Assembly: GCA_023334545.1 (NCBI GenBank)
Contig: JAADVB010000026.1
Location: forward strand, 53,086 to 117,085
Direction: 5' to 3'
Source: Salisapilia sapeloensis CBS 127946
Taxonomy: Eukaryota; Protista; Oomycota
DNA: 64,000 bases
The notes beneath the pieces were generated by a model. That model ran no database searches and had not been told where the DNA came from. It worked only from the letters and a program-made list of their open reading frames with translations. Below, one piece after another: positions 1 through 64,000 of this stretch. The position numbers and the translations under genes are program-made. The first letter of the stretch is position 1; each line of letters opens with the position of its first letter.

Positions 1-960
1 AGCAACACCTTCCAGTCGCGTCTCGTCCTCATCAACAAGCCGATTATGCGTATCCCAACGCTTGCCATCCACCTCGACCGTGAAGTTGGCACGAAAGGTT
101 TCCAATTTAACAAGGAAACTCAATTGCGCCCTGTGATCGCGACGGCTGCGAGAGCAGAGCTCGAGTCCACAGTCTCTGGCTCGGAAGACTCGCCCAAGCA
201 CCAGTCCGTACTCATGCAGCTTCTTGCGAAGGAGCTAGACGTTGAAGTCGATGCCATTCGCGACTTTGAACTCTGCCTCTTCGACACCCAAGGCGCCAAC
301 ACCGGTGGTGCGCTGGATGAATTTATCTACTCGCCGAGATTGGACAATTTGTGTTGCTCGTGGCTTGCCACCAAGTCTCTCGTCGACTCGTCTTCTAACT
401 TGGAGGAGGATAGCAACGTCCGTGTCGCTGCTCTCTTCGATAACGAAGAAGTGGGCTCCAATTCACGTCAAGGAGCTGCCTCCAACTTCCTTCAGTCCGT
501 CATGGAACGTGTGAGTGGAGGCCAGTTGCCGCATGAAGCCACGAGAAAGAGTGTTTTGGTGTCTGCAGATATGGCTCACGCGGTGCACCCGAACTACGCT
601 GAAAAGCATGAATCCAACCACCGTCCGGCTCTGCACAAGGGTCCAGTGATTAAGTACAATGCGAACGAACGCTACGCAACTACGAGCGAATCTGCCTTTT
701 TGCTCAAGGAGATCGCTAGACGCCACGAAGTTCCGATCCAAGAGTTTGTCGTACGTCAGGACATGGGCTGTGGCTCTACGATCGGTCCGATTCTTTCGAC
801 GGAATCTGGTATTCGAACCATTGACGTCGGTGTCGCGCAGTTGAGTATGCATAGCATCCGAGAGATGTGTGGAACGGAAGACTTGGAGATGACACTCAAG
901 TGGTTCACTGGATTCTACGCCGAGTTTGCTGATCTCGACAGCAAATTGACGACGGATTAG
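1..960 (+). CDS. DNPEP: Aspartyl aminopeptidase (M18 family), 5'-truncated by the window edge
   Basis: Frame is open from base 1 (SNTFQSRLVLINKPIMRIPTLAIHLDR). M18 motifs present: SPRLDNL, FDNEEVGS, SADMAHAVHPNY, CGSTIGPI, SMHSIRE. Stop at 958-960. Confidence 0.95.
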   Translation, partial: SNTFQSRLVLINKPIMRIPTLAIHLDREVGTKGFQFNKETQLRPVIATAARAELESTVSGSEDSPKHQSVLMQLLAKELDVEVDAIRDFELCLFDTQGANTGGALDEFIYSPRLDNLCCSWLATKSLVDSSSNLEEDSNVRVAALFDNEEVGSNSRQGAASNFLQSVMERVSGGQLPHEATRKSVLVSADMAHAVHPNYAEKHESNHRPALHKGPVIKYNANERYATTSESAFLLKEIARRHEVPIQEFVVRQDMGCGSTIGPILSTESGIRTIDVGVAQLSMHSIREMCGTEDLEMTLKWFTGFYAEFADLDSKLTTD

Positions 961-1057
961 TTGGGCAAGATGCAGTGAAGAGAGAGAAACAGGGTTACAT
1001 GTTGACCAAGTTAGTTGGAGTTTGTACTTTTTGTTAGATAATCTTTTTCATCGGTTG

Positions 1058-3778
1058 CTACGCCTTGGACGATGGCAAGCAGACGGATCGAAGTGCTTCG
1101 ATCCAAAGGTCTCGAGTTGCTTCCGAGTCTGCCTCTAAATCCAATCGTCGATCTCCTCCGACAATAGAGAAACACTTGCGAAGCAATTTACCTAGTAGAA
1201 GCAGAATGTTATCGAATAGAGCATTAGGATATGTAGGATCGTCCAAGTTACCATCGTTCGAAGTCCGTGTGAATACGTCACGTGGTCTTGATGCTGCAGT
1301 CGGGACGACGGATTTTATCCGTCGTATCGGTAGGCTTTCCATGCTCGACGGGTTCTTCTTGTTCACAGGTCTCCAATACAAGACATCGAGGTCCGTGGAG
1401 CTCCAGACGTACCATCGATGCGGATTTCCCCATTGCCCGACTTTCTTAAACAAGGCTCCTTTACGCAATGTGCTACGATACAAAGTCGTGTTGGCACCGA
1501 ATAAGGAGGATGTAGAGGACTTTGGCGTGAGATCGCCAGAACGAACGCGAGGAGATAGTGCATGTGTCGACCGTGGTGATCGATTTAAAGTTGCTTCATC
1601 GCTTTGGTCAGGTACTAGACTTCCTTCTAAGAGAATGCTCTGGGACTTCTTGCCCGTGTCTCCGTCAGCAGTTTCATTAGAACTTTCAACCTGATTCATC
1701 TCGCCATCCAGCTCTTCCAGATCGTCTTCTAATGGCGATAGACCATCTTCGTGATCAACAAGGCTATCTTGGTCGTCAAAGTTTCGTCTCATTTGTCCAT
1801 GATGTATCAATGCAGCCTTAGTGAGTCTGTTTAACGCTTGTTGGCCTCTTTCATCACGGCATGGAACAAGTACACTCGTCTGAGATGGGATGCAAGTGGG
1901 CAACACAACTCGACGTGTTGGACTCGATGTCGTCTCATACCTCTGTGATTTCTCAGGGGAAGCTACTTCCTTTGCTATATCTTCGTTTTCACTGTAACTC
2001 GAAGGTGTAGGAGGTGCAACCGTAAGGTAGTCTGGAGATCCTTCCACACGCCACATATCGAAAAACTTATTCGTGAACGCGACTGAGCCGCGATAGAACC
2101 TTGTTCCGTACACGGAAGTCGAGGCATGATTGTGGAGGATTTCAAGGACGCGAGTACGACTTAATCCTCGACTTAGATGATGAAATACTGCCTTGAAACA
2201 CAGCAAGCTGTCTCCATTCAAGTGTTTTCCGTATGCAGACAGACCTATACGTCCTAGCGCATCTAGGAAGGCTGAAAAGCCCATGCACAGACGCTTTACT
2301 TGATTATCTGCAAATGTATAAACTATTAGCCCATCAACACTTTTGAGAACACGTCGTAAGGTTTCAATCACGCCAGCAGCGTCCGACTTAATGCTACTGG
2401 CGATATCTAAATCTTCTTCTGGAGGATTGTTCAGCATAGATGAATGAAATGGTGTGCTTGCACACGACGCGAGGAAGATGTGCGCCGCACCAACACTGGA
2501 TAGTGGAAGGTTGGCAAAGTTAAAGTCAGTGATAAACCTCTGGAAATCCGGATAAGCCATGAACAGCTCTTTCGTGCCGACAACCGAGTCGACTGCCTGG
2601 CTTTTGGCATAGAACATGAACATGTCAAGCAGAGGCTCAAGGAACTTGCACACGAACTGAATGGCACGAGGTTGTCGAAGACGTTTCGTGTTTGTCTGCC
2701 AAGTGTGTGTCGGCCATCGGCGTGCGTACAATAAGATGTTGTCCAGAATCAAATGTTGGAAACGCGCTTCATACTCATCACTGTCTTTTAAGAACTTCTT
2801 TGGTGGAGGGACCCGACGCACGTTTGCAACCTTCATCAAAGCTTTAATAAACTCATCATAAGTCATCTTGGACGTAGATGAACGTCCTTTTGTTTCCGAG
2901 GTGTAGATGATATTGACAACGGCGGGTGTCAACTGACTTGTTAGTACACGGGCATCACGTAAGAGCTTCGTGAAATGATGAGACCGCAAGCTAGCTAATT
3001 CTCGACTGTCACCATGGACACAGTAGTAAGTATACACATTCCAGAGCTCTTCGACTGGATCAGCGTAATTTCGCACTGGTGATGCAGGAGCGCTTCCAAC
3101 GTCCGACCCTCTCTTCACTGGCCTTGGTGAAGACGCTACCGCGGACGAAAAGGATTTACTTGGTGACACGCAATTGGAAAAAGGAAGAATCGGAGTATTG
3201 CCTCCAAGAGATGAAAGTTTGCAAAAGTCCGCAACGATCTGCCGGGCCGGTTGATCTTGACTCGGGATCAAGGATAGTATCCTCGCATGATCCGGCCATA
3301 AGCACCCTTCTGGGTCAGACAACGCTACTTTCGTAGCTGGTACGCGCCAATAGAGAGCGCAGTCATGACGTAGCTGCTGGAATGTGTAGTCTTCAGGTAT
3401 CCATATCGCAAAGCCTTCGCCCGATACCGTTTCGACCATGACCTTGTGGATAGCACGATTATCATCATCGTTCGTGTCAGCAGCATTTCGTACACCCTTG
3501 CGAGTGTTAATTGGACGTATCTTTATGCAAGGAAAGTAAGACGATATCATCTGAGTGACCTCTTGTCTCGCACTAATCGGAACGCCGTCGTCTAGTACGA
3601 ATTGAAAGTTCGTCGGGGCGTCATCGACACTTTGGCAAATGCTTTCCCGTGCCTCTTGAAGCGTCATGTGCTCATTCGTTTCAATAAAGCCAATGACCCC
3701 ACGTCCATCTAATGCGACTCGAATGACATCATATGCCTGCCATTTCTGCCGTCGACCAAAATCACCTGGAGACATCAT
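1058..3778 (-). CDS. Multidomain protein: N-terminal ubiquitin-like folds, p25alpha/TPPP-like (EF-hand-like) domain(s) and a C-terminal PH domain
   Basis: 906-aa ORF. 'LWNVYTYYCVHGD...FTKLLRDARVL...LTPAVVNIIY...KMTYDEFIKALMKVA' resembles p25alpha. The C-terminus 'LRKGALFKK...WYVW...LYW...CFSIVGGDRRLDLEADSEATRDLWIEAL' is PH-like. Probable in-frame 60-nt intron at 1192-1251. Confidence 0.7.
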   Translation of the reverse strand: MMSPGDFGRRQKWQAYDVIRVALDGRGVIGFIETNEHMTLQEARESICQSVDDAPTNFQFVLDDGVPISARQEVTQMISSYFPCIKIRPINTRKGVRNAADTNDDDNRAIHKVMVETVSGEGFAIWIPEDYTFQQLRHDCALYWRVPATKVALSDPEGCLWPDHARILSLIPSQDQPARQIVADFCKLSSLGGNTPILPFSNCVSPSKSFSSAVASSPRPVKRGSDVGSAPASPVRNYADPVEELWNVYTYYCVHGDSRELASLRSHHFTKLLRDARVLTSQLTPAVVNIIYTSETKGRSSTSKMTYDEFIKALMKVANVRRVPPPKKFLKDSDEYEARFQHLILDNILLYARRWPTHTWQTNTKRLRQPRAIQFVCKFLEPLLDMFMFYAKSQAVDSVVGTKELFMAYPDFQRFITDFNFANLPLSSVGAAHIFLASCASTPFHSSMLNNPPEEDLDIASSIKSDAAGVIETLRRVLKSVDGLIVYTFADNQVKRLCMGFSAFLDALGRIGLSAYGKHLNGDSLLCFKAVFHHLSRGLSRTRVLEILHNHASTSVYGTRFYRGSVAFTNKFFDMWRVEGSPDYLTVAPPTPSSYSENEDIAKEVASPEKSQRYETTSSPTRRVVLPTCIPSQTSVLVPCRDERGQQALNRLTKAALIHHGQMRRNFDDQDSLVDHEDGLSPLEDDLEELDGEMNQVESSNETADGDTGKKSQSILLEGSLVPDQSDEATLNRSPRSTHALSPRVRSGDLTPKSSTSSLFGANTTLYRSTLRKGALFKKVGQWGNPHRWYVWSSTDLDVLYWRPVNKKNPSSMESLPIRRIKSVVPTAASRPRDVFTRTSNDGNLDDPTYPNALFDNILLLLGKLLRKCFSIVGGDRRLDLEADSEATRDLWIEALRSVCLPSSKA

Positions 3779-3952
3779 CCTACCAACTACTTATTCCCAA
3801 CGTCGTCCGAGAGCTAAATTCCCTTTCAACCTGTAGCTTAAATGATGAATCTATGAATAGCATGGACTCGACAACGGAAATAACGACGATTTGAAAGGGT
3901 CAAGAACAATTTCGTATTGTCATGTTTGACATTAAGAGAGGAAAAAAGTGAG

Positions 3953-5365
3953 TTACTTTTCTCCTTCCTCTTCCTCATACTCCGCCGTCTCAGACGGATA
4001 CAAGACGAGTTCCTGGTCTTCCGGAAGAGGCTCAAAGAATCGCGTCACGTCCTCACGGCTGACTTGAGACAAGTCACTCTTGGCCCACTTGGGGTTCCTG
4101 TCCTTGTCAACAATGACCGATCGCACACCTTCGAAAAAGTCCGGGTTGTGCATCATACGAGAGGCAATACGGAACTCCATTTGGAAGCACTCGGAGCACG
4201 ACTTAGTCGCGCCTTGACGCATCTGTTCCAACGTCACCTTTAGACTCAACGGCGACATCTTCTGGAGTGTCTTGAGTGTGTGCGAAGCCCATTCGCCATC
4301 CAGTTTCTCAAGACGCTTGAAAATGCCTTCGACCGTGTCATCCTTGTTCTGAGCACCAAAGACAGATTCGACCGTCGACAGGAATTCATTGTCACCTTCC
4401 TGCGCAGCTTCATCCGTTTCAAGCTCCTCGAGCGCTTCGTGGATCATCTCGTCGCGCTCTTCCTGAGGCATGTCCTTCGGGAAGTCCATGCCGCTCAAGT
4501 GGTGCACCATCGTCTCGTATTCCGAAGCGTTTATGTAGTGCGTCGAGAGACCAAACGCCATGACTTCGTGTCCGCTCAGTCTGTCACCCGTCAACGCCAG
4601 GTACGTTCCCAACTACACAGCATGTACGGTTACTTTTATACTCATGTACATTTTTATGTAGAAAACGTACGCCTTGGCCCTTGATAGCACGGGATTCTGG
4701 GACGTCCGCTTCGTACTCCTCCATCTCATCGAGCTTACGGCCGAGGCGAGGGAGCAAGTAGGACGCACCGACGTCTGGGAAGAAACCGATGGCGGTCTCC
4801 GGCATCGCAAAGAGCGTCTTGTCAGTTGCTACGATAAACTTACCGTGCATCGAAAGACCGACGCCACCGCCCATCGTCACGCCGTTCAGGAACGAGATGA
4901 TCGGCTGCTCCGTCGTCGCTAGCATGTAGTTCATGCGATATTCTTGACGGAAAAAGTCCACTGCCTAATACAGCAAAGCAACTTGATAAGCTAGAGAGAA
5001 AATATTCGATCCGTATCTTTTCATACTTGTTCCCGAGTCGCATCATCTTTTCCGTAGTCATAGAGCGATCGAATGTCACCACCGGCACAGAACGCCTTAC
5101 CACCCATACCGGAGAACACGACAGAGCTGACCGTACTGTTCTTCTCGAACTTGCGCAGACGGTTCGTCAAGTGCTGCGTCATCGGAAGGTTGAGCGCGTT
5201 CAGCGCCTTCGTACGGTTAAATTGGACCGTACGGACATTAGCGTCTTGGCCGTAGATAATCTCAGAAAAGTTCGGGTCCATCGACGCCGTCGTGAAGTGG
5301 GCGGCATGCTGCGGTCGCACTGGGCGCTGCAGCAACCTCAATCGCATCGCCATCGTACGCTGCAT
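3953..5365 (-). CDS. HIBCH: 3-hydroxyisobutyryl-CoA hydrolase, mitochondrial (crotonase family), 3 exons, ~430 aa
   Basis: Motifs [67 protein letters not shown] introns at 4965-5026 and 4613-4670 keep the frame. Arg-rich transit-peptide-like N-terminus. Confidence 0.93.
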
Positions 5366-5488
5366 TTTCGATTTTCGATTCTGGTCGATGGCGTCAATTG
5401 ATATAGTCTTTTCAACCAATCCTATCATTTTATTTATATTTAAAACCAATCATCGACTGAAAGATGACTACAATTTGAACTACAAGGT

Positions 5489-5764
5489 ATGGAGGATATA
5501 GATGAGGAGCTCCCGCTACTTTTCTGCGAGACACTGCCGGCAGACTTCCAGAAAAATACACAGATAGCTGCTTTAGCGACGTTCATGGCAAGTGACGAAG
5601 AGGATGTAGATGAAGAGGCTTCGTCTGAGAGTTATGGGAAGAAGATGCGAGCGAAAAAGTCGCATCGATCACATCCGTATTCGAAACCACGCGCTAAAGC
5701 TACCAAGGAGAAGAACGAGATAAAAGAGCTGCAATTGTATTTAAATATGTTTAACGTAGAATAA
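5489..5764 (+). CDS. Small hypothetical protein (91 aa)
   Basis: ATG-initiated ORF divergent from HIBCH, with protein-like composition (ELPLLFCETLPADF..., acidic then basic tract, C-terminal ELQLYLNMF). Confidence 0.6.
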   Translation: MEDIDEELPLLFCETLPADFQKNTQIAALATFMASDEEDVDEEASSESYGKKMRAKKSHRSHPYSKPRAKATKEKNEIKELQLYLNMFNVE

Positions 5765-7267
5765 AATCACGAGCCATTGCACTACTAGTAGCGAAATGTG
5801 TTTTTTTCTTAATGAATTCACCTATGTAGCAAGGGATGGATGGCACGATTCGTGTATGAACACAAGGTGCAATCCAACAGCATGCGGCTCTACATGACTG
5901 GCTTATCCTAGCATTTTGATCTAAAACAAATTAACAAAAAGGGCATTTAATTTTGCTGGCGTCGTCCTTGTGGCGAATGCTATGATGGAAAAATGCTTTC
6001 CAGGTATACAGGCACTATGGCCGTGCTCGCTCTGAATACCGATTCGGTCTAATTGAGGATTCAAATTTTGTAGAAGTATTTATGATAGTCGAACCGGACA
6101 ATTCCATGTTCGTTGAGAATTGCCGATTCGGATGAATTACATGACGTTGCAATCCTTCATATGGTACCAATGTAACTTTCCCGCGAAACTAGGAGTACGA
6201 AAGCGAGTGATGAATGGTGGCAATGGAGATACTGCCTTCTATTTGGTCTAACTTATCTGCTGTGCCCCATTCTTTGTTATAATTGAGGTTTCCATTGCCA
6301 TGCTCACAGCAGCATGATCTGTGTGGATATTGCAACATGCAGATGACGTTCCTGGGTTGATATAAGTCTGAATCAATATATATCTCGACATCATCCACCT
6401 TTTTCGTCGGCTTCAATCAGGCCAATTCAAGAGGCATAATACCGATCACAGCTCGCATGGGCTCGTTCTCATAATGTCTATAACTCCTCGCATAATTGCT
6501 GATTACCCTTTTAACGAACACGCCACTCCATGTTCTTGGTCTACCTCTTTCTTCGTCTTTGCTGAAATCAGGAAGAAACGATCTCTGAGAAGACTTTCAG
6601 ACATTCCTGGTGCTCGTAATGTGCAGATTTGAAAAAGCGCGCGAAAGATCGGAGAGCTCTTCGCTTTACTTGCGCTATTGAGCTCTTCGCTATTATTTCG
6701 GAGCAGACTATGTACAGTGGTGGATGAAATAGTTGGTCGATATTTGCGACTCACACTGTACCTGTCCCAATGAATTGGCGAAGAGCTCAGTGTTGCAAAT
6801 AAATCAAATGACACTTCAACCTGAAGAGCTTCTGAGGATACGCTGGACGCCATTCCCCGCCAAAGTATGACAGAGGAACGGACGATACACGTGGATATGA
6901 ATGGAAAAGCAGGATGAACCTGCAAAAACTCAGTCATTGATTCCAATTATAATTTATCCATATTTAATCACACAATATCCGGAAATGCCTTGCTTAACAC
7001 CCAACTATCTGCTAAACGAACACGACCTCGACTTTAATTTTCCTTTAATTTTGTCGTTCTTTACTATCATTCCTTCTAGGCATCCCTCCTTTTATTTAAA
7101 ATATACATTCTTCTTGCCTCTGTCTAATTTCCACTCTCCACATACAAGAACACTTACACAGTATACAAATTGATGTGGAAGTTTTTATATTTCCACAAAT
7201 ACATGCAGTGATGAGTATCCGTAAGGTACCGAGACGGTATCGAAGGTCCCTCGAATTGTGCTTGAAC

Positions 7268-8915
7268 CTACAGCGGAATGTTGCCATGCTTCTTCCACGG
7301 GTTGCTCAACTCCTTCGTCTCTAGCACGTCCAAGTCCTCGCAAATGTGCAATCTCGTGTTCGTCGGCTCGATCACATCATCGACGAACCCACGCTGCGCA
7401 GCGACCATCGGCGTCGCGAACTTGCGTTCATAGTCCGCCGTATTCTCCTCGACATTCTTGCCTCGGAAAATGATCTCGACTGCTCCTTTAGCTCCCATGA
7501 CAGCAATTTCAGCGGACGGCCAAGCGTAGTTCACATCGCCACGAAGATGCTTGGAGCTCATCACGTCGTATGCACCTCCATATGCTTTACGAGTGATCAC
7601 AGTGATCTTCGGTACAGTAGCCTCGGCGTACGCGTACAGCAGCTTCGCACCATGGCGAATTATACCATTGTACTCTTGGTCTGTACCAGGCAGGAAGCCA
7701 GGGACGTCGACTAACGTGACGATTGGGATGTTGAATGAGTCGCAGAATCGGACGAAGCGAGCAGCTTTCACGGATGCATCAATGTCGAGGCAGCCAGCAA
7801 GTTCCATCGGCTGATTAGCAACGATACCGACGACGCGACCTTCAAAGCGTCCGTAGCCCACAATGATATTCTTCGCATAGTCCGGCATGATCTCGAAAAA
7901 GTCAAACGAGTCGACGATCTGGTCGATGATGTCTCGCATGTTGTACGGAACGTTCGGATCCGGAGGAACGATGCTTTCCAACGCTGGAATCGGTCGGTTC
8001 CGATCATCATCCGACTCGCGTCTCGGTGGTTTTTCTATCTTTACTTGAGTTTATTTCTACATGTATTAATATGCAAGACATACCCTTGTTGTTGAGAGGA
8101 ATATAGTCGAAGAAGCGACGCATCTCTCGAATGGCTTCCACGTCATTATCAAAGGCGCAGTGGGCCACACCAGACGTCTTCGTATGTGTGGCAGCTCCTC
8201 CTAATTGCTCCTGAGTCACATCTTCATTCGTCACTGTCTTCACAACGTCCGGTCCAGTCACAAACATGTAGGACGAATCTCTCGACATGAAGATAAAGTC
8301 AGTCATGGCTGGCGAGTACACTGCTCCACCAGCACATGGACCCATGATCACAGACAATTGCGGAATCACACCCGATGCCAATACGTTCAATTGGAAGATA
8401 TCAGCGTATCCAGCCAAGGATGCCACACCTTCTTGGATACGAGCCCCTCCAGAGTCGTTCAGACCGATGACAGGAGCGCCGACTTTCATGGCTGTCTCCA
8501 TGATCTTGGCAATTTTTTCTGCATACGTCTCCGACAGACTTCCGCCAAAGACCGTAAAGTCTTGGCTAAAGACAAAGGTCAGTCGTCCGTTAATCAGTCC
8601 TCGACCCGTCACGACGCCATCTCCAGGGTACTGTTCGTTCTCCATACCAAAGTCCGTGCATCGATGCGTCTTGAGCATATCATACTCTCGAAAAGATCCT
8701 TGATCCAGAAGCAAGTCAATTCGTTCACGTGCCGTTAACTTTCCTTTTTCATGCTGCTTCGCACGTCTCGCTTCTCCACCTCCGTCCAACGCTTGCAATC
8801 GAGCCTTGTCCAATTCTTCCCGAAATGCCATTTTCCGAGCAGCAGGCGTCAACACAGACGAGGCACTGAGATATCGGCGTCCATGACGAGCAAAGGTTGA
8901 TGTTAAACGTAGCAT
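7268..8915 (-). CDS. PCCB: Propionyl-CoA carboxylase beta chain, mitochondrial, 2 exons, ~532 aa
   Basis: Carboxyl-transferase motifs [49 protein letters not shown]-terminal KKHGNIPL. A 49-nt intron at 8035-8083 joins [13 protein letters not shown] in frame. Confidence 0.95.
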
Positions 8916-8960
8916 CGTCTCCTGCAACGTTGCACTTGTACTTGGCAGGTTCAACGTCAG

Positions 8961-8974
8961 GAAAAGGAATGAGC
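8961..8974 (-). promoter_or_regulatory. Oomycete-type Initiator (Inr/FPR-like) element for PCCB
   Basis: Minus strand reads GCTCATTCCTTTTC, matching the GCTCATTY core, about 45 nt upstream of the PCCB ATG. Confidence 0.55.
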
Positions 8975-9039
8975 CGTCGGCTAGGTTTAGAGTCGTCTGT
9001 GACGGTACCATATGCGTACAGTCGCGATCTTTCGAAGCG

Positions 9040-9053
9040 TCACTTGCACGTTG
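9040..9053 (+). promoter_or_regulatory. Putative Inr (TCACTT) for the giant gene
   Basis: TCACTTGCACGTTG begins 17 nt upstream of the ATG at 9057; partial match to TCAYTY...TT. Confidence 0.35.
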
Positions 9054-9056
9054 AAC

Positions 9057-12000
9057 ATGAAGGATTGGAGATCTCGAGGTCGAGTACTACTACTTCTAGC
9101 TACATGGAGCATTGTACATGCACTTGAGGTAAACTGGCAACCTGTGCAGAGCCTGAGACCTTTTGATTTGAATGGGTATTACCCTTTACGAGGTGATTGG
9201 GCGGATTATGCTTCCGTTGATACGTGCGGTAGGCGATACGTGACTACTCGGTTTCTACCACCACAGACAAGAGAAGAGCAACGATTATCTGGAACGCTCT
9301 TGGAAGAAGTGAGTAGTATACATGTACCAGTTCCGACGGATGAACTGACTCGTCGGACTGTTGGTGCATGGATTTATCTGAGTGCAAAGCATGCGCAATA
9401 TTCAGGGTATGGATTTTCATTGCGTAGAATGTAGATGTATCTTATCAGATTTATTGTGTATGTTTAGATGCATCTTATCCTATGGTTGGGGAAGTCTTTG
9501 CATTCGTCGTGACCAATGGGAGCTTTCTGGGAAACTTGTGGACGAACTTGAGGTCACGTATGGACAATGGATGTTTGTTGCCGTCGTATATGGCAATGGA
9601 ACTCTCGGAGAACAAACGAAAATATTCATTAATGGAGAGATGCACATGCTGTCACATCTAAGCTCTCCAGGCCAAGATCTATCTGATCTAGTTATTGGTG
9701 CGGAGTCGGACACGATCAAGAATGGGTTTCGAGGAAGGATAAAAGATCTTTTCCTTTACGATACCCAACTAAGTTCTGGTGAGCTACAATATCTCATGAC
9801 AACCAAATTACCATCAGTAACAGCAAATATGATGGCCTTGGAGATGTCTCCACTAAGTGGGAGATCTTTCCTACTCTTGCCACTGCCAGATATGGACCAA
9901 GCTGCTCTTAAACTAAGTATGTGGGTAGCCTTGGATGCTTATCCAGCTGATCATACAGCGCTAGTAGAATACGTTGCACTAAGCAAGTCGAAAAGACTTT
10001 CGCTTTGGGCAGAGATAGACAATTCCTCTGGATTATACCAGCTCAAGGCGACATTGCACACATACATACTTCAGAACGAAGACCGCGTATGGGAATTTCC
10101 ACGCACTCAGATAAAAGGAAGACGCCAATGGCAGCATATTGCGATTGAGTGGAGTAACGATCAAGTAGTAGTCAACATCGATAGCAACGAGCCTGTACGT
10201 TTGTACACAAAAGATCATATCAAACTCCCCACATAACACATATACGAGTAGGTTCTGATCCAAGACAGCAGCTTTAATTGGGCAGATGATGTACATGAAA
10301 TTCGCATTGGCTCCGAGAGTGTGATCGATCACGACGGGACGGACTACACGCATATAAATGAAAAGCTGCTTTCCTTTGTAGGTCAGATTGCAAAGGTGAA
10401 TCTGCTACTGAGCAACAATGAACATGACCCTGTCCGTGGATACTGGAGCCTACGACATACTAACTCCCCGCTTGTATTCGAAAACGAATTGGCGATGCCG
10501 AACGTAGCACTCAACCTCCAAGTCCGATTCATATCTTATCCATACAAGACATCGCTTGGGTCGCTCCTATTCAGTGAGGTATATTCCAATATGCCAAAAG
10601 ACCCTATCGAATCGGACTCCAGCGATGATAACTTTATCAGACTGCCAACCGTAAGGGAACTCGTCCCACGCGCCGGATTCAGCGCTGAGTCGTACAATGT
10701 TGCCGTCCATGGCGATAATTTAGATGGACTGGTCTCGCCTTTCAGTAGAATCCTCTGTGCGTTCGGAGACCTTACGCAGACACCAGCTACAGTGCTTAAC
10801 GATACGATCTTGGAATGTACTATACCAGCGACAAAGGTCGAAAACACTGTACAGTCTTTAGACTTGTCACTTTCAACAGCAAATTTCCAAAAGATGCATA
10901 CAACAATGACATTTATGAGCATCCCTCCGCCAACACTTACTGAAATTCGACCTAGCAAACTACTTGCTGGAACCTTTGTTACCTTAACTATTAAAGGATT
11001 TCAATTCTATGAACAAGTGAACTACTACGTACGTATAGGTATGCATGCCGAATGTCGGGCAGAGCGAATTGACACGACAACACTGAAATGTCAAGTTGTT
11101 GCACCGAGTAGTGACAGTGTCGTTACCGTTGGGATATCTGTAGACGGTGACAGCTATAGAGACTCTTCTGTACGTGCTTTCGTAAGACAAGCACTCGATA
11201 ACTATGTCGAAGTATCACCACGAGCTATACCTCACGACAGTCAAGTTCCAATCACTGTCTGTGGTGGCAACTTTGCCGATGATCTAACTTGCACATGGAC
11301 GTGTGACAGCAAAGTTTCCTCCTCATCTGCTAAAATTCTTTCGTCTTCGTGTATTATTTGCCAATCTCCATCACCAACAAAGACAGATATGTGCACTTTA
11401 CAAGTAAAGGAGGAAGGCTATGAGTACGTTTATGCTTCAGCTACAGTCGAATTGTACATTCCACCTCAACTTCATAGCGCAAAGCTTGTCGACGATGTAT
11501 TTCCACCCGAAGTACATCTACGAGGCAGGAACTTTGATGGTAAATGGGGGTTCTCTTGTCGATATGAAAAGCAACTAGCTATTCCAGGAACAGTACAAAA
11601 TAGTACAAGTGCAACGTGTTCTTTTCCTGCTACTTCAATACAACAGTACTTGGAAGAATACGATATATCCGTCCAAGTATCGAATAACGGACTGCACTAT
11701 GCGGAAGACAAGAGTAGTATGAAAGTAGCTCCCAAGTCATTCGTGACATCCTTACATCCAAAACTAGTGCTCCCAAGTACCAACTTGAATGTCATGGTAG
11801 AAGGATTCCATATCCCTACACAAGATGTACGTTGCTCATTTGACGCTCCCATTGACACCAATCATCTACCAGAGCCAAACTCATTCTTTCAGTGCAACAT
11901 GAATACAATAGATAAGACGGGAGTACTTGAGGTAGTAGATACTAGGTCAAAATATCTTCCAGATCTCTCGTCTCCACTTTCTATTCATGTACTGGAGTAT

Positions 12001-15000
12001 GCAGTGCTTTATCATGTGCATCCGAACGAAGGAGCTGCAGGTGGACATACTGATGTGCTGATCGAAGGCACTGGATTCTCTCAATTTCATGATTTGCAGT
12101 GCGTCTTTGGGAATCAGGAAACGCCAGCGATAATTGTTGATGATGCTAGAGTTTTCTGTACGGCACCTTCGAGCCAAGTGAAGGAGGTGGAGCTGTATGT
12201 CCAATGGGAAGGGGAAGGTGCTTCATTCAACACACTGCCTTTTGTCTATCGAGTATCACCAGTCTTCACGGATATCCATCCATCGTATGGTGTCGTACAA
12301 GGTGGATCGACAATTGAAGTGTATGGAAGTGCATTCAACCCATCCGACGTATACTTCTGTCAGTTTGGTAGTGATAGCATACAGACAGAGTACCTGAGTT
12401 CTACCAACTTGCAGCTGCAAGTACCTCCATCGCCATGGCGTGTCGGAGAAGGAACCGTATCGTGCTTTGCGAGTGGCGTCGTAACAGCATCAGTGACGTT
12501 CAACTTCACATACGTTCCGAGTCCTATGCTCTATCAAGTCAGTCCTGCATTCGGTTCCGATACCACACCTACTCGCTTGTACTTGTTTGGGAGTAGCTTT
12601 ACGCCATCACTACCACTGTATTGTCGTATTGGAGATGTAATGTCACTTGCAAATGTGACGTCGATGACATCAGCTGAGTGTCTTGCTACCCCTCAAGCAG
12701 TTGGGCCTGTGGATGTGACAGTAAGCTTGGATAACGCAGCTGTACTATCACTACAAACGTGCTCTCGTTGCTTTCGCTTTATCCGTGATCCAAAGGTCTT
12801 GGAGGTATATCCGCCGATTGGGAGTGATCTAGGCAATACGCTATTAGTACTTCGAGGTGCGCACTTCCCAGAGGTATCAGAGCTCAGTTGTATTTTTTTC
12901 ACTCAGAATGCTTTGCTGACGCATACAACGATCGGAGTTCGTCTAAATGATGAAAGCGTCAAGTGTTTAACGCCTGCGATGAGTCCAGGACATTACAGTC
13001 TTCACATTCAATTCGGTAACGAAGCGATATCTTCTTCAATTGATTTTCTCTCCGCAGGTATTGCTTTCCTCTAAAAAGTCAATGATTTTAGTGATAGCTA
13101 ATCTGCTTTGTAGCTAATCCTCGTATCACCTTACTTGACCCGTCAAGTGGGGTTGAAGGGAAGAAGACTGTACTCATGATAAAAGGAGAGGGATTTATCG
13201 AGTCCGATTCATTCAGATGTCAGGTAGGCAGATCACTTATTCCAGGGGCTGTGCTGAATAGCACGAACGCTGAATGTTACGTTCCAGCTTTACCAAGCGG
13301 AACGTATAGCATACAAGTAAGCAATAACGATGTGGAGTATACGAGAGAGGCAGTAGACCTCAAGATATATTCGATTATGACTGTTGACTACGTCACCCCA
13401 GTTGTCGGCTTTACCGGGCAAGATGTCATGGTCAGCATCATTGGTCGCCACTTTGCTCTTGCAAGACCAGTATCGATAAAGATTACATCGACTGGCATCA
13501 CACTCCCATGTGAATATATCAGTGAAACGCTGTCACAATGCATAATATCTGCATTTGATCACGACTCGGACATGACATCCACTCGATTAATTGTGTTAGA
13601 TCGTACTTCCATGGACATGCTATTCGAAACAGCATTTGACTCGTATCCGCCGCTAGATATATCTAGCATATACCCTGGAGTCGTAACTGGAGATGAGCAT
13701 GTCGTCGTTGAGATGGAAGATTCGCTCATTTCTGGTGCTAGAATTCCAACGGAAAGAGTATACTGTCTCACAGAGACAGTATCCACCCGATCGATTCCTA
13801 TTGACGATACGAAGGTTTTTTGCTACCTTCCGAGTCGCATGCCTGGTACATCTACGATTCAAGTATGCTACGACGGATTCGTCTGTTCTGAAAAGTTCCA
13901 AATCGAATATGCACAAGTTCCAAAGCTACTTAATGTATTTCCACAAGCAGGGTATGAAGATGGTGGTCTCCAACTTACTCTCACAGGTCGTAACTTTCCG
14001 CTTACTGGACATACTTCATGCTACTTTGGAGATATCCGATCGACAGGAACGATCGTGAATCAAACGATTATACACTGCGAAACGCCATCGCATGTAGCAG
14101 ACTGTCTTCCACTTGCTTTAGAAATTAATAACAAGAGGTATATTAGCGACGAAGCTACCTTTTGTTTCGAAGTCAAGCCATTGATGACAAGCATTCAACC
14201 ATATGCTGGGTCAGAAGATGGAAATAGTCACGTCTTGATCCATGGACAACAATTCAATCTAGCTGGAACTTACCTATGCGTCTTTGGCTCGATCGAAGTA
14301 CCTGCCTTAGTGCTTTCAACAGTTCAATTGCTTTGCACGACACCGCCTCATGCTTCAGGTTCTGTACAAGTGAGCTTTAAGAGAGTAGGTATACCTTCCT
14401 TCGATGTACAATACCAGACGTACGAGTACCGTCCACCTCCAATCGTAACGTCGATCATGCCTGAGTTCGGCGTCAAGGAAGGTAACTACGACATTATCAT
14501 TCATGGAAGTCACTTCATAAATAATCCGGATCTGTATTGTCGCCTTGGTATGTTGGATATGATCCGAGCGGAGTGGATAGCAGAGAGTAAAGTGCGTTGT
14601 CGAGTCCCACCTTTAGACCCAGGACGGATGGCTCTATCTATCACTACGAACGGACAGGACTTTTCGAACGATAGCATTTGGTTCGAGGTAGTTCCACAAC
14701 CGACTCTTGTATCTTTCTCACCTACGACAGTGCAATGGATGGATGACTTAACCTTATTGATACAAGGAACAGACTTTCGTAATTCGACTGGCCTTCGATG
14801 CTTACTTGGAGAAGAAGTAATTGATGCAGTCTACATCTCTAGCTCCATTATCGAATGCTTTGTAACGGCGCTAGGTACAAGCACAATGAGTGTTGGTTTC
14901 ATCGACATGGACGTTGCCATGCAAGTCCAGTATGCTCCAAAAACGTTGAACATTGAACAGGTACAAGCTTGGACAAGCTCTCCGTCCATTGGATCCGTAG

Positions 15001-18000
15001 GAGGCGGTACACTCGTTTCTCTTCAACCGACAAGTGCTGTCGGTACATTATTAGCTGGGGAGTACTTGTGTCAATTTTGCGATATAGATAAAGTCTGCTC
15101 GAACACAACGGCAGTCGCTATCGTCATTAGCCCATCCGAATTAAAGTGTCGAACTCCACCTTGGCATGGGCAAGCCACGAAAGGAATGCTACATGTCCAC
15201 TCCATTGATAAAAGTGAAGGGAAAACGGATATTATAGCTCCATTCTACTATCACAGCTCTATGCAGGTCTTATCTCTCGATCCAGAGGTTGGCCTGGAAG
15301 ACGGAGGAACAGTAGTTACCATCACAGGTCAAGGATTCCGTCGAGTCAACGGACTGCACTGCGTTTTAAATAATCATCACTTCATCCAAGGCGTATACAT
15401 CGCAGGAGATAGAATGGCATGTACGATGCCAAAGAAGATGGATGCGACACCATTTGTATCTATTGCTGTATCACTAAATGGTATCGACGTGTCCACTACA
15501 ACTCTTCGTTTTGAATATGTAGCGAAACCTTCCGTGTGGCAAGTCATCCCTTCCTCTGCTCCAGCTTCCCAACAAGTAACAGTAAAGCTTCTAGGATCAA
15601 ACTTTGTTACCGGTGCTGGCGCGAGTTGCTTTTTTGATACAACTAAAGTAGCTGCGACCGTCTTATCGTCTACAGAAGCGATCTGTCACCTTCCTCCACG
15701 AGCAGAAACTTTCGAAACGATGATGATGCGGTACTCACCAAACGGTCAGGAGTTCTCATCCGAACCTGTATACTTTTATTCCTATGTTCAACCACATCTA
15801 AAGGAAGTAGTTCCGCGCATTGGTACAGTATCAGGTGGTACAAAGCTGACGTTTCTTCTTGATAATGTTATCCCACAGCCATTACCTACAGACGTTCATT
15901 GTTTAATCGGGGAGAGGTTGGTACGAGGTAGAGTCGAAGATCCGAGTCATGTTACTTGCATGACACCCGCAGCTTCTAGTCCAGGTAAAGTCGCGATACA
16001 CTTGAGTCTCAATCGGCACAACTTCCTCGAACTACCTCCATATTGGTACGTTAATGAACCTCAGGTTACCGCCTTATCTCCCTTCATGGCATTTGCTGGT
16101 CAGCGTACCAAGGTTACTATTACTGGTTCGAATTTCCCTCGTTTGTCAACACTTGCATGTCAGTTCGGAGAAACAGATATCACCGAGGCAGAGTGGAAAT
16201 CCTCTTCGACTGTCGTATGTGAAGCACCTTCACACACACCAAAAATTGTATCCTTACGGTTTTCTGTGAATCGCATTGACTTTAAGACTAGCAACGTCAC
16301 GTTTGAATACAGAAAAGGCATGTCCAAGGTGATGTATAGTCCCTCATCCGGTCCAACGACAGGTGGAACGCTTCTTACGATTGAAACTACTGGAGAAACC
16401 GCTCGATGCACAAAACTTGCATGTCAATTCGATATCATAACAGTGCCTGCATGGAAAAAGAGCGAAGCTATTTTAGTTTGCTCATCTCCAAGTCACGATA
16501 AAGCTGGTTCTGTAAGTGTAGCTGTCATGTGCGAGTCAAATATGGTACTGCAGCTGCATCCTATATTCGAGTACTATTCTTCGCCAACTCTACTCCATGT
16601 CTTTCCATGGTCTATCCCATTCAACATCCCGTCTCATTTAACACTAGTTGGAGAGAGCTTTGCTATTGACCAAGTGATTTATTGTCGCTTTGATCAGTCT
16701 GTGATTGAACCTGGCATCGTGCTAAACTCCACAGCCGTCCAGTGTCGAGTACCAATGGAAGTATTCGTACCTGGACGTCAGTACTTGACTGTTGATCTGT
16801 CGAGAAACGGACAAGACTTCACGACAGATAGTGTTAGCGTCAAGATCACACCTCAGCTTCGAATTGCGAGTGTCGAGCCTGTGGATATCGTCGTCGGTAG
16901 ACAGCAGTCGATCACGATCTATACGCTACATCCAGTTGACTCGCTGCATCCAATGTGCCGACTAGGTGAGACGTACGCAGTCTCAGCTACTGTCGTTACG
17001 CCAACTAGCATCAAATGCTTGCTTCCGCTCATGTATCGTACGAACAACGTAAAATTGTTCTTGTCAACGAATGGTGTCGACTACACGGATGTTCAAGACA
17101 TTTCCATTCATCAACTGCCTCAAGTATCTCCTGATCAACATGGAGGTGGAACATTTGATGGTGGTGAAATGTTCACTGTAAAAGGCAGAGATTTCTTTTC
17201 CGGATTAAAACTCTTTTGTGTATTCATGGGAAGTGAGAGCGAAGCCATGGTGATCAGTACGACTGAAATTTCCTGTAAAGTACCATCATTTCATGTAACC
17301 TTGCTGACTAGTAGTCCAGTGGGACCTGTACAAGCTGACGTTCGTATTCTCATGGTCATTGGTGATGAATACGTGCAGTTACATAAGAGCGGTGATATCC
17401 ATTGGATGTACTACCCTCGTACAACTGTCCTCGACGTGTCTCCACGACATATCTTTCACTCTACACCAACGACAATATCGGTTGATGTATCCAGTGCTAT
17501 TGCACCGTGGGTTAATGCTATTATGGTTGATGGAAATGAAGTCGAACCAACTTCCATTGATCTGCTGCACTCGTACCAAACAGCTACAGGCACTAAGGTA
17601 GAACTTAGCGTCGTTTTCCCAGAGCCAATGTCGTATTATCTTCAGCTCCGATACACGGACGGTGTCAGGATTGGTGAACCATTCGTCATAACAGCACATG
17701 AACATATTGCTGTCCATAACTTGGCGCCAACGTCAGGTCCGCAGTATGGTGGAACGCTCGTGACTGTCGAGATATCTGGCATTAACTTGCTGACAGAGAT
17801 CGTCCACTGTATCTTCGGACAGGATAAAGCTGTGGCTACGTCTGTGAATATGTCTCACGTCATGTGTGTGTCTCCACCATCGCATGCTACCGACGCAGTC
17901 GTATTTGGTCTTGAAGTGGAAGATGGACCTGTGTTCTTTTCAACACATCGCTATTCTTATCTACAGAATCCAACACTTCTGTCGATCTTCCCAGAGGATA

Positions 18001-21000
18001 TTCGAAATGGACATAACTCTACCTTGCAGCTATATGGCAACAACCTTCCTGTCAAAACATGCAAAAGTGCATCCTGTCAAATCGGCCAAGTAAGAGTGAG
18101 TGGAAAGTTGATCAGTGGTGAAGAAGCAATTTGCTATTTGACATTGATTCAACCTGGAACATACAGTGTATCTTTATGGTGTGGAAGTGATCAATTCGAA
18201 ATAAAGACTCAACAGTTACGAGTATTGGATGCATTACGTGTGACCAAGATCTTGCCTCCGCAAGTCCCTATTAACTCAACAACGGACATTATCATCCTGG
18301 GTAGAAACTTCCTTGGGTACACTGATGTGAGATGCAGCTTTGGTGAAGAAGTAGCGGTAGTGAATGCAGAAGTACTGGATAATTCTCGAGTGCATTGTCA
18401 AGTTCCAAAGATGACGTCTCAAGTAATCATGACTGTATCTCTTACAGCCAGTCGCACGTCCAGCAACGCCTTACTTCTTCCAATCATTGCGCCTTTGCTG
18501 TTAGAATCACTTACGCCGTTGTTCGGAACTGCGGACGGTGGCTCGAATGTTGTGATAAACACAAAGAACACTGTACTAGGAAAGCACAGCAACATCTATT
18601 GTAACTTTGGAACAGAACAAGTCCCAGCTATCATTGTATCTGCAAACCAAATCGAATGCATATCGCCACCTCATACTCCAGGCATCCTCCACGTGACTAT
18701 CTCGGGCGATGCAAGTTCTGCGGAGGGAGCCTACTTGGTATATAGATACGTTGATAATGTGCTTATCGCAGAGCTTGCACCAAGCATCGCGTCTGTAAAC
18801 AACGGGCAGTCGTTCCTACTTACACTTTCATCCGATATTTCCAGTATACGCAGCATAGCTAGACCTTATTGTCTAGTCGATTCGATACGCGCCAACGCTG
18901 AGATTGTTTCAGGGATAGAAGTCATATGCCGCACTATGCATGGTCTAGTAGCAGGACGAAGCACACTTCAGCTATCTCTAAACGGAAAAGATCTTCTACA
19001 AGGCTCGCAGTCGTTTGTAGCTGTCGATCACCAACGTATCATGCACGTAGATCCTTCCGTTGGAAGCTCAGAAGGTGGAACGCACATTACACTCACCTTA
19101 GACAAATATTTGGAGCCTTCAGCGGCATATGAATGTCAGTTTAGATCTGCCACAAGAGAGCAAGTATCTCGTGCGGTCGTCAGCAGCTCCAAGTCCATCA
19201 TTTGTACAAGTCCTCCTAATCCGCAACTTGGAAGCACATTCATAGATGTCTTGCATAATGGAACGAGAATAACTTATGATGCAGCAACCTTCCGATATAT
19301 CCACGTACCTGTTCTAAGCTCTCTGCGTCCATCTACGATACAAGCGGTCAAGACTGGAACCATATCTTTAGTAGGCAATAACTTTGACAGCAGTGTCAAC
19401 TACTACTGTGAGATCGGTGCAACAAGTCGAGGGAGAGTTCGTGTCATAAGTCCATCTTTGCTGGAATGTAACTACTCTGAAGTAAGCCCTGGAAACTACA
19501 GCGTTTCTATATCTTGGAACGATCAAGAACGCTTTTACCTATCAGACAAGCTCCACGTTTCAACTGAAGTGTCTGTAAATTCAATAGCTCCTTTACATGG
19601 TGATCCAAAGCTACAAAATACTATTCGCATCATGGGCATTGGATTTGTATCATCTGCGAACTACTACTGCCGTCTGGATAAAGCCACAGTAGTCGCGAGT
19701 TTTATATCTACTTCTTGGATCGAATGCACGATACCTCCTTTCGATAAGAATACTTTATTCGAATACTGTACACCAGTAAACGTCTTGGTCGATTTAGAAG
19801 TGATATCTACTTCACATCGCTTCTGTTTCATCGAGCCACCATCGCTATCCAGTGTTATGCCTAGTGCCTCGAGCTTGGAGGGTGGGAATAGTATTAGCAT
19901 AGCTGGCGTCTACAACAGCTCGTTGGAGTACGAATGTGTTTTCGACACACTTCCAGTTAAGGCGGTGCTACATGATAATGGAGACGTTTTGCGATGCATA
20001 ACGCCAGAGATCTCACTCTCCACCACATCCAATATTTACGTCCAAGTCCATGATAGCAATATTCGATCAGAAGCCTTTCTGTTGAAACGCTTCGAGCAAC
20101 CAAATATACTGGATATATCTCCGTCGACTCTTCGATCATCAGGTGGAGAATCGCTCTTTATCCATGGTGAAAATCTTGCTGGCACAGGACAAGCTTTTAT
20201 TCAGATTGGACATGATACGACTGTAGCATGCCATATCATCTCATCACGATTAGTAGAATGTGTCGCACCTCCACATAGCTCCGGATATGCACTTGTGATG
20301 CTATCGATCAACAAATACGATTATATTAACAGCCAACTGGTTGTTTACTATGTAGATGATTTAGAAGCGCTCGTCGTTTCTCCCAGTATAGTGTCTTCCG
20401 AGGGAAGTACAACGCTCCATATATCGCTCGAGTTGAAGCATACAGGATTTGCTGCCGAGTGTCTCTTCCTTACAGACAGAAATGAATTAATTCAGCCTGC
20501 ATCAGTCGATTGGAAGCTACGTAGTGCTACATGCAGAACACCGTCATTTCTAAAGACGACTGTCGTCACCGTTGGTATGATTCTAGATGGCAAAATTCGC
20601 CTTTACGCAAGCTCTGTGCTGAAAGTGATCAAACCACCTTCTATCACCTCCATCTCTCCACTGATAGTGTCAAGTGCAGGGGAGACACCGATAACAATTT
20701 GTGGGGATCACTTTGAGAACGTTCAGCACTGTGTATTCAATCAAAAGGCATATATTAAAGTCCAAGACTCTCAGCCAGGATGCATTACATGCCAAGCGTC
20801 ACCTTCGTCTGACTTTGGTAAGAACGTTCAAGCAGTTTCTGTAAGCATTGCTGTAGATGATCACATTCGTTCCAATGAGATTGTATTGTCGTACTACCCT
20901 CCTGTCGAGATCCAACAAGTCATTGCACGCAAGACTGCTGGTCCGTCACGGATATTCACAGTCATTGGGTATAACTTTAAAGCAACCAAGGAGTTTCATT

Positions 21001-24000
21001 GTCGCATTGGTGAGGTGGTCTCATCTAGAGCAATCTTAAAGAGTGAAAACAGAGTAGAATGTGATATGCCTGTCGAAAGGATGATCAACGCTAGCCTTGG
21101 CGTTACCCTCAACGGAGTGGACTTCGCTGACTTTAAGCTAGACGAACAAGAGGACGCTTACGTTGCCATAGACGCCATTGTACCCTCCAATGGTCCTCGA
21201 CAAGGTGGCACGCAGGTCACTGTACATCTCTACAACGCACAAGCTTTGTATCAAATGGATGGTATTGTTAGCTACTGTGCTTTTGGAGAGCACAAAGTTC
21301 GCGCAGCACTTGAGAAAGATACTTTTACCTGTACCTCACCGGCATCGATAGACATTGGTGCCGCTGATTTCCAATTCCTTTGGATACAACAGAATTCTTT
21401 GCAACAAGAATATGCTCTACTGCCTGTTCATTTTGAATACGAGGAACTCCCGCTGCTGTCAGAGATTGTTGTGCATACGGATGATGCAACTGGAAGCCCA
21501 TTCGTTTATCTCTATGGCGATCATTTCAAACCAACGATGTCAGTGCGTCTAGGTACAGCCAGCGGTGTTTGGGGTGTAACGGCTAGTCAAGCGTCGACCA
21601 ACATGCTTGTAGTCTCTGATTTAGATCAACGTTTATCAGGAGCAGTTGCCATTTCCATCTCTACAAATGGTATTGATTATAGTCCTTCTCTCACATACTA
21701 CTTCCATCCGTATGCTAGTATCATCTCTGTGGTACCTGAAGAAATAGTTATCGACGACGCTCTGCAGTCATTTACTATAACAGTTCATGGATACGGATTT
21801 GAGGAATACATGCATGAAGCCATATTGTGCATTGTTGGAGAAGAACCCCCTTCGGTTGCAACGTTGGTTTCTGATACAAGGCTAGTGTGTCAAATACCGA
21901 GGTTGCCTGTTGGAGACTACCAATTCCAGCTTTCACTAAATGGTCATCACTTTAATAGTAACGAGAAACGATTGCTGTACAGAGAATCTGTAATGCTGTA
22001 TGGAATAGCGCCGTCGTATGGAGATGTCGGTGGTGGGACTCAAGTTACTATCCATGGGTCTGGCATCGATAGGAACTCGTCTAGCTTGTACTGCTACTTT
22101 GGCAGTCGATCATCTGAGCTGATCTCTATAAATGCTACAAGTGCAGTCTGCTATAGTCCTCCTCGCATGGATATAGGACCCGTGCCGTTCTTACTTGGTT
22201 TCATTAATGGCCAAACCTTGTCCAGTACGATCCCAATGGACTTTACGTATACTATGCGACCATCTATCTCTTCCGTGTACCCGGACACTATTATCGTTGA
22301 CCAAGTACATGTGATACGTGTGTCTGGGCAGAACTTTATCAACTCGCCAGTCTTGACATGTAAAATCGGAGACTCAACCATTTCTGCAAGCTACGTATCG
22401 TCTACAGAGATACAATGCCAAGGAAAGGTGTCGAGAGAAGCTTCAAGCGATGATGTACGAAGTCTACAAGTATCGAACAACGGATATGACTTCCCACCTA
22501 GTGAAAGCAGCATTTATCTCTTAAAGCCAATCGCAATAAGTGCGATGTATCCGTCTCGTGGACGTGTGAATGAAGAAAACGATGTAGTCATATGTGGTAG
22601 CGGGTTCCCGATCTCCAAACGTCTATCCTGCATGGTAGGTGAAAGCTTTATCGTTGAGGCACTGGCGCTATCAAACGTATGTATCCAATGCACATTCCCA
22701 TCATTCCGATACCCTACAAGAGTCCAAGTCATGTTCTCGGTAAATGGCGTCACGTATACGGATACCAGTCTGCCTTATACATACGAAGCAGAACCTATCT
22801 TATACAGCATCTATCCAAAGCTAGGTGCAATCGATGGTGGTACTCTTGTGCAAGTATATGGAGACGGCTTTACTTCATCCATGCCACTTTACTGTGTCTT
22901 TGGTGGAGTCGTCAGTCAAGCTGTCTATAGCTCTCCAACTGAACTCATTTGTGTATCCCCTCCAGCTATACCTGCGACTCCAAACACTGTCATTGTCTCT
23001 GTTTCTAAATTTACCGATGGAACGCAGCCTTCCGTTAACTTTAGTCCTGACGTTGATGAAGATGTAACGTTCACCTATGTCAACCTTCCAGCGCTCAACT
23101 CTTTCAGTCCAACGTTGACGCTTTGGAAAAAGCCCGTGCGTGTATGTGTCTGGACGACAGGTATGGAGATAACCGCGACTTCTGCTTGCAGGTTTGGGGA
23201 TATCAACGTTCCGATTGAGAGGGGGCAAGATGTAGACTTTGCGGAAGTTTGCTGCATGTCTCCTGAGCTACCCGTCGGAGATTATGTGCTGGAGGTGTCG
23301 AGTAATGGCCAGGACTTTAGTCAATCGAATCAAGTCTTTAGTGTCATGCCAGCTCCGCTTGTAACTACAACACAGTTGCATAACTCAAGTCGACACCTTT
23401 TGAGTATTTCTGGCAAGGACGTAGCTCAGATGGGTGATATCGACTGTCTGTTTTCTAATAGCCGAGTACGTGCAGTTGCTGTCACACCGATAGATGTAGA
23501 GTGTATTGCTCCTGAAGGTTTACCCATGTCAGAGCTTGAACAAGTTCTCGTGGTGTCTAGTAATGCAGTACACATTCAGGACACTTCCCTTGCTACTGTC
23601 ATCTCCACAAGTCCTACGGTCGGAGGAGCAAATGGTGGGACACTAGTTGAGGTACATGTAGACAAGCCACTGGAAGGCGATGACGTCATGTGCGTATTTG
23701 GAGAAATTGAATCTCCAGCGAATGTTACGAGCGGTACGAGCGTAGTCTGCCTGTCTCCATCTTATCTCCCAGGTTCCGTTCTCGTCCGCCTTCGTGTTAT
23801 CCTCGACGCCTACAATCAGAGTTCTCTCGAAACAACTTCAGTTACCGAGTTCACCTATCATGAAAACTTGTCTATTGACAGTTGCTCACCGACGCATGGT
23901 CCGCTAGGAGGAGGGACTAGGATCGAGCTGTATGGACGCTCATTTGTAGAAAAAATGACGTGTAGATTCGATATCTTCATCCCTCATTTGGATAAAGTTA

Positions 24001-27000
24001 TTCAGGTATTCGATGAAGGTATCTATATCAGTCATACAACGATGACATGTATAGCACCTTCGCTTATTGATCTCCATGCTGCATACGACACCTATGCGCC
24101 AATATCTAGAGAAGGGGTACCGAGCGCAAGTATTTCTGTCTCTATGAACGGAGTAGAGTTCGAAGCAAGTGACTGCTCATTTAAATTCGTTCACGGAGTC
24201 GGAGAGTTAGACATTACTCCACGTATCGGAGTGGTGGAGGGTGGTACTCCAGTTAATATCGAACTAGAGCATACGCCTCTTTATCCTGTAACCCACTGTC
24301 GGTTCGATCATAACACGACAGTGGAAGCAGTGCACGTATCGAACCAAGCAGTCGTATGCACTTCTCCACCTCATAGCATACATTCTACGAAGTTGGAATT
24401 AAAAGTGTCGGCATCAACGCTTGAGCCGGAGATTCAGGAAGTATACACAAGCTCATTAGAGAATGTACCACTTGAAGGCTTCTTTACTCTTATCCATCAA
24501 GGATCATCCACCAGACCGATACGATACGATGCAGATGCGACAGGAAACGATGGCTCTTCAATGTATGAGATTATATCAGAACTACCTGGCCTATGGGTCG
24601 ATTCTGTGCAGAGGACAGGACCTGATGGCATGGATGTGTACACGTGGAGAGTTGTATTCCAACGGCGCAGTGGTAACGTCGCCGAACTTGTACCAGATAG
24701 CAGTTTGCTAAAAGGTGAAGGAAATCTCGCACGAGTTTGGACAGTCCAAGATGGTCCTCGAAAGCGTCTTGACTCGGAGCATCAGAGAATAGAAATTCGG
24801 CAAGATGACCTCATTCATCCACACGCAGACCTTATTGTCGATCTAGATGATACGACGTCAGAGATCCAGTACGTGTCCATCAGCTCCTTCGCTCTCATCA
24901 CAGGCTCCTTTACTCTCACTTTCGGCGGATGGTCAAGTGCTCCATTGCAGTGGAATGTTCGTCCGACAGAAATGGCCGAGTCTATCGAGAGTCTTTTTCC
25001 CAATGTAGGTCTGAAAGTATCCCGATCAACCCCTTTTACTAATTATGGATTCGAATGGATTATCACATTCCCAGCATCGACAGAAGTAAAGCCCGTTGCT
25101 GTCGTAGTAGACAATGATCTCTTTTCCATGACTGGAGTTAATATGGAAGCTGGTCGAGTACAAATGGGTAAGATCCTATCCGAAGAACATTTCAAGCTAG
25201 AAACAACAAATGGAGCAATATCTAGCGAACTATCATGGGGTATGTCAAGTACAAGTTTGCTAGAAGTATTGATCAATGAGCTTAGTTTATCACCACTGGA
25301 TGTGTTCAAGACTGTCACGTCAGATGCAATCACATGGAATATTCAGTTCGACTACTTTAACAATGATGGAGCGATGCTGATGGCGAAAGAAGAAAATGTC
25401 TTAGATAGTATGCAGAAACTTCGTTTGAAGAATTATCCAACGGACGCGACAAAGATGTCAGGATACTTTCAGATATCACTCGATGGAGTGGTGTCAGATC
25501 CCGTGGATGTATTAGCTAGTGCCTTCGACCTACAATCCGCTATTCAGAACCTAGTAGTACCTCATATGAGTGGGGTTGTCGTAGCAAAGTCTGTCTCATC
25601 AACTAGCTATACCTACGATATCACTTGGAGCGAAGTGGCTGGAGATGTAAATAAAGTGCAAGTGCTTCTGACAAGTATCACTGGAACAAGTGTCGTTGCA
25701 CAGGTACAAACGCTTCAAGACGGAACCTATAGTCCTCTTGGTGGCTATTTCCAGATCCATACAAAGGACTATGCATCGAGCGACGTATCCTACGATGGAG
25801 ATGAAATGGCTATCAAACAAGCAGTTTCCACTGCATTCGAGTCCGCTGTTGCAAAGGTGACTAAATTAGCTTCTTCCGCTGGCTTTACATGGTCTGTGGA
25901 ATTCGAATCAGCGATTGATACCGAACTACTAGACAGTGTGTCCGTTACAACTATAGATCTACATGGAACGGATGCACAGGCTAGCTTGTCTGTTGTCGAC
26001 ATTGGTGCATCTATGGTGGTACCAGTAGCTGTGACGACGAACGAAGTCGATTATTCTCATCGAGCAGCTTTCTTCACGTACACACAAAAGCTCCAAGTAC
26101 ATTCACTAACACCGTCATCTGGTCCTACACTCGGAGGAACTCCAATTATCATTCATCTACTTGAAACTTACAGTCACAACGAAATCTTTTGTCAGTTTGA
26201 GAATGCTGTAGTGTCCGGTAGAATCATTACACCACTCCAAATCCATTGCATCACGCCACCTCAACCTCCAGGATACATGGACGTAAGGATCGGTGTTAAT
26301 GCTCAACATTTCGATACGTATGCAGGAACTTTTTTATACCGCAATGATATCTCTGCAGCTCTGGAGCTGTATCCACATCACGGTCCAGTTACTGGAGGTA
26401 CCACTGTACATATCATCGGAGTATTGTTCACACCCCAGAACGAGTACACTTGCAAATTCGACGAGACGATAGTCCAAGCAAGCTTTGTAAATGACACCCT
26501 GATCTTCTGTACTTCTCCTCCCGTATCTTCCACGATCAAAGTCAACGTTCGGATATCTGAAAACGATCATGACTATACTGCACCAACGATGACGTTTCAA
26601 TACGATGAACCTCTCTTCGTCACTTCCATCTACCCTAGTTCTGGTGAAATGGAAGGTGGAAACAACGTGCAAGTCGTTGGTGGACCATTTATCTACGGTC
26701 GAAACGACTATTTTTGTCGGTTCGGAGAGTCCGTCGTACCTGCCATTACGCTCACTTCGAGTACTTTAGAATGCCCAGCTCCAAACATTACGCCAGTTCG
26801 TGAAGTACAAGAGATTAAACTCGCGGTACCGATCTTTACACCTGCCGTGATACGTACTGAAATATCAGCTACCCCACGGTTACCGACAATACAACGGTTG
26901 TGGCTGAAACATCAAGAGCAACAGCTTGAAGTACGTGAATTAAGGATATTCGGAGACGACATACCGACGATCTATCAAGTTACTATGCAATCTCGCTCTT

Positions 27001-30000
27001 TCTCTGGAGATGAATATCGTATTCGGACAAGAGCAGTGTCTTTGGAGAATGAGATTCAGGCAGTTCGACTGACTGCAACCTCATATATAGGTGGTACGTT
27101 TTCTTTGAGCATGGAAGGACGAACGACGTCTCCCATTCGATCGTATGCTACTTCACTAGAAGTAGAAAAAGCACTACAATCTCTCCCAAACGTTGGAGCT
27201 GTGAAAGTACAAAAGACGGAGCGAGATAGTCTCGAAGGTTGCTATTGGGAGGTTGAGTTCATCGATCGTGTAGGAGATCTCCCGTTGCTTGAACTCCAGG
27301 TCTTGACACTTGAAGATTCAGGCACCAACGATCTCGCGATTGATATTGTCGAAGTAGTAAAAGGAGCAGGAGGACCTTTAGGTGGTACATTTGATCTACT
27401 TGTTGATCAGACATGGACATATACGTTGCGATATGATGCCTCAGAAGAAGAAATTGTGTCGTTGCTAGGAGAGAATGAAGCAGATAGTAGTGAACTGCAT
27501 GTTACTCGGGATGGACCGTTCCTAAACAACGACTATGAATGGACGATCGAGCTACCAGGTATCCCAACGGCAGATCGGGAAATGAGTGTTGATGGACAGA
27601 AGCTCATCGGAGGAAATGATGCAATCGTCATCGACATTCAGAATCAGGGTACACGAGGCACGCAACAGCATATATTTACTGGACAATCAGAAGGCGACTT
27701 CAAATGCGAAGTAGATGGAAAGGTGTCAGCTCCTATCCCTGTAGATGCATCTGCCGAAGCGTTTGCATTAGCTTTTGATGAAAACGCTTTCGGAGAGATT
27801 CAAGTCACAAAGGAAAGCGATGGCTCATGGAAAATGACGTTTGTGGAATGGGCAGGTGATGTGCCACTTATGAACTGTGGGCCTGATCAAGGCGTACAGA
27901 CAATTGTTCAAGGAAATGGGCAAGGTCTTTCTGGTACCTTTAGACTCTCTATCCTGGGTGAATGGAGTCTACCTATCGACTATAACGCCAATGTTGATGC
28001 AGTGAATGAAGCACTATCTACAATATCAGTAGCGGACAGCATAACTATTTCAGAAGTTCAAGTGAATGTGAATGGTGGAAAGAAATGGGAGTTGACATTC
28101 TCCAGTATGCTTGGAGATGTACAGGACTTAAACTCGGATAGCTCTACTTTAAACGGTTGCAACCCTATAGTTGTACTTGACAGAGTTCAGAGTGGAAATC
28201 AAGTAGGTGGATCTATTACATTATACGATGAGAAGAATCATAAAGTCGACTTGCCAGTGGATGTTAGCACAGCAAAGCTTCAATCTGCTCTTGTAGATAC
28301 CTTTTCAATACCAGTAGCAACTATTGATAAGATGGAAGCTTTGTCTGCCAAAGGATCAGTCTATAGAATAACGTTTGAAGCTGGATCAACAAGCATTCCA
28401 GACTTGGAAGTTAGAAGTGATGAACTAACTGGTGCTGGTGCTCAAGTATCTTTGTCTATCGTACAGAGTGCATCTGTGCCAACAAGCGGATCTTTTACGC
28501 TTGCGTATGGAGGCATTCGATCTGCACCGTTGAGTTGGAACGTATCTGCTGGTGATATGGCTCAGACATTACAATACATGCAGTCCATTCCAGATGAAGT
28601 CGTTCTTGTAGATCGATATGAAGGCACAGGTGGTTATGAATGGATCATTACATTCCCGTATGACTTGATAGATCCTTCGGAAATACCAAGTCTGCGGTAT
28701 GAAAACACAATAGCTGGTAGAGACATTGAAATGGGGATAGAGATCATCCATGAAGAGTCCTATATACTGAATGGCACATTCTATATGGAAATCGACGGAA
28801 GTAGATCGAATAAGCTACACACAGAGAACGAAGATCGAGTCATAGAAGATGAAATCAATCGGATGTTGCCAACTGCTAATGTATCCGTTATCTCCACTCG
28901 AATCAACAACGTCATCTCATGGAAGATAGAATATCATTCTCTTGAAACAGTGGCTGCTCTACCAACGCCTCCAACAATTGATATTGATGTCATGACAGGA
29001 GAAGATATTGAGACAAGTTCCAAAGTTGTATCTTCACCGACTTCCAATGTACTACAGCGACTTACGATTTATTCAGCGGACGATCTTCCATTTGGTGACT
29101 TTAGTATCAAATGGAAAGGGAAGTCGGCTTTGCAATCCGCTCGAGCAGACATGACTGCTGCAGAATTAAGAACAACTCTAGAGTCTATACCAGGTATGGG
29201 TCGAGTCCAAGTAGAAAGATTCCCTGTGGACAACGCATATGGCTTCGTATGGTTCGCTCTTTTGAAGGATGCAGATGCTTCCGAGACAGACAAAATGGAA
29301 GTAGAATTCACTAGTGCTAACTCTCCTTCTCTCGTTGTAGAGACTGAGGTATACCCTTCGACTATTCCTCGTATTCACGGTCAGTTTGCGATTCGACATG
29401 GATCGCTATGCGAAGAGGTAGCATTCGGAGGGTACTGTTCACCTGCCGAAACAAACTTGTTATCTCTGGACGTATCGAATGATGCATTCGAAAAGCAATT
29501 AGCTCGATTACCGAATCTCCAAGGAACGCAAGTAAAACGTAAAGTTTCTATTCCGTCTATCGAATACGTCTGGAACGTCATACTTCCTCTATCTCTCGAA
29601 GACTGCCCTCTGTTAGAAATAATTGACGAGCTGCTTGCTACTGATGCAGACATAGTCTCTATCCGTCGACTTCGAAAAGCATCCGACCTATCTGATCTAC
29701 AGGTCGCTTTAGAAATCACGTCGAACCTCCAAGACTACACTTCCAACGGTCTGGTCTATCGCTACACGCCGTCGGTCAACGTCTCTTCCATTTATCCAAG
29801 TCACGGACCTCGAATCGGAGGTACAGAAATTCTTGTACGTGGATTTAACTTTTACAATCTCTCTTCACTCCGCTGTCGATTCGGTACTGCCATCACGTCG
29901 GCAACATACCTCAACAAGACACACTTGCTATGTACCTCTCCCAGCACTACTGCCGCTGGAGTTATAAGCCTACAAGTAGCGAACCATGGTCTAAGAGGTA

Positions 30001-33000
30001 ATGCGACGTTCTCCAGCGACGAAGTAGAGTACACGTACGATAAGGAAGTCACGATCACGAACGTCATGCCGTCGCTTGGTCCTACCACAGGAAACTTTTC
30101 AGTCTTCATCAGTGGAGGTCCATTTGTCCACACGAATGAGATCCGCTGCCAATTCGATGAGACTGTCGTACAAGCGGAATGGCATAGCTACTCGGAGATC
30201 TCGTGCATGGCACCACCGCATCCAGCAGGTATCGTGGGCTTAGAAGTGACATTAAACGATCAGGACTATTCACGATCCAGAACCGCCTTCACCTTTTACA
30301 AAGAGCAAGGCATTTCGCGTATTGAACCTGTCTTTGGTCCGGCGTGGACAACTGGAACGGAAATAGTAGTGCATGGTACAAACTTTGTCAACTCTTCCTT
30401 ACTCTCATGCAGATTCGGCTACATCACAACGCCAGGTACATTCGTAGATGAGTCAACTATGGTCTGTCTTTCGCCACGACTGCCAGCGTATAGTGGAGGT
30501 CTTCATGCAGTTCCCTTGACAGAGCACCGAAATGAGTACGCTGATCCATCCCATGGCAGCATCTACCTCTTCCCGACTGCACATTTCTATCCACAATATT
30601 ATAGTCGACTCGTTTCCCTTGAAGTGTCTAATAACCAGCAAGACTTTACGACTGGCGGTGTCAACTACCTCTATTACGACGACGCTGTCTTGTCCGAGAT
30701 TTATCCCAAGTCCTCCTACGACACCAACGCTCTATCCCTCTTTGCCCTCGGCCGACATTTTATCAACTCGACACACCTCACGTGCAGACTAGGTACACAA
30801 CAGTACAAGGCAGTGTACATCACATCTGAGTTACTCCTATGTCCGATCCAACGGCCAAGAGCACATGAAGATACGCGGGTGGGGATAAGAGACAGATGGG
30901 AATCTCATGCACTTTTCGAAGTTTCCAACAACGGGAAAGACTTTACCAGTAGCCACTTGAGCTTTAACTTTAGAGGTCCATGTCCTACTGGTTACTTTTG
31001 TCCGGATGAGTTGCAAGGTAAAAGCATGGTTTGTCCCAAGGGAACGTTCTGTCCTGGTCAAGGCAATCGGAACTCGACGCTGTGTCCTCGTGGAACGTAC
31101 CAGCCACAAACAGCTCAAGCAAGCTGCCTTCGCTGTCCTGTCGGGTATCATTGTCCACACGTTGGGATGCACGTTCCACGCATCTGCCCTGCTGGATACG
31201 TATGCGCTACTACAGGCATTGAAGATGCCGTTGTGCCTTGCCCAGGTGGACACTTTTGCTTGGAAGGCACAGCCACATTTTCCATGACATGCTCTCCACC
31301 TGAAAAAACAAGTCGAATCATGGTTTCATCAGCATACTCAGGCGATACAATCACAAGTCGTAGTACAGACATAAATCCTTTGCAGCGAGTCATCGGATCT
31401 CGAAAGAGCGGTTGCTGGAATAATGAAACATTGGATTTTGGACTGCAAATGAGCAGGCACCCAAATCGATTCTGGTCTGAACGTCGACAGCTTCCTCTAT
31501 CCGCTGATGCCATCTACAGTCCTATACGAGGTCGCTTCTGTCTAGACGATACATGCTTCCGTTTGCAAGGAGATGAGTTCGTAGATGTCGTGGACGAAGT
31601 CTTTGACTACGCATCGACTGACTTTGCTCTAAGAAGACCGCTGCCATGTCCAGCTGGAAGCTATTGTCACCCAGGCACAGCAGCCAATAGCACGTCCCTG
31701 CAGAACTATGCCATGCCGCAACCGTGCTTTGAGAGCATGTACTGCCCGGAAGGAAGTGATTCGCCCATGGGCTTTGGAGAGTGTGCGCCAGGCTTCCACT
31801 GTCCATTCGGTACAAGACTCCCGTGCCCAGCCGGGTCCTTTTGCCCTACTACTGGACACACGTTTCCCGTCTCGTGTCCTCCTGGTACTTTCAACGGAAT
31901 GGTATCCCAGACATCTTGTACAGACTGTCCCGTGGGCTACATTTGTCCTGGATTCGGTCGTCTACTACCAGCCATGTGCCCTCCAGGCTACGTCTGCAGC
32001 AAGAGAGCTCTGTCGTCTCCTAACTATCTCTGTCCGAAAGGATTTTACTGTCTCCAAGGTACAACAACGTCGGATGGCTTCCGAAATGACACGAGACTCC
32101 GTCCTTATCCATGTCGACCTGGTACCTACTGCCTTAAAGGTGTCGTAGCAGACACAGTCGTCCATGGAGACTACAGATATCCTCAAAACTGCACCGAAGG
32201 CTTCTACTGCACACTCGGTTCGACGTCGCCTCTTGGCTCTGGCATGTGTCCTCCTGGCTTCACCTGTCCATCCGGTACAGCCGTTCCGATCCCGACAGAG
32301 AAGGGCAAGTTCGCGCAGAGAAACGGAACGATCGAAGCTGCGGAGTGTTCACCTGGATACTACGCTCCGACCATCGAGTCCAAGACATGTATCCCTTGTC
32401 CGCCTGGAACGAGCTGTGGAGACGATGGCATGTCTGTCGCAAAGATCTGTGAACCAGGAACGTATCGTGGAAGTCTAGAGGCCGACGGTGTCTCTTGTCT
32501 CGCTTGTCCACAAGGAACGTGGTCAAAGAACTGGGAGCTACGTGGGATAGAAGAATGCACTATTTGTCCTCCTGGAACAGTCTGTCCTATGGACGGCATC
32601 ACGTATCCTTGTACAGAAAACGATTTACCTCATATCTTCACACCAGTTGATCAAGACTTGTCTTTTGTCGAGTGTCTCGAGAAAGGATCTGCGTACTTTT
32701 ACGGCGTCTTATTAGAGCCTTGGATAGACGAGTATGGCGCTGGTCCGCATCTCTTACCGTCTCGAGACGGACGATGCTACCATAACGCACAGCCGCATGG
32801 GTCGATATTATACCAGAGACTATCAGACTATCACGGTCCTCTCTACGAAATCGCCACTGGTCTTCCACATCAGGGATATGGTGACGTCGGTCAGACGCCT
32901 GTTCCGAACATCTTTGATCGTGGTTCTCTTGCCATCGACCTTCCTGTTTCTCAAATCTATGACTCTGCTCGGAATTGCACAAGAGGTTTCTACCATCAAG

Positions 33001-36000
33001 ACCAGTGGTTTCCAGGAACATGTGAAGCAGACATCATCTGTGCTCCATCCGATACTACTCAAACATCCGAGTTGCATGTTGCGCAAGCTCAGCCATGTCC
33101 AGAAGGCTACGTATGTGACCAAAGCACGACTGCTGTGAATGCACTAGACCATCGCTGTCCTGGTGGGTACGTCTGTGATGCCGGGACGTCTCCGGACTTG
33201 AGCTTGGAATCTCCTCGAGGCCAACTAGACCAGCTCTGTCCGGCAGGATACTATTGTGAAGACGGGACGGCCGAGTCTCAGAAGAAGATGTATACATGTC
33301 CAGCAGGATACTTTTGTCCGACTGGAACGAAGAACCCGTACCTAGGGACGATGGCGAACGATGCATTGCGCAGGAGGTTGACGAAAGAAGATGCAGATCC
33401 ATTTCGAGACGTTAACTATACCAAGTACCTTGCCGAAGGTGATATCCGCATCGTCTCCGCTCATGACTTGCATTGCTTTAATGGTATCGATGACGATCTT
33501 AAACAGATCTTCCGAACATATACTCGTACAAGTGATGGAAAGCGTATTGTCATGAATGAAGCGCTACGTAATGACTTGATATGCGCTCGTGACCACAAGT
33601 GGAGATTGATGCATCTCGGAATGGAACGGAACGAATGTGACTGTCCGTACCAAGTGAAACTCGCGCATCAAGTCTATCGCTTATGGAAGTGCACAGTCGA
33701 GCCATCCCAACCGCCTCTTCTTTCCTACGACGCGAATCTGTACGGTTGGAAGCAAGCCTACAATTCCGAACAACAATGTGTCTTCCCTGCTACATCTGTG
33801 CTACAAGCAGTTGACCTCGGCAAGGTATTAGATAGCACTGGTGTCATTTTTGAGGTTATAACCGGTAGCAAAGAAGCATTCTACTCATATGACATACTCA
33901 AAGCAGAGGTCGAGAGTCTGTATCAAATACAAGAGCTGCAGATTCCTGGAAGTACAGTTGAAATGGACAGTAACCTATATCATTTGCATCATGCTATCCA
34001 AAAGGTGGAGCAGCTTGGAGAAGAAGTACCTAGCGTATTGAATTATGATGATAGCTTGAATCTATTACGACCAGATGCATGTGAATGTGCGAATTTGCTC
34101 AAGTGTCCGAACGGAACAGAGTCGGCTGTCGGGTCTGACGACATCTACGACTGTGTCAAAACAGGTTCAGAGGTCTTGCAACGCATATCACCCATACCAG
34201 AGGACCATCCTCGTCTTGTCAACGGAGATAAGTACAAGGAACTGTCTGGTGTTGGAAGAGGAATCGGAAGTATACGTCTGCAACCAACGGAAGTAGCTGT
34301 TATCACGATCAATACGACGGGCATTCCCAGGAATCTCACATACGATGATCACTATCAGATCTCCATCTACACGGACTGCAAACCTTGTCCGACGCAATAT
34401 ACTTGCAACCTAGCACAGGATCCTATCGTATGCAAGTACCCGAATGACGACAATAGCACTAGTACGAAACTGTTCGACGACTGTATGGAAAGAGAAGAGG
34501 ACTACGATACATGCATCCACATGCCTTACTTTTGCAATGAAAGAACGCTTCTAACAGGACCATTGGAACTCGAGACGATGCTACCTGGTTGCTGCGAATG
34601 TGAGCGACGCCAAATGCCCTACTATTTCCAGGATAAAACCACAGATCTTGGGTATCCGGATAACAAGCACGGATATCTACAATTCAGTATCTCTGCGGTT
34701 CACTTAGTAGATGTAACGATCACAGTCGAGCTATTGCATGGTCTGTACATTGGTAGCTTTGCAGAGGAGTTTAGAAACGATCGATTCGACCTGACGATCT
34801 TCTCGCCGTCGCGTGGAAACTACGCGCCGTCTACACCGTCCATGAGATCCTTCTTTGCCGTCATGCAGAAAGAGACTTACGACAACAAGCTTATGTTACC
34901 TCTGAACCTACCTGAAACTCGACAACACATTGTCGGAACCAGTAGATTTAGATACGATATCGAATCCTCCATCTTTATCGATCGCATATCGGACATTATG
35001 ATCGGCGATCCACATCTTCCGAAAAAAAGAGGGTTTATTCGAAACACAGAGCAGAACGCAGTCGGAGATATCGTCGTAGCGCTCAATGAAAATGGCTCTT
35101 TAGAAGTAGATACCGACCACATTGTACCCCCGAACGAGTACTTTGGTCTGTATCCGATTCGAGACCCTCTAGATCGTGTGCTAAGGACTAATAGCTGGTG
35201 GACAGAAGAGCTAGAAGGCAAAGACTTTATCTCAGTCCCTTACTTTCCATTCTTCTCTAACTGCAGAGGCTTTGATTCCCATCTTTGGATCTCGAAACTA
35301 CTCGAGTCTCATCCAGATTGTACCTTCATTGACTATGATAAGACGGTGGAAGTGAACGAATATCCGTGGAATGAACAACTAGTACCGACGGCAGATAGCT
35401 GTTTAATCAACTACCATGTCAATGTGACGGATGTAAATGACAAGATGATTACTACAACAAGACAAAGAGGTATCAATCTCTCTTGTACGTATGAAGAAAA
35501 TCTCGAGGGTGGGTCCGACCGACCTCGGTGGTACGAAGCCTCAGAAGACACGACACTCTTCTACTTGACACGAGACCCCATTTCTCCGGATCAATTTACG
35601 AGTCCATTTAATAGCGACGATTGGGGTCGTACGGACATTCTCGAGTCATTCTTAGGAACAGATAGTTTGATTCCAGTGACCATTGGAGCTGATGCAGGAC
35701 TGACACAAGTAGTCCCGAGAGAAGTGTACTTGAATCTAACCTATTATCAAGTGACACCAGGTAAGAAACGTCTGGTGGAAGCTTTTGTGAACTTTGGACA
35801 GTTGTGTACCGTTGCCAAGTCGACTGAGATCATCGCCAAGATGGCTCAGAAGGATATATACCCATGTTTGATCAGCAACGCGACGAAACAAATCGCTTCG
35901 TACGACTACATCTTGCAAGTCACTTGGCAACCACTCGATTGGTTTGCCTTGATGAATCTCTTCCAGTTCTCTGTCGACATTTACATTGGTTTCTTCTCCA

Positions 36001-39000
36001 TCGTTAGCTTGTTTAGTATTCTAGAAGGCGCATGCGTTTGGGTCATCAATCGTCTCTTTACCAAGATGAAGAGCCCTCCAAGGTCCCGACTACGCATCCT
36101 ACTCAAGAACATTTCTGCCCCATCTTCCTATGGCATCTGTCTCTTCATGATCCCTGTGTGGGCTATGATCACATTCGTCTACATTTGGTGGCATGGATTT
36201 GCATCAGAGGACCCGATACTAGAGCCAAGCGCCATATCCTTTGAAAGCACGCCAGGGAGCTGGTTAGATGTAATTGCACTCACCGAAGACCGTGTCCTCG
36301 GGTATAAACGAGGTCGAATCGGTGTCAGTCTCGCTACCATTGGTGCGTGCTTACTCTATCGAGGATCTACGCTCTTGATTCCGGAAACATTTGATAAACA
36401 ACCGGAGGATAATGCGTTTAAAGAAGTAGCGGGACCTACACCGACAGATCCTCTTGAGGTAAAAGACGAAGAGGAAGAAGACGACGAGTTCTGGGATACA
36501 CGTGCATGGAAGATCACCAACTTTGTCCTCATCACACTACTCTTCACGGCATGTTTACTTCCATTCTGGGAGTTCTCCTACTCGAAAGTCTTTACAGACA
36601 ACATCTATGGCTTCCTCGTGCTCTTTAAGATCGCCCGGAACGTCATTGAACTCGTACTCGAACGATTCTTACGAGAAAAACTACTTGTCATGCCATTTGT
36701 CACTGTCCTCTCCGCGACAGAAAGCACGATTTCGATGGGCTCCTCCGACTTTCTCGGCTATACCATGTTCTACTTTGTCAATCTAAGTCTCACCATCCTC
36801 GAACGTCTCTACTTTGCTCCTTTCATGCGATATGTGAGCTGTCAATGGGAGATCTGGCGCTTGATCATACGCAAGAAGCTCAAGAAACGACGTCGACGGA
36901 CGCGAGAACAGAAGATGCAAGAGGAAGAAGAGTGGCGACAGACTTGTGAAAAGCTCGAGAGTCAACTCTCCGGAGTCGAATCCGTGTTAGAAGCTGTTGC
37001 AGGGTATAGTATCGTCCTCATCGAGTTGTTCCTATCGCCTATCATACTTGCCTTCCAAGCTTTATTCAGCTACGAAACGCGCATGCCGTTCCTCTACGCT
37101 GTCAAGCACACAGACTTGCTCTACTACTCGCTCTTCTCTCTCTTTGTCATCCCCAGCAACCTCGTCATGAGTGCCTTCCAGCTAAGTACTATGGAACTCG
37201 TACATGGCTGGAAAGTATACGAGTACATCGCATACCAGAAGCATCGGTTCATGACAAGAGATACGCAGTGGCAGATGCATCATCCAACCAAAGATGAAAG
37301 CATCCACCCGGCCTTTCAAACATTAGATCTCTTGTGTTTCTCTTCCCAATACTACTTCCTGATAACCATGTATGCATTCGGGATATGGCTGACTGTCATC
37401 GGTGCAACGATCCTCCTGCGACAGCAGCATAGTCCTAATGGGGACTGGCTAACGCTTGTCATTATCATCGTCATCTTCCTTCTCGCTCGAGCTGTCGAAA
37501 AGTGTTGTGTCTACTTTGGTCTTAAATTCGGCATTTGGAAACCGAAGCAATTGGAAGGAACGCTTGATGATGAGATCGCAGCAAAGCTCGCACTAGGACT
37601 CGGTCGACAACTCGATCTCGAACGAGAGCGTCTGGAACTCCAAGCTCTCAACTCGGAAAGGTTCCGACATCGGTTCATGGAACGCAATCGACCGTGGATA
37701 CTGCAGCATCTCGTAGAGCTCTTTACACCACGCACACTACAGGCAGAAGGAGTAGATGGTAGACCGAACGCCGAAATGGTGAGAGACTTGTACCATGAAC
37801 TCGTGAACATGGGCGAAGGTCGACGTCTCCGAGATGATCGATCGGACGTATCCTCCGACTCATCCGATGAACTAGAGAAAATGAGAAGACAGTGGTCTAA
37901 AGTTCCCGTCTCTGGTCCATCAAAAGACATCATCTTGTACTGGTTAGCTCGAGCTCGTAAGCGGCGGACGTTTGGCAAGTTAATCGCAGGTATCATTGCA
38001 AAACAAAAGCAGTCTTCCTGTGCAAAATGTCAGCGTGATGAAACTGGTGGCTTTACGATGCTTGTCGGGCTCGCGAATGAACAAGGAACAAATCAAGATC
38101 CGAATGCTTTAGATCGATTGATTGATGGATTCGAAAACGAGTTTGGGGAAAACGAGATGGAAGCCGACTTGTGGAAAGCTTATTTCCGGAAACACGCGAC
38201 GTTCCTAACGCTATGCAACGTCTGTACGTCAGCACTTGAGCAAAAGCGACTGGAAAGAGCGGTCAAGGCACCTGTCGCTCAGCATATCCTACGTGCAGAT
38301 GAGTTCTCATCGTCGGAAGATGAAGAAGACGAAGCACCATTCGATCCGGTCGTTGTCACTCGAAATTCCGTCGAAGGTAGAGTTCTGTCCAAGTGGCTAC
38401 TAGCTGCCCGCAAACGTCTCGGTGGCGCCTTCCCCCGTCCTCATGCACAAGCAGAGATGGAAGCTTATGCCAAACGTTTACGAGCGAAGCGGACGAGAAA
38501 AGGAAAGACAGCGCATGTCGATTCTGACGACGAAGACCCTTCTGTGCACTGGCGACTAAACCTGAACGAAGCGACAAGAGCGCTAGCGCTCCGGTGGCTA
38601 TGGGAAGCCCGAGATGTCCGCTATGCTGCGTTTAAAGACCAGGCAAAAGAGCTTCGGGTGCAACTAGCAGATGCATGTAGCAAGATCTTAGCAGTAGATG
38701 ACTGGTTCTATGGGAAGGAACTTCGATTAGGAGGTGCTCAGTTCATGCAAGAAGGAGAGGAATTACTCCAAGTAGAGAAGAAGGAAGATGAAGAGATGAA
38801 ACAGAAGATTGCGCAGTGTGAACGAGACCTCGAAGCATTTGAGTCGAAGAGGAGGAAGATTGTCGAAGAGGAGAAAGTAGCGTTTGATGCGTTGCTGGTA
38901 AAAGCAAAGGCGGATGTAGAAGTCAAGCTTGAGGAACGTGAGAAAGAGTTACTGTTAAAACGACAGGAGAAAGAGAAAGAGTTTGTCGAGATGCAGCGAG

Positions 39001-39392
39001 AGGCACGAGAAGCGAATGAACTCACGCCGGCGATGGTGAATGAGCACAAGGCGTTCCTGGACAACATGACTACGGAACGGAACGCAGAGCTCGACAAGGT
39101 ACGCTCCGACGCGAATGAAAAGGAACAGCAGAAGCGCGATGCCTTCAACAAGAAGCTCCATCAGGCAGAAGCAAGCATTGAGAACCGTCGAGCACTGACA
39201 CACCATCGCATCCTCGAGATCCGGAAGGAACGAATGAACGCTCACGTGCTACGGGAGAAGGGATGGCAAGCGAAAGCTAGTGGGTGGATGGACAAGGCGA
39301 GTCGGAAGATGCAGTCCAAGGCCAGACAAGATGCGGATGCCGCTGCTGCAGACAAGAAGCGACGGAAGAAAATAGTCTTAGGATCATCGTAG
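9057..39392 (+). CDS. Giant (~10,050 aa) membrane protein: signal peptide, LamG-like, many IPT/TIG repeats, EVQ-type modules, Cys-rich GCC2_GCC3/Ephrin_rec_like repeats, ~10-11 TM, coiled-coil tail
   Basis: Exons 9057-9406, 9468-10194, 10252-13057 and 13114-39392. Introns of 61, 57 and 56 nt are all GT-AG and frame-preserving, giving 30,162 nt (10,054 codons including stop). Signal peptide '[14 protein letters not shown]'. Recurrent 'P..G...GGT.V.I.G.xF......C.FG' TIG pattern, 'CPxG(Y/F/H)(Y/F)C' repeats, and a hydrophobic block at about 35970-37520. Confidence 0.88.
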
Positions 39393-39468
39393 GACTCAAC
39401 ATGCAGCAAAAGTAGAATAAAAGTGGATAATTTGGCATTAGTCTTGGCGTTCGTGTTCATTTATACGC

Positions 39469-41077
39469 TTACGTCTTGGATTTGTTTATCCTTGGCAGCC
39501 ATATCTTGACGGAAAAGTCGGCAGAGGCAGACGCAAGGATCGGTTCTGACGGATGGAAGTCGACGCAGTACACGCGATCGCTATGTGCATCAATCTTCTG
39601 CACCAGTTGGGCCGAAGGATGGCCATTGGAAACGTTGAGACTCACATCATGCAGGTAGATACGGTTGTCCGCACTACCTGTCGCTAGCAACGACATCTCA
39701 CGCGACTGATCAGTGCGCTCCGAGTCCTGGAAGTCACTGCTGTCATCTTCCTGCAGCGACTGCTGGTGCCGACGATGCTTGGACGCACCGAGCTGATACT
39801 TGGTGCCGTCGCCACGGAAGAAAGAGCTCTTGATCGGCCAGTTCTTGTTTTTGTGACCTGTGACAGAGAATGATAGCTGCATCTGATCCTGACCATGCGA
39901 GCTACTGATGAGCTTAGCACGACGGTCGTACACGCGCAGGATGTTGTCGTAACTGTTCACAGCCAAGAACCGTCCTTCCTCATCACTTCCGTACTTTTTA
40001 GACGCTTGTACATGTGAGATTGCGTGTCCACCGTTATCATTCAGCTGGGATAGCTCCTCGATACAAGCACCCATGCGAACGTCCCACGTCTTGAGCATAC
40101 CTTTACTATCGCCCGTGATCACGTACTGACCATCAGGCGAGACGTACAACGAATTGATCATCGCCTCATTCTTCCACGTCCTAGATGTGTACACAGATAA
40201 GAGCATGCATATCGACGTCGGGACGGTAGAGACTTACGAGTACGAGTCGGCACGAGTGTCCATGTGATGGATACACCTCTTGCTCGTGCCGAAAAAGTAA
40301 TCAGCATTATCTATTTTCACATACAATAAGAAGCAAGTCTGTCGTATCGCTGATGAGGAGTGGAACCTGCTTCACTGTAGGAAACGCACTGGACGAGCCC
40401 TGGGACTTCACAACTATGCAGCAGCTCGTTCGTCGTGACATCCCAGCGCTTGACAGTGTGATCATAGGACGCAGATAATAGCTGAGAGCTGTCATTCGCC
40501 CAGCTGACGTCAATAACAAGTTGGTTATGACGAGATAGAGATGCTAGTTGCTGCTGATGGAATTTCGTCGTCACGTCCCATAACAAGACGCGTTTATCGA
40601 GCGATCCGGACGCCAGAAGCTTGCCACAGGGAGAAAACTTGGCTGTATAGACTGCCCCCGTGTGGGATCGTAGCGCAGCTTTTTCAAACAAGGTCCGTGG
40701 ATCATTCTCTTCGATATTCTCGTCCGACGCAGCAGGAAACTCCTTTGTACTTGGCGGAGACTGACCGGTCTGGCGAGATGACGTCGACAGCAGCTCTTGC
40801 ATCGGAAACGGGTCCGATGTCACATGCACACTTTCCAGTCTAGCACGATGCTTTAGTCTCCACTTAATCTAGAAATCACATCACGTCCGTACTTGAGTGT
40901 AAGTTCATAGACCGACCGCTTCAGATCATGATTCTCCTGCTCCAATTTCTCCACACTCTGTTTCAACTGCTTATTCTCCTTTGCTAGTGCCTACATCCGA
41001 CCTAAGACGTCAATTCACAAGCCTAGTCGATCGGGACGCACCTCATACTGCGCTCGAACGTCAGGCTCCGAAGCCAT
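39469..41077 (-). CDS. WD40-repeat protein with N-terminal coiled coil (multi-exon)
   Basis: WD repeats: SHTGAVYTAKFSPCGKLLASGSLDKRVLLWD, RHNQLVIDVSW...SASYDHTVKRWD, AHSDRVYCVDFHPSEPILASASADFSVKIW. First exon MASEPDVRAQYE|GTGCGT, followed by heptad-like AKENKQLKQSVEKLEQENHDLKRSVYEL. Internal exon boundaries are approximate. Confidence 0.85.
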
Positions 41078-41297
41078 GTTCGTACCTATTTGTAATTTGC
41101 TCTTTCATGTATTTGTCGCCAACCTTTCTCTCTTCCATCCAATCATAACGCGTATAAAGTGACTGACTTTTTCCATCCCAAGTCAAAGGGAGCGCAAACC
41201 CCACGTCGTGAGAACGCGAGTACTGCCTTGGTCGAGCCTCCTCGTTTGCATTTGCTTTCTATTGTGATCCATTCCCCCCTGCTTTACATACTTCATC

Positions 41298-43288
41298 ATG
41301 GGTACGTCTTCTATATTTTATGCACAAGAGGGGAATACTAGTAGTAAAGGAAGGAACGAACGAGATCATTGACCACTCATCTTATAGCAGACGACGAAGT
41401 GAACCCCATTGCGCTTCTTAGCGATGAACTCAAGAGTGATGAAGTTGAAACACGTATCAAGGCGATGCGGAGACTCAAGACCGTTGCCTTGGCACTTGGT
41501 CCGGAAGCCACACGAACGGACCTCGTGCCATTCTTACAAGGTACTCGAACTCGCTTGTCATTCGATACACGTCCATTGTGCTTAGTAAATGTACCTAGCG
41601 GAAGCGACGGATGACGATGACGAAGTGCTCGTCTCCCTTGCCGAGGAACTCGGTGGTTTCGTCGATCTAGTCGGCGGACCAGACTACGCCTCGGTCCTCC
41701 TCGAACCACTCGAAGCACTCGCAGGTGTCGAAGAAACAGTCGTCCGAGATCGAGTAGGACTTTTCAAACGCTTACGATATGGAATCCTTGCTTAATCCTT
41801 TCGATAGACGGTGGAAGCCTTGCAAACAGTCATCGGTGTCCTCCCTGGCGTCGAGGAAAGCGTCGTGCCGCTAGTCCGGAGACTCGCAGAAGGAGACTGG
41901 TTCACGTCTCGCGTATCTGCTTGCTCTCTCTTTGCCGTCATCTACGGCAACAGCACGAGCGCTGAACGCAAGAAGGAATTACGTGAACTCTTCCAAGCCA
42001 TGTGCAAAGACGACACGCCCATGGTCCGTCGTGCCGCTGCTTCCAACATGGGTAAATTCGCGGAGAAACTGGAAAAGGAGCACGTGCTAGAGCTCATCGT
42101 CCCAGCATTCAAGGACTTAACTGCTGACGATCAAGACAGCGTCCGTCTCTTGGCGATTGAGAACAGTGCGACCATCGGGGCGCTGCTTTCGAAAGACGAA
42201 AACCTTAGCCACGTCCTTCCGATCGTCCGTCAATCCGTCGAAGACCGATCGTGGCGCATTCGCTTCAACATCGCCAAGGACTTTTATCCGCTATCGAAAG
42301 CCATGGGCACCCAAATCACAGAATCGGAACTCGTCGGGTACTTTGCCAACCTCTTGCAAGACTCCGAGGCAGAGGTGCGTTCTGCTGCCGCCAAGAACCT
42401 CTCGGGGTACATCACGGTCGTCAGCAGCGACCTCTTCGCGACGGAGCTCCAGCCTCTCCTCTCGCCATTGTCACAAGACACGGCGCCCAACGTCCGCACG
42501 GCTGTCTCCGTCGCATGCATGGAGCTCGCGCCGCAGCTTGGTGAACAAGCCTCCAAGAACGTCCTGGCGCCTCTCCTCCTCCTCTTCCTACGAGACGAAG
42601 TCGTCGACGTCCGACTCAACATTCTCAAGCGCATGGACCACTTGGCCCAATGGATGTCGTCGTTCGAGTCTGTCCTCCTACCTGCTATCGTTGACCTCTC
42701 GCGCGATCTGCAGTGGCGTGTGCGTGAAGCCGTCATCCTGTCGATCCCGGCACTTGCTGGCAGCCTCGGCAGCGACTACTTCCAGAACAACTTGCTCGAG
42801 ATCTACATGGGCGCCTACACGGATATGGTGAGCGAAGTCCGGATGAGCGCGACCAAGATCCTGCCGCCATTGCTCGCGAGCGTCGGGAGTGACTACATCT
42901 TGCAGAACATTGTGCCGCGTCTGGCGCAGACGTTTGAGAGCTCCATCATCTACCAAGAGCGTGTGAATGTGCTCCATGCGCTGCGAGAATTGGCGTGTGA
43001 CCAGGCGTCAGGAGAACTCTTGGGTAGTCTCATTGCACTCGCGATTCGTGGCACCAAGGACAAGATCCCGAACGTTAGGTTTGTCGCTGCCACCACGCTA
43101 GAGCAACTGTGCAAGTTTTCAGACGCGTCACTCGTTTCGACACAAGTCCGGTACGTTTTTATATTTGATATAGGATGGTGCAAGTAGCTGATAACGAATG
43201 TAGACCGTGTTTGACGGAGATGGTGAATGATTCGGATGGAGACGTCAAGTACTACTCGACACTGGCGCTCGAGTCGGTGCAGGCATAA
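41298..43288 (+). CDS. PPP2R1A: Protein phosphatase 2A scaffold (A/PR65) subunit, HEAT repeats, about 5 exons
   Basis: [62 protein letters not shown]|GTACGT micro-exon at 41298-41301 spliced to CAGACGAC (MADDEV). Last exon [19 protein letters not shown]...VQA* ends at 43288. Confidence 0.93.
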
Positions 43289-43423
43289 GCTCTTGTGAGC
43301 TTTGTGTCGTACAAGGTAGGATGGGTGGATAAGGAGGGTGGATAGGCTAGTTTCCGACTGGAGGAGACGCCTCCAATCGGCCTCTCGGTCCTTTTGTCAC
43401 CAACAAACGCACGAGTTCGTCTC

Positions 43424-43470
43424 TCTTTTTTCAAATTTCTTTTCTTTTGATTTTAGTTTTTTTCTTTAGA
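43424..43470 (+). repeat. T-rich low-complexity tract between the convergent PP2A-A and PDX2 genes
   Basis: ctctcttttttcaaatttcttttcttttgattttagttttttttctttag; probably a 3'-end/termination zone. Confidence 0.4.
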
Positions 43471-43544
43471 AGTTAGTAGAGACATATCGAGGTCGTCGCC
43501 TTTATAAAAAAACAAGCAAGCTACCTGCTCTCGATCATGCACTT

Positions 43545-44314
43545 TTATTGTGTCTTTACAGTGGAAGAGACGATCGAACGGATAAAGTAACGATGCCAAC
43601 GATCATCCGACGTTAGCTCTGGATGGAAGGCTGTCGCGAGCAAAGAGCCCTAGGTTTCCATGTTATCATCTACTTCATAACACTACGTTAGAAGGGTTAC
43701 GTACCTGTCGAGCGGCTACGATGACGTCTTGAGGGTCAGATCCATCCGCTGGCTGGGCGCAATGAAGCTTGGATAGCACTTGGACGTCGTCACCGGTCGA
43801 GATGATCGCTGGTGCTCGGATGAAGATGGCATTGTACGGACCATCATCTCCTGGAGGACCACTGATCTTGGACTCGAAGCTGCGGACTTGACGACCAAAA
43901 AAGTTGCGAGAGACACTGACGTCCATGCCTCCAAGCAGATTCTGACCTCCTTCCTCTTCATGCTTTGCAGACGATGATAGCATGATCATACCAGCACAAG
44001 TTCCCCACATCGGTCGTTGGGACGAGACCCACTCTTTCAAAGGCTCCAACTACACGCGCACGAGCTCGATTATAAATGCAAACATAAATGATTAATAGAC
44101 AAGGTACCAGTCCAGAAGCGACTGCAACTTTGCCTATGGTTGTACTCTCGCCACCAGGAAGCACGAGAGCATCGGCTTTGGCCAATTCTTCAGGACGACG
44201 AACAGCAAACGCATGCACTGGCGTCGAAAGCTGCAAGTTGTTAAGCATATCGATGTGCTCTTGGAAAGCTCCTTGGAGCGCCAGAACACCCACTTCAATA
44301 CCACTGCTAGTCAT
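43545..44314 (-). CDS. PDX2: Pyridoxal 5'-phosphate synthase glutaminase subunit (SNO/PdxT), 3 exons, 218 aa
   Basis: GVLALQGAF, LVLPGGESTTI, WGTCAGMI (catalytic Cys), FIRAP, TAFHPEL (His/Glu). Introns at 44050-44107 and 43650-43704. Confidence 0.95.
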
Positions 44315-44387
44315 TCTCTAGGTAGAACGAGTCGAATGTCAGAATGACGTTAAGTGTATCTCCAAATAGGTCCCTTACAGCTTTCCG

Positions 44388-44397
44388 ATTGGCCAAT
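44388..44397. promoter_or_regulatory. Palindromic double CCAAT box (ATTGGCCAAT) in the PDX2/RRM bidirectional promoter
   Basis: Perfect 10-bp palindrome giving CCAAT on both strands, lying between the two divergent ATGs (44314 and 44504). Confidence 0.55.
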
Positions 44398-44503
44398 ACA
44401 AATACAGGGTAGGGTTAAATGGGCCGGCCCATCTTGAAGTTAAGTCGAAGTAAAATGCACGTAATATTCCTGCTGTTTCATATTACTCTTGACCTCATTT
44501 GCA

Positions 44504-45004
44504 ATGAAAAACGAGAAGCTCTTGTCCTCGGAGATCTGGCCCTCCAACGTCCATAAGAATCCGCGTCTATGGGTTGGTGACGTACCACCGAATTTATGTG
44601 CTAGTGAACGGAATATACGCAAACTATTCGAGCCGTTTGGTGAAATTGAAAGTGTCGTCATCCGGCGCGATTTTGCCGACTTGACAGCCAATGGCTTCTT
44701 CTTCATCACGTACTTGACGGGTGCAGAAGCTAATGCAGCTTTATCTGCAATTAAGGATGAAAAGATAGGCCAATATAAATTGCAAGCTGCAAAAGCATTT
44801 CCACGAGGACCTTTGCAACCTTCTTTCGAGCAAGAACAAGTCCGATCGATCGTGCTCGGTCATGCCTCTGTCGGTATGTCCCAAATCAGTCTTGACGAGA
44901 CGGAAGACCCGGATGACTTGCAACTACAAAATCTATCCCAGACATCACGTCGGAAGAAGAAGAATAGGCGAAAGCATCGATTGGACATGAATCCGGATGA
45001 ATAG
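44504..45004 (+). CDS. Single-RRM RNA-binding protein (~166 aa) with basic C-terminal tract
   Basis: RNP2-like RLWVGDVP, RNP1-like GFFFITY, 'LFEPFGEIESV'; basic tail RRKKKNRRKHR. Confidence 0.8.
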   Translation: MKNEKLLSSEIWPSNVHKNPRLWVGDVPPNLCASERNIRKLFEPFGEIESVVIRRDFADLTANGFFFITYLTGAEANAALSAIKDEKIGQYKLQAAKAFPRGPLQPSFEQEQVRSIVLGHASVGMSQISLDETEDPDDLQLQNLSQTSRRKKKNRRKHRLDMNPDE

Positions 45005-45016
45005 ATACTCGCTTCA

Positions 45017-47077
45017 TTAGTGTTGATGTGCCCTTTTCCCTAAAATACGTCTCTCCAATGCATGCATCGTCGATTCCAACTGCTTAGACTTGGATGCACC
45101 GCTCGCTTCCAACAGTTCTCGCACTTGACTCTGTTCATCCTCATCACTATCATCGGACATGACCATCTCCTCCCGCTCAAACTCCTCGTCCTCGTCCTCC
45201 GATCCACTCGACACGAGCTCATCCTGTTCATAATCACTATCTTTATCCTCATCCTCTTCTTCTCCACCTTTCATTCTCTTTAAAATACGAATAAGCAAAT
45301 CCGGTGATCCACCACCTTCCTCTTCCGTCGGATCCTGCTCCACCGCCGCCTTGGCCATCTCTGTGAACGTCCCTGCGTTCTCATCAATAAACGAAGGCCA
45401 GTTATGTTCACACGTTCGCTTCAGCAACGTCGCTGGTGTCGCGATGGACCAGGATGTGAAGAATAGTGCTGGATGGAAATTATTCACCTCACACGTCTGC
45501 GGTCCTTCCTCATCCTCTTCCAAAGCATACAGCTTCCAGTCCGCCGGGACGGAGAGACTCTTGACTGCTTCTACTGTCACATTAACATTCTCGTCGTCAT
45601 CTACGACGGAAATCACATCGGTCTCCGTCTTATGTCCTGCCTTCTTCCGTAACTCTCCTTCCAAGTACTGCACGACAGCCGAGAGGAAAATCGGAGAGTC
45701 CGACGTAAGTGTCTCTTGACTACCCTCCGGCACGACTTTAAACCGTTCTTTCAAAAACTTCCATCGCTTCGCAACTTCCGTTCGATTGCGATAAGGAAGG
45801 AACTTGGCTGCGATACGAGAGAAGCGTTTGCCGTCTTGGAACTCGAGTAGCCCTCGAACGACTCGAACGTCTTCTTCCATCACCCATCGACCACGTCGAG
45901 GAGATATATACTTTGCCTGATACGTCCTCACCGGGTTACTAGTCGCTCGATCGCAGATCAAGTACTGATACCGTCGCTGGAGCCGATGTAGACTTCGCGA
46001 CGGCAGCAACCCACTCGCGATTCGAGGCCACGAGTCTTTCTTCGTCCCCCATCGCTTGATCCCATGGGCCAACAAGCGCTCTTCACTCGGTGCGAATCGA
46101 CTTTCGAGCCACTTGGCCTTTGGTTCCTTTGGTAACGTCAAATGGAAATCTAATTCTCTTAAATCTTTACGTAATATCGAGTTGCATGCATCTACGGACG
46201 AAGCGGTCTGCAATGGTTTGCACAGACTACCGGAAGCACGTACGCTCCCGAGCTCAAAGATAGACGGATGAGCCACAGCGGCATGAGCAGCCGTCAGCGA
46301 CCGAGTGACACGACGCGACTCGATCGAATCTTGCTCTGCTTGGGCACTGGAAGAGCCTAGTCGAGAGAGAATCGCCTCCTTTCGCTGCTGAGCCTCATCG
46401 CCTCGACTACGCACTTCTTCCACCATGGTTTCGGCGACTCGAGCTGACTTATGGTCACCCTGCTGACTCGACATGTAGTACGTCTGTAGCAAGAGTTGCA
46501 AATGTTTATGCATTTGGGAAGCTACTTGGACACACTGATCTTGACTTAGCTGTCCTTTTAATGTCGATTGGAGTGCCTTGAGCGTCGATGGACCAGTCGA
46601 AGTAGCATAAGTATCAAAAGGTGCTGGCATTAAATCTGCTGCAGAACTCGTACTCATTTCTTTCGTATCAGCTACAGACGTCGTAGGGACTGTCTCGGAC
46701 TTGGCAAAGACGGTAGGAACATGACTGCGAGTGGAATCCCATAGCAGTTCGGTTAATTCCTTTTTCGATATATGTACTCTCTGATCTTCCTTATCTTCTT
46801 CTTCATCACTCGGATGATACTCATCATCCTCTTCATCTAGAAACGAAAGGTTCGATTGCTCATTCGGCACGAGAGATGCAAGGAATTGCTGGTACTCGTC
46901 ACCTTCATCAGCTACAGGAGTGGACAGTGTAAATCCAATATCATCTTCCAATTCCGGTAAATCAGCTTCCAATCGATCGATTGACACGTCTCTTAATGAA
47001 ATATGCGTACGAGTACGTCTGGCAATGTAATCATTGGCCTCAGCAGTCGTACTCTCGCCATCCTTTACTTGGCTCAT
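45017..47077 (-). CDS. GON4L/YY1AP1/DUO3-like Myb/SANT-domain nuclear protein
   Basis: 'IARRTRTHISLRDVSIDRLEADL' and 'FAPSEERLLAHGIKRWG' resemble motifs conserved in GON-4-like/DUO3 proteins. A second Myb-like repeat 'GRWVMEEDVRV...RNRTEVAKRW' and acidic tracts are present. Confidence 0.65.
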   Translation of the reverse strand: MSQVKDGESTTAEANDYIARRTRTHISLRDVSIDRLEADLPELEDDIGFTLSTPVADEGDEYQQFLASLVPNEQSNLSFLDEEDDEYHPSDEEEDKEDQRVHISKKELTELLWDSTRSHVPTVFAKSETVPTTSVADTKEMSTSSAADLMPAPFDTYATSTGPSTLKALQSTLKGQLSQDQCVQVASQMHKHLQLLLQTYYMSSQQGDHKSARVAETMVEEVRSRGDEAQQRKEAILSRLGSSSAQAEQDSIESRRVTRSLTAAHAAVAHPSIFELGSVRASGSLCKPLQTASSVDACNSILRKDLRELDFHLTLPKEPKAKWLESRFAPSEERLLAHGIKRWGTKKDSWPRIASGLLPSRSLHRLQRRYQYLICDRATSNPVRTYQAKYISPRRGRWVMEEDVRVVRGLLEFQDGKRFSRIAAKFLPYRNRTEVAKRWKFLKERFKVVPEGSQETLTSDSPIFLSAVVQYLEGELRKKAGHKTETDVISVVDDDENVNVTVEAVKSLSVPADWKLYALEEDEEGPQTCEVNNFHPALFFTSWSIATPATLLKRTCEHNWPSFIDENAGTFTEMAKAAVEQDPTEEEGGGSPDLLIRILKRMKGGEEEDEDKDSDYEQDELVSSGSEDEDEEFEREEMVMSDDSDEDEQSQVRELLEASGASKSKQLESTMHALERRILGKRAHQH

Positions 47078-47187
47078 TCCCGCCCGAGATAAGAAAATGG
47101 AGCAAAAATGACTTTACATGACACTTGAAATTTGTATATAGCACCAACTCCGCCAATTGACATCAAGTACGAGCTACAGAGGAAGAG

Positions 47188-49137
<1,950 letters not shown>

Positions 49138-49218
49138 ATGGTTGCGTGCATGTTATTTTCTGGGACGATCGGACACGACGGTGATTCGACCGGAAGCGAG
49201 ACGCCGTAGAAGCTCGTG

Positions 49219-50367
49219 ATGCTCGGCGCGACGGCGTCTAGCTCAGATGCGTCGTTGCTTACATACTTTCGTCATCGACAGCCTGGTAGTATGACTGCTT
49301 CTGTATTAGAAGCAGCGAATGCGACGCCAGAGGAACAAGAAGCGGAGGTGTATGAAGAACCGACGAACTCGAAAAAACGCAAGCGAGGCGGGCGTGTGCG
49401 TCTACGGAATTTCCTGTGCATGCACCCAGGATGTGGCAAGTCTTTCACGGATAATGCACACTTGAGAGACCATACGTTCGTCCATTCTGGAGAAAAGAAC
49501 CTCAGTTGTGACGTGTGTGGGAAAAAGTTTGCGCGACATTCGACACTGCACGACCATAAGCGCGTGCACACGGGTGAAAAGCCATATGCGTGCTCGCATG
49601 AAGGGTGTGACCGACGATACTCGTCCCGAGCAGCCCTTCGCTTCCACTTGTCTGTACACAACAGCACGAACGCAGCCACGGCGTCCCCATCTCGACCAAA
49701 GAACAACGCACAAGTTAGTCCGCCCGTCATCTGCGGTCTCTGCAACCAACAGTTTGCGACGCTAGAGGCGCTACAAGACCACAAGCGTACGCATGAACAA
49801 CCTCCAGTGGCCCCTGACTACTCGAGTCAGCTAGTTTTGCAGGAAGTCGTGGAGCAGCAGCAACGACAGATCGCTCAGCTCCAAGCAGAGCTCGAGCAGC
49901 TTCGAAAACCAGCCAAGAAACCCTCCAAGGCACCTAAGACATCAAAGCCGACAGCTGCAGCTAGTGTCCCGGTGAGTGAACCTCAAGTGGCTCCTGTCCG
50001 CTTCCTGGAAGACGGCGTCAAGCCCTTTCAGTGTCTCATCTGCGAGCGTCAGTTCGCCAACTTCTATCAGCTCTCATTCCACGGGAAACAGCATCCACAG
50101 GCGTCTACCACAGACGTCGTCGGTGACCAAGAACCTCTCCCAGTTGGCCCAAAGTACTGCCCCGTCGCCTCGTGCGAATACGCGACTGGAGGCAAGAGTC
50201 TCAAGAATCTGCAGACGCTCAAACGCCATTATCAACGTCGTCATCAGGAACAACGTCCACATATTTGCCACTTGTGCCCGCCATCGAATCCGAAGACGTT
50301 TAAGACGAGAGAAAACTTGCGTGCGCATGAAAAGGAATGTCGAGGTGGGAAACCATTCGTGGGGTAG
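49219..50367 (+). CDS. C2H2 zinc-finger transcription factor
   Basis: Tandem Kruppel-type fingers with HSGEK/HTGEKPY linkers, further dispersed C2H2 fingers, and a Gln-rich coiled coil. Confidence 0.88.
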   Translation: MLGATASSSDASLLTYFRHRQPGSMTASVLEAANATPEEQEAEVYEEPTNSKKRKRGGRVRLRNFLCMHPGCGKSFTDNAHLRDHTFVHSGEKNLSCDVCGKKFARHSTLHDHKRVHTGEKPYACSHEGCDRRYSSRAALRFHLSVHNSTNAATASPSRPKNNAQVSPPVICGLCNQQFATLEALQDHKRTHEQPPVAPDYSSQLVLQEVVEQQQRQIAQLQAELEQLRKPAKKPSKAPKTSKPTAAASVPVSEPQVAPVRFLEDGVKPFQCLICERQFANFYQLSFHGKQHPQASTTDVVGDQEPLPVGPKYCPVASCEYATGGKSLKNLQTLKRHYQRRHQEQRPHICHLCPPSNPKTFKTRENLRAHEKECRGGKPFVG

Positions 50368-50421
50368 GAAAGAAAGACTAGGCAATGCATCTCTTTTTTC
50401 TTTTTCTTTTTCTTTAGCTCG

Positions 50422-52194
50422 TTACTTGGCAACGTCAAAGACGAGATCCGTGATGCGATGCAAATTGATACTGTCCAAATGTCCCTATAACATTTATATG
50501 AGTACTTGTACGAGATAGAGATGACGAAAGAACCTACAGCTTTCATCTTCTTCACGGCATGCAAGTACACGACTAGTGCATGGAAACAATTCTCCGCGCC
50601 CTACAAGCACATCAGTTTCATATCGACAGTCTTGTGAATCATCGACCTACCGGTACGATCTCTCGCACGGAGCTCCGGACGAGAACTTTAAAATGTGGAG
50701 ACCGATGGACGGTCTTGACGAGGTAGATGCGATTGCGCATCTTGGGTGTAAATGGCCGTCGAGGTCCGGTGCTAAGGAAGTAGTGTTTCCAGAACGGACG
50801 ATCGCGCTCATTATCTGCTGGAAGGACGTTATCTAAGAGACAGCAAAAGACATTCATGACGATCTCTGCGTCCGTCGGCAGAGCTTCCGTCCACTCTTTT
50901 CCTTTCCAATTCGCACCTTTATCCCATCGAAAACGATCTAAATTCCGGTCTCTCGATAACATCATAAGACGTTCAAGAACGTACTCTTGACGTTCTAAAG
51001 ATGACACTTCACTACTTGCTATATCACCGACGTTCAAGTACTTTTCGAAGCTACGGTGCTCTTCAAAGAGGTACACGCCTCGAGATTTTGAATAGAACGA
51101 CGGACTCTTTGTGAGACCGTGAAGCATGTCTGAGAGAGAGACGTTTGATAGTTGTTGGGATTCACCTGGAGGACACAATAGCGCCTGAGATGGCTGACGA
51201 CGAAGCAAGACGTCTGCCAAGACACCACACTCGACTAGTTCGTTCGTGTTTTGTAGAAACGCTTGGACGACGTCCTTGAGATGATACGCAAGGAGGCGAC
51301 GGACGTTGCGACAATAGATGTGCATGAATAGGTGGAGACCCCACTCCTCTAGCTGCTTCCATGCGACGTGCGGGTGGGACGACGTCTGGAGCGCATCTTC
51401 TTCTGCGACCGGGAGCTCCAAGTCACGAGCATATGGGTCGAATCCTGTCGCCTGGTACACGCGCTGGAGCATACCTGCGGCGCCGAACATGCTGTAGCCT
51501 TCCGTACTGAGGGACGGAGGAGCGCTATAAGCTGCAGATGACCGGAGAGATTCCTCCGTCTCTTTCTGCTGTCGCTCCAATTGCAGACGACGGAGGTATG
51601 CCTTACCGTCTTCGAATGTCTGAGGCTCTGCGTCGTCAAAGAAACTACGCTGCGTTGGTGTCGAGAGAGCTGTGGTAGTCGATCCACTGGCAGCATGCGA
51701 TCGAAGCGACTGGAGCTTCATCACTTCGTCCACTGCATATGATACAATCTGAGTACTTGCTTCATTAGAAACTAGTGGATAAAGAGTATACGTACGAGCT
51801 GCTCTTGGGTCTGAGACGTCTGTCGGAGCAGACACAGCAGTGTCTTTGCTGGCCATGTACTACATAAGCATGACTCAGTATCCTTATAACGCCACCTACT
51901 ACCATTATCTAGCTGTACCTGTTTGTAAAAGGTCTCTAGGAATGTCTGTGTCTGTACTTGGGCACATCGGAGTGCAACGACGATGGAAAGGTAGAAGAGA
52001 CCGTGGCCAACGAGAGCCAGGAAGCTCCAGGTCCAGGAAGCGCTCCATTGGAAAGATACGATCTGCCACACGCTCGGAAGCAAGACATATAGTACGAGAG
52101 TCAATAGCACTGCATACGACCCGAGCGTCGAGTTATAAGTCTCCTGCAGACGCAGACGGATCGACGCGTCCTCGAGCGACGCCAATCGGTCCAT
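50422..52194 (-). CDS. TMEM209-like (CytochromB561_N family) nuclear envelope protein, multi-exon
   Basis: Two N-terminal TM helices. 'FRWDKGANWKGKEWTEALPTDAEIVMNVFCCLLD' resembles the TMEM209 'FRWxxGG...WxxxLPTDxxI' motif. 3' exons (GAENCFHALVVYL; GHLDSINLHRITDLVFDVAK*) were inferred by hand. Confidence 0.7.
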
Positions 52195-53403
52195 TTCGTG
52201 TAAGCTTTCGGTGTTCTCGTCTCTTGGAATTTGTATATATGCAAAAATGGCACGCGATTGGTGGAAATATACGGTACAATGATGGTACTAGTAACCTAGT
52301 AGCTATCATAAGTATGCCAAGTGTCCGTTGGATGCGTCGATGGGAGCTGTTCATATTAAAATATGAGTCTCTCGAGTGTGTCTCGAAATCGATTCCAGTA
52401 TGACAACTTGCATAAGACTATCGAATCAAGAGTATGGGCATTTATTGCCATTTCCGTTTACATTTACTGACTACCGGCTATTATAAGCGAAAACGAAAGA
52501 GCATTGGCATCCGTACTGATCTCCCGTATGTGCTCAACAATATATTGGTGTAGACCGCTACGCATATCTGCAGCACATGTGCCGCATAGCGTTCCGCCCA
52601 CATGAATCCCTCACAATACCGCCGACGTCCCCTTTTTCGTATGTATATCTCCAATCGTTCCGTCTTAGCGCTCTCATATCTTCGCTCCGAGCATCTTCTT
52701 GTGTTCATTTCGGTCGTCGAAATGTCCGTTGTCAGCTGCCTTCATAGACTCCTTCAGGTTGCCTTGCCAGTTTGGTTAAATGCAAGTCATTTCAGTCATA
52801 CTTCGAGCTCCCTTCGGATGACCGACACACGTTGACGAAGGAGTGACCTCGAGGAAGACCCGGCCTCCCCGGACATCTTGCACGTTGAGCCCGGATTGCT
52901 TATGTTCGGTTGCGCACTGTGGGGAATCGGAGAAAGAGCAGTTTTGTTCAAGGCTCGAAAGAGAAGATGTGACATTAGGTTGGAAAGGTAGCCAAAAGGT
53001 TCGAGACGACTACGATGGATAATGTAGATAGAGAAGAGAAGATTGAAGATAAGCAAGAATCAGCACTGTCCAGCGCGAAAAGTCTCTAAACTGCAGCTAT
53101 ATTCCTCTTCCATCCATTGCCCTTCACAATATATCGAGAAACTAATAAGATTACCTTACTGCTACCATTCCGAGGACTGCTCGGCAAAGTCCTCTTTGTA
53201 TTCTATTTCCCGGTAATTCATTTTTGGCAGTCTAAAATGTACATTTAAGAGGTCTAGCGATTCAATGAATCGCTGTAGGAAAGTTTGAGTAGAACTAACA
53301 ATAACTTGTTTTTGTACTTATTTATTCTATGGTCACCCTTGTCCTCTATTATCTACTCCATTCGCTTCCAGACACAAAAACATCATTAAGTAGCTCTAAG
53401 ACC

Positions 53404-55186
53404 ATGGCGACGGAGACCATGTGCGTCGAGTGCGAGGACACGGCGGCGGCCGTAAGATGTGAAACCTGTCAAGATGTCTATTGTGAACTCTGCTTTGAAG
53501 ACCAGCATCGCGCAGGTACGCGTCGTACGCACAAGACAACGTCCTTAGGCACGCCTGAGATCGAATCCAAGGACGCAAGCCACGATGCTACTTCCCAGCC
53601 TCTTCCATCACAACTTCCTCCAGCACCAGCCACAAAAGTACAGGACACAGGTGCAAAGGCTCAGTCGACAAAACCCAAGGAGCGACAGGTCAATCGAACG
53701 GACGTGCAGGACGATAGTGACGACGAGTCCGACGGGCTGGACGAAGTGTCCGTGCTCCTGCGATCAGCCAAGTACATTCCATTGCGTCTGTCGGAAGAAG
53801 AGCGTGCTTTATATACTCTACTAGATGCATCTCTAAACGTAAGCGAGTACACGGATAACGTCGACGTTCTATCGTATCGTTCGCCCGTGAAGCGCATCTT
53901 ACAGGAGCTCGCGGAGGCCTTTAGCACCGTGTCGGGCATGATGATCGCGAACGACTTTCGTAACGGCCGTCGACTCGTACAGGATAAGAAACTAGAGGAC
54001 AATGGAGACTTTTTCCGGACGCTCTTTGAGATCGGGAGGCGATACAAGATCATGAATCCAGGTACACCTCCTTCCCTCCAACCTCGTGTGCATGTATTAA
54101 ACAATTAGAACAGAACGTATGCGGAATAACTATGGCAAGATGATCTACTTGCTCCAAGATGCGAATCTCAAGGAGATTCGGAAGCAATTAGGTTTCTCGA
54201 GCGTCGGTGACATCCGTACGGTTGGCCAGCTACTGAAAGAAAAGGACGGGAGCGACCTCCTACAAGACGCTCGATGCGACATCGCGACGGCAGTCATCAC
54301 AGGCGACCCATCCACTGCCAAGGTGCATGCAGAAGAGAAGAAGCACGCGATGGAAGACCTCATCGCAGACTACACTTCCCACACACTATCGGAAGCAGAT
54401 ATTCGTCTATGTCTAGAATCCATTGGGGATAGTAAGAGTTACATTGCATCCAATCGTACGCCCATCACACGTATGATCGAGTACCTCCAGACGTACTTTT
54501 CTCCTGATAAGATCGAACAGCCTTTTAGTCTCGAAGTACGTGCTGGGAAACGCGGCGCGAGGTTGTCGCATAGCCACTCGACACAGTACGAGTACGTCCT
54601 CCAGAGTCTTTTGCTCTGGCGGAACATCACTGCATCGATGCTGCGTCTGTGGTGGGCCGTCGAGTCCGACCTCCTCGGCGGATCCATGTACAGGCTCAAG
54701 GACACTGGGCAAGGGCTCAATCGCGTGCAACATGCGCCTACGACCTCGAGACTCGTGCACGACATCTTGCACGAGACTCAACGCGCGCATAGTCGATGGA
54801 TCGGCTCTTCGGTCGTGCATCTAGGCGACCGCGACGTCCCGAACGCACTCATGTTTATCGACAAGTACACGCAGATCTCTCGTATCCTCAGTCCAATTGT
54901 CAATACGTTGGATGAACTAGAAGAGCTCAGTCATAAACCAGAGACACAGACGTACATTATCGATGGCTTTGGTGGCGTCGAAACACTTCGGAAGACGATC
55001 CTGTGCGATTTCTTTCAACATGGATTCGACGGTAGTGGGGCAGATAACTTTTTCGATGCTGGATCATGCATCGACGGTCGATTGACGAGTGCTTGGAACT
55101 GGTGTTCTCAGATTGAAAAGAAATCCTTTTTCCACGTTTTCCTCATGGCTGGCTTCGTCGGCTTTGACGGACAATTCGAAAAGTAA
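53404..55186 (+). CDS. UPF0652/DUF2009 protein with N-terminal B-box zinc finger, 2 exons
   Basis: B-box CVEC...CETC...CELC...HRAG..RRTH. DUF2009-like AKYIPLRLS, FEIGRRYKIMNP|ERMRNNYGK, RLSHSH, HLGDRDVPNALMFIDKY, FDGSGADNFFDAGSCIDGRLTSAWNWC. Intron at 54062-54113. Confidence 0.85.
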
Positions 55187-55280
55187 AAGATGAGAAAGAA
55201 TATACTTTGCTATTCTCGTCTTGATTGAAACTGTCGTACATGACCCTCTGTGTCCTCTAGTATTTCCTTCATTTATCATC

Positions 55281-57179
55281 ATGCGATTCCTATCGCTCCT
55301 TCTCTTCATGCAAATAGTTGACGCACAGAATCAGTGCTCTACTAGCTGTGGTCTACCGTCCGGACTGTCCTTTTGTCGACATATATCGTACGCTGTCTGT
55401 AAAGGAGATCAAGGCTTCCTTGCGCAAGATCTTGAGGCGAGACGAGCAGTCGGGAATTGGACGAACGAGCCGATGGCTACTTATCTACTAACGTCCTTGC
55501 CGCAGTATCGTCATGCGTCCAAGTCGAGACAGAAGTCTATTATCGCTGCGATGAACTTGACAGACACCCACGGTGCGTGCTCTAATGTCTTACGTCGACT
55601 CTATTGCTCCATCCACCTCCCAGTGTGTGAGGTTGCCAAGGACGTATCGCGACTATGCTTGGAATCGTGCGAAGAAGCAGTAGATGAAGAATGCCCAGGG
55701 CTCGCGAATGTCTGCTCGCTAGTGCAAGAGGAAACTGGTGAACTCGCCGAGATGGACCTGAAGTGCGTCCCGTTTGATTATAATGGTCCTGCCGTCGGTA
55801 TGTGGGTGGCAGGTTTCCTCATCTCGCTTGTCTTTTCAGTACTTAACTCGGTTGGGATCAACCTCCAGAAGCTATCTATGCGTAGAAATGCTTCTGCTCG
55901 AACTAAGAAACATACATGCAAACAACCGCTATGGGTACTCGGTTTCGTCCTCGTCTGTTTAGGCTCGATCCTTGACTTTGTGGCGTTTGGTATGGCGCCA
56001 CAGACACTGCTGGCACCGCTTGCAGCACTTTCACTCGTCTGGAATATGCTCATTGCTCCATCTTTCCATAAAGAGCGAGTCACGAGGCACAACTTGCTTG
56101 CTACGTGCATTATCTTCACGGGTGTCACGCTCACAGTCATCTTCGCTGGACACAGCACGCCTTCTTACGAACTACAAGACCTCATCAAGTTGTACCAGCA
56201 GCCAGTCATGTATATTTACATTGCCTGCGTCGTTTCGTTTCTCGTCATCTTGTATCTGCTCTGCATATACATTGAACGCAGTGGTAAGCGCGAGAATGGC
56301 CTCATGCACATCGTATGCTATGGAGGTATTGCTGGCACATTTGGAGGCCAAAGTGTGCTGTTTGCCAAGTCAGCAGTGGAATTGATCAAGAGCGCTGTGT
56401 GGGGAGATGCAGGAAACGAAATGTTTCGTCATTATGCCTACTACTTGATCAACGGATCGCTTGTCATCTGCTTGCTGTGCCAGATCCGCTTCCTCAACGG
56501 CGGTCTAGCTCGCTTCGATGCACTCTTATTGTAAGCTTGCTTCACAAAGATATATCCTATCGCTTTTGTACTGATAGATACATTCTAGGGTACCTGTCTA
56601 TCAATCGTTCTGGATCCTCATGAGCGTACTGGGCGGAATCATGTACTTTGAAGAGGTAAATTCTTCTCATCATTGACAAGAGTAACCCAGAGATTATATG
56701 CTCATGCCCTGCTATTGACATGTAGTACGCTCATATGACGAGTTTTCAGATCCTCATGTTCACCATCGGTGGTGTGATCACGATCACAGGGATCATCGTT
56801 CTCCTCGTAACACGAAAGAAGGGTGTTGACATGCAAGACTCAGTAGCAAGCAGGAAAGGAAGTCAATATGTAGAAGTGGTGAGTGGTCCCGTGATTACCG
56901 TTGCCCAACTCTGATGTCCGCGACGGCTGACGGTTCTTGTAGCAGGGATTGACACCTTCTGATGCTTGGGACGTGGATGACTCGGAAGATGAAGAGATGG
57001 AGGTATTCCTTGCCAAAAACACAAAGCCATCTTCAAGTGAAGCTAGCTCAAAGGCGACCGTCGCCAGGTCACCTGAGAGACTAATAAACCAGAGTGGATC
57101 CATACGCGATAGCCATGCTGCTTCCACGAACGTAGATCTTAATAGTAGTGAAACTTCAGGCGAAGAAGAGTTCGTATAG
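55281..57179 (+). CDS. NIPA/DUF803 magnesium-transporter-like protein with signal peptide and N-terminal Frizzled-type Cys-rich domain
   Basis: Signal peptide MRFLSLLLFMQIVDA, then a Cys-rich region (C..LRRLYCSIHLPVC...LCLESCEEAVDEEC), then NIPA motifs GINLQK, LWVLGFVL..LGSILDFVAFGMAPQTLLAPLAALSLVWN, QSVLFAK, ALLLVPVYQ. Three short 3' introns inferred. Confidence 0.8.
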
Positions 57180-57276
57180 GTCGGATGAAACTAGTAATAT
57201 GAATTCAAAGAGAGTTTCATTTCCTGTAACGACTTTGAGACCCTGCACAAATCAGCTCACTAAAGAAAGCATAGCG

Positions 57277-58793
57277 ATGGCGGCGAGATATGCAAAGGCT
57301 ATGCAAGTGCCGGAAGGCTTTCCATCCGTGCTACGAGACTTTGCTCGAGAAGCGTTACGACTGCAAGGAAAGATGGAGACTCGCGATGCCATCTACGAGT
57401 TTGGATTACAATATTTTAAAGACGCATCGTCTAAGCAGAGGAAGGGCGAGAGTTCCGAAAGTGGTCATGATGACGGCCTTCTTAAGCGAGGCGAAGATAT
57501 GCCGACTTACAAGCGCTACTCTCAAGAAGAAGTTAACAATATCGTCGACCGCTTCTTCGACAATGCGTACAATACGAACGACGGTCTCATTCGTATCAAC
57601 AGTCTGAAGCATGTGAGTGGAATTACTCATTCAGTATTCGCATGCATCTCTTTACTCATGCTATCTCAACTGGTAACCTAGATCCTGGAAGAGCTTGGAC
57701 AGAAGCTACAACTTTCAAATGTGGAATTGTGTGCTCTGTACGCGGAAGCGGATCAAACAGAGGAAGGGTTCGTTCAACTAGAGGCATTCTTGCCGCTCGC
57801 TAAGCAAGCTCTTGTGCGTCTTCGAACTACACTCACTGCTCGTCGTACACGCACTGAGTCTCTGCAGGCCAAGATGAATGACGAAGACGTTTTACTCCAT
57901 GGCATGATGCAAGACGAGATGGAAAGCTTACTGCAGGAAGTGTTCAGTCGATCGGATCCGAGCAATTCCGGTGTCCTTCTCTATCCGGATTTCATGGGCT
58001 GTCTCCAAGACATGGATCTCGGACTGTCGCGACGAGAAGTAAACGCTCTGGCATTCGAAGCCCATTGTGACGAAGCAAATAACGTCTCGTATCTGGACTT
58101 TGTACCTTTATGCTTCCCAATGCTCAAAGCCGCGTATTTGGAAGGCGTATTGGAGACACCAAATGACCAGGACATGCTCCTGCAGTATCTGATGGAAGTC
58201 TTTGCCGGTGGAGACAGTGAGGTGACAGGTCTGCTCAGTATTAACGACCTAGTTCAACTTTTCCACAGCGCGGACCTCGGTCTCACTCGACTCCAGATTG
58301 CTATCATCTTGAGTGAAGCCGAAGAAGACAAGAGTGGCTTCATCCCGTACCAGAAATTCCTCGAAACAGTCATAGGCATGGTCCAAGTGCTCGTGAGTTT
58401 CGACAGTCAGCAGCACTTTAGCTCTTTCCTCCGTCAATACCGATCCTCTAGTGATTTCTACACCGTCCTAGGCACCAATCAACTCTCCTTCGAAGTACGT
58501 CCGAGTACTACCAATTGTCTAATACAAGTCTAACCTATCCCTTAATCATGTAGCAATCTATCGCGGATGCCCTCGAGCCTCTCGATGAAGAGAAACGTGG
58601 ACTCCTATCAAAGCAAGAGGTCACAGATGCTCTCCGTAGTACATTCCCTGACATGACACATCGACAAGTCCGGACGGTGCTATCTCTATCCGAAGTCGAC
58701 GAAGTGGGTGACGTCGAGTACTCATCGATCGTCCACTCTGCCTTCCCAGCACTACAAAAGCTACAAGAGTACGATCAAATGATAAACGAGTGA
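57277..58793 (+). CDS. RIIa (dimerization/docking) domain plus multiple EF-hand protein, likely flagellar (RSP7-like)
   Basis: N-terminal 'QVPEGFPSVLRDFAREALR' RIIa pattern. EF-hand-like loops DQTEEGFVQLE, DPSNSGVLLYPDF, DSEVTGLLSIND, EEDKSGFIPY. Introns near 57614-57681 and 58496-58553. Confidence 0.72.
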
Positions 58794-58838
58794 AGAGGGC
58801 AAATATATACATTTCCTTGTGATTGGCGTTTATGTGTT

Positions 58839-61160
58839 TCAAAGGTGTGTGTCTCGGTCATGCCGGTCAAAGCCAGAGTTCGGGACCATCATGATCTCAT
58901 GCATCTTCCGCTGGAAACGCGTCGCATAGTGTTTCGGTGGAGCAGCCGAGATCCCGTCGCCATCATGTCGTAGGAACAAGACCTTCCACAGCCGCTCAAG
59001 ACGCTTTTCCCACGTCCATGTCTGGAGCATATCGATGACACCGATCGTATAGTAATCTGGCCCAACGACCGCATATGCCTTATAACCAGGCTTTTCAATC
59101 GTCCGATGTCCTTCCCACGGCGTTCGTTCCATCATCGAAAAGCTCTTTTCAAACGTCCCGAAGGACCCGCTACTCCTACTGATCCCATTCCGATCGCCTT
59201 CGACCAAGGGCGTACTGTCTTTATCCATGTCCACAGCATTGTCCTCATGGTTCTGAACGATCGAGTATCGATACGCTCGTTTGAACCCTTTTTCCATCCC
59301 GCCAGGACCATGCTCTTCTTCTGAAGACGACGGCGTGAGATCGACATCCCCTCGGATATTCTCTCGATAACCATCATCTTCCGGTCGACAGATCGCGTGA
59401 TTCACCTTCCGTTTCGTCGGAGCGTTGAGTAGACTCGATGGATTGAACTCGGTGTGATCAATGACATACTTGGTGCTATGGACGCTCAAGAGAAGACTAT
59501 AGTCCATCACACCTTGGCCACATAAAAAGTTACTATCCTTTTCTAACTGATCTACGACGCGCCTCGCCGTCTCTGGAAGCACACGGAGCTTCCGATGGAA
59601 ATCGTTATCTTTCAAAACGACGTGCGGTAAGTGGGTCCCACGGATACTATATGGACATGGCTCGGTCGAGCCGTACTTGAACGGGTGGCTGCAATACGTG
59701 CAGATGACTGTCTTCCCAGGCGGCACGGGCGGTGCGTTCCGGTCGATCCAAGAACCTTTTAAGTCGTAGAACTCGTGCATACTCACGGGACCAATGGCGT
59801 TCCCCATGACAACGAAATTAAAGACTTGGCCGTACATACCGATGGAATGGCAGCCATAGAAACGAGTCAAGTGGCTCTCCGGCTGACTCTTCATGTACTC
59901 GACATAGTCCGGGAGCATATTGAGCAAGACGGTTCGTTCGCTCTTTGTCACGGACTTGACGACGAACGCATAATCTGCAGTATAGAACATAAATGCACCA
60001 GAGGAACCTCCAGACTGGATACGTTCATGACATGTCGCCATGAACGAATGTCTATATCTACTTTCTTTGATACCAAAACCTTTGCGAATGTCTCGAAACC
60101 AGGATGGACTATAGTCATTAAATCGAACAGTCATGCCGAGTTCATGAATACGAAAGCGAACGACATGACGCTGTGCTTCTCTCGGTTTCGAAGCGTTGTT
60201 GGATGCCGCGACGACACCTCTCGTCGTGAAATGCAGCACTTCCTTACGTAATTCGACGTTCAATTGCGGCTGGAGATCGACATCCATGTCGCTACTTTCC
60301 TCGGAAGAGCTGATGATGTCGCTCGGATGCTTCCACTCCTTCCACCATCGGACAAGCGGCAATTCGTTCGTCGACAGCCAGATGACGAGATCGATGAATC
60401 CCTTGGCAGTCTGGAGGAACATGGCGATGTTCCGAGCTGTTTGCAAGTAATCTGGAGCTCGATAAGCGAGGAATGCAATATCAGTGACCCAGAGCGAGAT
60501 GAGTACGAGCTGGTAGATCGTATAGGCGACGGTGAAGACGCGAGCGCCTCTGATGACACCTCGTTTAGCTTTCCGAGCTTCTCTCGCACCGTGAAACGAA
60601 TGTGACTGTGCTTCACGAATAGCAAAGAGGATGGCACAGAGGACGGAGAGAACGACGACGCAATAGTAGACGAGTAAGAAGCCTGTGTCGTTCTGATCGA
60701 TAAAGCAGCCTCCTGGGTCGTTAGTCGATCGAAACGACAGATTCGATAGCCATAATGCTGCAGCAAAGAGCATACCAGTGACCCACGAGAAGAGATGATA
60801 CAGACGCATGTTTTGCTGCAGGTTGGTGAATGGGTTCGTGACGCACTGATAGAGGTCAAAAGCGACACTAATGAACCAGCATTCGGATGAAAAGACACAG
60901 AATTGGGTCAACGTCGCGAGAGATCGACAGCCGAGCGGACCAACGAACGCGTCCCAATTGTACTGGAATCGCATGGCGTACGCGAGGTCCGTGACCGATT
61001 TCCAGAACATGAGTGGGTTTGGATGACGACGACCTTTTCGAGTCGAGAGGTAGGATAAAACGATGAAGGAGCAACTAATGACGGAGATGAAGGCCCCCGT
61101 CTGGACCCACGCAGGGTCCGCCGTGACCGTGTCCCGGAAGAGCGAGGCTCTGCTTCCCAT
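58839..61160 (-). CDS. GPCR-PIPK fusion (7TM cAMP-receptor-like domain plus phosphatidylinositol phosphate kinase)
   Basis: Seven hydrophobic segments in the first ~265 aa. PIPK motifs GGSSGAFMFYT, FVVKSV, LTRFYG, YDLKGS, LKDND, VMDYSLLL, YTIGVIDMLQ, PPKHYATRF. Confidence 0.92.
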   Translation of the reverse strand: MGSRASLFRDTVTADPAWVQTGAFISVISCSFIVLSYLSTRKGRRHPNPLMFWKSVTDLAYAMRFQYNWDAFVGPLGCRSLATLTQFCVFSSECWFISVAFDLYQCVTNPFTNLQQNMRLYHLFSWVTGMLFAAALWLSNLSFRSTNDPGGCFIDQNDTGFLLVYYCVVVLSVLCAILFAIREAQSHSFHGAREARKAKRGVIRGARVFTVAYTIYQLVLISLWVTDIAFLAYRAPDYLQTARNIAMFLQTAKGFIDLVIWLSTNELPLVRWWKEWKHPSDIISSSEESSDMDVDLQPQLNVELRKEVLHFTTRGVVAASNNASKPREAQRHVVRFRIHELGMTVRFNDYSPSWFRDIRKGFGIKESRYRHSFMATCHERIQSGGSSGAFMFYTADYAFVVKSVTKSERTVLLNMLPDYVEYMKSQPESHLTRFYGCHSIGMYGQVFNFVVMGNAIGPVSMHEFYDLKGSWIDRNAPPVPPGKTVICTYCSHPFKYGSTEPCPYSIRGTHLPHVVLKDNDFHRKLRVLPETARRVVDQLEKDSNFLCGQGVMDYSLLLSVHSTKYVIDHTEFNPSSLLNAPTKRKVNHAICRPEDDGYRENIRGDVDLTPSSSEEEHGPGGMEKGFKRAYRYSIVQNHEDNAVDMDKDSTPLVEGDRNGISRSSGSFGTFEKSFSMMERTPWEGHRTIEKPGYKAYAVVGPDYYTIGVIDMLQTWTWEKRLERLWKVLFLRHDGDGISAAPPKHYATRFQRKMHEIMMVPNSGFDRHDRDTHL

Positions 61161-61208
61161 ACTGACACTTGTATTGTGTAGGATGTCGCTATCTTTGTAG
61201 AACAGTCG

Positions 61209-61222
61209 AAAAGACCAAGTGA
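61209..61222 (-). promoter_or_regulatory. Inr-FPR element upstream of the GPCR-PIPK gene
   Basis: Minus strand TCACTTGGTCTTTT fits TCAYTYBNNNWTTY, about 50 nt upstream of the ATG at 61160. Confidence 0.55.
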
Positions 61223-62031
61223 AAAGGGGTTGATGTCCACTATTTTACGTTCATAAGGAGGGAGGTGGACGGCAGATGACACATCATCTTGATGCCAAGC
61301 ACCTCATGGATATTAGATACTAGACGTTCTACCTAGGATAAAAGGAATGCGTAGTTGAGAGGTAGTTGCACGCTATGAAAGTACATGTTCGACTGGAGTA
61401 AAAGTACTTGCTATTGAATATGAGGACATGAAAGAGGTTTCGTGTCGTACGTAAAGAATCGATTGGAAAACGTCGACCCAGTGCTAATGGCGATGTGCAT
61501 GCGATATATTTCAAGTGTACGGTTGGATCGATGTGGGACGAAGATACACGATTCTGCCTTTGATATTAGCTTATGTACACGCAAGCAGGTACTAGATCGG
61601 TCATTCGTCAGGTTTCCACGTTGGTCATTAGCTCGTGACGCTTGTTCAAGTTCGACGACGACAGACAGGCTACGGGCTACTTGACCATCGTAACAACCTG
61701 TAGGGACTATATGGCTCGACTATCGACTTGCTGCGCCATAAAACTCCATGGAGTCGATGAGGCTAGAAGCTGTGAAAAATTAATTTCGAATCAGAGAAGA
61801 ACGACGATGGCAGTCATCAATAGCGACTTCCTCGACCGTATCGATGGGAATGATAGGCAGACTGGATAGCACACAATCCGATACGAAAGTATATCCTGTA
61901 CGCATATCGTAAAGATAGCAACATCTTGTACATTCATGACATGGAAGCACAGTACACCTCAGTCTTTGATCATAGCTTTGGATTAAAACAGTTTAGATGC
62001 AATTCAAATGCCCATCAATGGGTTAGCCAAA

Positions 62032-62406
62032 CTACTGCGGAGCTTGCTGCTGTTGCGTAGATACAAAGAAGACAAAGGCTAGAAATACAAGAGCTCTCCA
62101 GCCAAAGAGTAGAGTCAGCAATGCAGCGAGAGCCAGATGAATCTTTTGGATGGGCCGTGCTGGCATTCCTAGTATACTCGGGATGGTAATAGCACCTTCT
62201 AAACCCAACGATCTCGCCATGTTCTGCAGTGGTGACGGCTGCGGAGGCGCAGGAGCTGGCTGCTGCGTCTGCTGCAGTCGAGAGCTCGTGCCGCCAATCG
62301 TACCGAATCCTCCTTGCGCCGGCCTCGCAGCATTGGAGCCTGCCTTGCGTTCCCGGACGCGCGGGTCGTCGTCCGAGACGATCTCTCCGTTGATAATGTG
62401 CACCAT
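62032..62406 (-). CDS. FAM241/DUF4605-like small membrane protein
   Basis: N-terminus MVHIINGEIVSDDDPRVR matches the family's MVRILANGEIVQDDDPR motif. C-terminal TM 'ALLTLLFGWRALVFLAFVFFV'. Confidence 0.75.
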   Translation of the reverse strand: MVHIINGEIVSDDDPRVRERKAGSNAARPAQGGFGTIGGTSSRLQQTQQPAPAPPQPSPLQNMARSLGLEGAITIPSILGMPARPIQKIHLALAALLTLLFGWRALVFLAFVFFVSTQQQQAPQ

Positions 62407-63260
62407 GTCGCTATGATTCCGACAAGCTTCCCGTGTGCTAATCTGCATTCACTAAAACTATCCGATTCACTAAATACACGCTGTCCACAGGAGCCAACCA
62501 AGTGTCCAGTCCTTCCTAGCGCTCATTATCGAATTTGCTTCCGACCGCGTTATTCCAGTGATGTCCAATCTTTTTTTATTGGAATTACCGTCCGAGTACA
62601 ACACATGAGGACATATATGGCTGTTTACTGAGGAATACGATACGACATACAGTGGGAAAAGGATGAATAGCTTTGAATACTGACACCTCTTGTTTGAGTT
62701 GGCAGTGACGGCGGCGAGTAGCAAGGAAGTTCCGGTTGCGACACCGCGTGTCGTAGCTGTTCCTTGCTCTTGTCGTCGGCGTTGTTGGCGCTGAGCACAT
62801 TTACGCTTCTTTCTACTCTGATTTCCACTTCTAAATAAATGTTGTACTTTACTTTTTCAATGGATTCAAAGATGAGACCAATTGTAATCTATCTAATAAC
62901 TTTCGTTCTTCCGAGTTTCAGCAATGAAATGTGCGGAGACATACATCGTAACTGAGAATCCATCTCCATGTCATGGTAGCAGCAGTAGCTAAATTCTCGA
63001 TCCATTAGTTTAAAGTAAATAGCAGAGAGTAGTGCACTATCAAGTACTTCCTGCAAGTGTTTAAAGGGCTATAAGAAGGCTCTAGACAAGTATGAGATGC
63101 TAGATTGTGTAGTCACGAGACGATTGAGTTGAGTGAGGCTAGTTTGGAACCTTTCAAGTGAACATGTGATCTGCACTCGTTGCCAACTATCTTGTGACAT
63201 CAAAAAGTCTTGGACTTCGATTATTCTTTGCAAACATCTACGCTACTTTTTGACACGAAT

Positions 63261-64000
63261 CTACAATTCGAACTCTTCTGAGTGGACGTCGAAGGCTTGG
63301 TTGCCAATCTCTCCGATCGTACTATCAACGGCGGACTTGAGAGCCATCGGTCCAGACATGAAGACACCGATCGGCTCTTCATTCCTCGACTGTTGCTCTT
63401 CATGGGCAGTGCGCAAAAGCTGGGAGACATCAGGCCGGACGCCACGACTGACGTTGTAGTGTGCGAGGAGGTCGCGCCGAGTGAGCATGTCCGAGTTCAC
63501 CATGTTGCTTGGTCGGTTCTGCGTTTCGAACGCAGGGTTGTACTGGACACTTGCATACTTCATGGACGCTAACGCTGCTTTGCGACTGTGGTGGTTGTAC
63601 AGGTACACGACGCCGTAGATGAAGAAGAAGAAGAGCAGGCCGAGGAAGCTGAGCAAGAAGCGCTCCAGCGGCCATAGGTTCCGGTGGGGAGCTTTCATGT
63701 TGTTCGAGACCGAGATCGGGTTGTTATACGCGAGCACGAGTAACGAGAATGAGCATACGATGAGGAAAATGACGGAGAGGACAGCTCTCGACCGACCGAG
63801 TGCGAGTGGCACGGCAAACGGTCGAGCCTGAAGTCCATTGCTCTCCATGGGGCGCTCTACATTCTTATCGTTCTCTTTCGGAAGCGGAAGCGCAAGTTGC
63901 TGGTCCAATTGAGCTTCATGATCGGCTCCACTGGATCCTTGCGTCCAGAAGAACTCGAAACGACAGTGCTCTTGTCTCGGGTCCAGCTCCTGCAGCCGCA
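63261..64000 (-). CDS. Ferric reductase / NADPH-oxidase-like flavocytochrome, C-terminal NAD-binding part (5' end beyond the window)
   Basis: Frame is open to the window edge. 'GVRPDV...IGVFMSGPMAL...FDVHSEEFEL*' matches the NAD_binding_6 terminus. Two TM helices are inserted upstream. Confidence 0.8.
   Translation of the reverse strand, partial: RLQELDPRQEHCRFEFFWTQGSSGADHEAQLDQQLALPLPKENDKNVERPMESNGLQARPFAVPLALGRSRAVLSVIFLIVCSFSLLVLAYNNPISVSNNMKAPHRNLWPLERFLLSFLGLLFFFFIYGVVYLYNHHSRKAALASMKYASVQYNPAFETQNRPSNMVNSDMLTRRDLLAHYNVSRGVRPDVSQLLRTAHEEQQSRNEEPIGVFMSGPMALKSAVDSTIGEIGNQAFDVHSEEFEL

What the first reader, a model, noticed from the sequence alone, without database searches (positions are those of the whole stretch)
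35970..37530. Unassigned ~10-11 TM domain of the giant protein, a possible channel or transporter-like module
There is a run of hydrophobic helices ([113 protein letters not shown]). They are interrupted by a basic/charged loop ([15 protein letters not shown]) and a motif-like stretch [16 protein letters not shown]...RW. It does not look like a 7TM GPCR to me, and I cannot assign it to a family.
Basis: partly seen in the sequence, partly recalled or inferred. Interest (0 to 1): 0.7.

Follow-up and report, generated by a model that had tools for sequence, protein, structure and literature searches.

The report
TMEM16/OSCA-like membrane core of giant protein
The end of this giant oomycete surface protein crosses the membrane eleven times in a conserved, unnamed module whose predicted shape most resembles the TMEM16/OSCA/TMC channel-scramblase proteins, so a huge adhesion-type rod may be wired directly to a channel-like core.

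Summary
Window 35898-37700 (residues 7575-8175 of the 8738-aa ORF 13176..39392) encodes an 11-helix membrane domain. Hydropathy, the positive-inside rule and a confident AlphaFold2 model (pLDDT 89, pTM 0.88) agree.

No Pfam model or solved-structure sequence matches it. An exhaustive profile search found 1491 cluster representatives (407 at E<=1e-30). The named ones are oomycetes, diatoms, a pelagophyte, Cafeteria, Cantina, a cryptophyte, Prasinoderma and the jakobid Andalucia. The domain usually lies after IPT/TIG and cysteine-rich repeats.

Best reading: an undescribed, very divergent TMEM16/OSCA/TMC-like module with an OSCA-type extra first helix that carries the ectodomain. Channel or scramblase activity is inferred only.

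The parts
13176..39392 (+). Giant uninterrupted ORF (8738 aa) that carries the domain. About 28 IPT/TIG domains, then Ephrin_rec_like cysteine repeats, then the 11-TM domain and a tail.
   Evidence: ORF list; Pfam TIG E 2e-238 and 1e-36, Ephrin_rec_like.
35898..35972 (+). Conserved extracellular juxtamembrane segment (Y4, L18 and F22 kept in at least 93%).
   Evidence: Alignment A3 and conservation table.
35973..36056 (+). TM1. Proposed equivalent of the extra N-terminal helix (TM0) of OSCA/TMEM63; links the ectodomain to the core.
   Evidence: AF2 helix 26-53. The OSCA3.1 alignment starts at model residue 39 / chain residue 8. The following loop has 6 K/R and 0 D/E.
36090..36197 (+). TM2 (core helix 1), with G79 98% conserved.
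   Evidence: TMEM16 alignments start at model residues 53-56.
36285..36377 (+). TM3 (core helix 2) with the invariant G-R-x-G motif (G139, R140, G142).
36378..36497 (+). Acidic, poorly conserved, low-confidence cytoplasmic loop (16 D/E).
   Evidence: pLDDT 50-68; loop charge count.
36498..36578 (+). TM4 (core helix 3), W204-K205 at its start and E225-x-S227 at its end.
36603..36740 (+). TM5 and TM6 (core helices 4-5). Amphipathic, with conserved charges (100% acidic at position 260, P266 96%).
   Evidence: AF2 helices 236-258 and 261-281; conservation.
36750..37064 (+). TM7, a long cytoplasmic helical hairpin holding the basic [15 protein letters not shown] stretch, and TM8 (core helices 6-7). 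Conserved E361/E365 at the cytoplasmic start of TM8.
   Evidence: AF2 helices 285-329, 336-358, 360-389.
37107..37205 (+). TM9 (core helix 8) with E433 (99%) at its cytoplasmic end.
37206..37349 (+). Cytoplasmic signature: G-W-K-x-Y-[DE]-Y...R-F-x-x-R-x-x-R-W, D466, D477, then C-F-S-S-Q entering TM10 (R454, W458, S482, Q484 invariant).
37344..37529 (+). TM10 and TM11 (core helices 9-10) with invariant D516 in the short outer loop.
   Evidence: AF2 helices 483-508 and 519-544.
37608..37697 (+). Conserved post-membrane cytoplasmic helix S-E-x-F-R-x-x-F...N-R-x-W (W600 invariant).

Best explanation
Window 35898-37700 encodes the membrane-embedded core of a very large, previously undescribed family of protist surface proteins.

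Shown: it is an 11-helix domain with the N-terminus outside and the C-terminus inside. It is conserved from oomycetes to a cryptophyte, a green alga and a jakobid. It normally follows IPT/TIG and cysteine-rich repeats and precedes a cytoplasmic tail.

Supported but not proven: helices 2-11 adopt the ten-helix fold of the TMEM16/OSCA/TMC (TCS, or anoctamin) superfamily. Helix 1 is an extra OSCA/TMEM63-like 'TM0' that connects the giant ectodomain to that core.

Inferred: the amphipathic, charge-bearing helices 4-8 correspond to the groove or pore helices TM3-TM7 of TMEM16. They would form a hydrophilic path for ions and/or lipid head groups. That path would be gated by force or ligand binding on the rod-like ectodomain pulling on helix 1. 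The conserved cytoplasmic face may add regulation (E361, E365, E433, E442, R450, R454, W458, and the basic hairpin). The window protein would then be a receptor and a channel- or scramblase-like effector in one chain.
For: Reality and topology:
- Uninterrupted 8738-aa ORF.
- Eleven helices by hydropathy and by AF2, with positive-inside loops.
- AF2 with 85 sequences gives pLDDT 89.2 and pTM 0.88, and all five models score 88-89.

Family:
- The word search finds Phytophthora (58-60% identity) and Aphanomyces (41-43%) giants.
- The exhaustive profile search finds 1491 representatives at E<=1e-3, 920 at E<=1e-10 and 407 at E<=1e-30.
- Named members are Odontella, Corethron, Aureococcus, Cafeteria, Cantina, Pythium, Thraustotheca, Guillardia theta XP_005821996.1, Prasinoderma and Andalucia.
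- There are two deep clades, both present in stramenopiles.

Fold:
- The model built from only 8 sequences gives TMEM16 chains in its top ten, with the same register (model about 55-544 against nhTMEM16 about 152-627).
- Z rose from 7.5 to 9.6 as the model improved.

Conserved acids sit at the cytoplasmic ends of the helices equivalent to TMEM16 TM7 and TM8. That is where TMEM16 binds Ca2+ (residue list in PMC5868767).
Against: - Foldseek gives no hit at E<=1e-3 (best 0.2; TM-scores at most 0.21).
- The best Z (9.6) has rmsd 6.4 A and lies below the level (about 13) that the tool itself says helical models can reach without true kinship.
- None of 76 members hits Pfam Anoctamin, TMC or RSN1_7TM among the families listed at E<=10.
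- An 85-sequence profile finds no TMEM16, OSCA or TMC chain among PDB sequences.
- The ESM Atlas shape search was run only on the poorer model and gave nothing above TM 0.26.
- The helix equivalent to TMEM16 TM6 carries a conserved Arg (R303) rather than the Asn/Glu pair, so a TMEM16-type Ca2+ site is not shown.
- I could not get model coordinates, so no residue-level superposition, pore or dimer analysis was possible.
Confidence: 0.5

Rival explanations
1. The domain is a new polytopic fold unrelated to TMEM16/OSCA/TMC. It serves mainly as a strong membrane anchor and oligomerisation platform that couples the giant adhesin-like ectodomain to the conserved cytoplasmic tail. Signalling would go through the tail, with no conduction.
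Against: A simple anchor needs one helix, not eleven held at 21-62% identity over more than 1400 clusters. Amphipathic helices with conserved charges inside the bundle (TM5, TM6, E225, position 260, R140) are typical of transport or channel proteins. The full-length collinear structural matches come almost exclusively from one superfamily, in three of the four VIA-align runs; the few others (Myo4p, Tetrahymena telomerase) are shorter or have very high rmsd.
Confidence: 0.27
2. It is the stramenopile counterpart of the alveolate CRMP receptors: a cysteine-repeat ectodomain plus a C-terminal multi-pass core that forms heterodimers and triggers regulated exocytosis. It would work as a contact sensor for secretion, for example at zoospore encystment.
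For: The overall layout is the same. Both have Ephrin_rec_like/EGF-type cysteine repeats directly before a C-terminal multi-TM 'conserved core' (PMC9815656 and PMC9670195). The family has two ancient paralogue clades present in the same organisms, which recalls the CRMPA/CRMPB pairs.
Against: CRMPs are described with 9 TM helices (5 in Tetrahymena), not 11. In the CRMP sequences deposited with PMC9815656, CFSS does not occur at all. FSSQ and GWK/GWR occur only in unrelated, mostly ectodomain contexts. No TIG domains are reported for CRMPs. This was only a motif look-up: I had no CRMP sequence under a reference, so no alignment or fold comparison was made.
Confidence: 0.08
3. It is a polycystin-1-like 11-TM receptor-channel, or another TRP/PKD-type module.
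For: It has eleven helices, an outside N-terminus and a huge Ig-like-repeat ectodomain, as in polycystin-1 (own knowledge).
Against: There is no PLAT, GPS/GAIN, PKD_channel or Ion_trans Pfam hit. No TRP/PKD chain is in any VIA-align list, and only TRPM3 appears, at Foldseek rank 40 with E 2.2.
Confidence: 0.03

Closest known systems
TMEM16/anoctamin scramblases and channels (nhTMEM16, TMEM16K, TMEM16A/F, Ist2)
   Different: No sequence-profile similarity. This domain has an extra N-terminal helix, so the N-terminus is outside. There is no cytosolic N-terminal ferredoxin-like domain. The Ca2+-site residues on the TM6 equivalent are not matched. The domain is fused to a roughly 7,500-residue ectodomain. 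High rmsd (6-10 A).
OSCA/TMEM63 mechanosensitive channels
   Different: No RSN1_TM, PHM7_cyt or RSN1_7TM Pfam hits. The loop where OSCA has its folded cytosolic domain is here a short acidic disordered stretch. OSCA has no large ectodomain.
TMC-1/TMC-2 mechanotransduction channels
   Different: No TMC Pfam motif. In TMC the tether is a separate protein complex, whereas here the tether-like rod is part of the same chain.
[quoted passage not shown] 2018, PMC5868767)
   Same: They are uncharacterised protist and oomycete branches of the same superfamily.
   Different: Those proteins are 700-1000 aa and were named from their Pfam domains and tree clustering. The paper mentions no TIG domain or giant ectodomain. 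The present family hits none of those Pfam models.
Apicomplexan/ciliate CRMPs
   Same: A cysteine-repeat (Ephrin_rec_like/EGF) ectodomain followed by a conserved C-terminal multi-pass core, with paired paralogues.
   Different: CRMPs have 9 (or 5) helices. The signature motifs of this family are absent from the published CRMP sequences. CRMPs have no TIG array.
Polycystin-1
   Same: 11 TM helices behind a very large repeat ectodomain (own knowledge).
   Different: No GPS/PLAT/PKD channel signatures and no convincing structural match.

Membership tests
TMEM16/OSCA/TMC (TCS / anoctamin) superfamily | Ten-helix membrane core, superposable and collinear with solved members. | tested here: inconclusive
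TMEM16/OSCA/TMC (TCS / anoctamin) superfamily | Sequence-profile match to Pfam Anoctamin (PF04547), TMC (PF07810) or RSN1_7TM (PF02714), or to solved members. | tested here: not met
   None of these families appears among those listed for 76 members at E<=10. The A3 profile against PDB sequences found no TCS chain. HHsearch-level profile-profile comparison could not be run.
TMEM16/OSCA/TMC (TCS / anoctamin) superfamily | OSCA/TMEM63-type topology: an extra TM0, N-terminus outside, C-terminus inside. | tested here: met
   There are 11 helices, an ectodomain of TIG and cysteine repeats before TM1, and positive-inside loops. The OSCA3.1 alignment begins in TM1/TM0. This is a prediction only.
TMEM16/OSCA/TMC (TCS / anoctamin) superfamily | TMEM16-type Ca2+ site (Asn/Glu on TM6, Asp/Glu pairs on TM7 and TM8). 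| tested here: inconclusive
   E361/E365 (TM7 equivalent) and E433 (TM8 equivalent) are 92-99% conserved at the cytoplasmic ends. The TM6 equivalent carries R303 instead. I had no coordinates to test proximity.
TMEM16/OSCA/TMC (TCS / anoctamin) superfamily | Dimeric assembly with one pore or groove per subunit; ion or lipid permeation. | not testable with these tools
   No multimer prediction, coordinates or assay were available.
CRMP (cysteine repeat modular proteins) | Conserved core of EGF-like/Ephrin_rec_like repeats plus a 9-TM domain alignable with Tg/Pf CRMPs. | tested here: not met
   Ephrin_rec_like repeats are present. However, there are 11 helices, and in the CRMP sequences of PMC9815656 supplements 4 and 6 CFSS is absent while FSSQ and GWK/GWR occur only in unrelated contexts. 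This was a motif-level test, not an alignment.
Polycystin-1 / TRP-PKD channels | GAIN/GPS site, PLAT domain after TM1, TRP-like six-helix pore module. | tested here: not met
   No such Pfam hits. No PKD/TRP chain is in any VIA-align list, and only TRPM3 appears, at Foldseek rank 40 with E 2.2.
7TM GPCR / adhesion GPCR | Seven-helix bundle; 7tm Pfam families. | tested here: not met
   There are eleven helices. The only GPCR-related Pfam hit is GPR_Gpa2_C, in 3 of 76 members at E>=0.018. GPCR chains match only a 70-80-residue hairpin.

The most novel reading that the evidence does not exclude
The family is a single-chain 'tether plus channel' mechanotransducer. A rod of dozens of TIG domains, probably more than 100 nm long, would pull directly on the TM0 helix of a TMEM16/OSCA/TMC-type pore. 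This would be an ancient arrangement, spread over at least four eukaryotic supergroups, and the functional analogue of the animal tip-link/TMC apparatus. In oomycetes it could sense surface contact by zoospores or hyphae.
Probability: 0.15. Interest if true: 0.9.

Novelty: new variant of a known kind. Interest (0 to 1): 0.72.

Why it matters
The TMEM16/OSCA/TMC superfamily supplies the hearing channel, plant osmosensors and the main lipid scramblases. How force reaches these proteins is still debated.

A large family (more than 1400 clusters at 50% identity) would offer a natural experiment if the core is covalently joined to a giant adhesion-type rod. The tether, the TM0 lever and the pore would be in one gene.

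The finding would also:
- give a first functional handle on some of the largest proteins of oomycetes, diatoms and other protists, which databases now label only 'IPT/TIG domain-containing' or 'hypothetical';
- define a new domain family worth adding to Pfam/InterPro;
- extend the known reach of the superfamily to a jakobid, a cryptophyte and an early-branching green alga.

If the fold link is wrong, the domain is an even newer 11-TM fold of wide distribution.

Tried and rejected
- **Pfam.** I scanned the whole giant protein, the TM region, the tail, the upstream 2 kb and relatives. Only TIG and Ephrin_rec_like were found, and nothing lay in the TM domain. One call failed on a size limit and was repeated with a smaller alignment.
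- **PDB sequence searches.** A single sequence and an 85-sequence profile found nothing. The juxtamembrane ectodomain and the tail also found nothing.
- **Foldseek against PDB, both models.** No hit at E<=1e-3.
- **ESM Atlas.** The feature search returned only unnamed oomycete and chlorophyte clusters. The shape search, run on the first, poorer model, gave nothing above TM 0.26.
- **First model (8 sequences, pLDDT 65).** Its wide VIA search was dominated by hairpin matches, with TMEM16A only at rank 21. It was superseded by the 85-sequence model.
- **CRMP link.** I could only search the paper's supplementary sequences for motifs. No CRMP sequence was available under a reference, so no alignment was made.
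- **Literature.** Searches for TIG plus oomycete, giant protein, TMEM16 or ephrin found no description of this family.
- **Exon junction.** It was read from the DNA only.
Full report
**Context.** The finding lies in a single uninterrupted ORF, 13176..39392 on the + strand, 8738 aa.
- Pfam finds about 28 IPT/TIG domains and Ephrin_rec_like cysteine repeats in the ORF. It finds nothing after residue about 6900.
- The ORF has no signal peptide.
- The preceding ORF, 10321..13074, carries eight more TIG domains. It is separated from the giant ORF by a GT...AG interval, 13058-13113 (56 nt), whose removal keeps both frames in register. I read this from the DNA and did not join the exons in any tool. 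The gene is therefore even longer than the ORF.
- Neighbouring genes are eukaryotic (WD40).
- The best relatives are Phytophthora (58-62% identity) and Aphanomyces (41-43%) giants. The window therefore comes from an oomycete outside Phytophthora.

**Observation.**
- Single-sequence hydropathy, alignment-averaged hydropathy and DSSP on the AlphaFold2 model together give eleven membrane helices. In domain numbering (residue 1 = nt 35898 = ORF residue 7575) they are 26-53, 65-100, 130-160, 201-227, 236-258, 261-281, 285-~305 (continuing as a cytoplasmic helix to 329), ~360-389 (preceded by a return helix 336-358), 404-436, 483-508 and 519-544.
TM5 and TM6 are amphipathic.
- Eleven helices fit an extracellular TIG/Cys-rich N-terminus and a cytoplasmic coiled-coil tail.
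- The loops predicted to be inside are the basic ones: 6 K/R and 0 D/E after TM1, and 16 K/R between TM7 and TM8.

**Family.** No Pfam model matches the region convincingly (best E 0.2), and no PDB sequence does.
- The word-index search with the whole protein found only oomycete giants plus two 7000-aa metagenomic proteins at 25-27% identity. A search at domain length found fragments.
- The family scans and word searches left the protein open, so I ran the exhaustive profile search. It found 1491 50%-identity representatives at E<=1e-3, 920 at E<=1e-10 and 407 at E<=1e-30. The domain is always near the C-terminus of proteins up to 7900 aa.
- Cluster look-ups name Odontella and Corethron (diatoms), Aureococcus, Cafeteria, Cantina, Pythium insidiosum, Thraustotheca, Guillardia theta (XP_005821996.1, 'IPT/TIG domain-containing protein'), Prasinoderma coloniale and the jakobid Andalucia godoyi.
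- A FastTree of 85 domains shows two deep clades, and oomycetes, Cantina, Cafeteria and diatoms occur in both. The duplication is therefore old. No animal, fungus or land plant appeared among the few named members, but that sample is small.
- The 85-sequence alignment A3 (21-62% identity to the window) has seven invariant residues: R140, R454, W458, S482, Q484, D516 and W600. About 25 more are at least 90% conserved.
- Conservation extends beyond the membrane. About 230-430 residues of ectodomain directly upstream are shared, and within the stramenopile clade about 580 residues of tail are shared.

**Fold.**
- With eight sequences AlphaFold2 gave pLDDT 65 and pTM 0.70. With A3 it gave pLDDT 89.2 and pTM 0.88, with all five models at 88-89.
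- Foldseek against the PDB gave no hit at E<=1e-3 for either model. TMEM16K did have the highest TM-scores in the list (0.19-0.21).
- Apart from Myo4p (199 residues, rmsd 11.5) and Tetrahymena telomerase (194), the other rows in that list align fewer than 180 residues. Most are 45-80-residue helical-hairpin matches to the cytoplasmic TM7-TM8 arm.
- As a robustness check, the poorer 8-sequence model gave ten TMEM16 chains in its top ten with the same register. Its earlier wide search was the exception: hairpin matches dominated and TMEM16A was only rank 21.
- So three of four VIA-align runs, on two models built from different alignments, converge on the three branches of one superfamily, and Z rises as the model improves.
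- The alignment register implies that the window's TM2-TM11 correspond to TM1-TM10 of TMEM16. TM1 corresponds to the extra TM0 of OSCA/TMEM63, which likewise places the N-terminus outside.

**Limits of the fold evidence.**
- None of 76 family members gave a Pfam hit to Anoctamin, TMC or RSN1_7TM among the families listed at E<=10. The A3 profile finds no TCS chain among PDB sequences.
- The seven anoctamin-superfamily families defined by Medrano-Soto et al. are 700-1000-aa proteins named from their Pfam domains and clustering, and that paper mentions no TIG domain (PMC5868767). This family is not one of them.
- I therefore claim fold resemblance with moderate confidence, and homology only as the most economical explanation.

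**Mechanism (inferred).**
- In TCS proteins TM3-TM7 line the ion/lipid pathway. Here the equivalent helices are TM4-TM8.
- These are the least hydrophobic helices of the domain and carry conserved charges: W204-K205, E225-x-S227, a 100% acidic position 260, P266, R303, E361 and E365.
- E361/E365 at the cytoplasmic start of TM8, and E433 (99%) at the cytoplasmic end of TM9, occupy the helices and membrane side where TMEM16 binds Ca2+ (residue list). The TM6 equivalent has R303, and I had no coordinates, so a Ca2+ site is neither shown nor excluded.
- The ectodomain enters the membrane through TM1/TM0. The simplest model is that force or ligand binding on the TIG rod is transmitted through TM1 to the core. 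The invariant cytoplasmic linker, the post-membrane helix and the tail would provide regulation or cytoskeletal coupling.

**Rivals.**
- A non-conducting anchor or oligomerisation platform remains possible (confidence 0.27).
- The CRMP idea is attractive because of the shared cysteine-repeat-plus-multi-TM layout and paired paralogues. But CRMPs are described with nine (or five) helices. In the CRMP sequences in the supplements of PMC9815656, CFSS is absent and FSSQ and GWK/GWR occur only in unrelated contexts. That was only a motif look-up.
- Polycystin/TRP and GPCR readings find no support.

**Novelty and literature.** Full-text searches combining TIG with oomycete, giant protein, ephrin or diatom, or TMEM16/OSCA terms found no description of this family or this fusion. 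Source databases call the members 'hypothetical', 'IPT/TIG domain-containing' or 'transmembrane protein'. Atlas clusters annotated with Pfam 38.1 carry no family. I class it as a new variant of a known kind: a TCS-like core with TM0, fused to a giant adhesion-type ectodomain. If the fold link fails, it would be a new 11-TM fold.

**Housekeeping.** Earlier scan notes that I saw are first-reader notes on this same window. They agree on the overall architecture but did not alter my reading.

Noticed in passing
window 13058-13113: A GT...AG interval of 56 nt separates ORF 10321..13074 (eight TIG domains) from the giant ORF. Removing it keeps both reading frames in register (…LSA|A|[12 protein letters not shown]…), so the gene is at least about 9,650 aa. 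The giant ORF's own ATG at 13176 is internal.
   Followed up: partly
window 34593-35897: The roughly 230-430 residues of ectodomain just before TM1 are conserved in both clades of the family (for example 33% identity to Prasinoderma and 26-36% to diatom members). They match no Pfam family or PDB sequence. This could be a family-specific juxtamembrane (GAIN-like?) domain.
   Followed up: partly
window 37530-39389: The cytoplasmic tail (about 580 aa, coiled coil at the end) is conserved across stramenopile clade-A members (28-61% identity to Phytophthora, diatom, Cantina and Cafeteria proteins). It has no Pfam or PDB match.
   Followed up: partly
window 36006-36008, 36498-36500, 36513-36515, 37170-37172: The window protein departs from near-invariant family residues: S37 (G in 87%), T201 (P in 78%), I206 (R in 88%) and S425 (D in 89%). 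The Phytophthora orthologues keep R206 but also lack D425.
   Followed up: no
L001:2-2848: A 948-aa fragment of a family member (27% identity) lies on a compact, gene-dense eukaryotic contig from JGI metagenome 3300022937. It sits next to tRNA_anti-codon, TMF and ribosomal protein S3 genes, probably in a picoeukaryote genome.
   Followed up: no
P0154 (JGI metagenome protein, 2242 aa): This family member, which has TIG domains, is labelled 'Flp pilus assembly protein TadB' by its source. That is almost certainly an automatic mis-annotation of a eukaryotic gene.
   Followed up: no
alignment A4 members: Single members give isolated Pfam hits to ZIP (5.9e-05), CSG2 (7.8e-05) and Meckelin/TMEM67 (5.8e-04). 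Each hit occurs in only one of 76 sequences, so they are probably chance. The Meckelin hit is notable because meckelin also has a Cys-rich ectodomain followed by a multi-TM region.
   Followed up: no
window 39469-40206 (-): A WD40-repeat gene ends only 76 nt after the giant gene's stop codon, on the opposite strand. The two genes have convergent, tightly packed 3' ends.
   Followed up: no

Follow-up and report, generated by a model that had tools for sequence, protein, structure and literature searches.

Frizzled-type (Fz-type) CRDs are familiar from Wnt and Hedgehog receptors and from a few kinases and proteases, in which they form the ligand-binding head, with the Smo CRD binding sterols and Fz CRDs binding fatty acyl groups. 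Other members of the CRD superfamily, such as FAM155A/NALF1 on NALCN and fungal Mid1 with Cch1, act as structural or auxiliary caps, while the N-terminal domain of NPC1 feeds the membrane domain of the same protein, and folate and riboflavin binders share the superfold. The structural mechanism of NIPA carriers is only now emerging (2026). Human NIPA2 has nine helices, with the N-terminus outside, where it is short, and the C-terminus inside; its helices 1-3 form a mobile lid, and it transports nucleotides as well as Mg2+ (PMC13500462). Its ion-coordinating residues are reported to be conserved without exception across 213 NIPA2 orthologues, with E70A and F256A described as loss-of-function substitutions (PMC13500462).

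Here we describe a gene in which these two modules are joined. The window analysed is a stretch of 64,000 nucleotides from the oomycete Salisapilia sapeloensis CBS 127946 (assembly GCA_023334545.1, contig JAADVB010000026.1, positions 53,086 to 117,085), and all coordinates below are those of the window. The plus strand carries a CRD-NIPA gene of four exons, and its coding span, 55281-57179 (568 codons plus stop), is the one given in the preliminary description, now confirmed by transcript contigs. Exon 1 (55281-56530) encodes a putative signal peptide, the CRD, a linker and helices 1-7. It is followed by intron 1 (56531-56588; 58 nt, GT..AG, phase 2; removed in transcript contigs X1, X2 and X4) and exon 2 (56589-56655), which encodes helix 8 with the cavity motif P-V-Y-Q-S-F-W, as assigned by homology to Phytophthora kernoviae P0002, with which it is identical at 22/22 residues. 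Intron 2 (56656-56725; 70 nt, GT..AG; removed in X1, X2 and X3) precedes exon 3 (56726-56878), assigned by tblastn to homologues and a hydropathy peak of 2.54 to helix 9 and the beginning of the predicted cytoplasmic tail, and intron 3 (56879-56942; 64 nt, GT..AG; removed in the contigs of 4/4 runs) precedes exon 4 (56943-57179), the acidic, Ser-rich remainder of that tail, which ends in E-E-E-F-V and the stop codon TAG.

The transcript evidence consists of contigs assembled from four public runs (X1-X4). Contigs X1 and X2 run continuously from 55208 and 55225, respectively, to 56530, have the three GT-AG introns precisely spliced out, and end at 57210-57216; the 5' UTR spans 55208-55280 and the 3' UTR 57180-57216, with contig ends at 57201-57216. 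That is, the gene is expressed, and its CRD and NIPA parts are carried by a single spliced mRNA. The genomic ORF 55281-56531 (translation of 417 aa), together with X1 and X2, likewise bears out the earlier observation that signal peptide, Cys-rich ectodomain and NIPA domain share one reading frame, with no intron between them. The 5' UTR also contains an upstream ORF of six codons (ATG at 55240, TAG ending at 55260) in a frame different from that of the main ORF.

The N-terminus, read by eye from the sequence, starts with M-R and a hydrophobic run leading to V-D-A and a following Q, a pattern of n-, h- and c-regions that suggests a cleavable signal peptide (aa 1-15, 55281-55325) cut after V-D-A. 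The ectodomain that follows (aa 19-162, 55335-55766) is a genuine Fz-type CRD, as established by Pfam, conserved cysteines, an AF2 model, a fold search and profile-profile alignment. Pfam Fz (PF01392) matched aa 67-142 of the ectodomain alone at 31.5 bits (E 2.8e-7), narrowly missing the cut-off of 32.1 bits, and the whole exon 1 product at 28.9 bits, also below it; five relatives (P0014, P0017, P0047, P0054 and P0100) have a precomputed PF01392 match. The 12 ectodomain cysteines (aa 19, 23, 32, 40, 100, 109, 116, 126, 130, 138, 145 and 162) are invariant or nearly so among 41 relatives. Cysteines 3-12, mapped onto what we take to be the Fz8 cysteine pattern, follow the Fz order, with a C6-C7 gap of six and a C8-C9 gap of three in 55/55 sequences, and the first two (C-x3-C) are additional to the ten-cysteine Fz framework. 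All 12 are retained in both paralogue clades (below) and in distant stramenopiles, which indicates purifying selection on the CRD. Conservation outside the cysteines is sparse (P26, D50, F113 and E117; mean column identity of 27% over the 41 relatives) and, because so few other residues are conserved, lends weak support to a common ligand pocket. Sequons for N-glycosylation are present at N59 and N92.

The fold comparisons placed the ectodomain in the same class. Its AF2 model has a pLDDT of 93.4 and a pTM of 0.88, and an unbiased scan (VIA-align) of 48,161 chains of solved structure gave Fz-type CRDs as all of the best 11 matches (Z 10.7-5.9), headed by MuSK at 10.7 and followed by matches at 9.5, 9.0 and 8.6, all of them MuSK, Nrk or ROR2 CRDs, with Fz, Smo, sFRP and Sizzled CRDs at 7.1-5.9. 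The preliminary description had named the folate receptor and NPC1 folds as comparisons alongside Fz, and the answer is an Fz-type fold nearest to MuSK/ROR (Z 10.7 vs 4.9): the N-terminal domains of NPC1 and NPC1L1 reached only Z 4.9, FOLR2 4.7, JUNO 4.5 and riboflavin-binding protein 3.4, in a search where unrelated folds begin at about Z 4. Thus, none of the NPC1, folate-receptor or riboflavin-binding folds was the best match (Z 4.9-3.4 vs 10.7-5.9 for Fz-type CRDs). Foldseek on the CRD model returned Fz-type CRDs in 50/50 top rows, yet none with E < 0.001, and a phmmer search of PDB with the ectodomain matched Fz2 and Fz7 weakly (E 0.095-1), which would not have sufficed without the fold and profile results. 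At the profile level, hmmsearch with the family profile found Pfam-certified multi-Fz proteins (E 1e-18), among them P0138, which itself matches Pfam Fz at 3.5e-128, with E 2.1e-18, and hhalign of the ectodomain family profile against the Fz profile gave a probability of 97.1% (E 6.4e-11).

The membrane domain is a NIPA-family (DMT superfamily) transporter that is not a canonical NIPA2. Pfam Mg_trans_NIPA (PF05653) matched aa 177-414 at 103.3 bits against a cut-off of 26.2 (E 1.8e-29), human NIPA2 chains 9Z6N/9Z7S were matched at E 7e-15, and hydropathy agrees with the assignment of helices 1-7 to the remainder of exon 1 (55791-56530). Exon 1 spans profile positions 5-238 of 295, with helices 8 and 9 coming from exons 2 and 3; exon 2 on its own (22 aa) returned nothing relevant from PDB, and helix 8 was aligned to NIPA2 via the natural homologue P0002. 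No Pfam match to the Frizzled 7TM domain (PF01534) was found and the membrane domain is PF05653; hence, the protein is not a class F GPCR. A two-domain model of P0002 gave DMT-fold matches at Z 8-10 in a wide structure search. NIPA2 entries were returned by neither fold search, possibly because they are missing from those structure libraries. Foldseek with the same 464-residue model, which is over the advised size, gave ABC exporters at a TM of 0.14, which we rejected as noise.

The earlier label of a canonical NIPA domain was an overstatement, since 5/11 residues of the NIPA2 cavity or mechanism are replaced (E70S, N73D, G89A, Y253Q and F256W) and G69, S92, S192, K197, Q232 and Y252 are kept. 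Of the cavity residues reported to be fully conserved across 213 NIPA2 orthologues (E70, N73, G89, S92, Q232, Y252, Y253 and F256), only S92, Q232 and Y252 are retained. All five substitutions are common to the 127 relatives tabulated, and the stramenopile subfamily to which the protein belongs is marked by G-[SN]-x-x-D-F ... P-x-Y-Q-x-[FY]-W. Given this altered cavity, Mg2+ is unproven as the substrate, and the Mg2+ label on CRD-NIPA proteins is best treated in the same way in annotation.

The P0002 model shows nine long membrane helices plus a short helix in the helix 4-5 loop, and the hydropathy of the Salisapilia protein is consistent with nine helices. The signal peptide, the CRD sequons and the basic character of the loop that follows helix 1 match the NIPA2 topology and point to an N-out/C-in orientation. 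The juxtamembrane linker into helix 1 (55767-55805) is defined by its spacing across relatives: 14 residues separate the last CRD cysteine from the helix-1 Trp in 53/55 relatives, and the pattern past that cysteine is x4-Y-x-G-P-x3-W, with the W invariant and the Y and G nearly so. By this spacing, the CRD is positioned directly above helix 1. The two-domain AF model (residues 17-480), which is of P0002, 60% identical to the Salisapilia protein, and not of the Salisapilia protein itself, has a pLDDT of 89.4 and a pTM of 0.81, with a linker pLDDT of 84-85. At the other end, an acidic stretch and an F-[IVF] C-terminus are common to the clade A oomycete orthologues listed, the Plasmopara model excepted, and this ending presumably resembles an export signal.

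The fusion is real, old and stramenopile-wide, is already auto-flagged in databases, and is not peculiar to this genome. More than 70 full-length relatives have the CRD-NIPA architecture, with two paralogues (clades A and B of an unrooted family tree) in essentially every named oomycete match; beyond these, the architecture is present in Cafeteria, Mucochytrium, Triparma and clades from marine metagenomes. The Salisapilia gene is the clade A orthologue, together with P. infestans PITG_05621, P. nicotianae PPTG_02790 and S. parasitica SPRG_13727 (identity 55-62%), with clade B represented by PPTG_17308 and A. astaci H257_01318 (identity about 40%). CRD-less relatives with the identical cavity signature exist, a labyrinthulid clade being CRD-less, indicating that the membrane domain can stand alone and that the CRD is accessory. 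A homologue search from one of these (P0110), aimed at animal and plant NIPAs, returned stramenopile-type sequences only. Long Aphanomyces astaci 'EF-hand' models were considered as a sign of synteny with an EF-hand neighbour of the gene in the window and rejected, their extra part being N-terminal and unmatched in the window.

The preliminary description had linked the protein to sterol auxotrophy. However, Saprolegnia and Aphanomyces, which synthesise sterols, and the photosynthetic Triparma also carry the fusion, and this distribution weakens the link enough for us to set it aside. Its statement that animal and plant NIPAs have no such ectodomain holds for human NIPA2, whose extracellular N-terminus is short (PMC13500462). 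The preliminary description had named an architecture both widespread and already described as grounds for refutation, and this applies by half: the architecture is widespread and auto-annotated in UniRef, where many relatives are named 'FZ domain-containing protein' with PF05653, but we found no paper that describes it or addresses the function of the added domain. A literature search, with the work of Yan et al. 2014 on fusions of Fz-CRD domains (Gene 533:229) outside its coverage, returned no description of an Fz+NIPA/DUF803 fusion. Other database names include 'Magnesium transporter NIPA2', 'NIPA-like 3' and the misnomer 'Phospholipase D, Pi-TM-PLD', and PITG_05621 has been mentioned only for its resemblance, as a DUF803 protein, to the membrane portion of Pi-TM-PLD (PMC3056787). 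Taken as a whole, the earlier interpretation is partly supported.

We favor, with confidence evenly balanced between right and wrong, the hypothesis that this is a secretory-pathway protein whose CRD is a ligand-controlled module that gates transport. Under this hypothesis, the CRD would face the outside or the lumen and lead through the fixed 14-residue linker into helix 1, the acidic tail would be cytoplasmic, and transport would proceed by NIPA2-type alternating access, with the cavity covered by the tops of helices 1-3 as a hinged lid. The CRD appears to be rigidly hung on helix 1 and, for this reason, may act as an extracellular control module; that is, its state would decide whether the lid opens and make transport conditional. 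The most likely input would be a small and probably hydrophobic molecule that occupies the CRD, in the manner of other members of the superfamily. The solute would be a cation and/or a nucleotide-like metabolite; given the differences from the NIPA2 cavity, Mg2+ is not a secure assignment. Ligand-controlled gating is plausible, but it is something we infer, as are ligand binding and the substrate. The more specific proposal, in which the CRD senses a small molecule and gates a solute carrier directly via the hinged-lid helix, strikes us as speculative and rather unlikely. If true, no Fz-type CRD would have been shown before to regulate a transporter and not a receptor. It would also suggest that coupling the binding of small molecules to a membrane machine is an ancient, pre-Wnt role of the domain, since the fusion predates the split of the major stramenopile lineages and falls outside the Frizzled lineage of animals, fungi and amoebozoans.

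Several points run counter to parts of this model, among them the sparse CRD conservation beyond the cysteines, the replaced NIPA2 cavity residues and the derivation of the pTM of 0.81 from a homologue. When a CRD sits on a channel, its role may be structural and nothing more, as with FAM155A on NALCN or Mid1, and the best structural matches of the ectodomain, MuSK and ROR2, are not, to our knowledge, established open-groove lipid binders, which counts against a lipid sensor. Alternatively, the CRD might be a disulfide-rich dome without a regulatory ligand that serves folding, ER exit, stability, dimer packing or wall/matrix anchoring, a possibility that we hold to be clearly the less probable. 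It would fit the presence of FAM155A (7cm3, Z 3.5) among the structural neighbours and of a Mid1 cluster in the Atlas search (TM 0.54), the low surface conservation apart from the cysteines, and the rigid linker of fixed length with a high pTM in the homologue model; the acidic F-[IVF] tail, presumably like an export signal, would add regulated trafficking. However, the CRD-less relatives with an identical cavity signature imply a membrane domain that needs no cap, and the fold is far nearer the CRDs of Fz, ROR and Smo, which bind ligands (Z 6-10), than FAM155A (Z 3.5).

Substrate hand-off, in which the CRD would capture the transported lipid-, pterin/flavin- or nucleotide-like metabolite and pass it into the DMT cavity, is more doubtful still. 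In its favor, the NPC1/NPC1L1 N-terminal domains, JUNO (related to folate receptors) and riboflavin-binding protein are weaker superfamily neighbours (Z 4.9-3.4), the changed cavity (S/D/A/Q/W) suggests another, possibly organic, substrate, NIPA2 carries nucleotides besides Mg2+ (PMC13500462), and the CRD sits directly over helix 1. Against it, the fold is clearly of the Fz class and not of the NPC1/folate-receptor class (Z 10.7 vs 4.9), and the CRD-less paralogues with the same cavity would be without the capture step. Finally, that two adjacent genes, one encoding a secreted Cys-rich protein and the other a NIPA transporter, were merged, or that the Fz resemblance arose by chance, is refuted, despite the Pfam Fz score marginally under the gathering threshold and the weak phmmer match to PDB (E 0.095), by an uninterrupted ORF and one transcript contig spanning both parts in two independent samples, by recurrence of the architecture in more than 70 full-length relatives, and by decisive fold and profile-profile tests.

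With regard to the favored hypothesis of a ligand-controlled CRD, the fusion offers a natural test of whether a CRD can control an alternating-access transporter and a test of what Fz-type CRDs bound before Wnts. Further, the family is found in major plant and animal pathogens, which makes this surface-exposed, lineage-restricted domain on a nutrient carrier a reasonable subject for functional study.

Among known systems, the oomycete database orthologues (PITG_05621, PPTG_02790, SPRG_13727, PPTG_17308 and H257_01318) have the same architecture, and none is characterised. Human NIPA2 (9Z6N, 9Z7R, 9Z7S and 9Z7T; Karuppan et al. 2026, PMC13500462) shares PF05653, the nine helices and the N-out/C-in orientation, and aligns at E 7e-15 over helices 2-9 with low sequence identity, but has no ectodomain, whereas the Salisapilia protein has the CRD. 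The CRDs of MuSK and ROR2/Nrk (9LGG, 3HKL, 9FSE and 7ME4) match at Z 10.7-8.6 over 105-112 residues with 16-19% identity, share the ten-cysteine framework and are likewise extracellular domains on membrane proteins. However, they precede a single-pass kinase and not a nine-helix carrier, and the Salisapilia family has the extra N-terminal C-x3-C and a longer, variable insert of 26-72 residues between cysteines 4 and 5. In FAM155A/NALF1-NALCN and Mid1-Cch1, too, a CRD-superfamily domain lies on the outer side of a membrane protein that conducts cations, but there the domain is a subunit of its own bound to a four-domain channel; no ligand is known for it, and the structural match is weak (Z 3.5, TM 0.54). 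Wnt and Hedgehog ligands are not known in stramenopiles. Frizzled and Smoothened likewise tether an N-terminal Fz CRD to a polytopic membrane domain, the activity of which the CRD controls there; the difference is that this domain is a 7TM receptor in Frizzled and Smoothened and a DMT/NIPA domain, reached through a far shorter linker, in Salisapilia.

On the + strand, the CRD-NIPA gene opens as a single long ORF from its first ATG at 55281 to 56531. With six annotated homologues as tblastn queries, and splice sites read at the borders of the four coding pieces found, the exons are 55281-56530, 56589-56655, 56726-56878 and 56943-57179, separated by GT-AG introns of 58, 70 and 64 nt, for a coding total of 1707 nt (568 codons plus the stop). 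The locus was present at 100% identity in four small public runs (one study, two samples, one organism, library type unrecorded), and contigs assembled from these runs lacked exactly these three introns, so the runs are, in effect, transcript data. Since single intron-free contigs (1817 and 1794 nt) span 55208 to 57216 and 55225 to 57210, respectively, the CRD and the transporter share one mature mRNA, which bears out the preliminary description in that no intron lies between the two domains. The upstream gene has its stop at 55186 and its transcript contigs finish at 55209-55220, and those of the CRD-NIPA gene start at 55208-55225; neighbouring transcripts thus meet end to end or share a few bases, and the genome is very compact here (55186-55225). 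An upstream ORF of six codons (ATG to TAG, 55240-55260) lies within the transcribed 5' UTR, in a different frame from the main start at 55281, and may represent chance or a translational control element.

Pfam placed both domains where they had been described. Mg_trans_NIPA (PF05653) covers residues 177-414 (E 1.8e-29; score 103 bits, threshold 26.2), a sequence match far beyond chance. Fz (PF01392) covers residues 67-142; it scores 31.5 bits on the ectodomain alone (E 2.8e-7) and 28.9 bits when the entire exon product is used, a marginal match just below the Pfam cut-off of 32.1 bits. Across 41 aligned ectodomains, 11 cysteines are invariant and a twelfth is almost so; 10 of these 12 match the order and approximate spacing of the Fz ten-cysteine pattern, and the first two form an additional C-x3-C. 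In a 55-sequence alignment, two cysteine pairs keep constant spacings of 6 and 3 residues, respectively. The AlphaFold2 model based on the 41 sequences (pLDDT 93.4, pTM 0.88) retrieved only Fz-type CRDs among the best 50 Foldseek matches, with weak E-values, and VIA-align gave Z-scores of 10.7 and 9.5 for MuSK, 9.0 for Drosophila Nrk, 8.6 for ROR2, 7.5-6.5 for Fz4, 5, 7, 8 and Smoothened, and 4.7 for folate receptor beta. In a fold search over 48,161 representative chains, independent of Foldseek, the first eleven matches were Fz-type CRDs, followed by the wider CRD superfamily (Z of 4.9 for the NPC1L1 and NPC1 N-terminal domains, 4.5 for JUNO, 4.4 for glypican, 3.5 for FAM155A and 3.4 for riboflavin-binding protein), with unrelated folds from about Z 4 down. 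When 1.84 billion representatives were screened with a profile built from these 41 ectodomains, 178 proteins matched, CRD-NIPA proteins first and multi-repeat proteins (Pfam Fz E 1e-124 to 1e-128) after them, and hhalign of the family alignment against 18 certified Fz repeats gave a probability of 97.1% (E 6.4e-11). Hence, the proposed N-terminal CRD fold stands, and the modelled fold is of the Fz class, not the NPC1 or folate-receptor class. In the ciliate Muranothrix gubernata (P0139) and on unnamed eukaryotic contigs (P0138, P0158, P0165, P0168), single proteins carry 3 to 10 Fz-type domains in tandem; such CRDs are thus more widely distributed among SAR protists than work on Frizzled receptors would imply.

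Full-length CRD-bearing relatives were found in the oomycetes Phytophthora, Plasmopara, Peronospora, Peronosclerospora, Pythium, Globisporangium, Lagenidium, Albugo, Saprolegnia, Achlya and Aphanomyces, and, beyond the oomycetes, in Mucochytrium (labyrinthulid), Cafeteria (bicosoecid) and Triparma (bolidophyte); further CRD-bearing relatives belong to unnamed clades from marine metagenomes and Tara. Two of these oomycetes, Saprolegnia and Aphanomyces, are sterol producers, and Triparma lives by photosynthesis; that they have the family argues against a special link to sterol auxotrophy. The oomycete proteins form two paralogue clades (~570 aa at 55-62% identity and ~660 aa at ~40%), and the maximum-likelihood tree places the window protein within clade A (support 96), leaving a three-way split of it, Saprolegniales, and Peronosporales plus Albugo. 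Its identity to any database protein reaches only 62%, indicating an oomycete that the protein collection does not cover. The relatives without a CRD (Hondaea, Mucochytrium, MMETSP transcripts) group in a single clade of a tree without outgroup, which fits CRD gain and loss alike. The window protein ends in E-E-E-F-V (57150-57179), and the C-termini of clade A orthologues likewise consist of an acidic stretch and then F-[IVF] (D-F-I, E-F-I or A-F-F in P0002, P0003, P0014, P0015, P0020, P0025-P0027, P0032 and P0122), which looks like a conserved signal for sorting or ER export; this ending is absent from the tails of clade B, which share an R-R-S-I-T-F motif instead.

By the standard set in the preliminary description, its reading would fall if the architecture were already described and widespread, and this is half the case. 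Many relatives are named 'FZ domain-containing protein' in UniRef and also carry PF05653, so it is already database-visible and widespread; our full-text literature search found no paper describing or studying the Fz-NIPA fusion. The sole mention of an orthologue found is that of PITG_05621 (P. infestans, clade A), one of three DUF803 proteins with a membrane part like that of Pi-TM-PLD (PMC3056787), a similarity implying a second oomycete fusion with a NIPA-like membrane domain. NCBI and UniRef label orthologues from Plasmopara halstedii (P0005) and Phytophthora cinnamomi (P0333) 'Phospholipase D, Pi-TM-PLD', yet these proteins have no PLD domain, a misnaming probably traceable to the same similarity. 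In some strain annotations of Aphanomyces astaci, proteins of ~1000-1065 aa (P0335, P0338, P0343) join a clade B CRD-NIPA to an upstream EF-hand gene; the extra part is N-terminal and matches nothing in the window, and these are thus likely gene-model merges.

Regarding coupling, 53 of 55 sequences place the last CRD cysteine 14 residues from the invariant Trp opening helix 1, and a Y-x-G-P in between is conserved. A natural homologue, P0002 of Phytophthora kernoviae (60% identical over exon 1), modelled full-length over residues 17-480 (pLDDT 89.4, pTM 0.81; linker pLDDT 84-85), has nine long membrane helices resembling the DMT-fold transporters Gdx, LicB, YddG, Vrg4, PfCRT and the CMP-sialate carrier (Z 10.3-8.1). 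A basic loop after helix 1 and two CRD sequons are consistent with an outside-facing CRD. Human NIPA2, whose structure was solved recently, forms dimers in which each protomer has 9 helices, with the N-terminus outside and the C-terminus inside; a hinged lid, built from the whole of helix 3 and the upper portions of helices 1-2, opens and closes it (PMC13500462). The fixed linker and the homologue model thus suggest that the CRD hangs, apparently rigidly, on a helix that moves during NIPA2 gating, which gives a regulatory reading its structural basis. We propose a conditional carrier in which the extracellular CRD would control the helix 1-3 lid, most likely via a small ligand; this statement as a whole may just as well prove right as wrong, and ligand gating specifically is somewhat unlikely. 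Alternatively, the CRD could be a structural or trafficking cap without a ligand, by analogy with FAM155A-NALCN or Mid1, which we consider unlikely: CRD-less relatives have the same cavity, showing that the CRD is accessory to a self-sufficient carrier, which favours, and does not prove, regulation over an obligatory structural role. That the CRD might capture substrate and hand it to the carrier, as in NPC1, appears quite improbable, and an artefact is excluded.

NIPA2, which the NIPA part matches at E 7e-15, passively carries Mg2+ and nucleotides; its cavity residues E70, N73, G89, S92, Q232, Y252, Y253 and F256 are fully conserved in 213 orthologues, and E70A, Q232A and F256A are loss-of-function mutations (PMC13500462). 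Aligned directly over exon 1, and for helix 8 through P0002, whose 22 residues there are identical to exon 2 of the gene, the window protein retains G69, S92, S192, K197, Q232 and Y252 but has E70->S, N73->D, G89->A, Y253->Q and F256->W. Judged by these residues, 'Mg2+ transporter' is an annotation from the family name, unsupported as a substrate call. A divergent CRD-NIPA clade from marine metagenomes and Tara (P0154, P0155, P0162, P0167, P0169) further carries S92V, S192A and Q232N, a hint that substrates have diversified among its members and their relatives. The altered cavity pattern recurs in 127 of 127 tabulated relatives and in a further set, with the signature G-[SN]-x-x-D-F ... P-x-Y-Q-x-[FY]-W, and thus defines a distinct NIPA subfamily.
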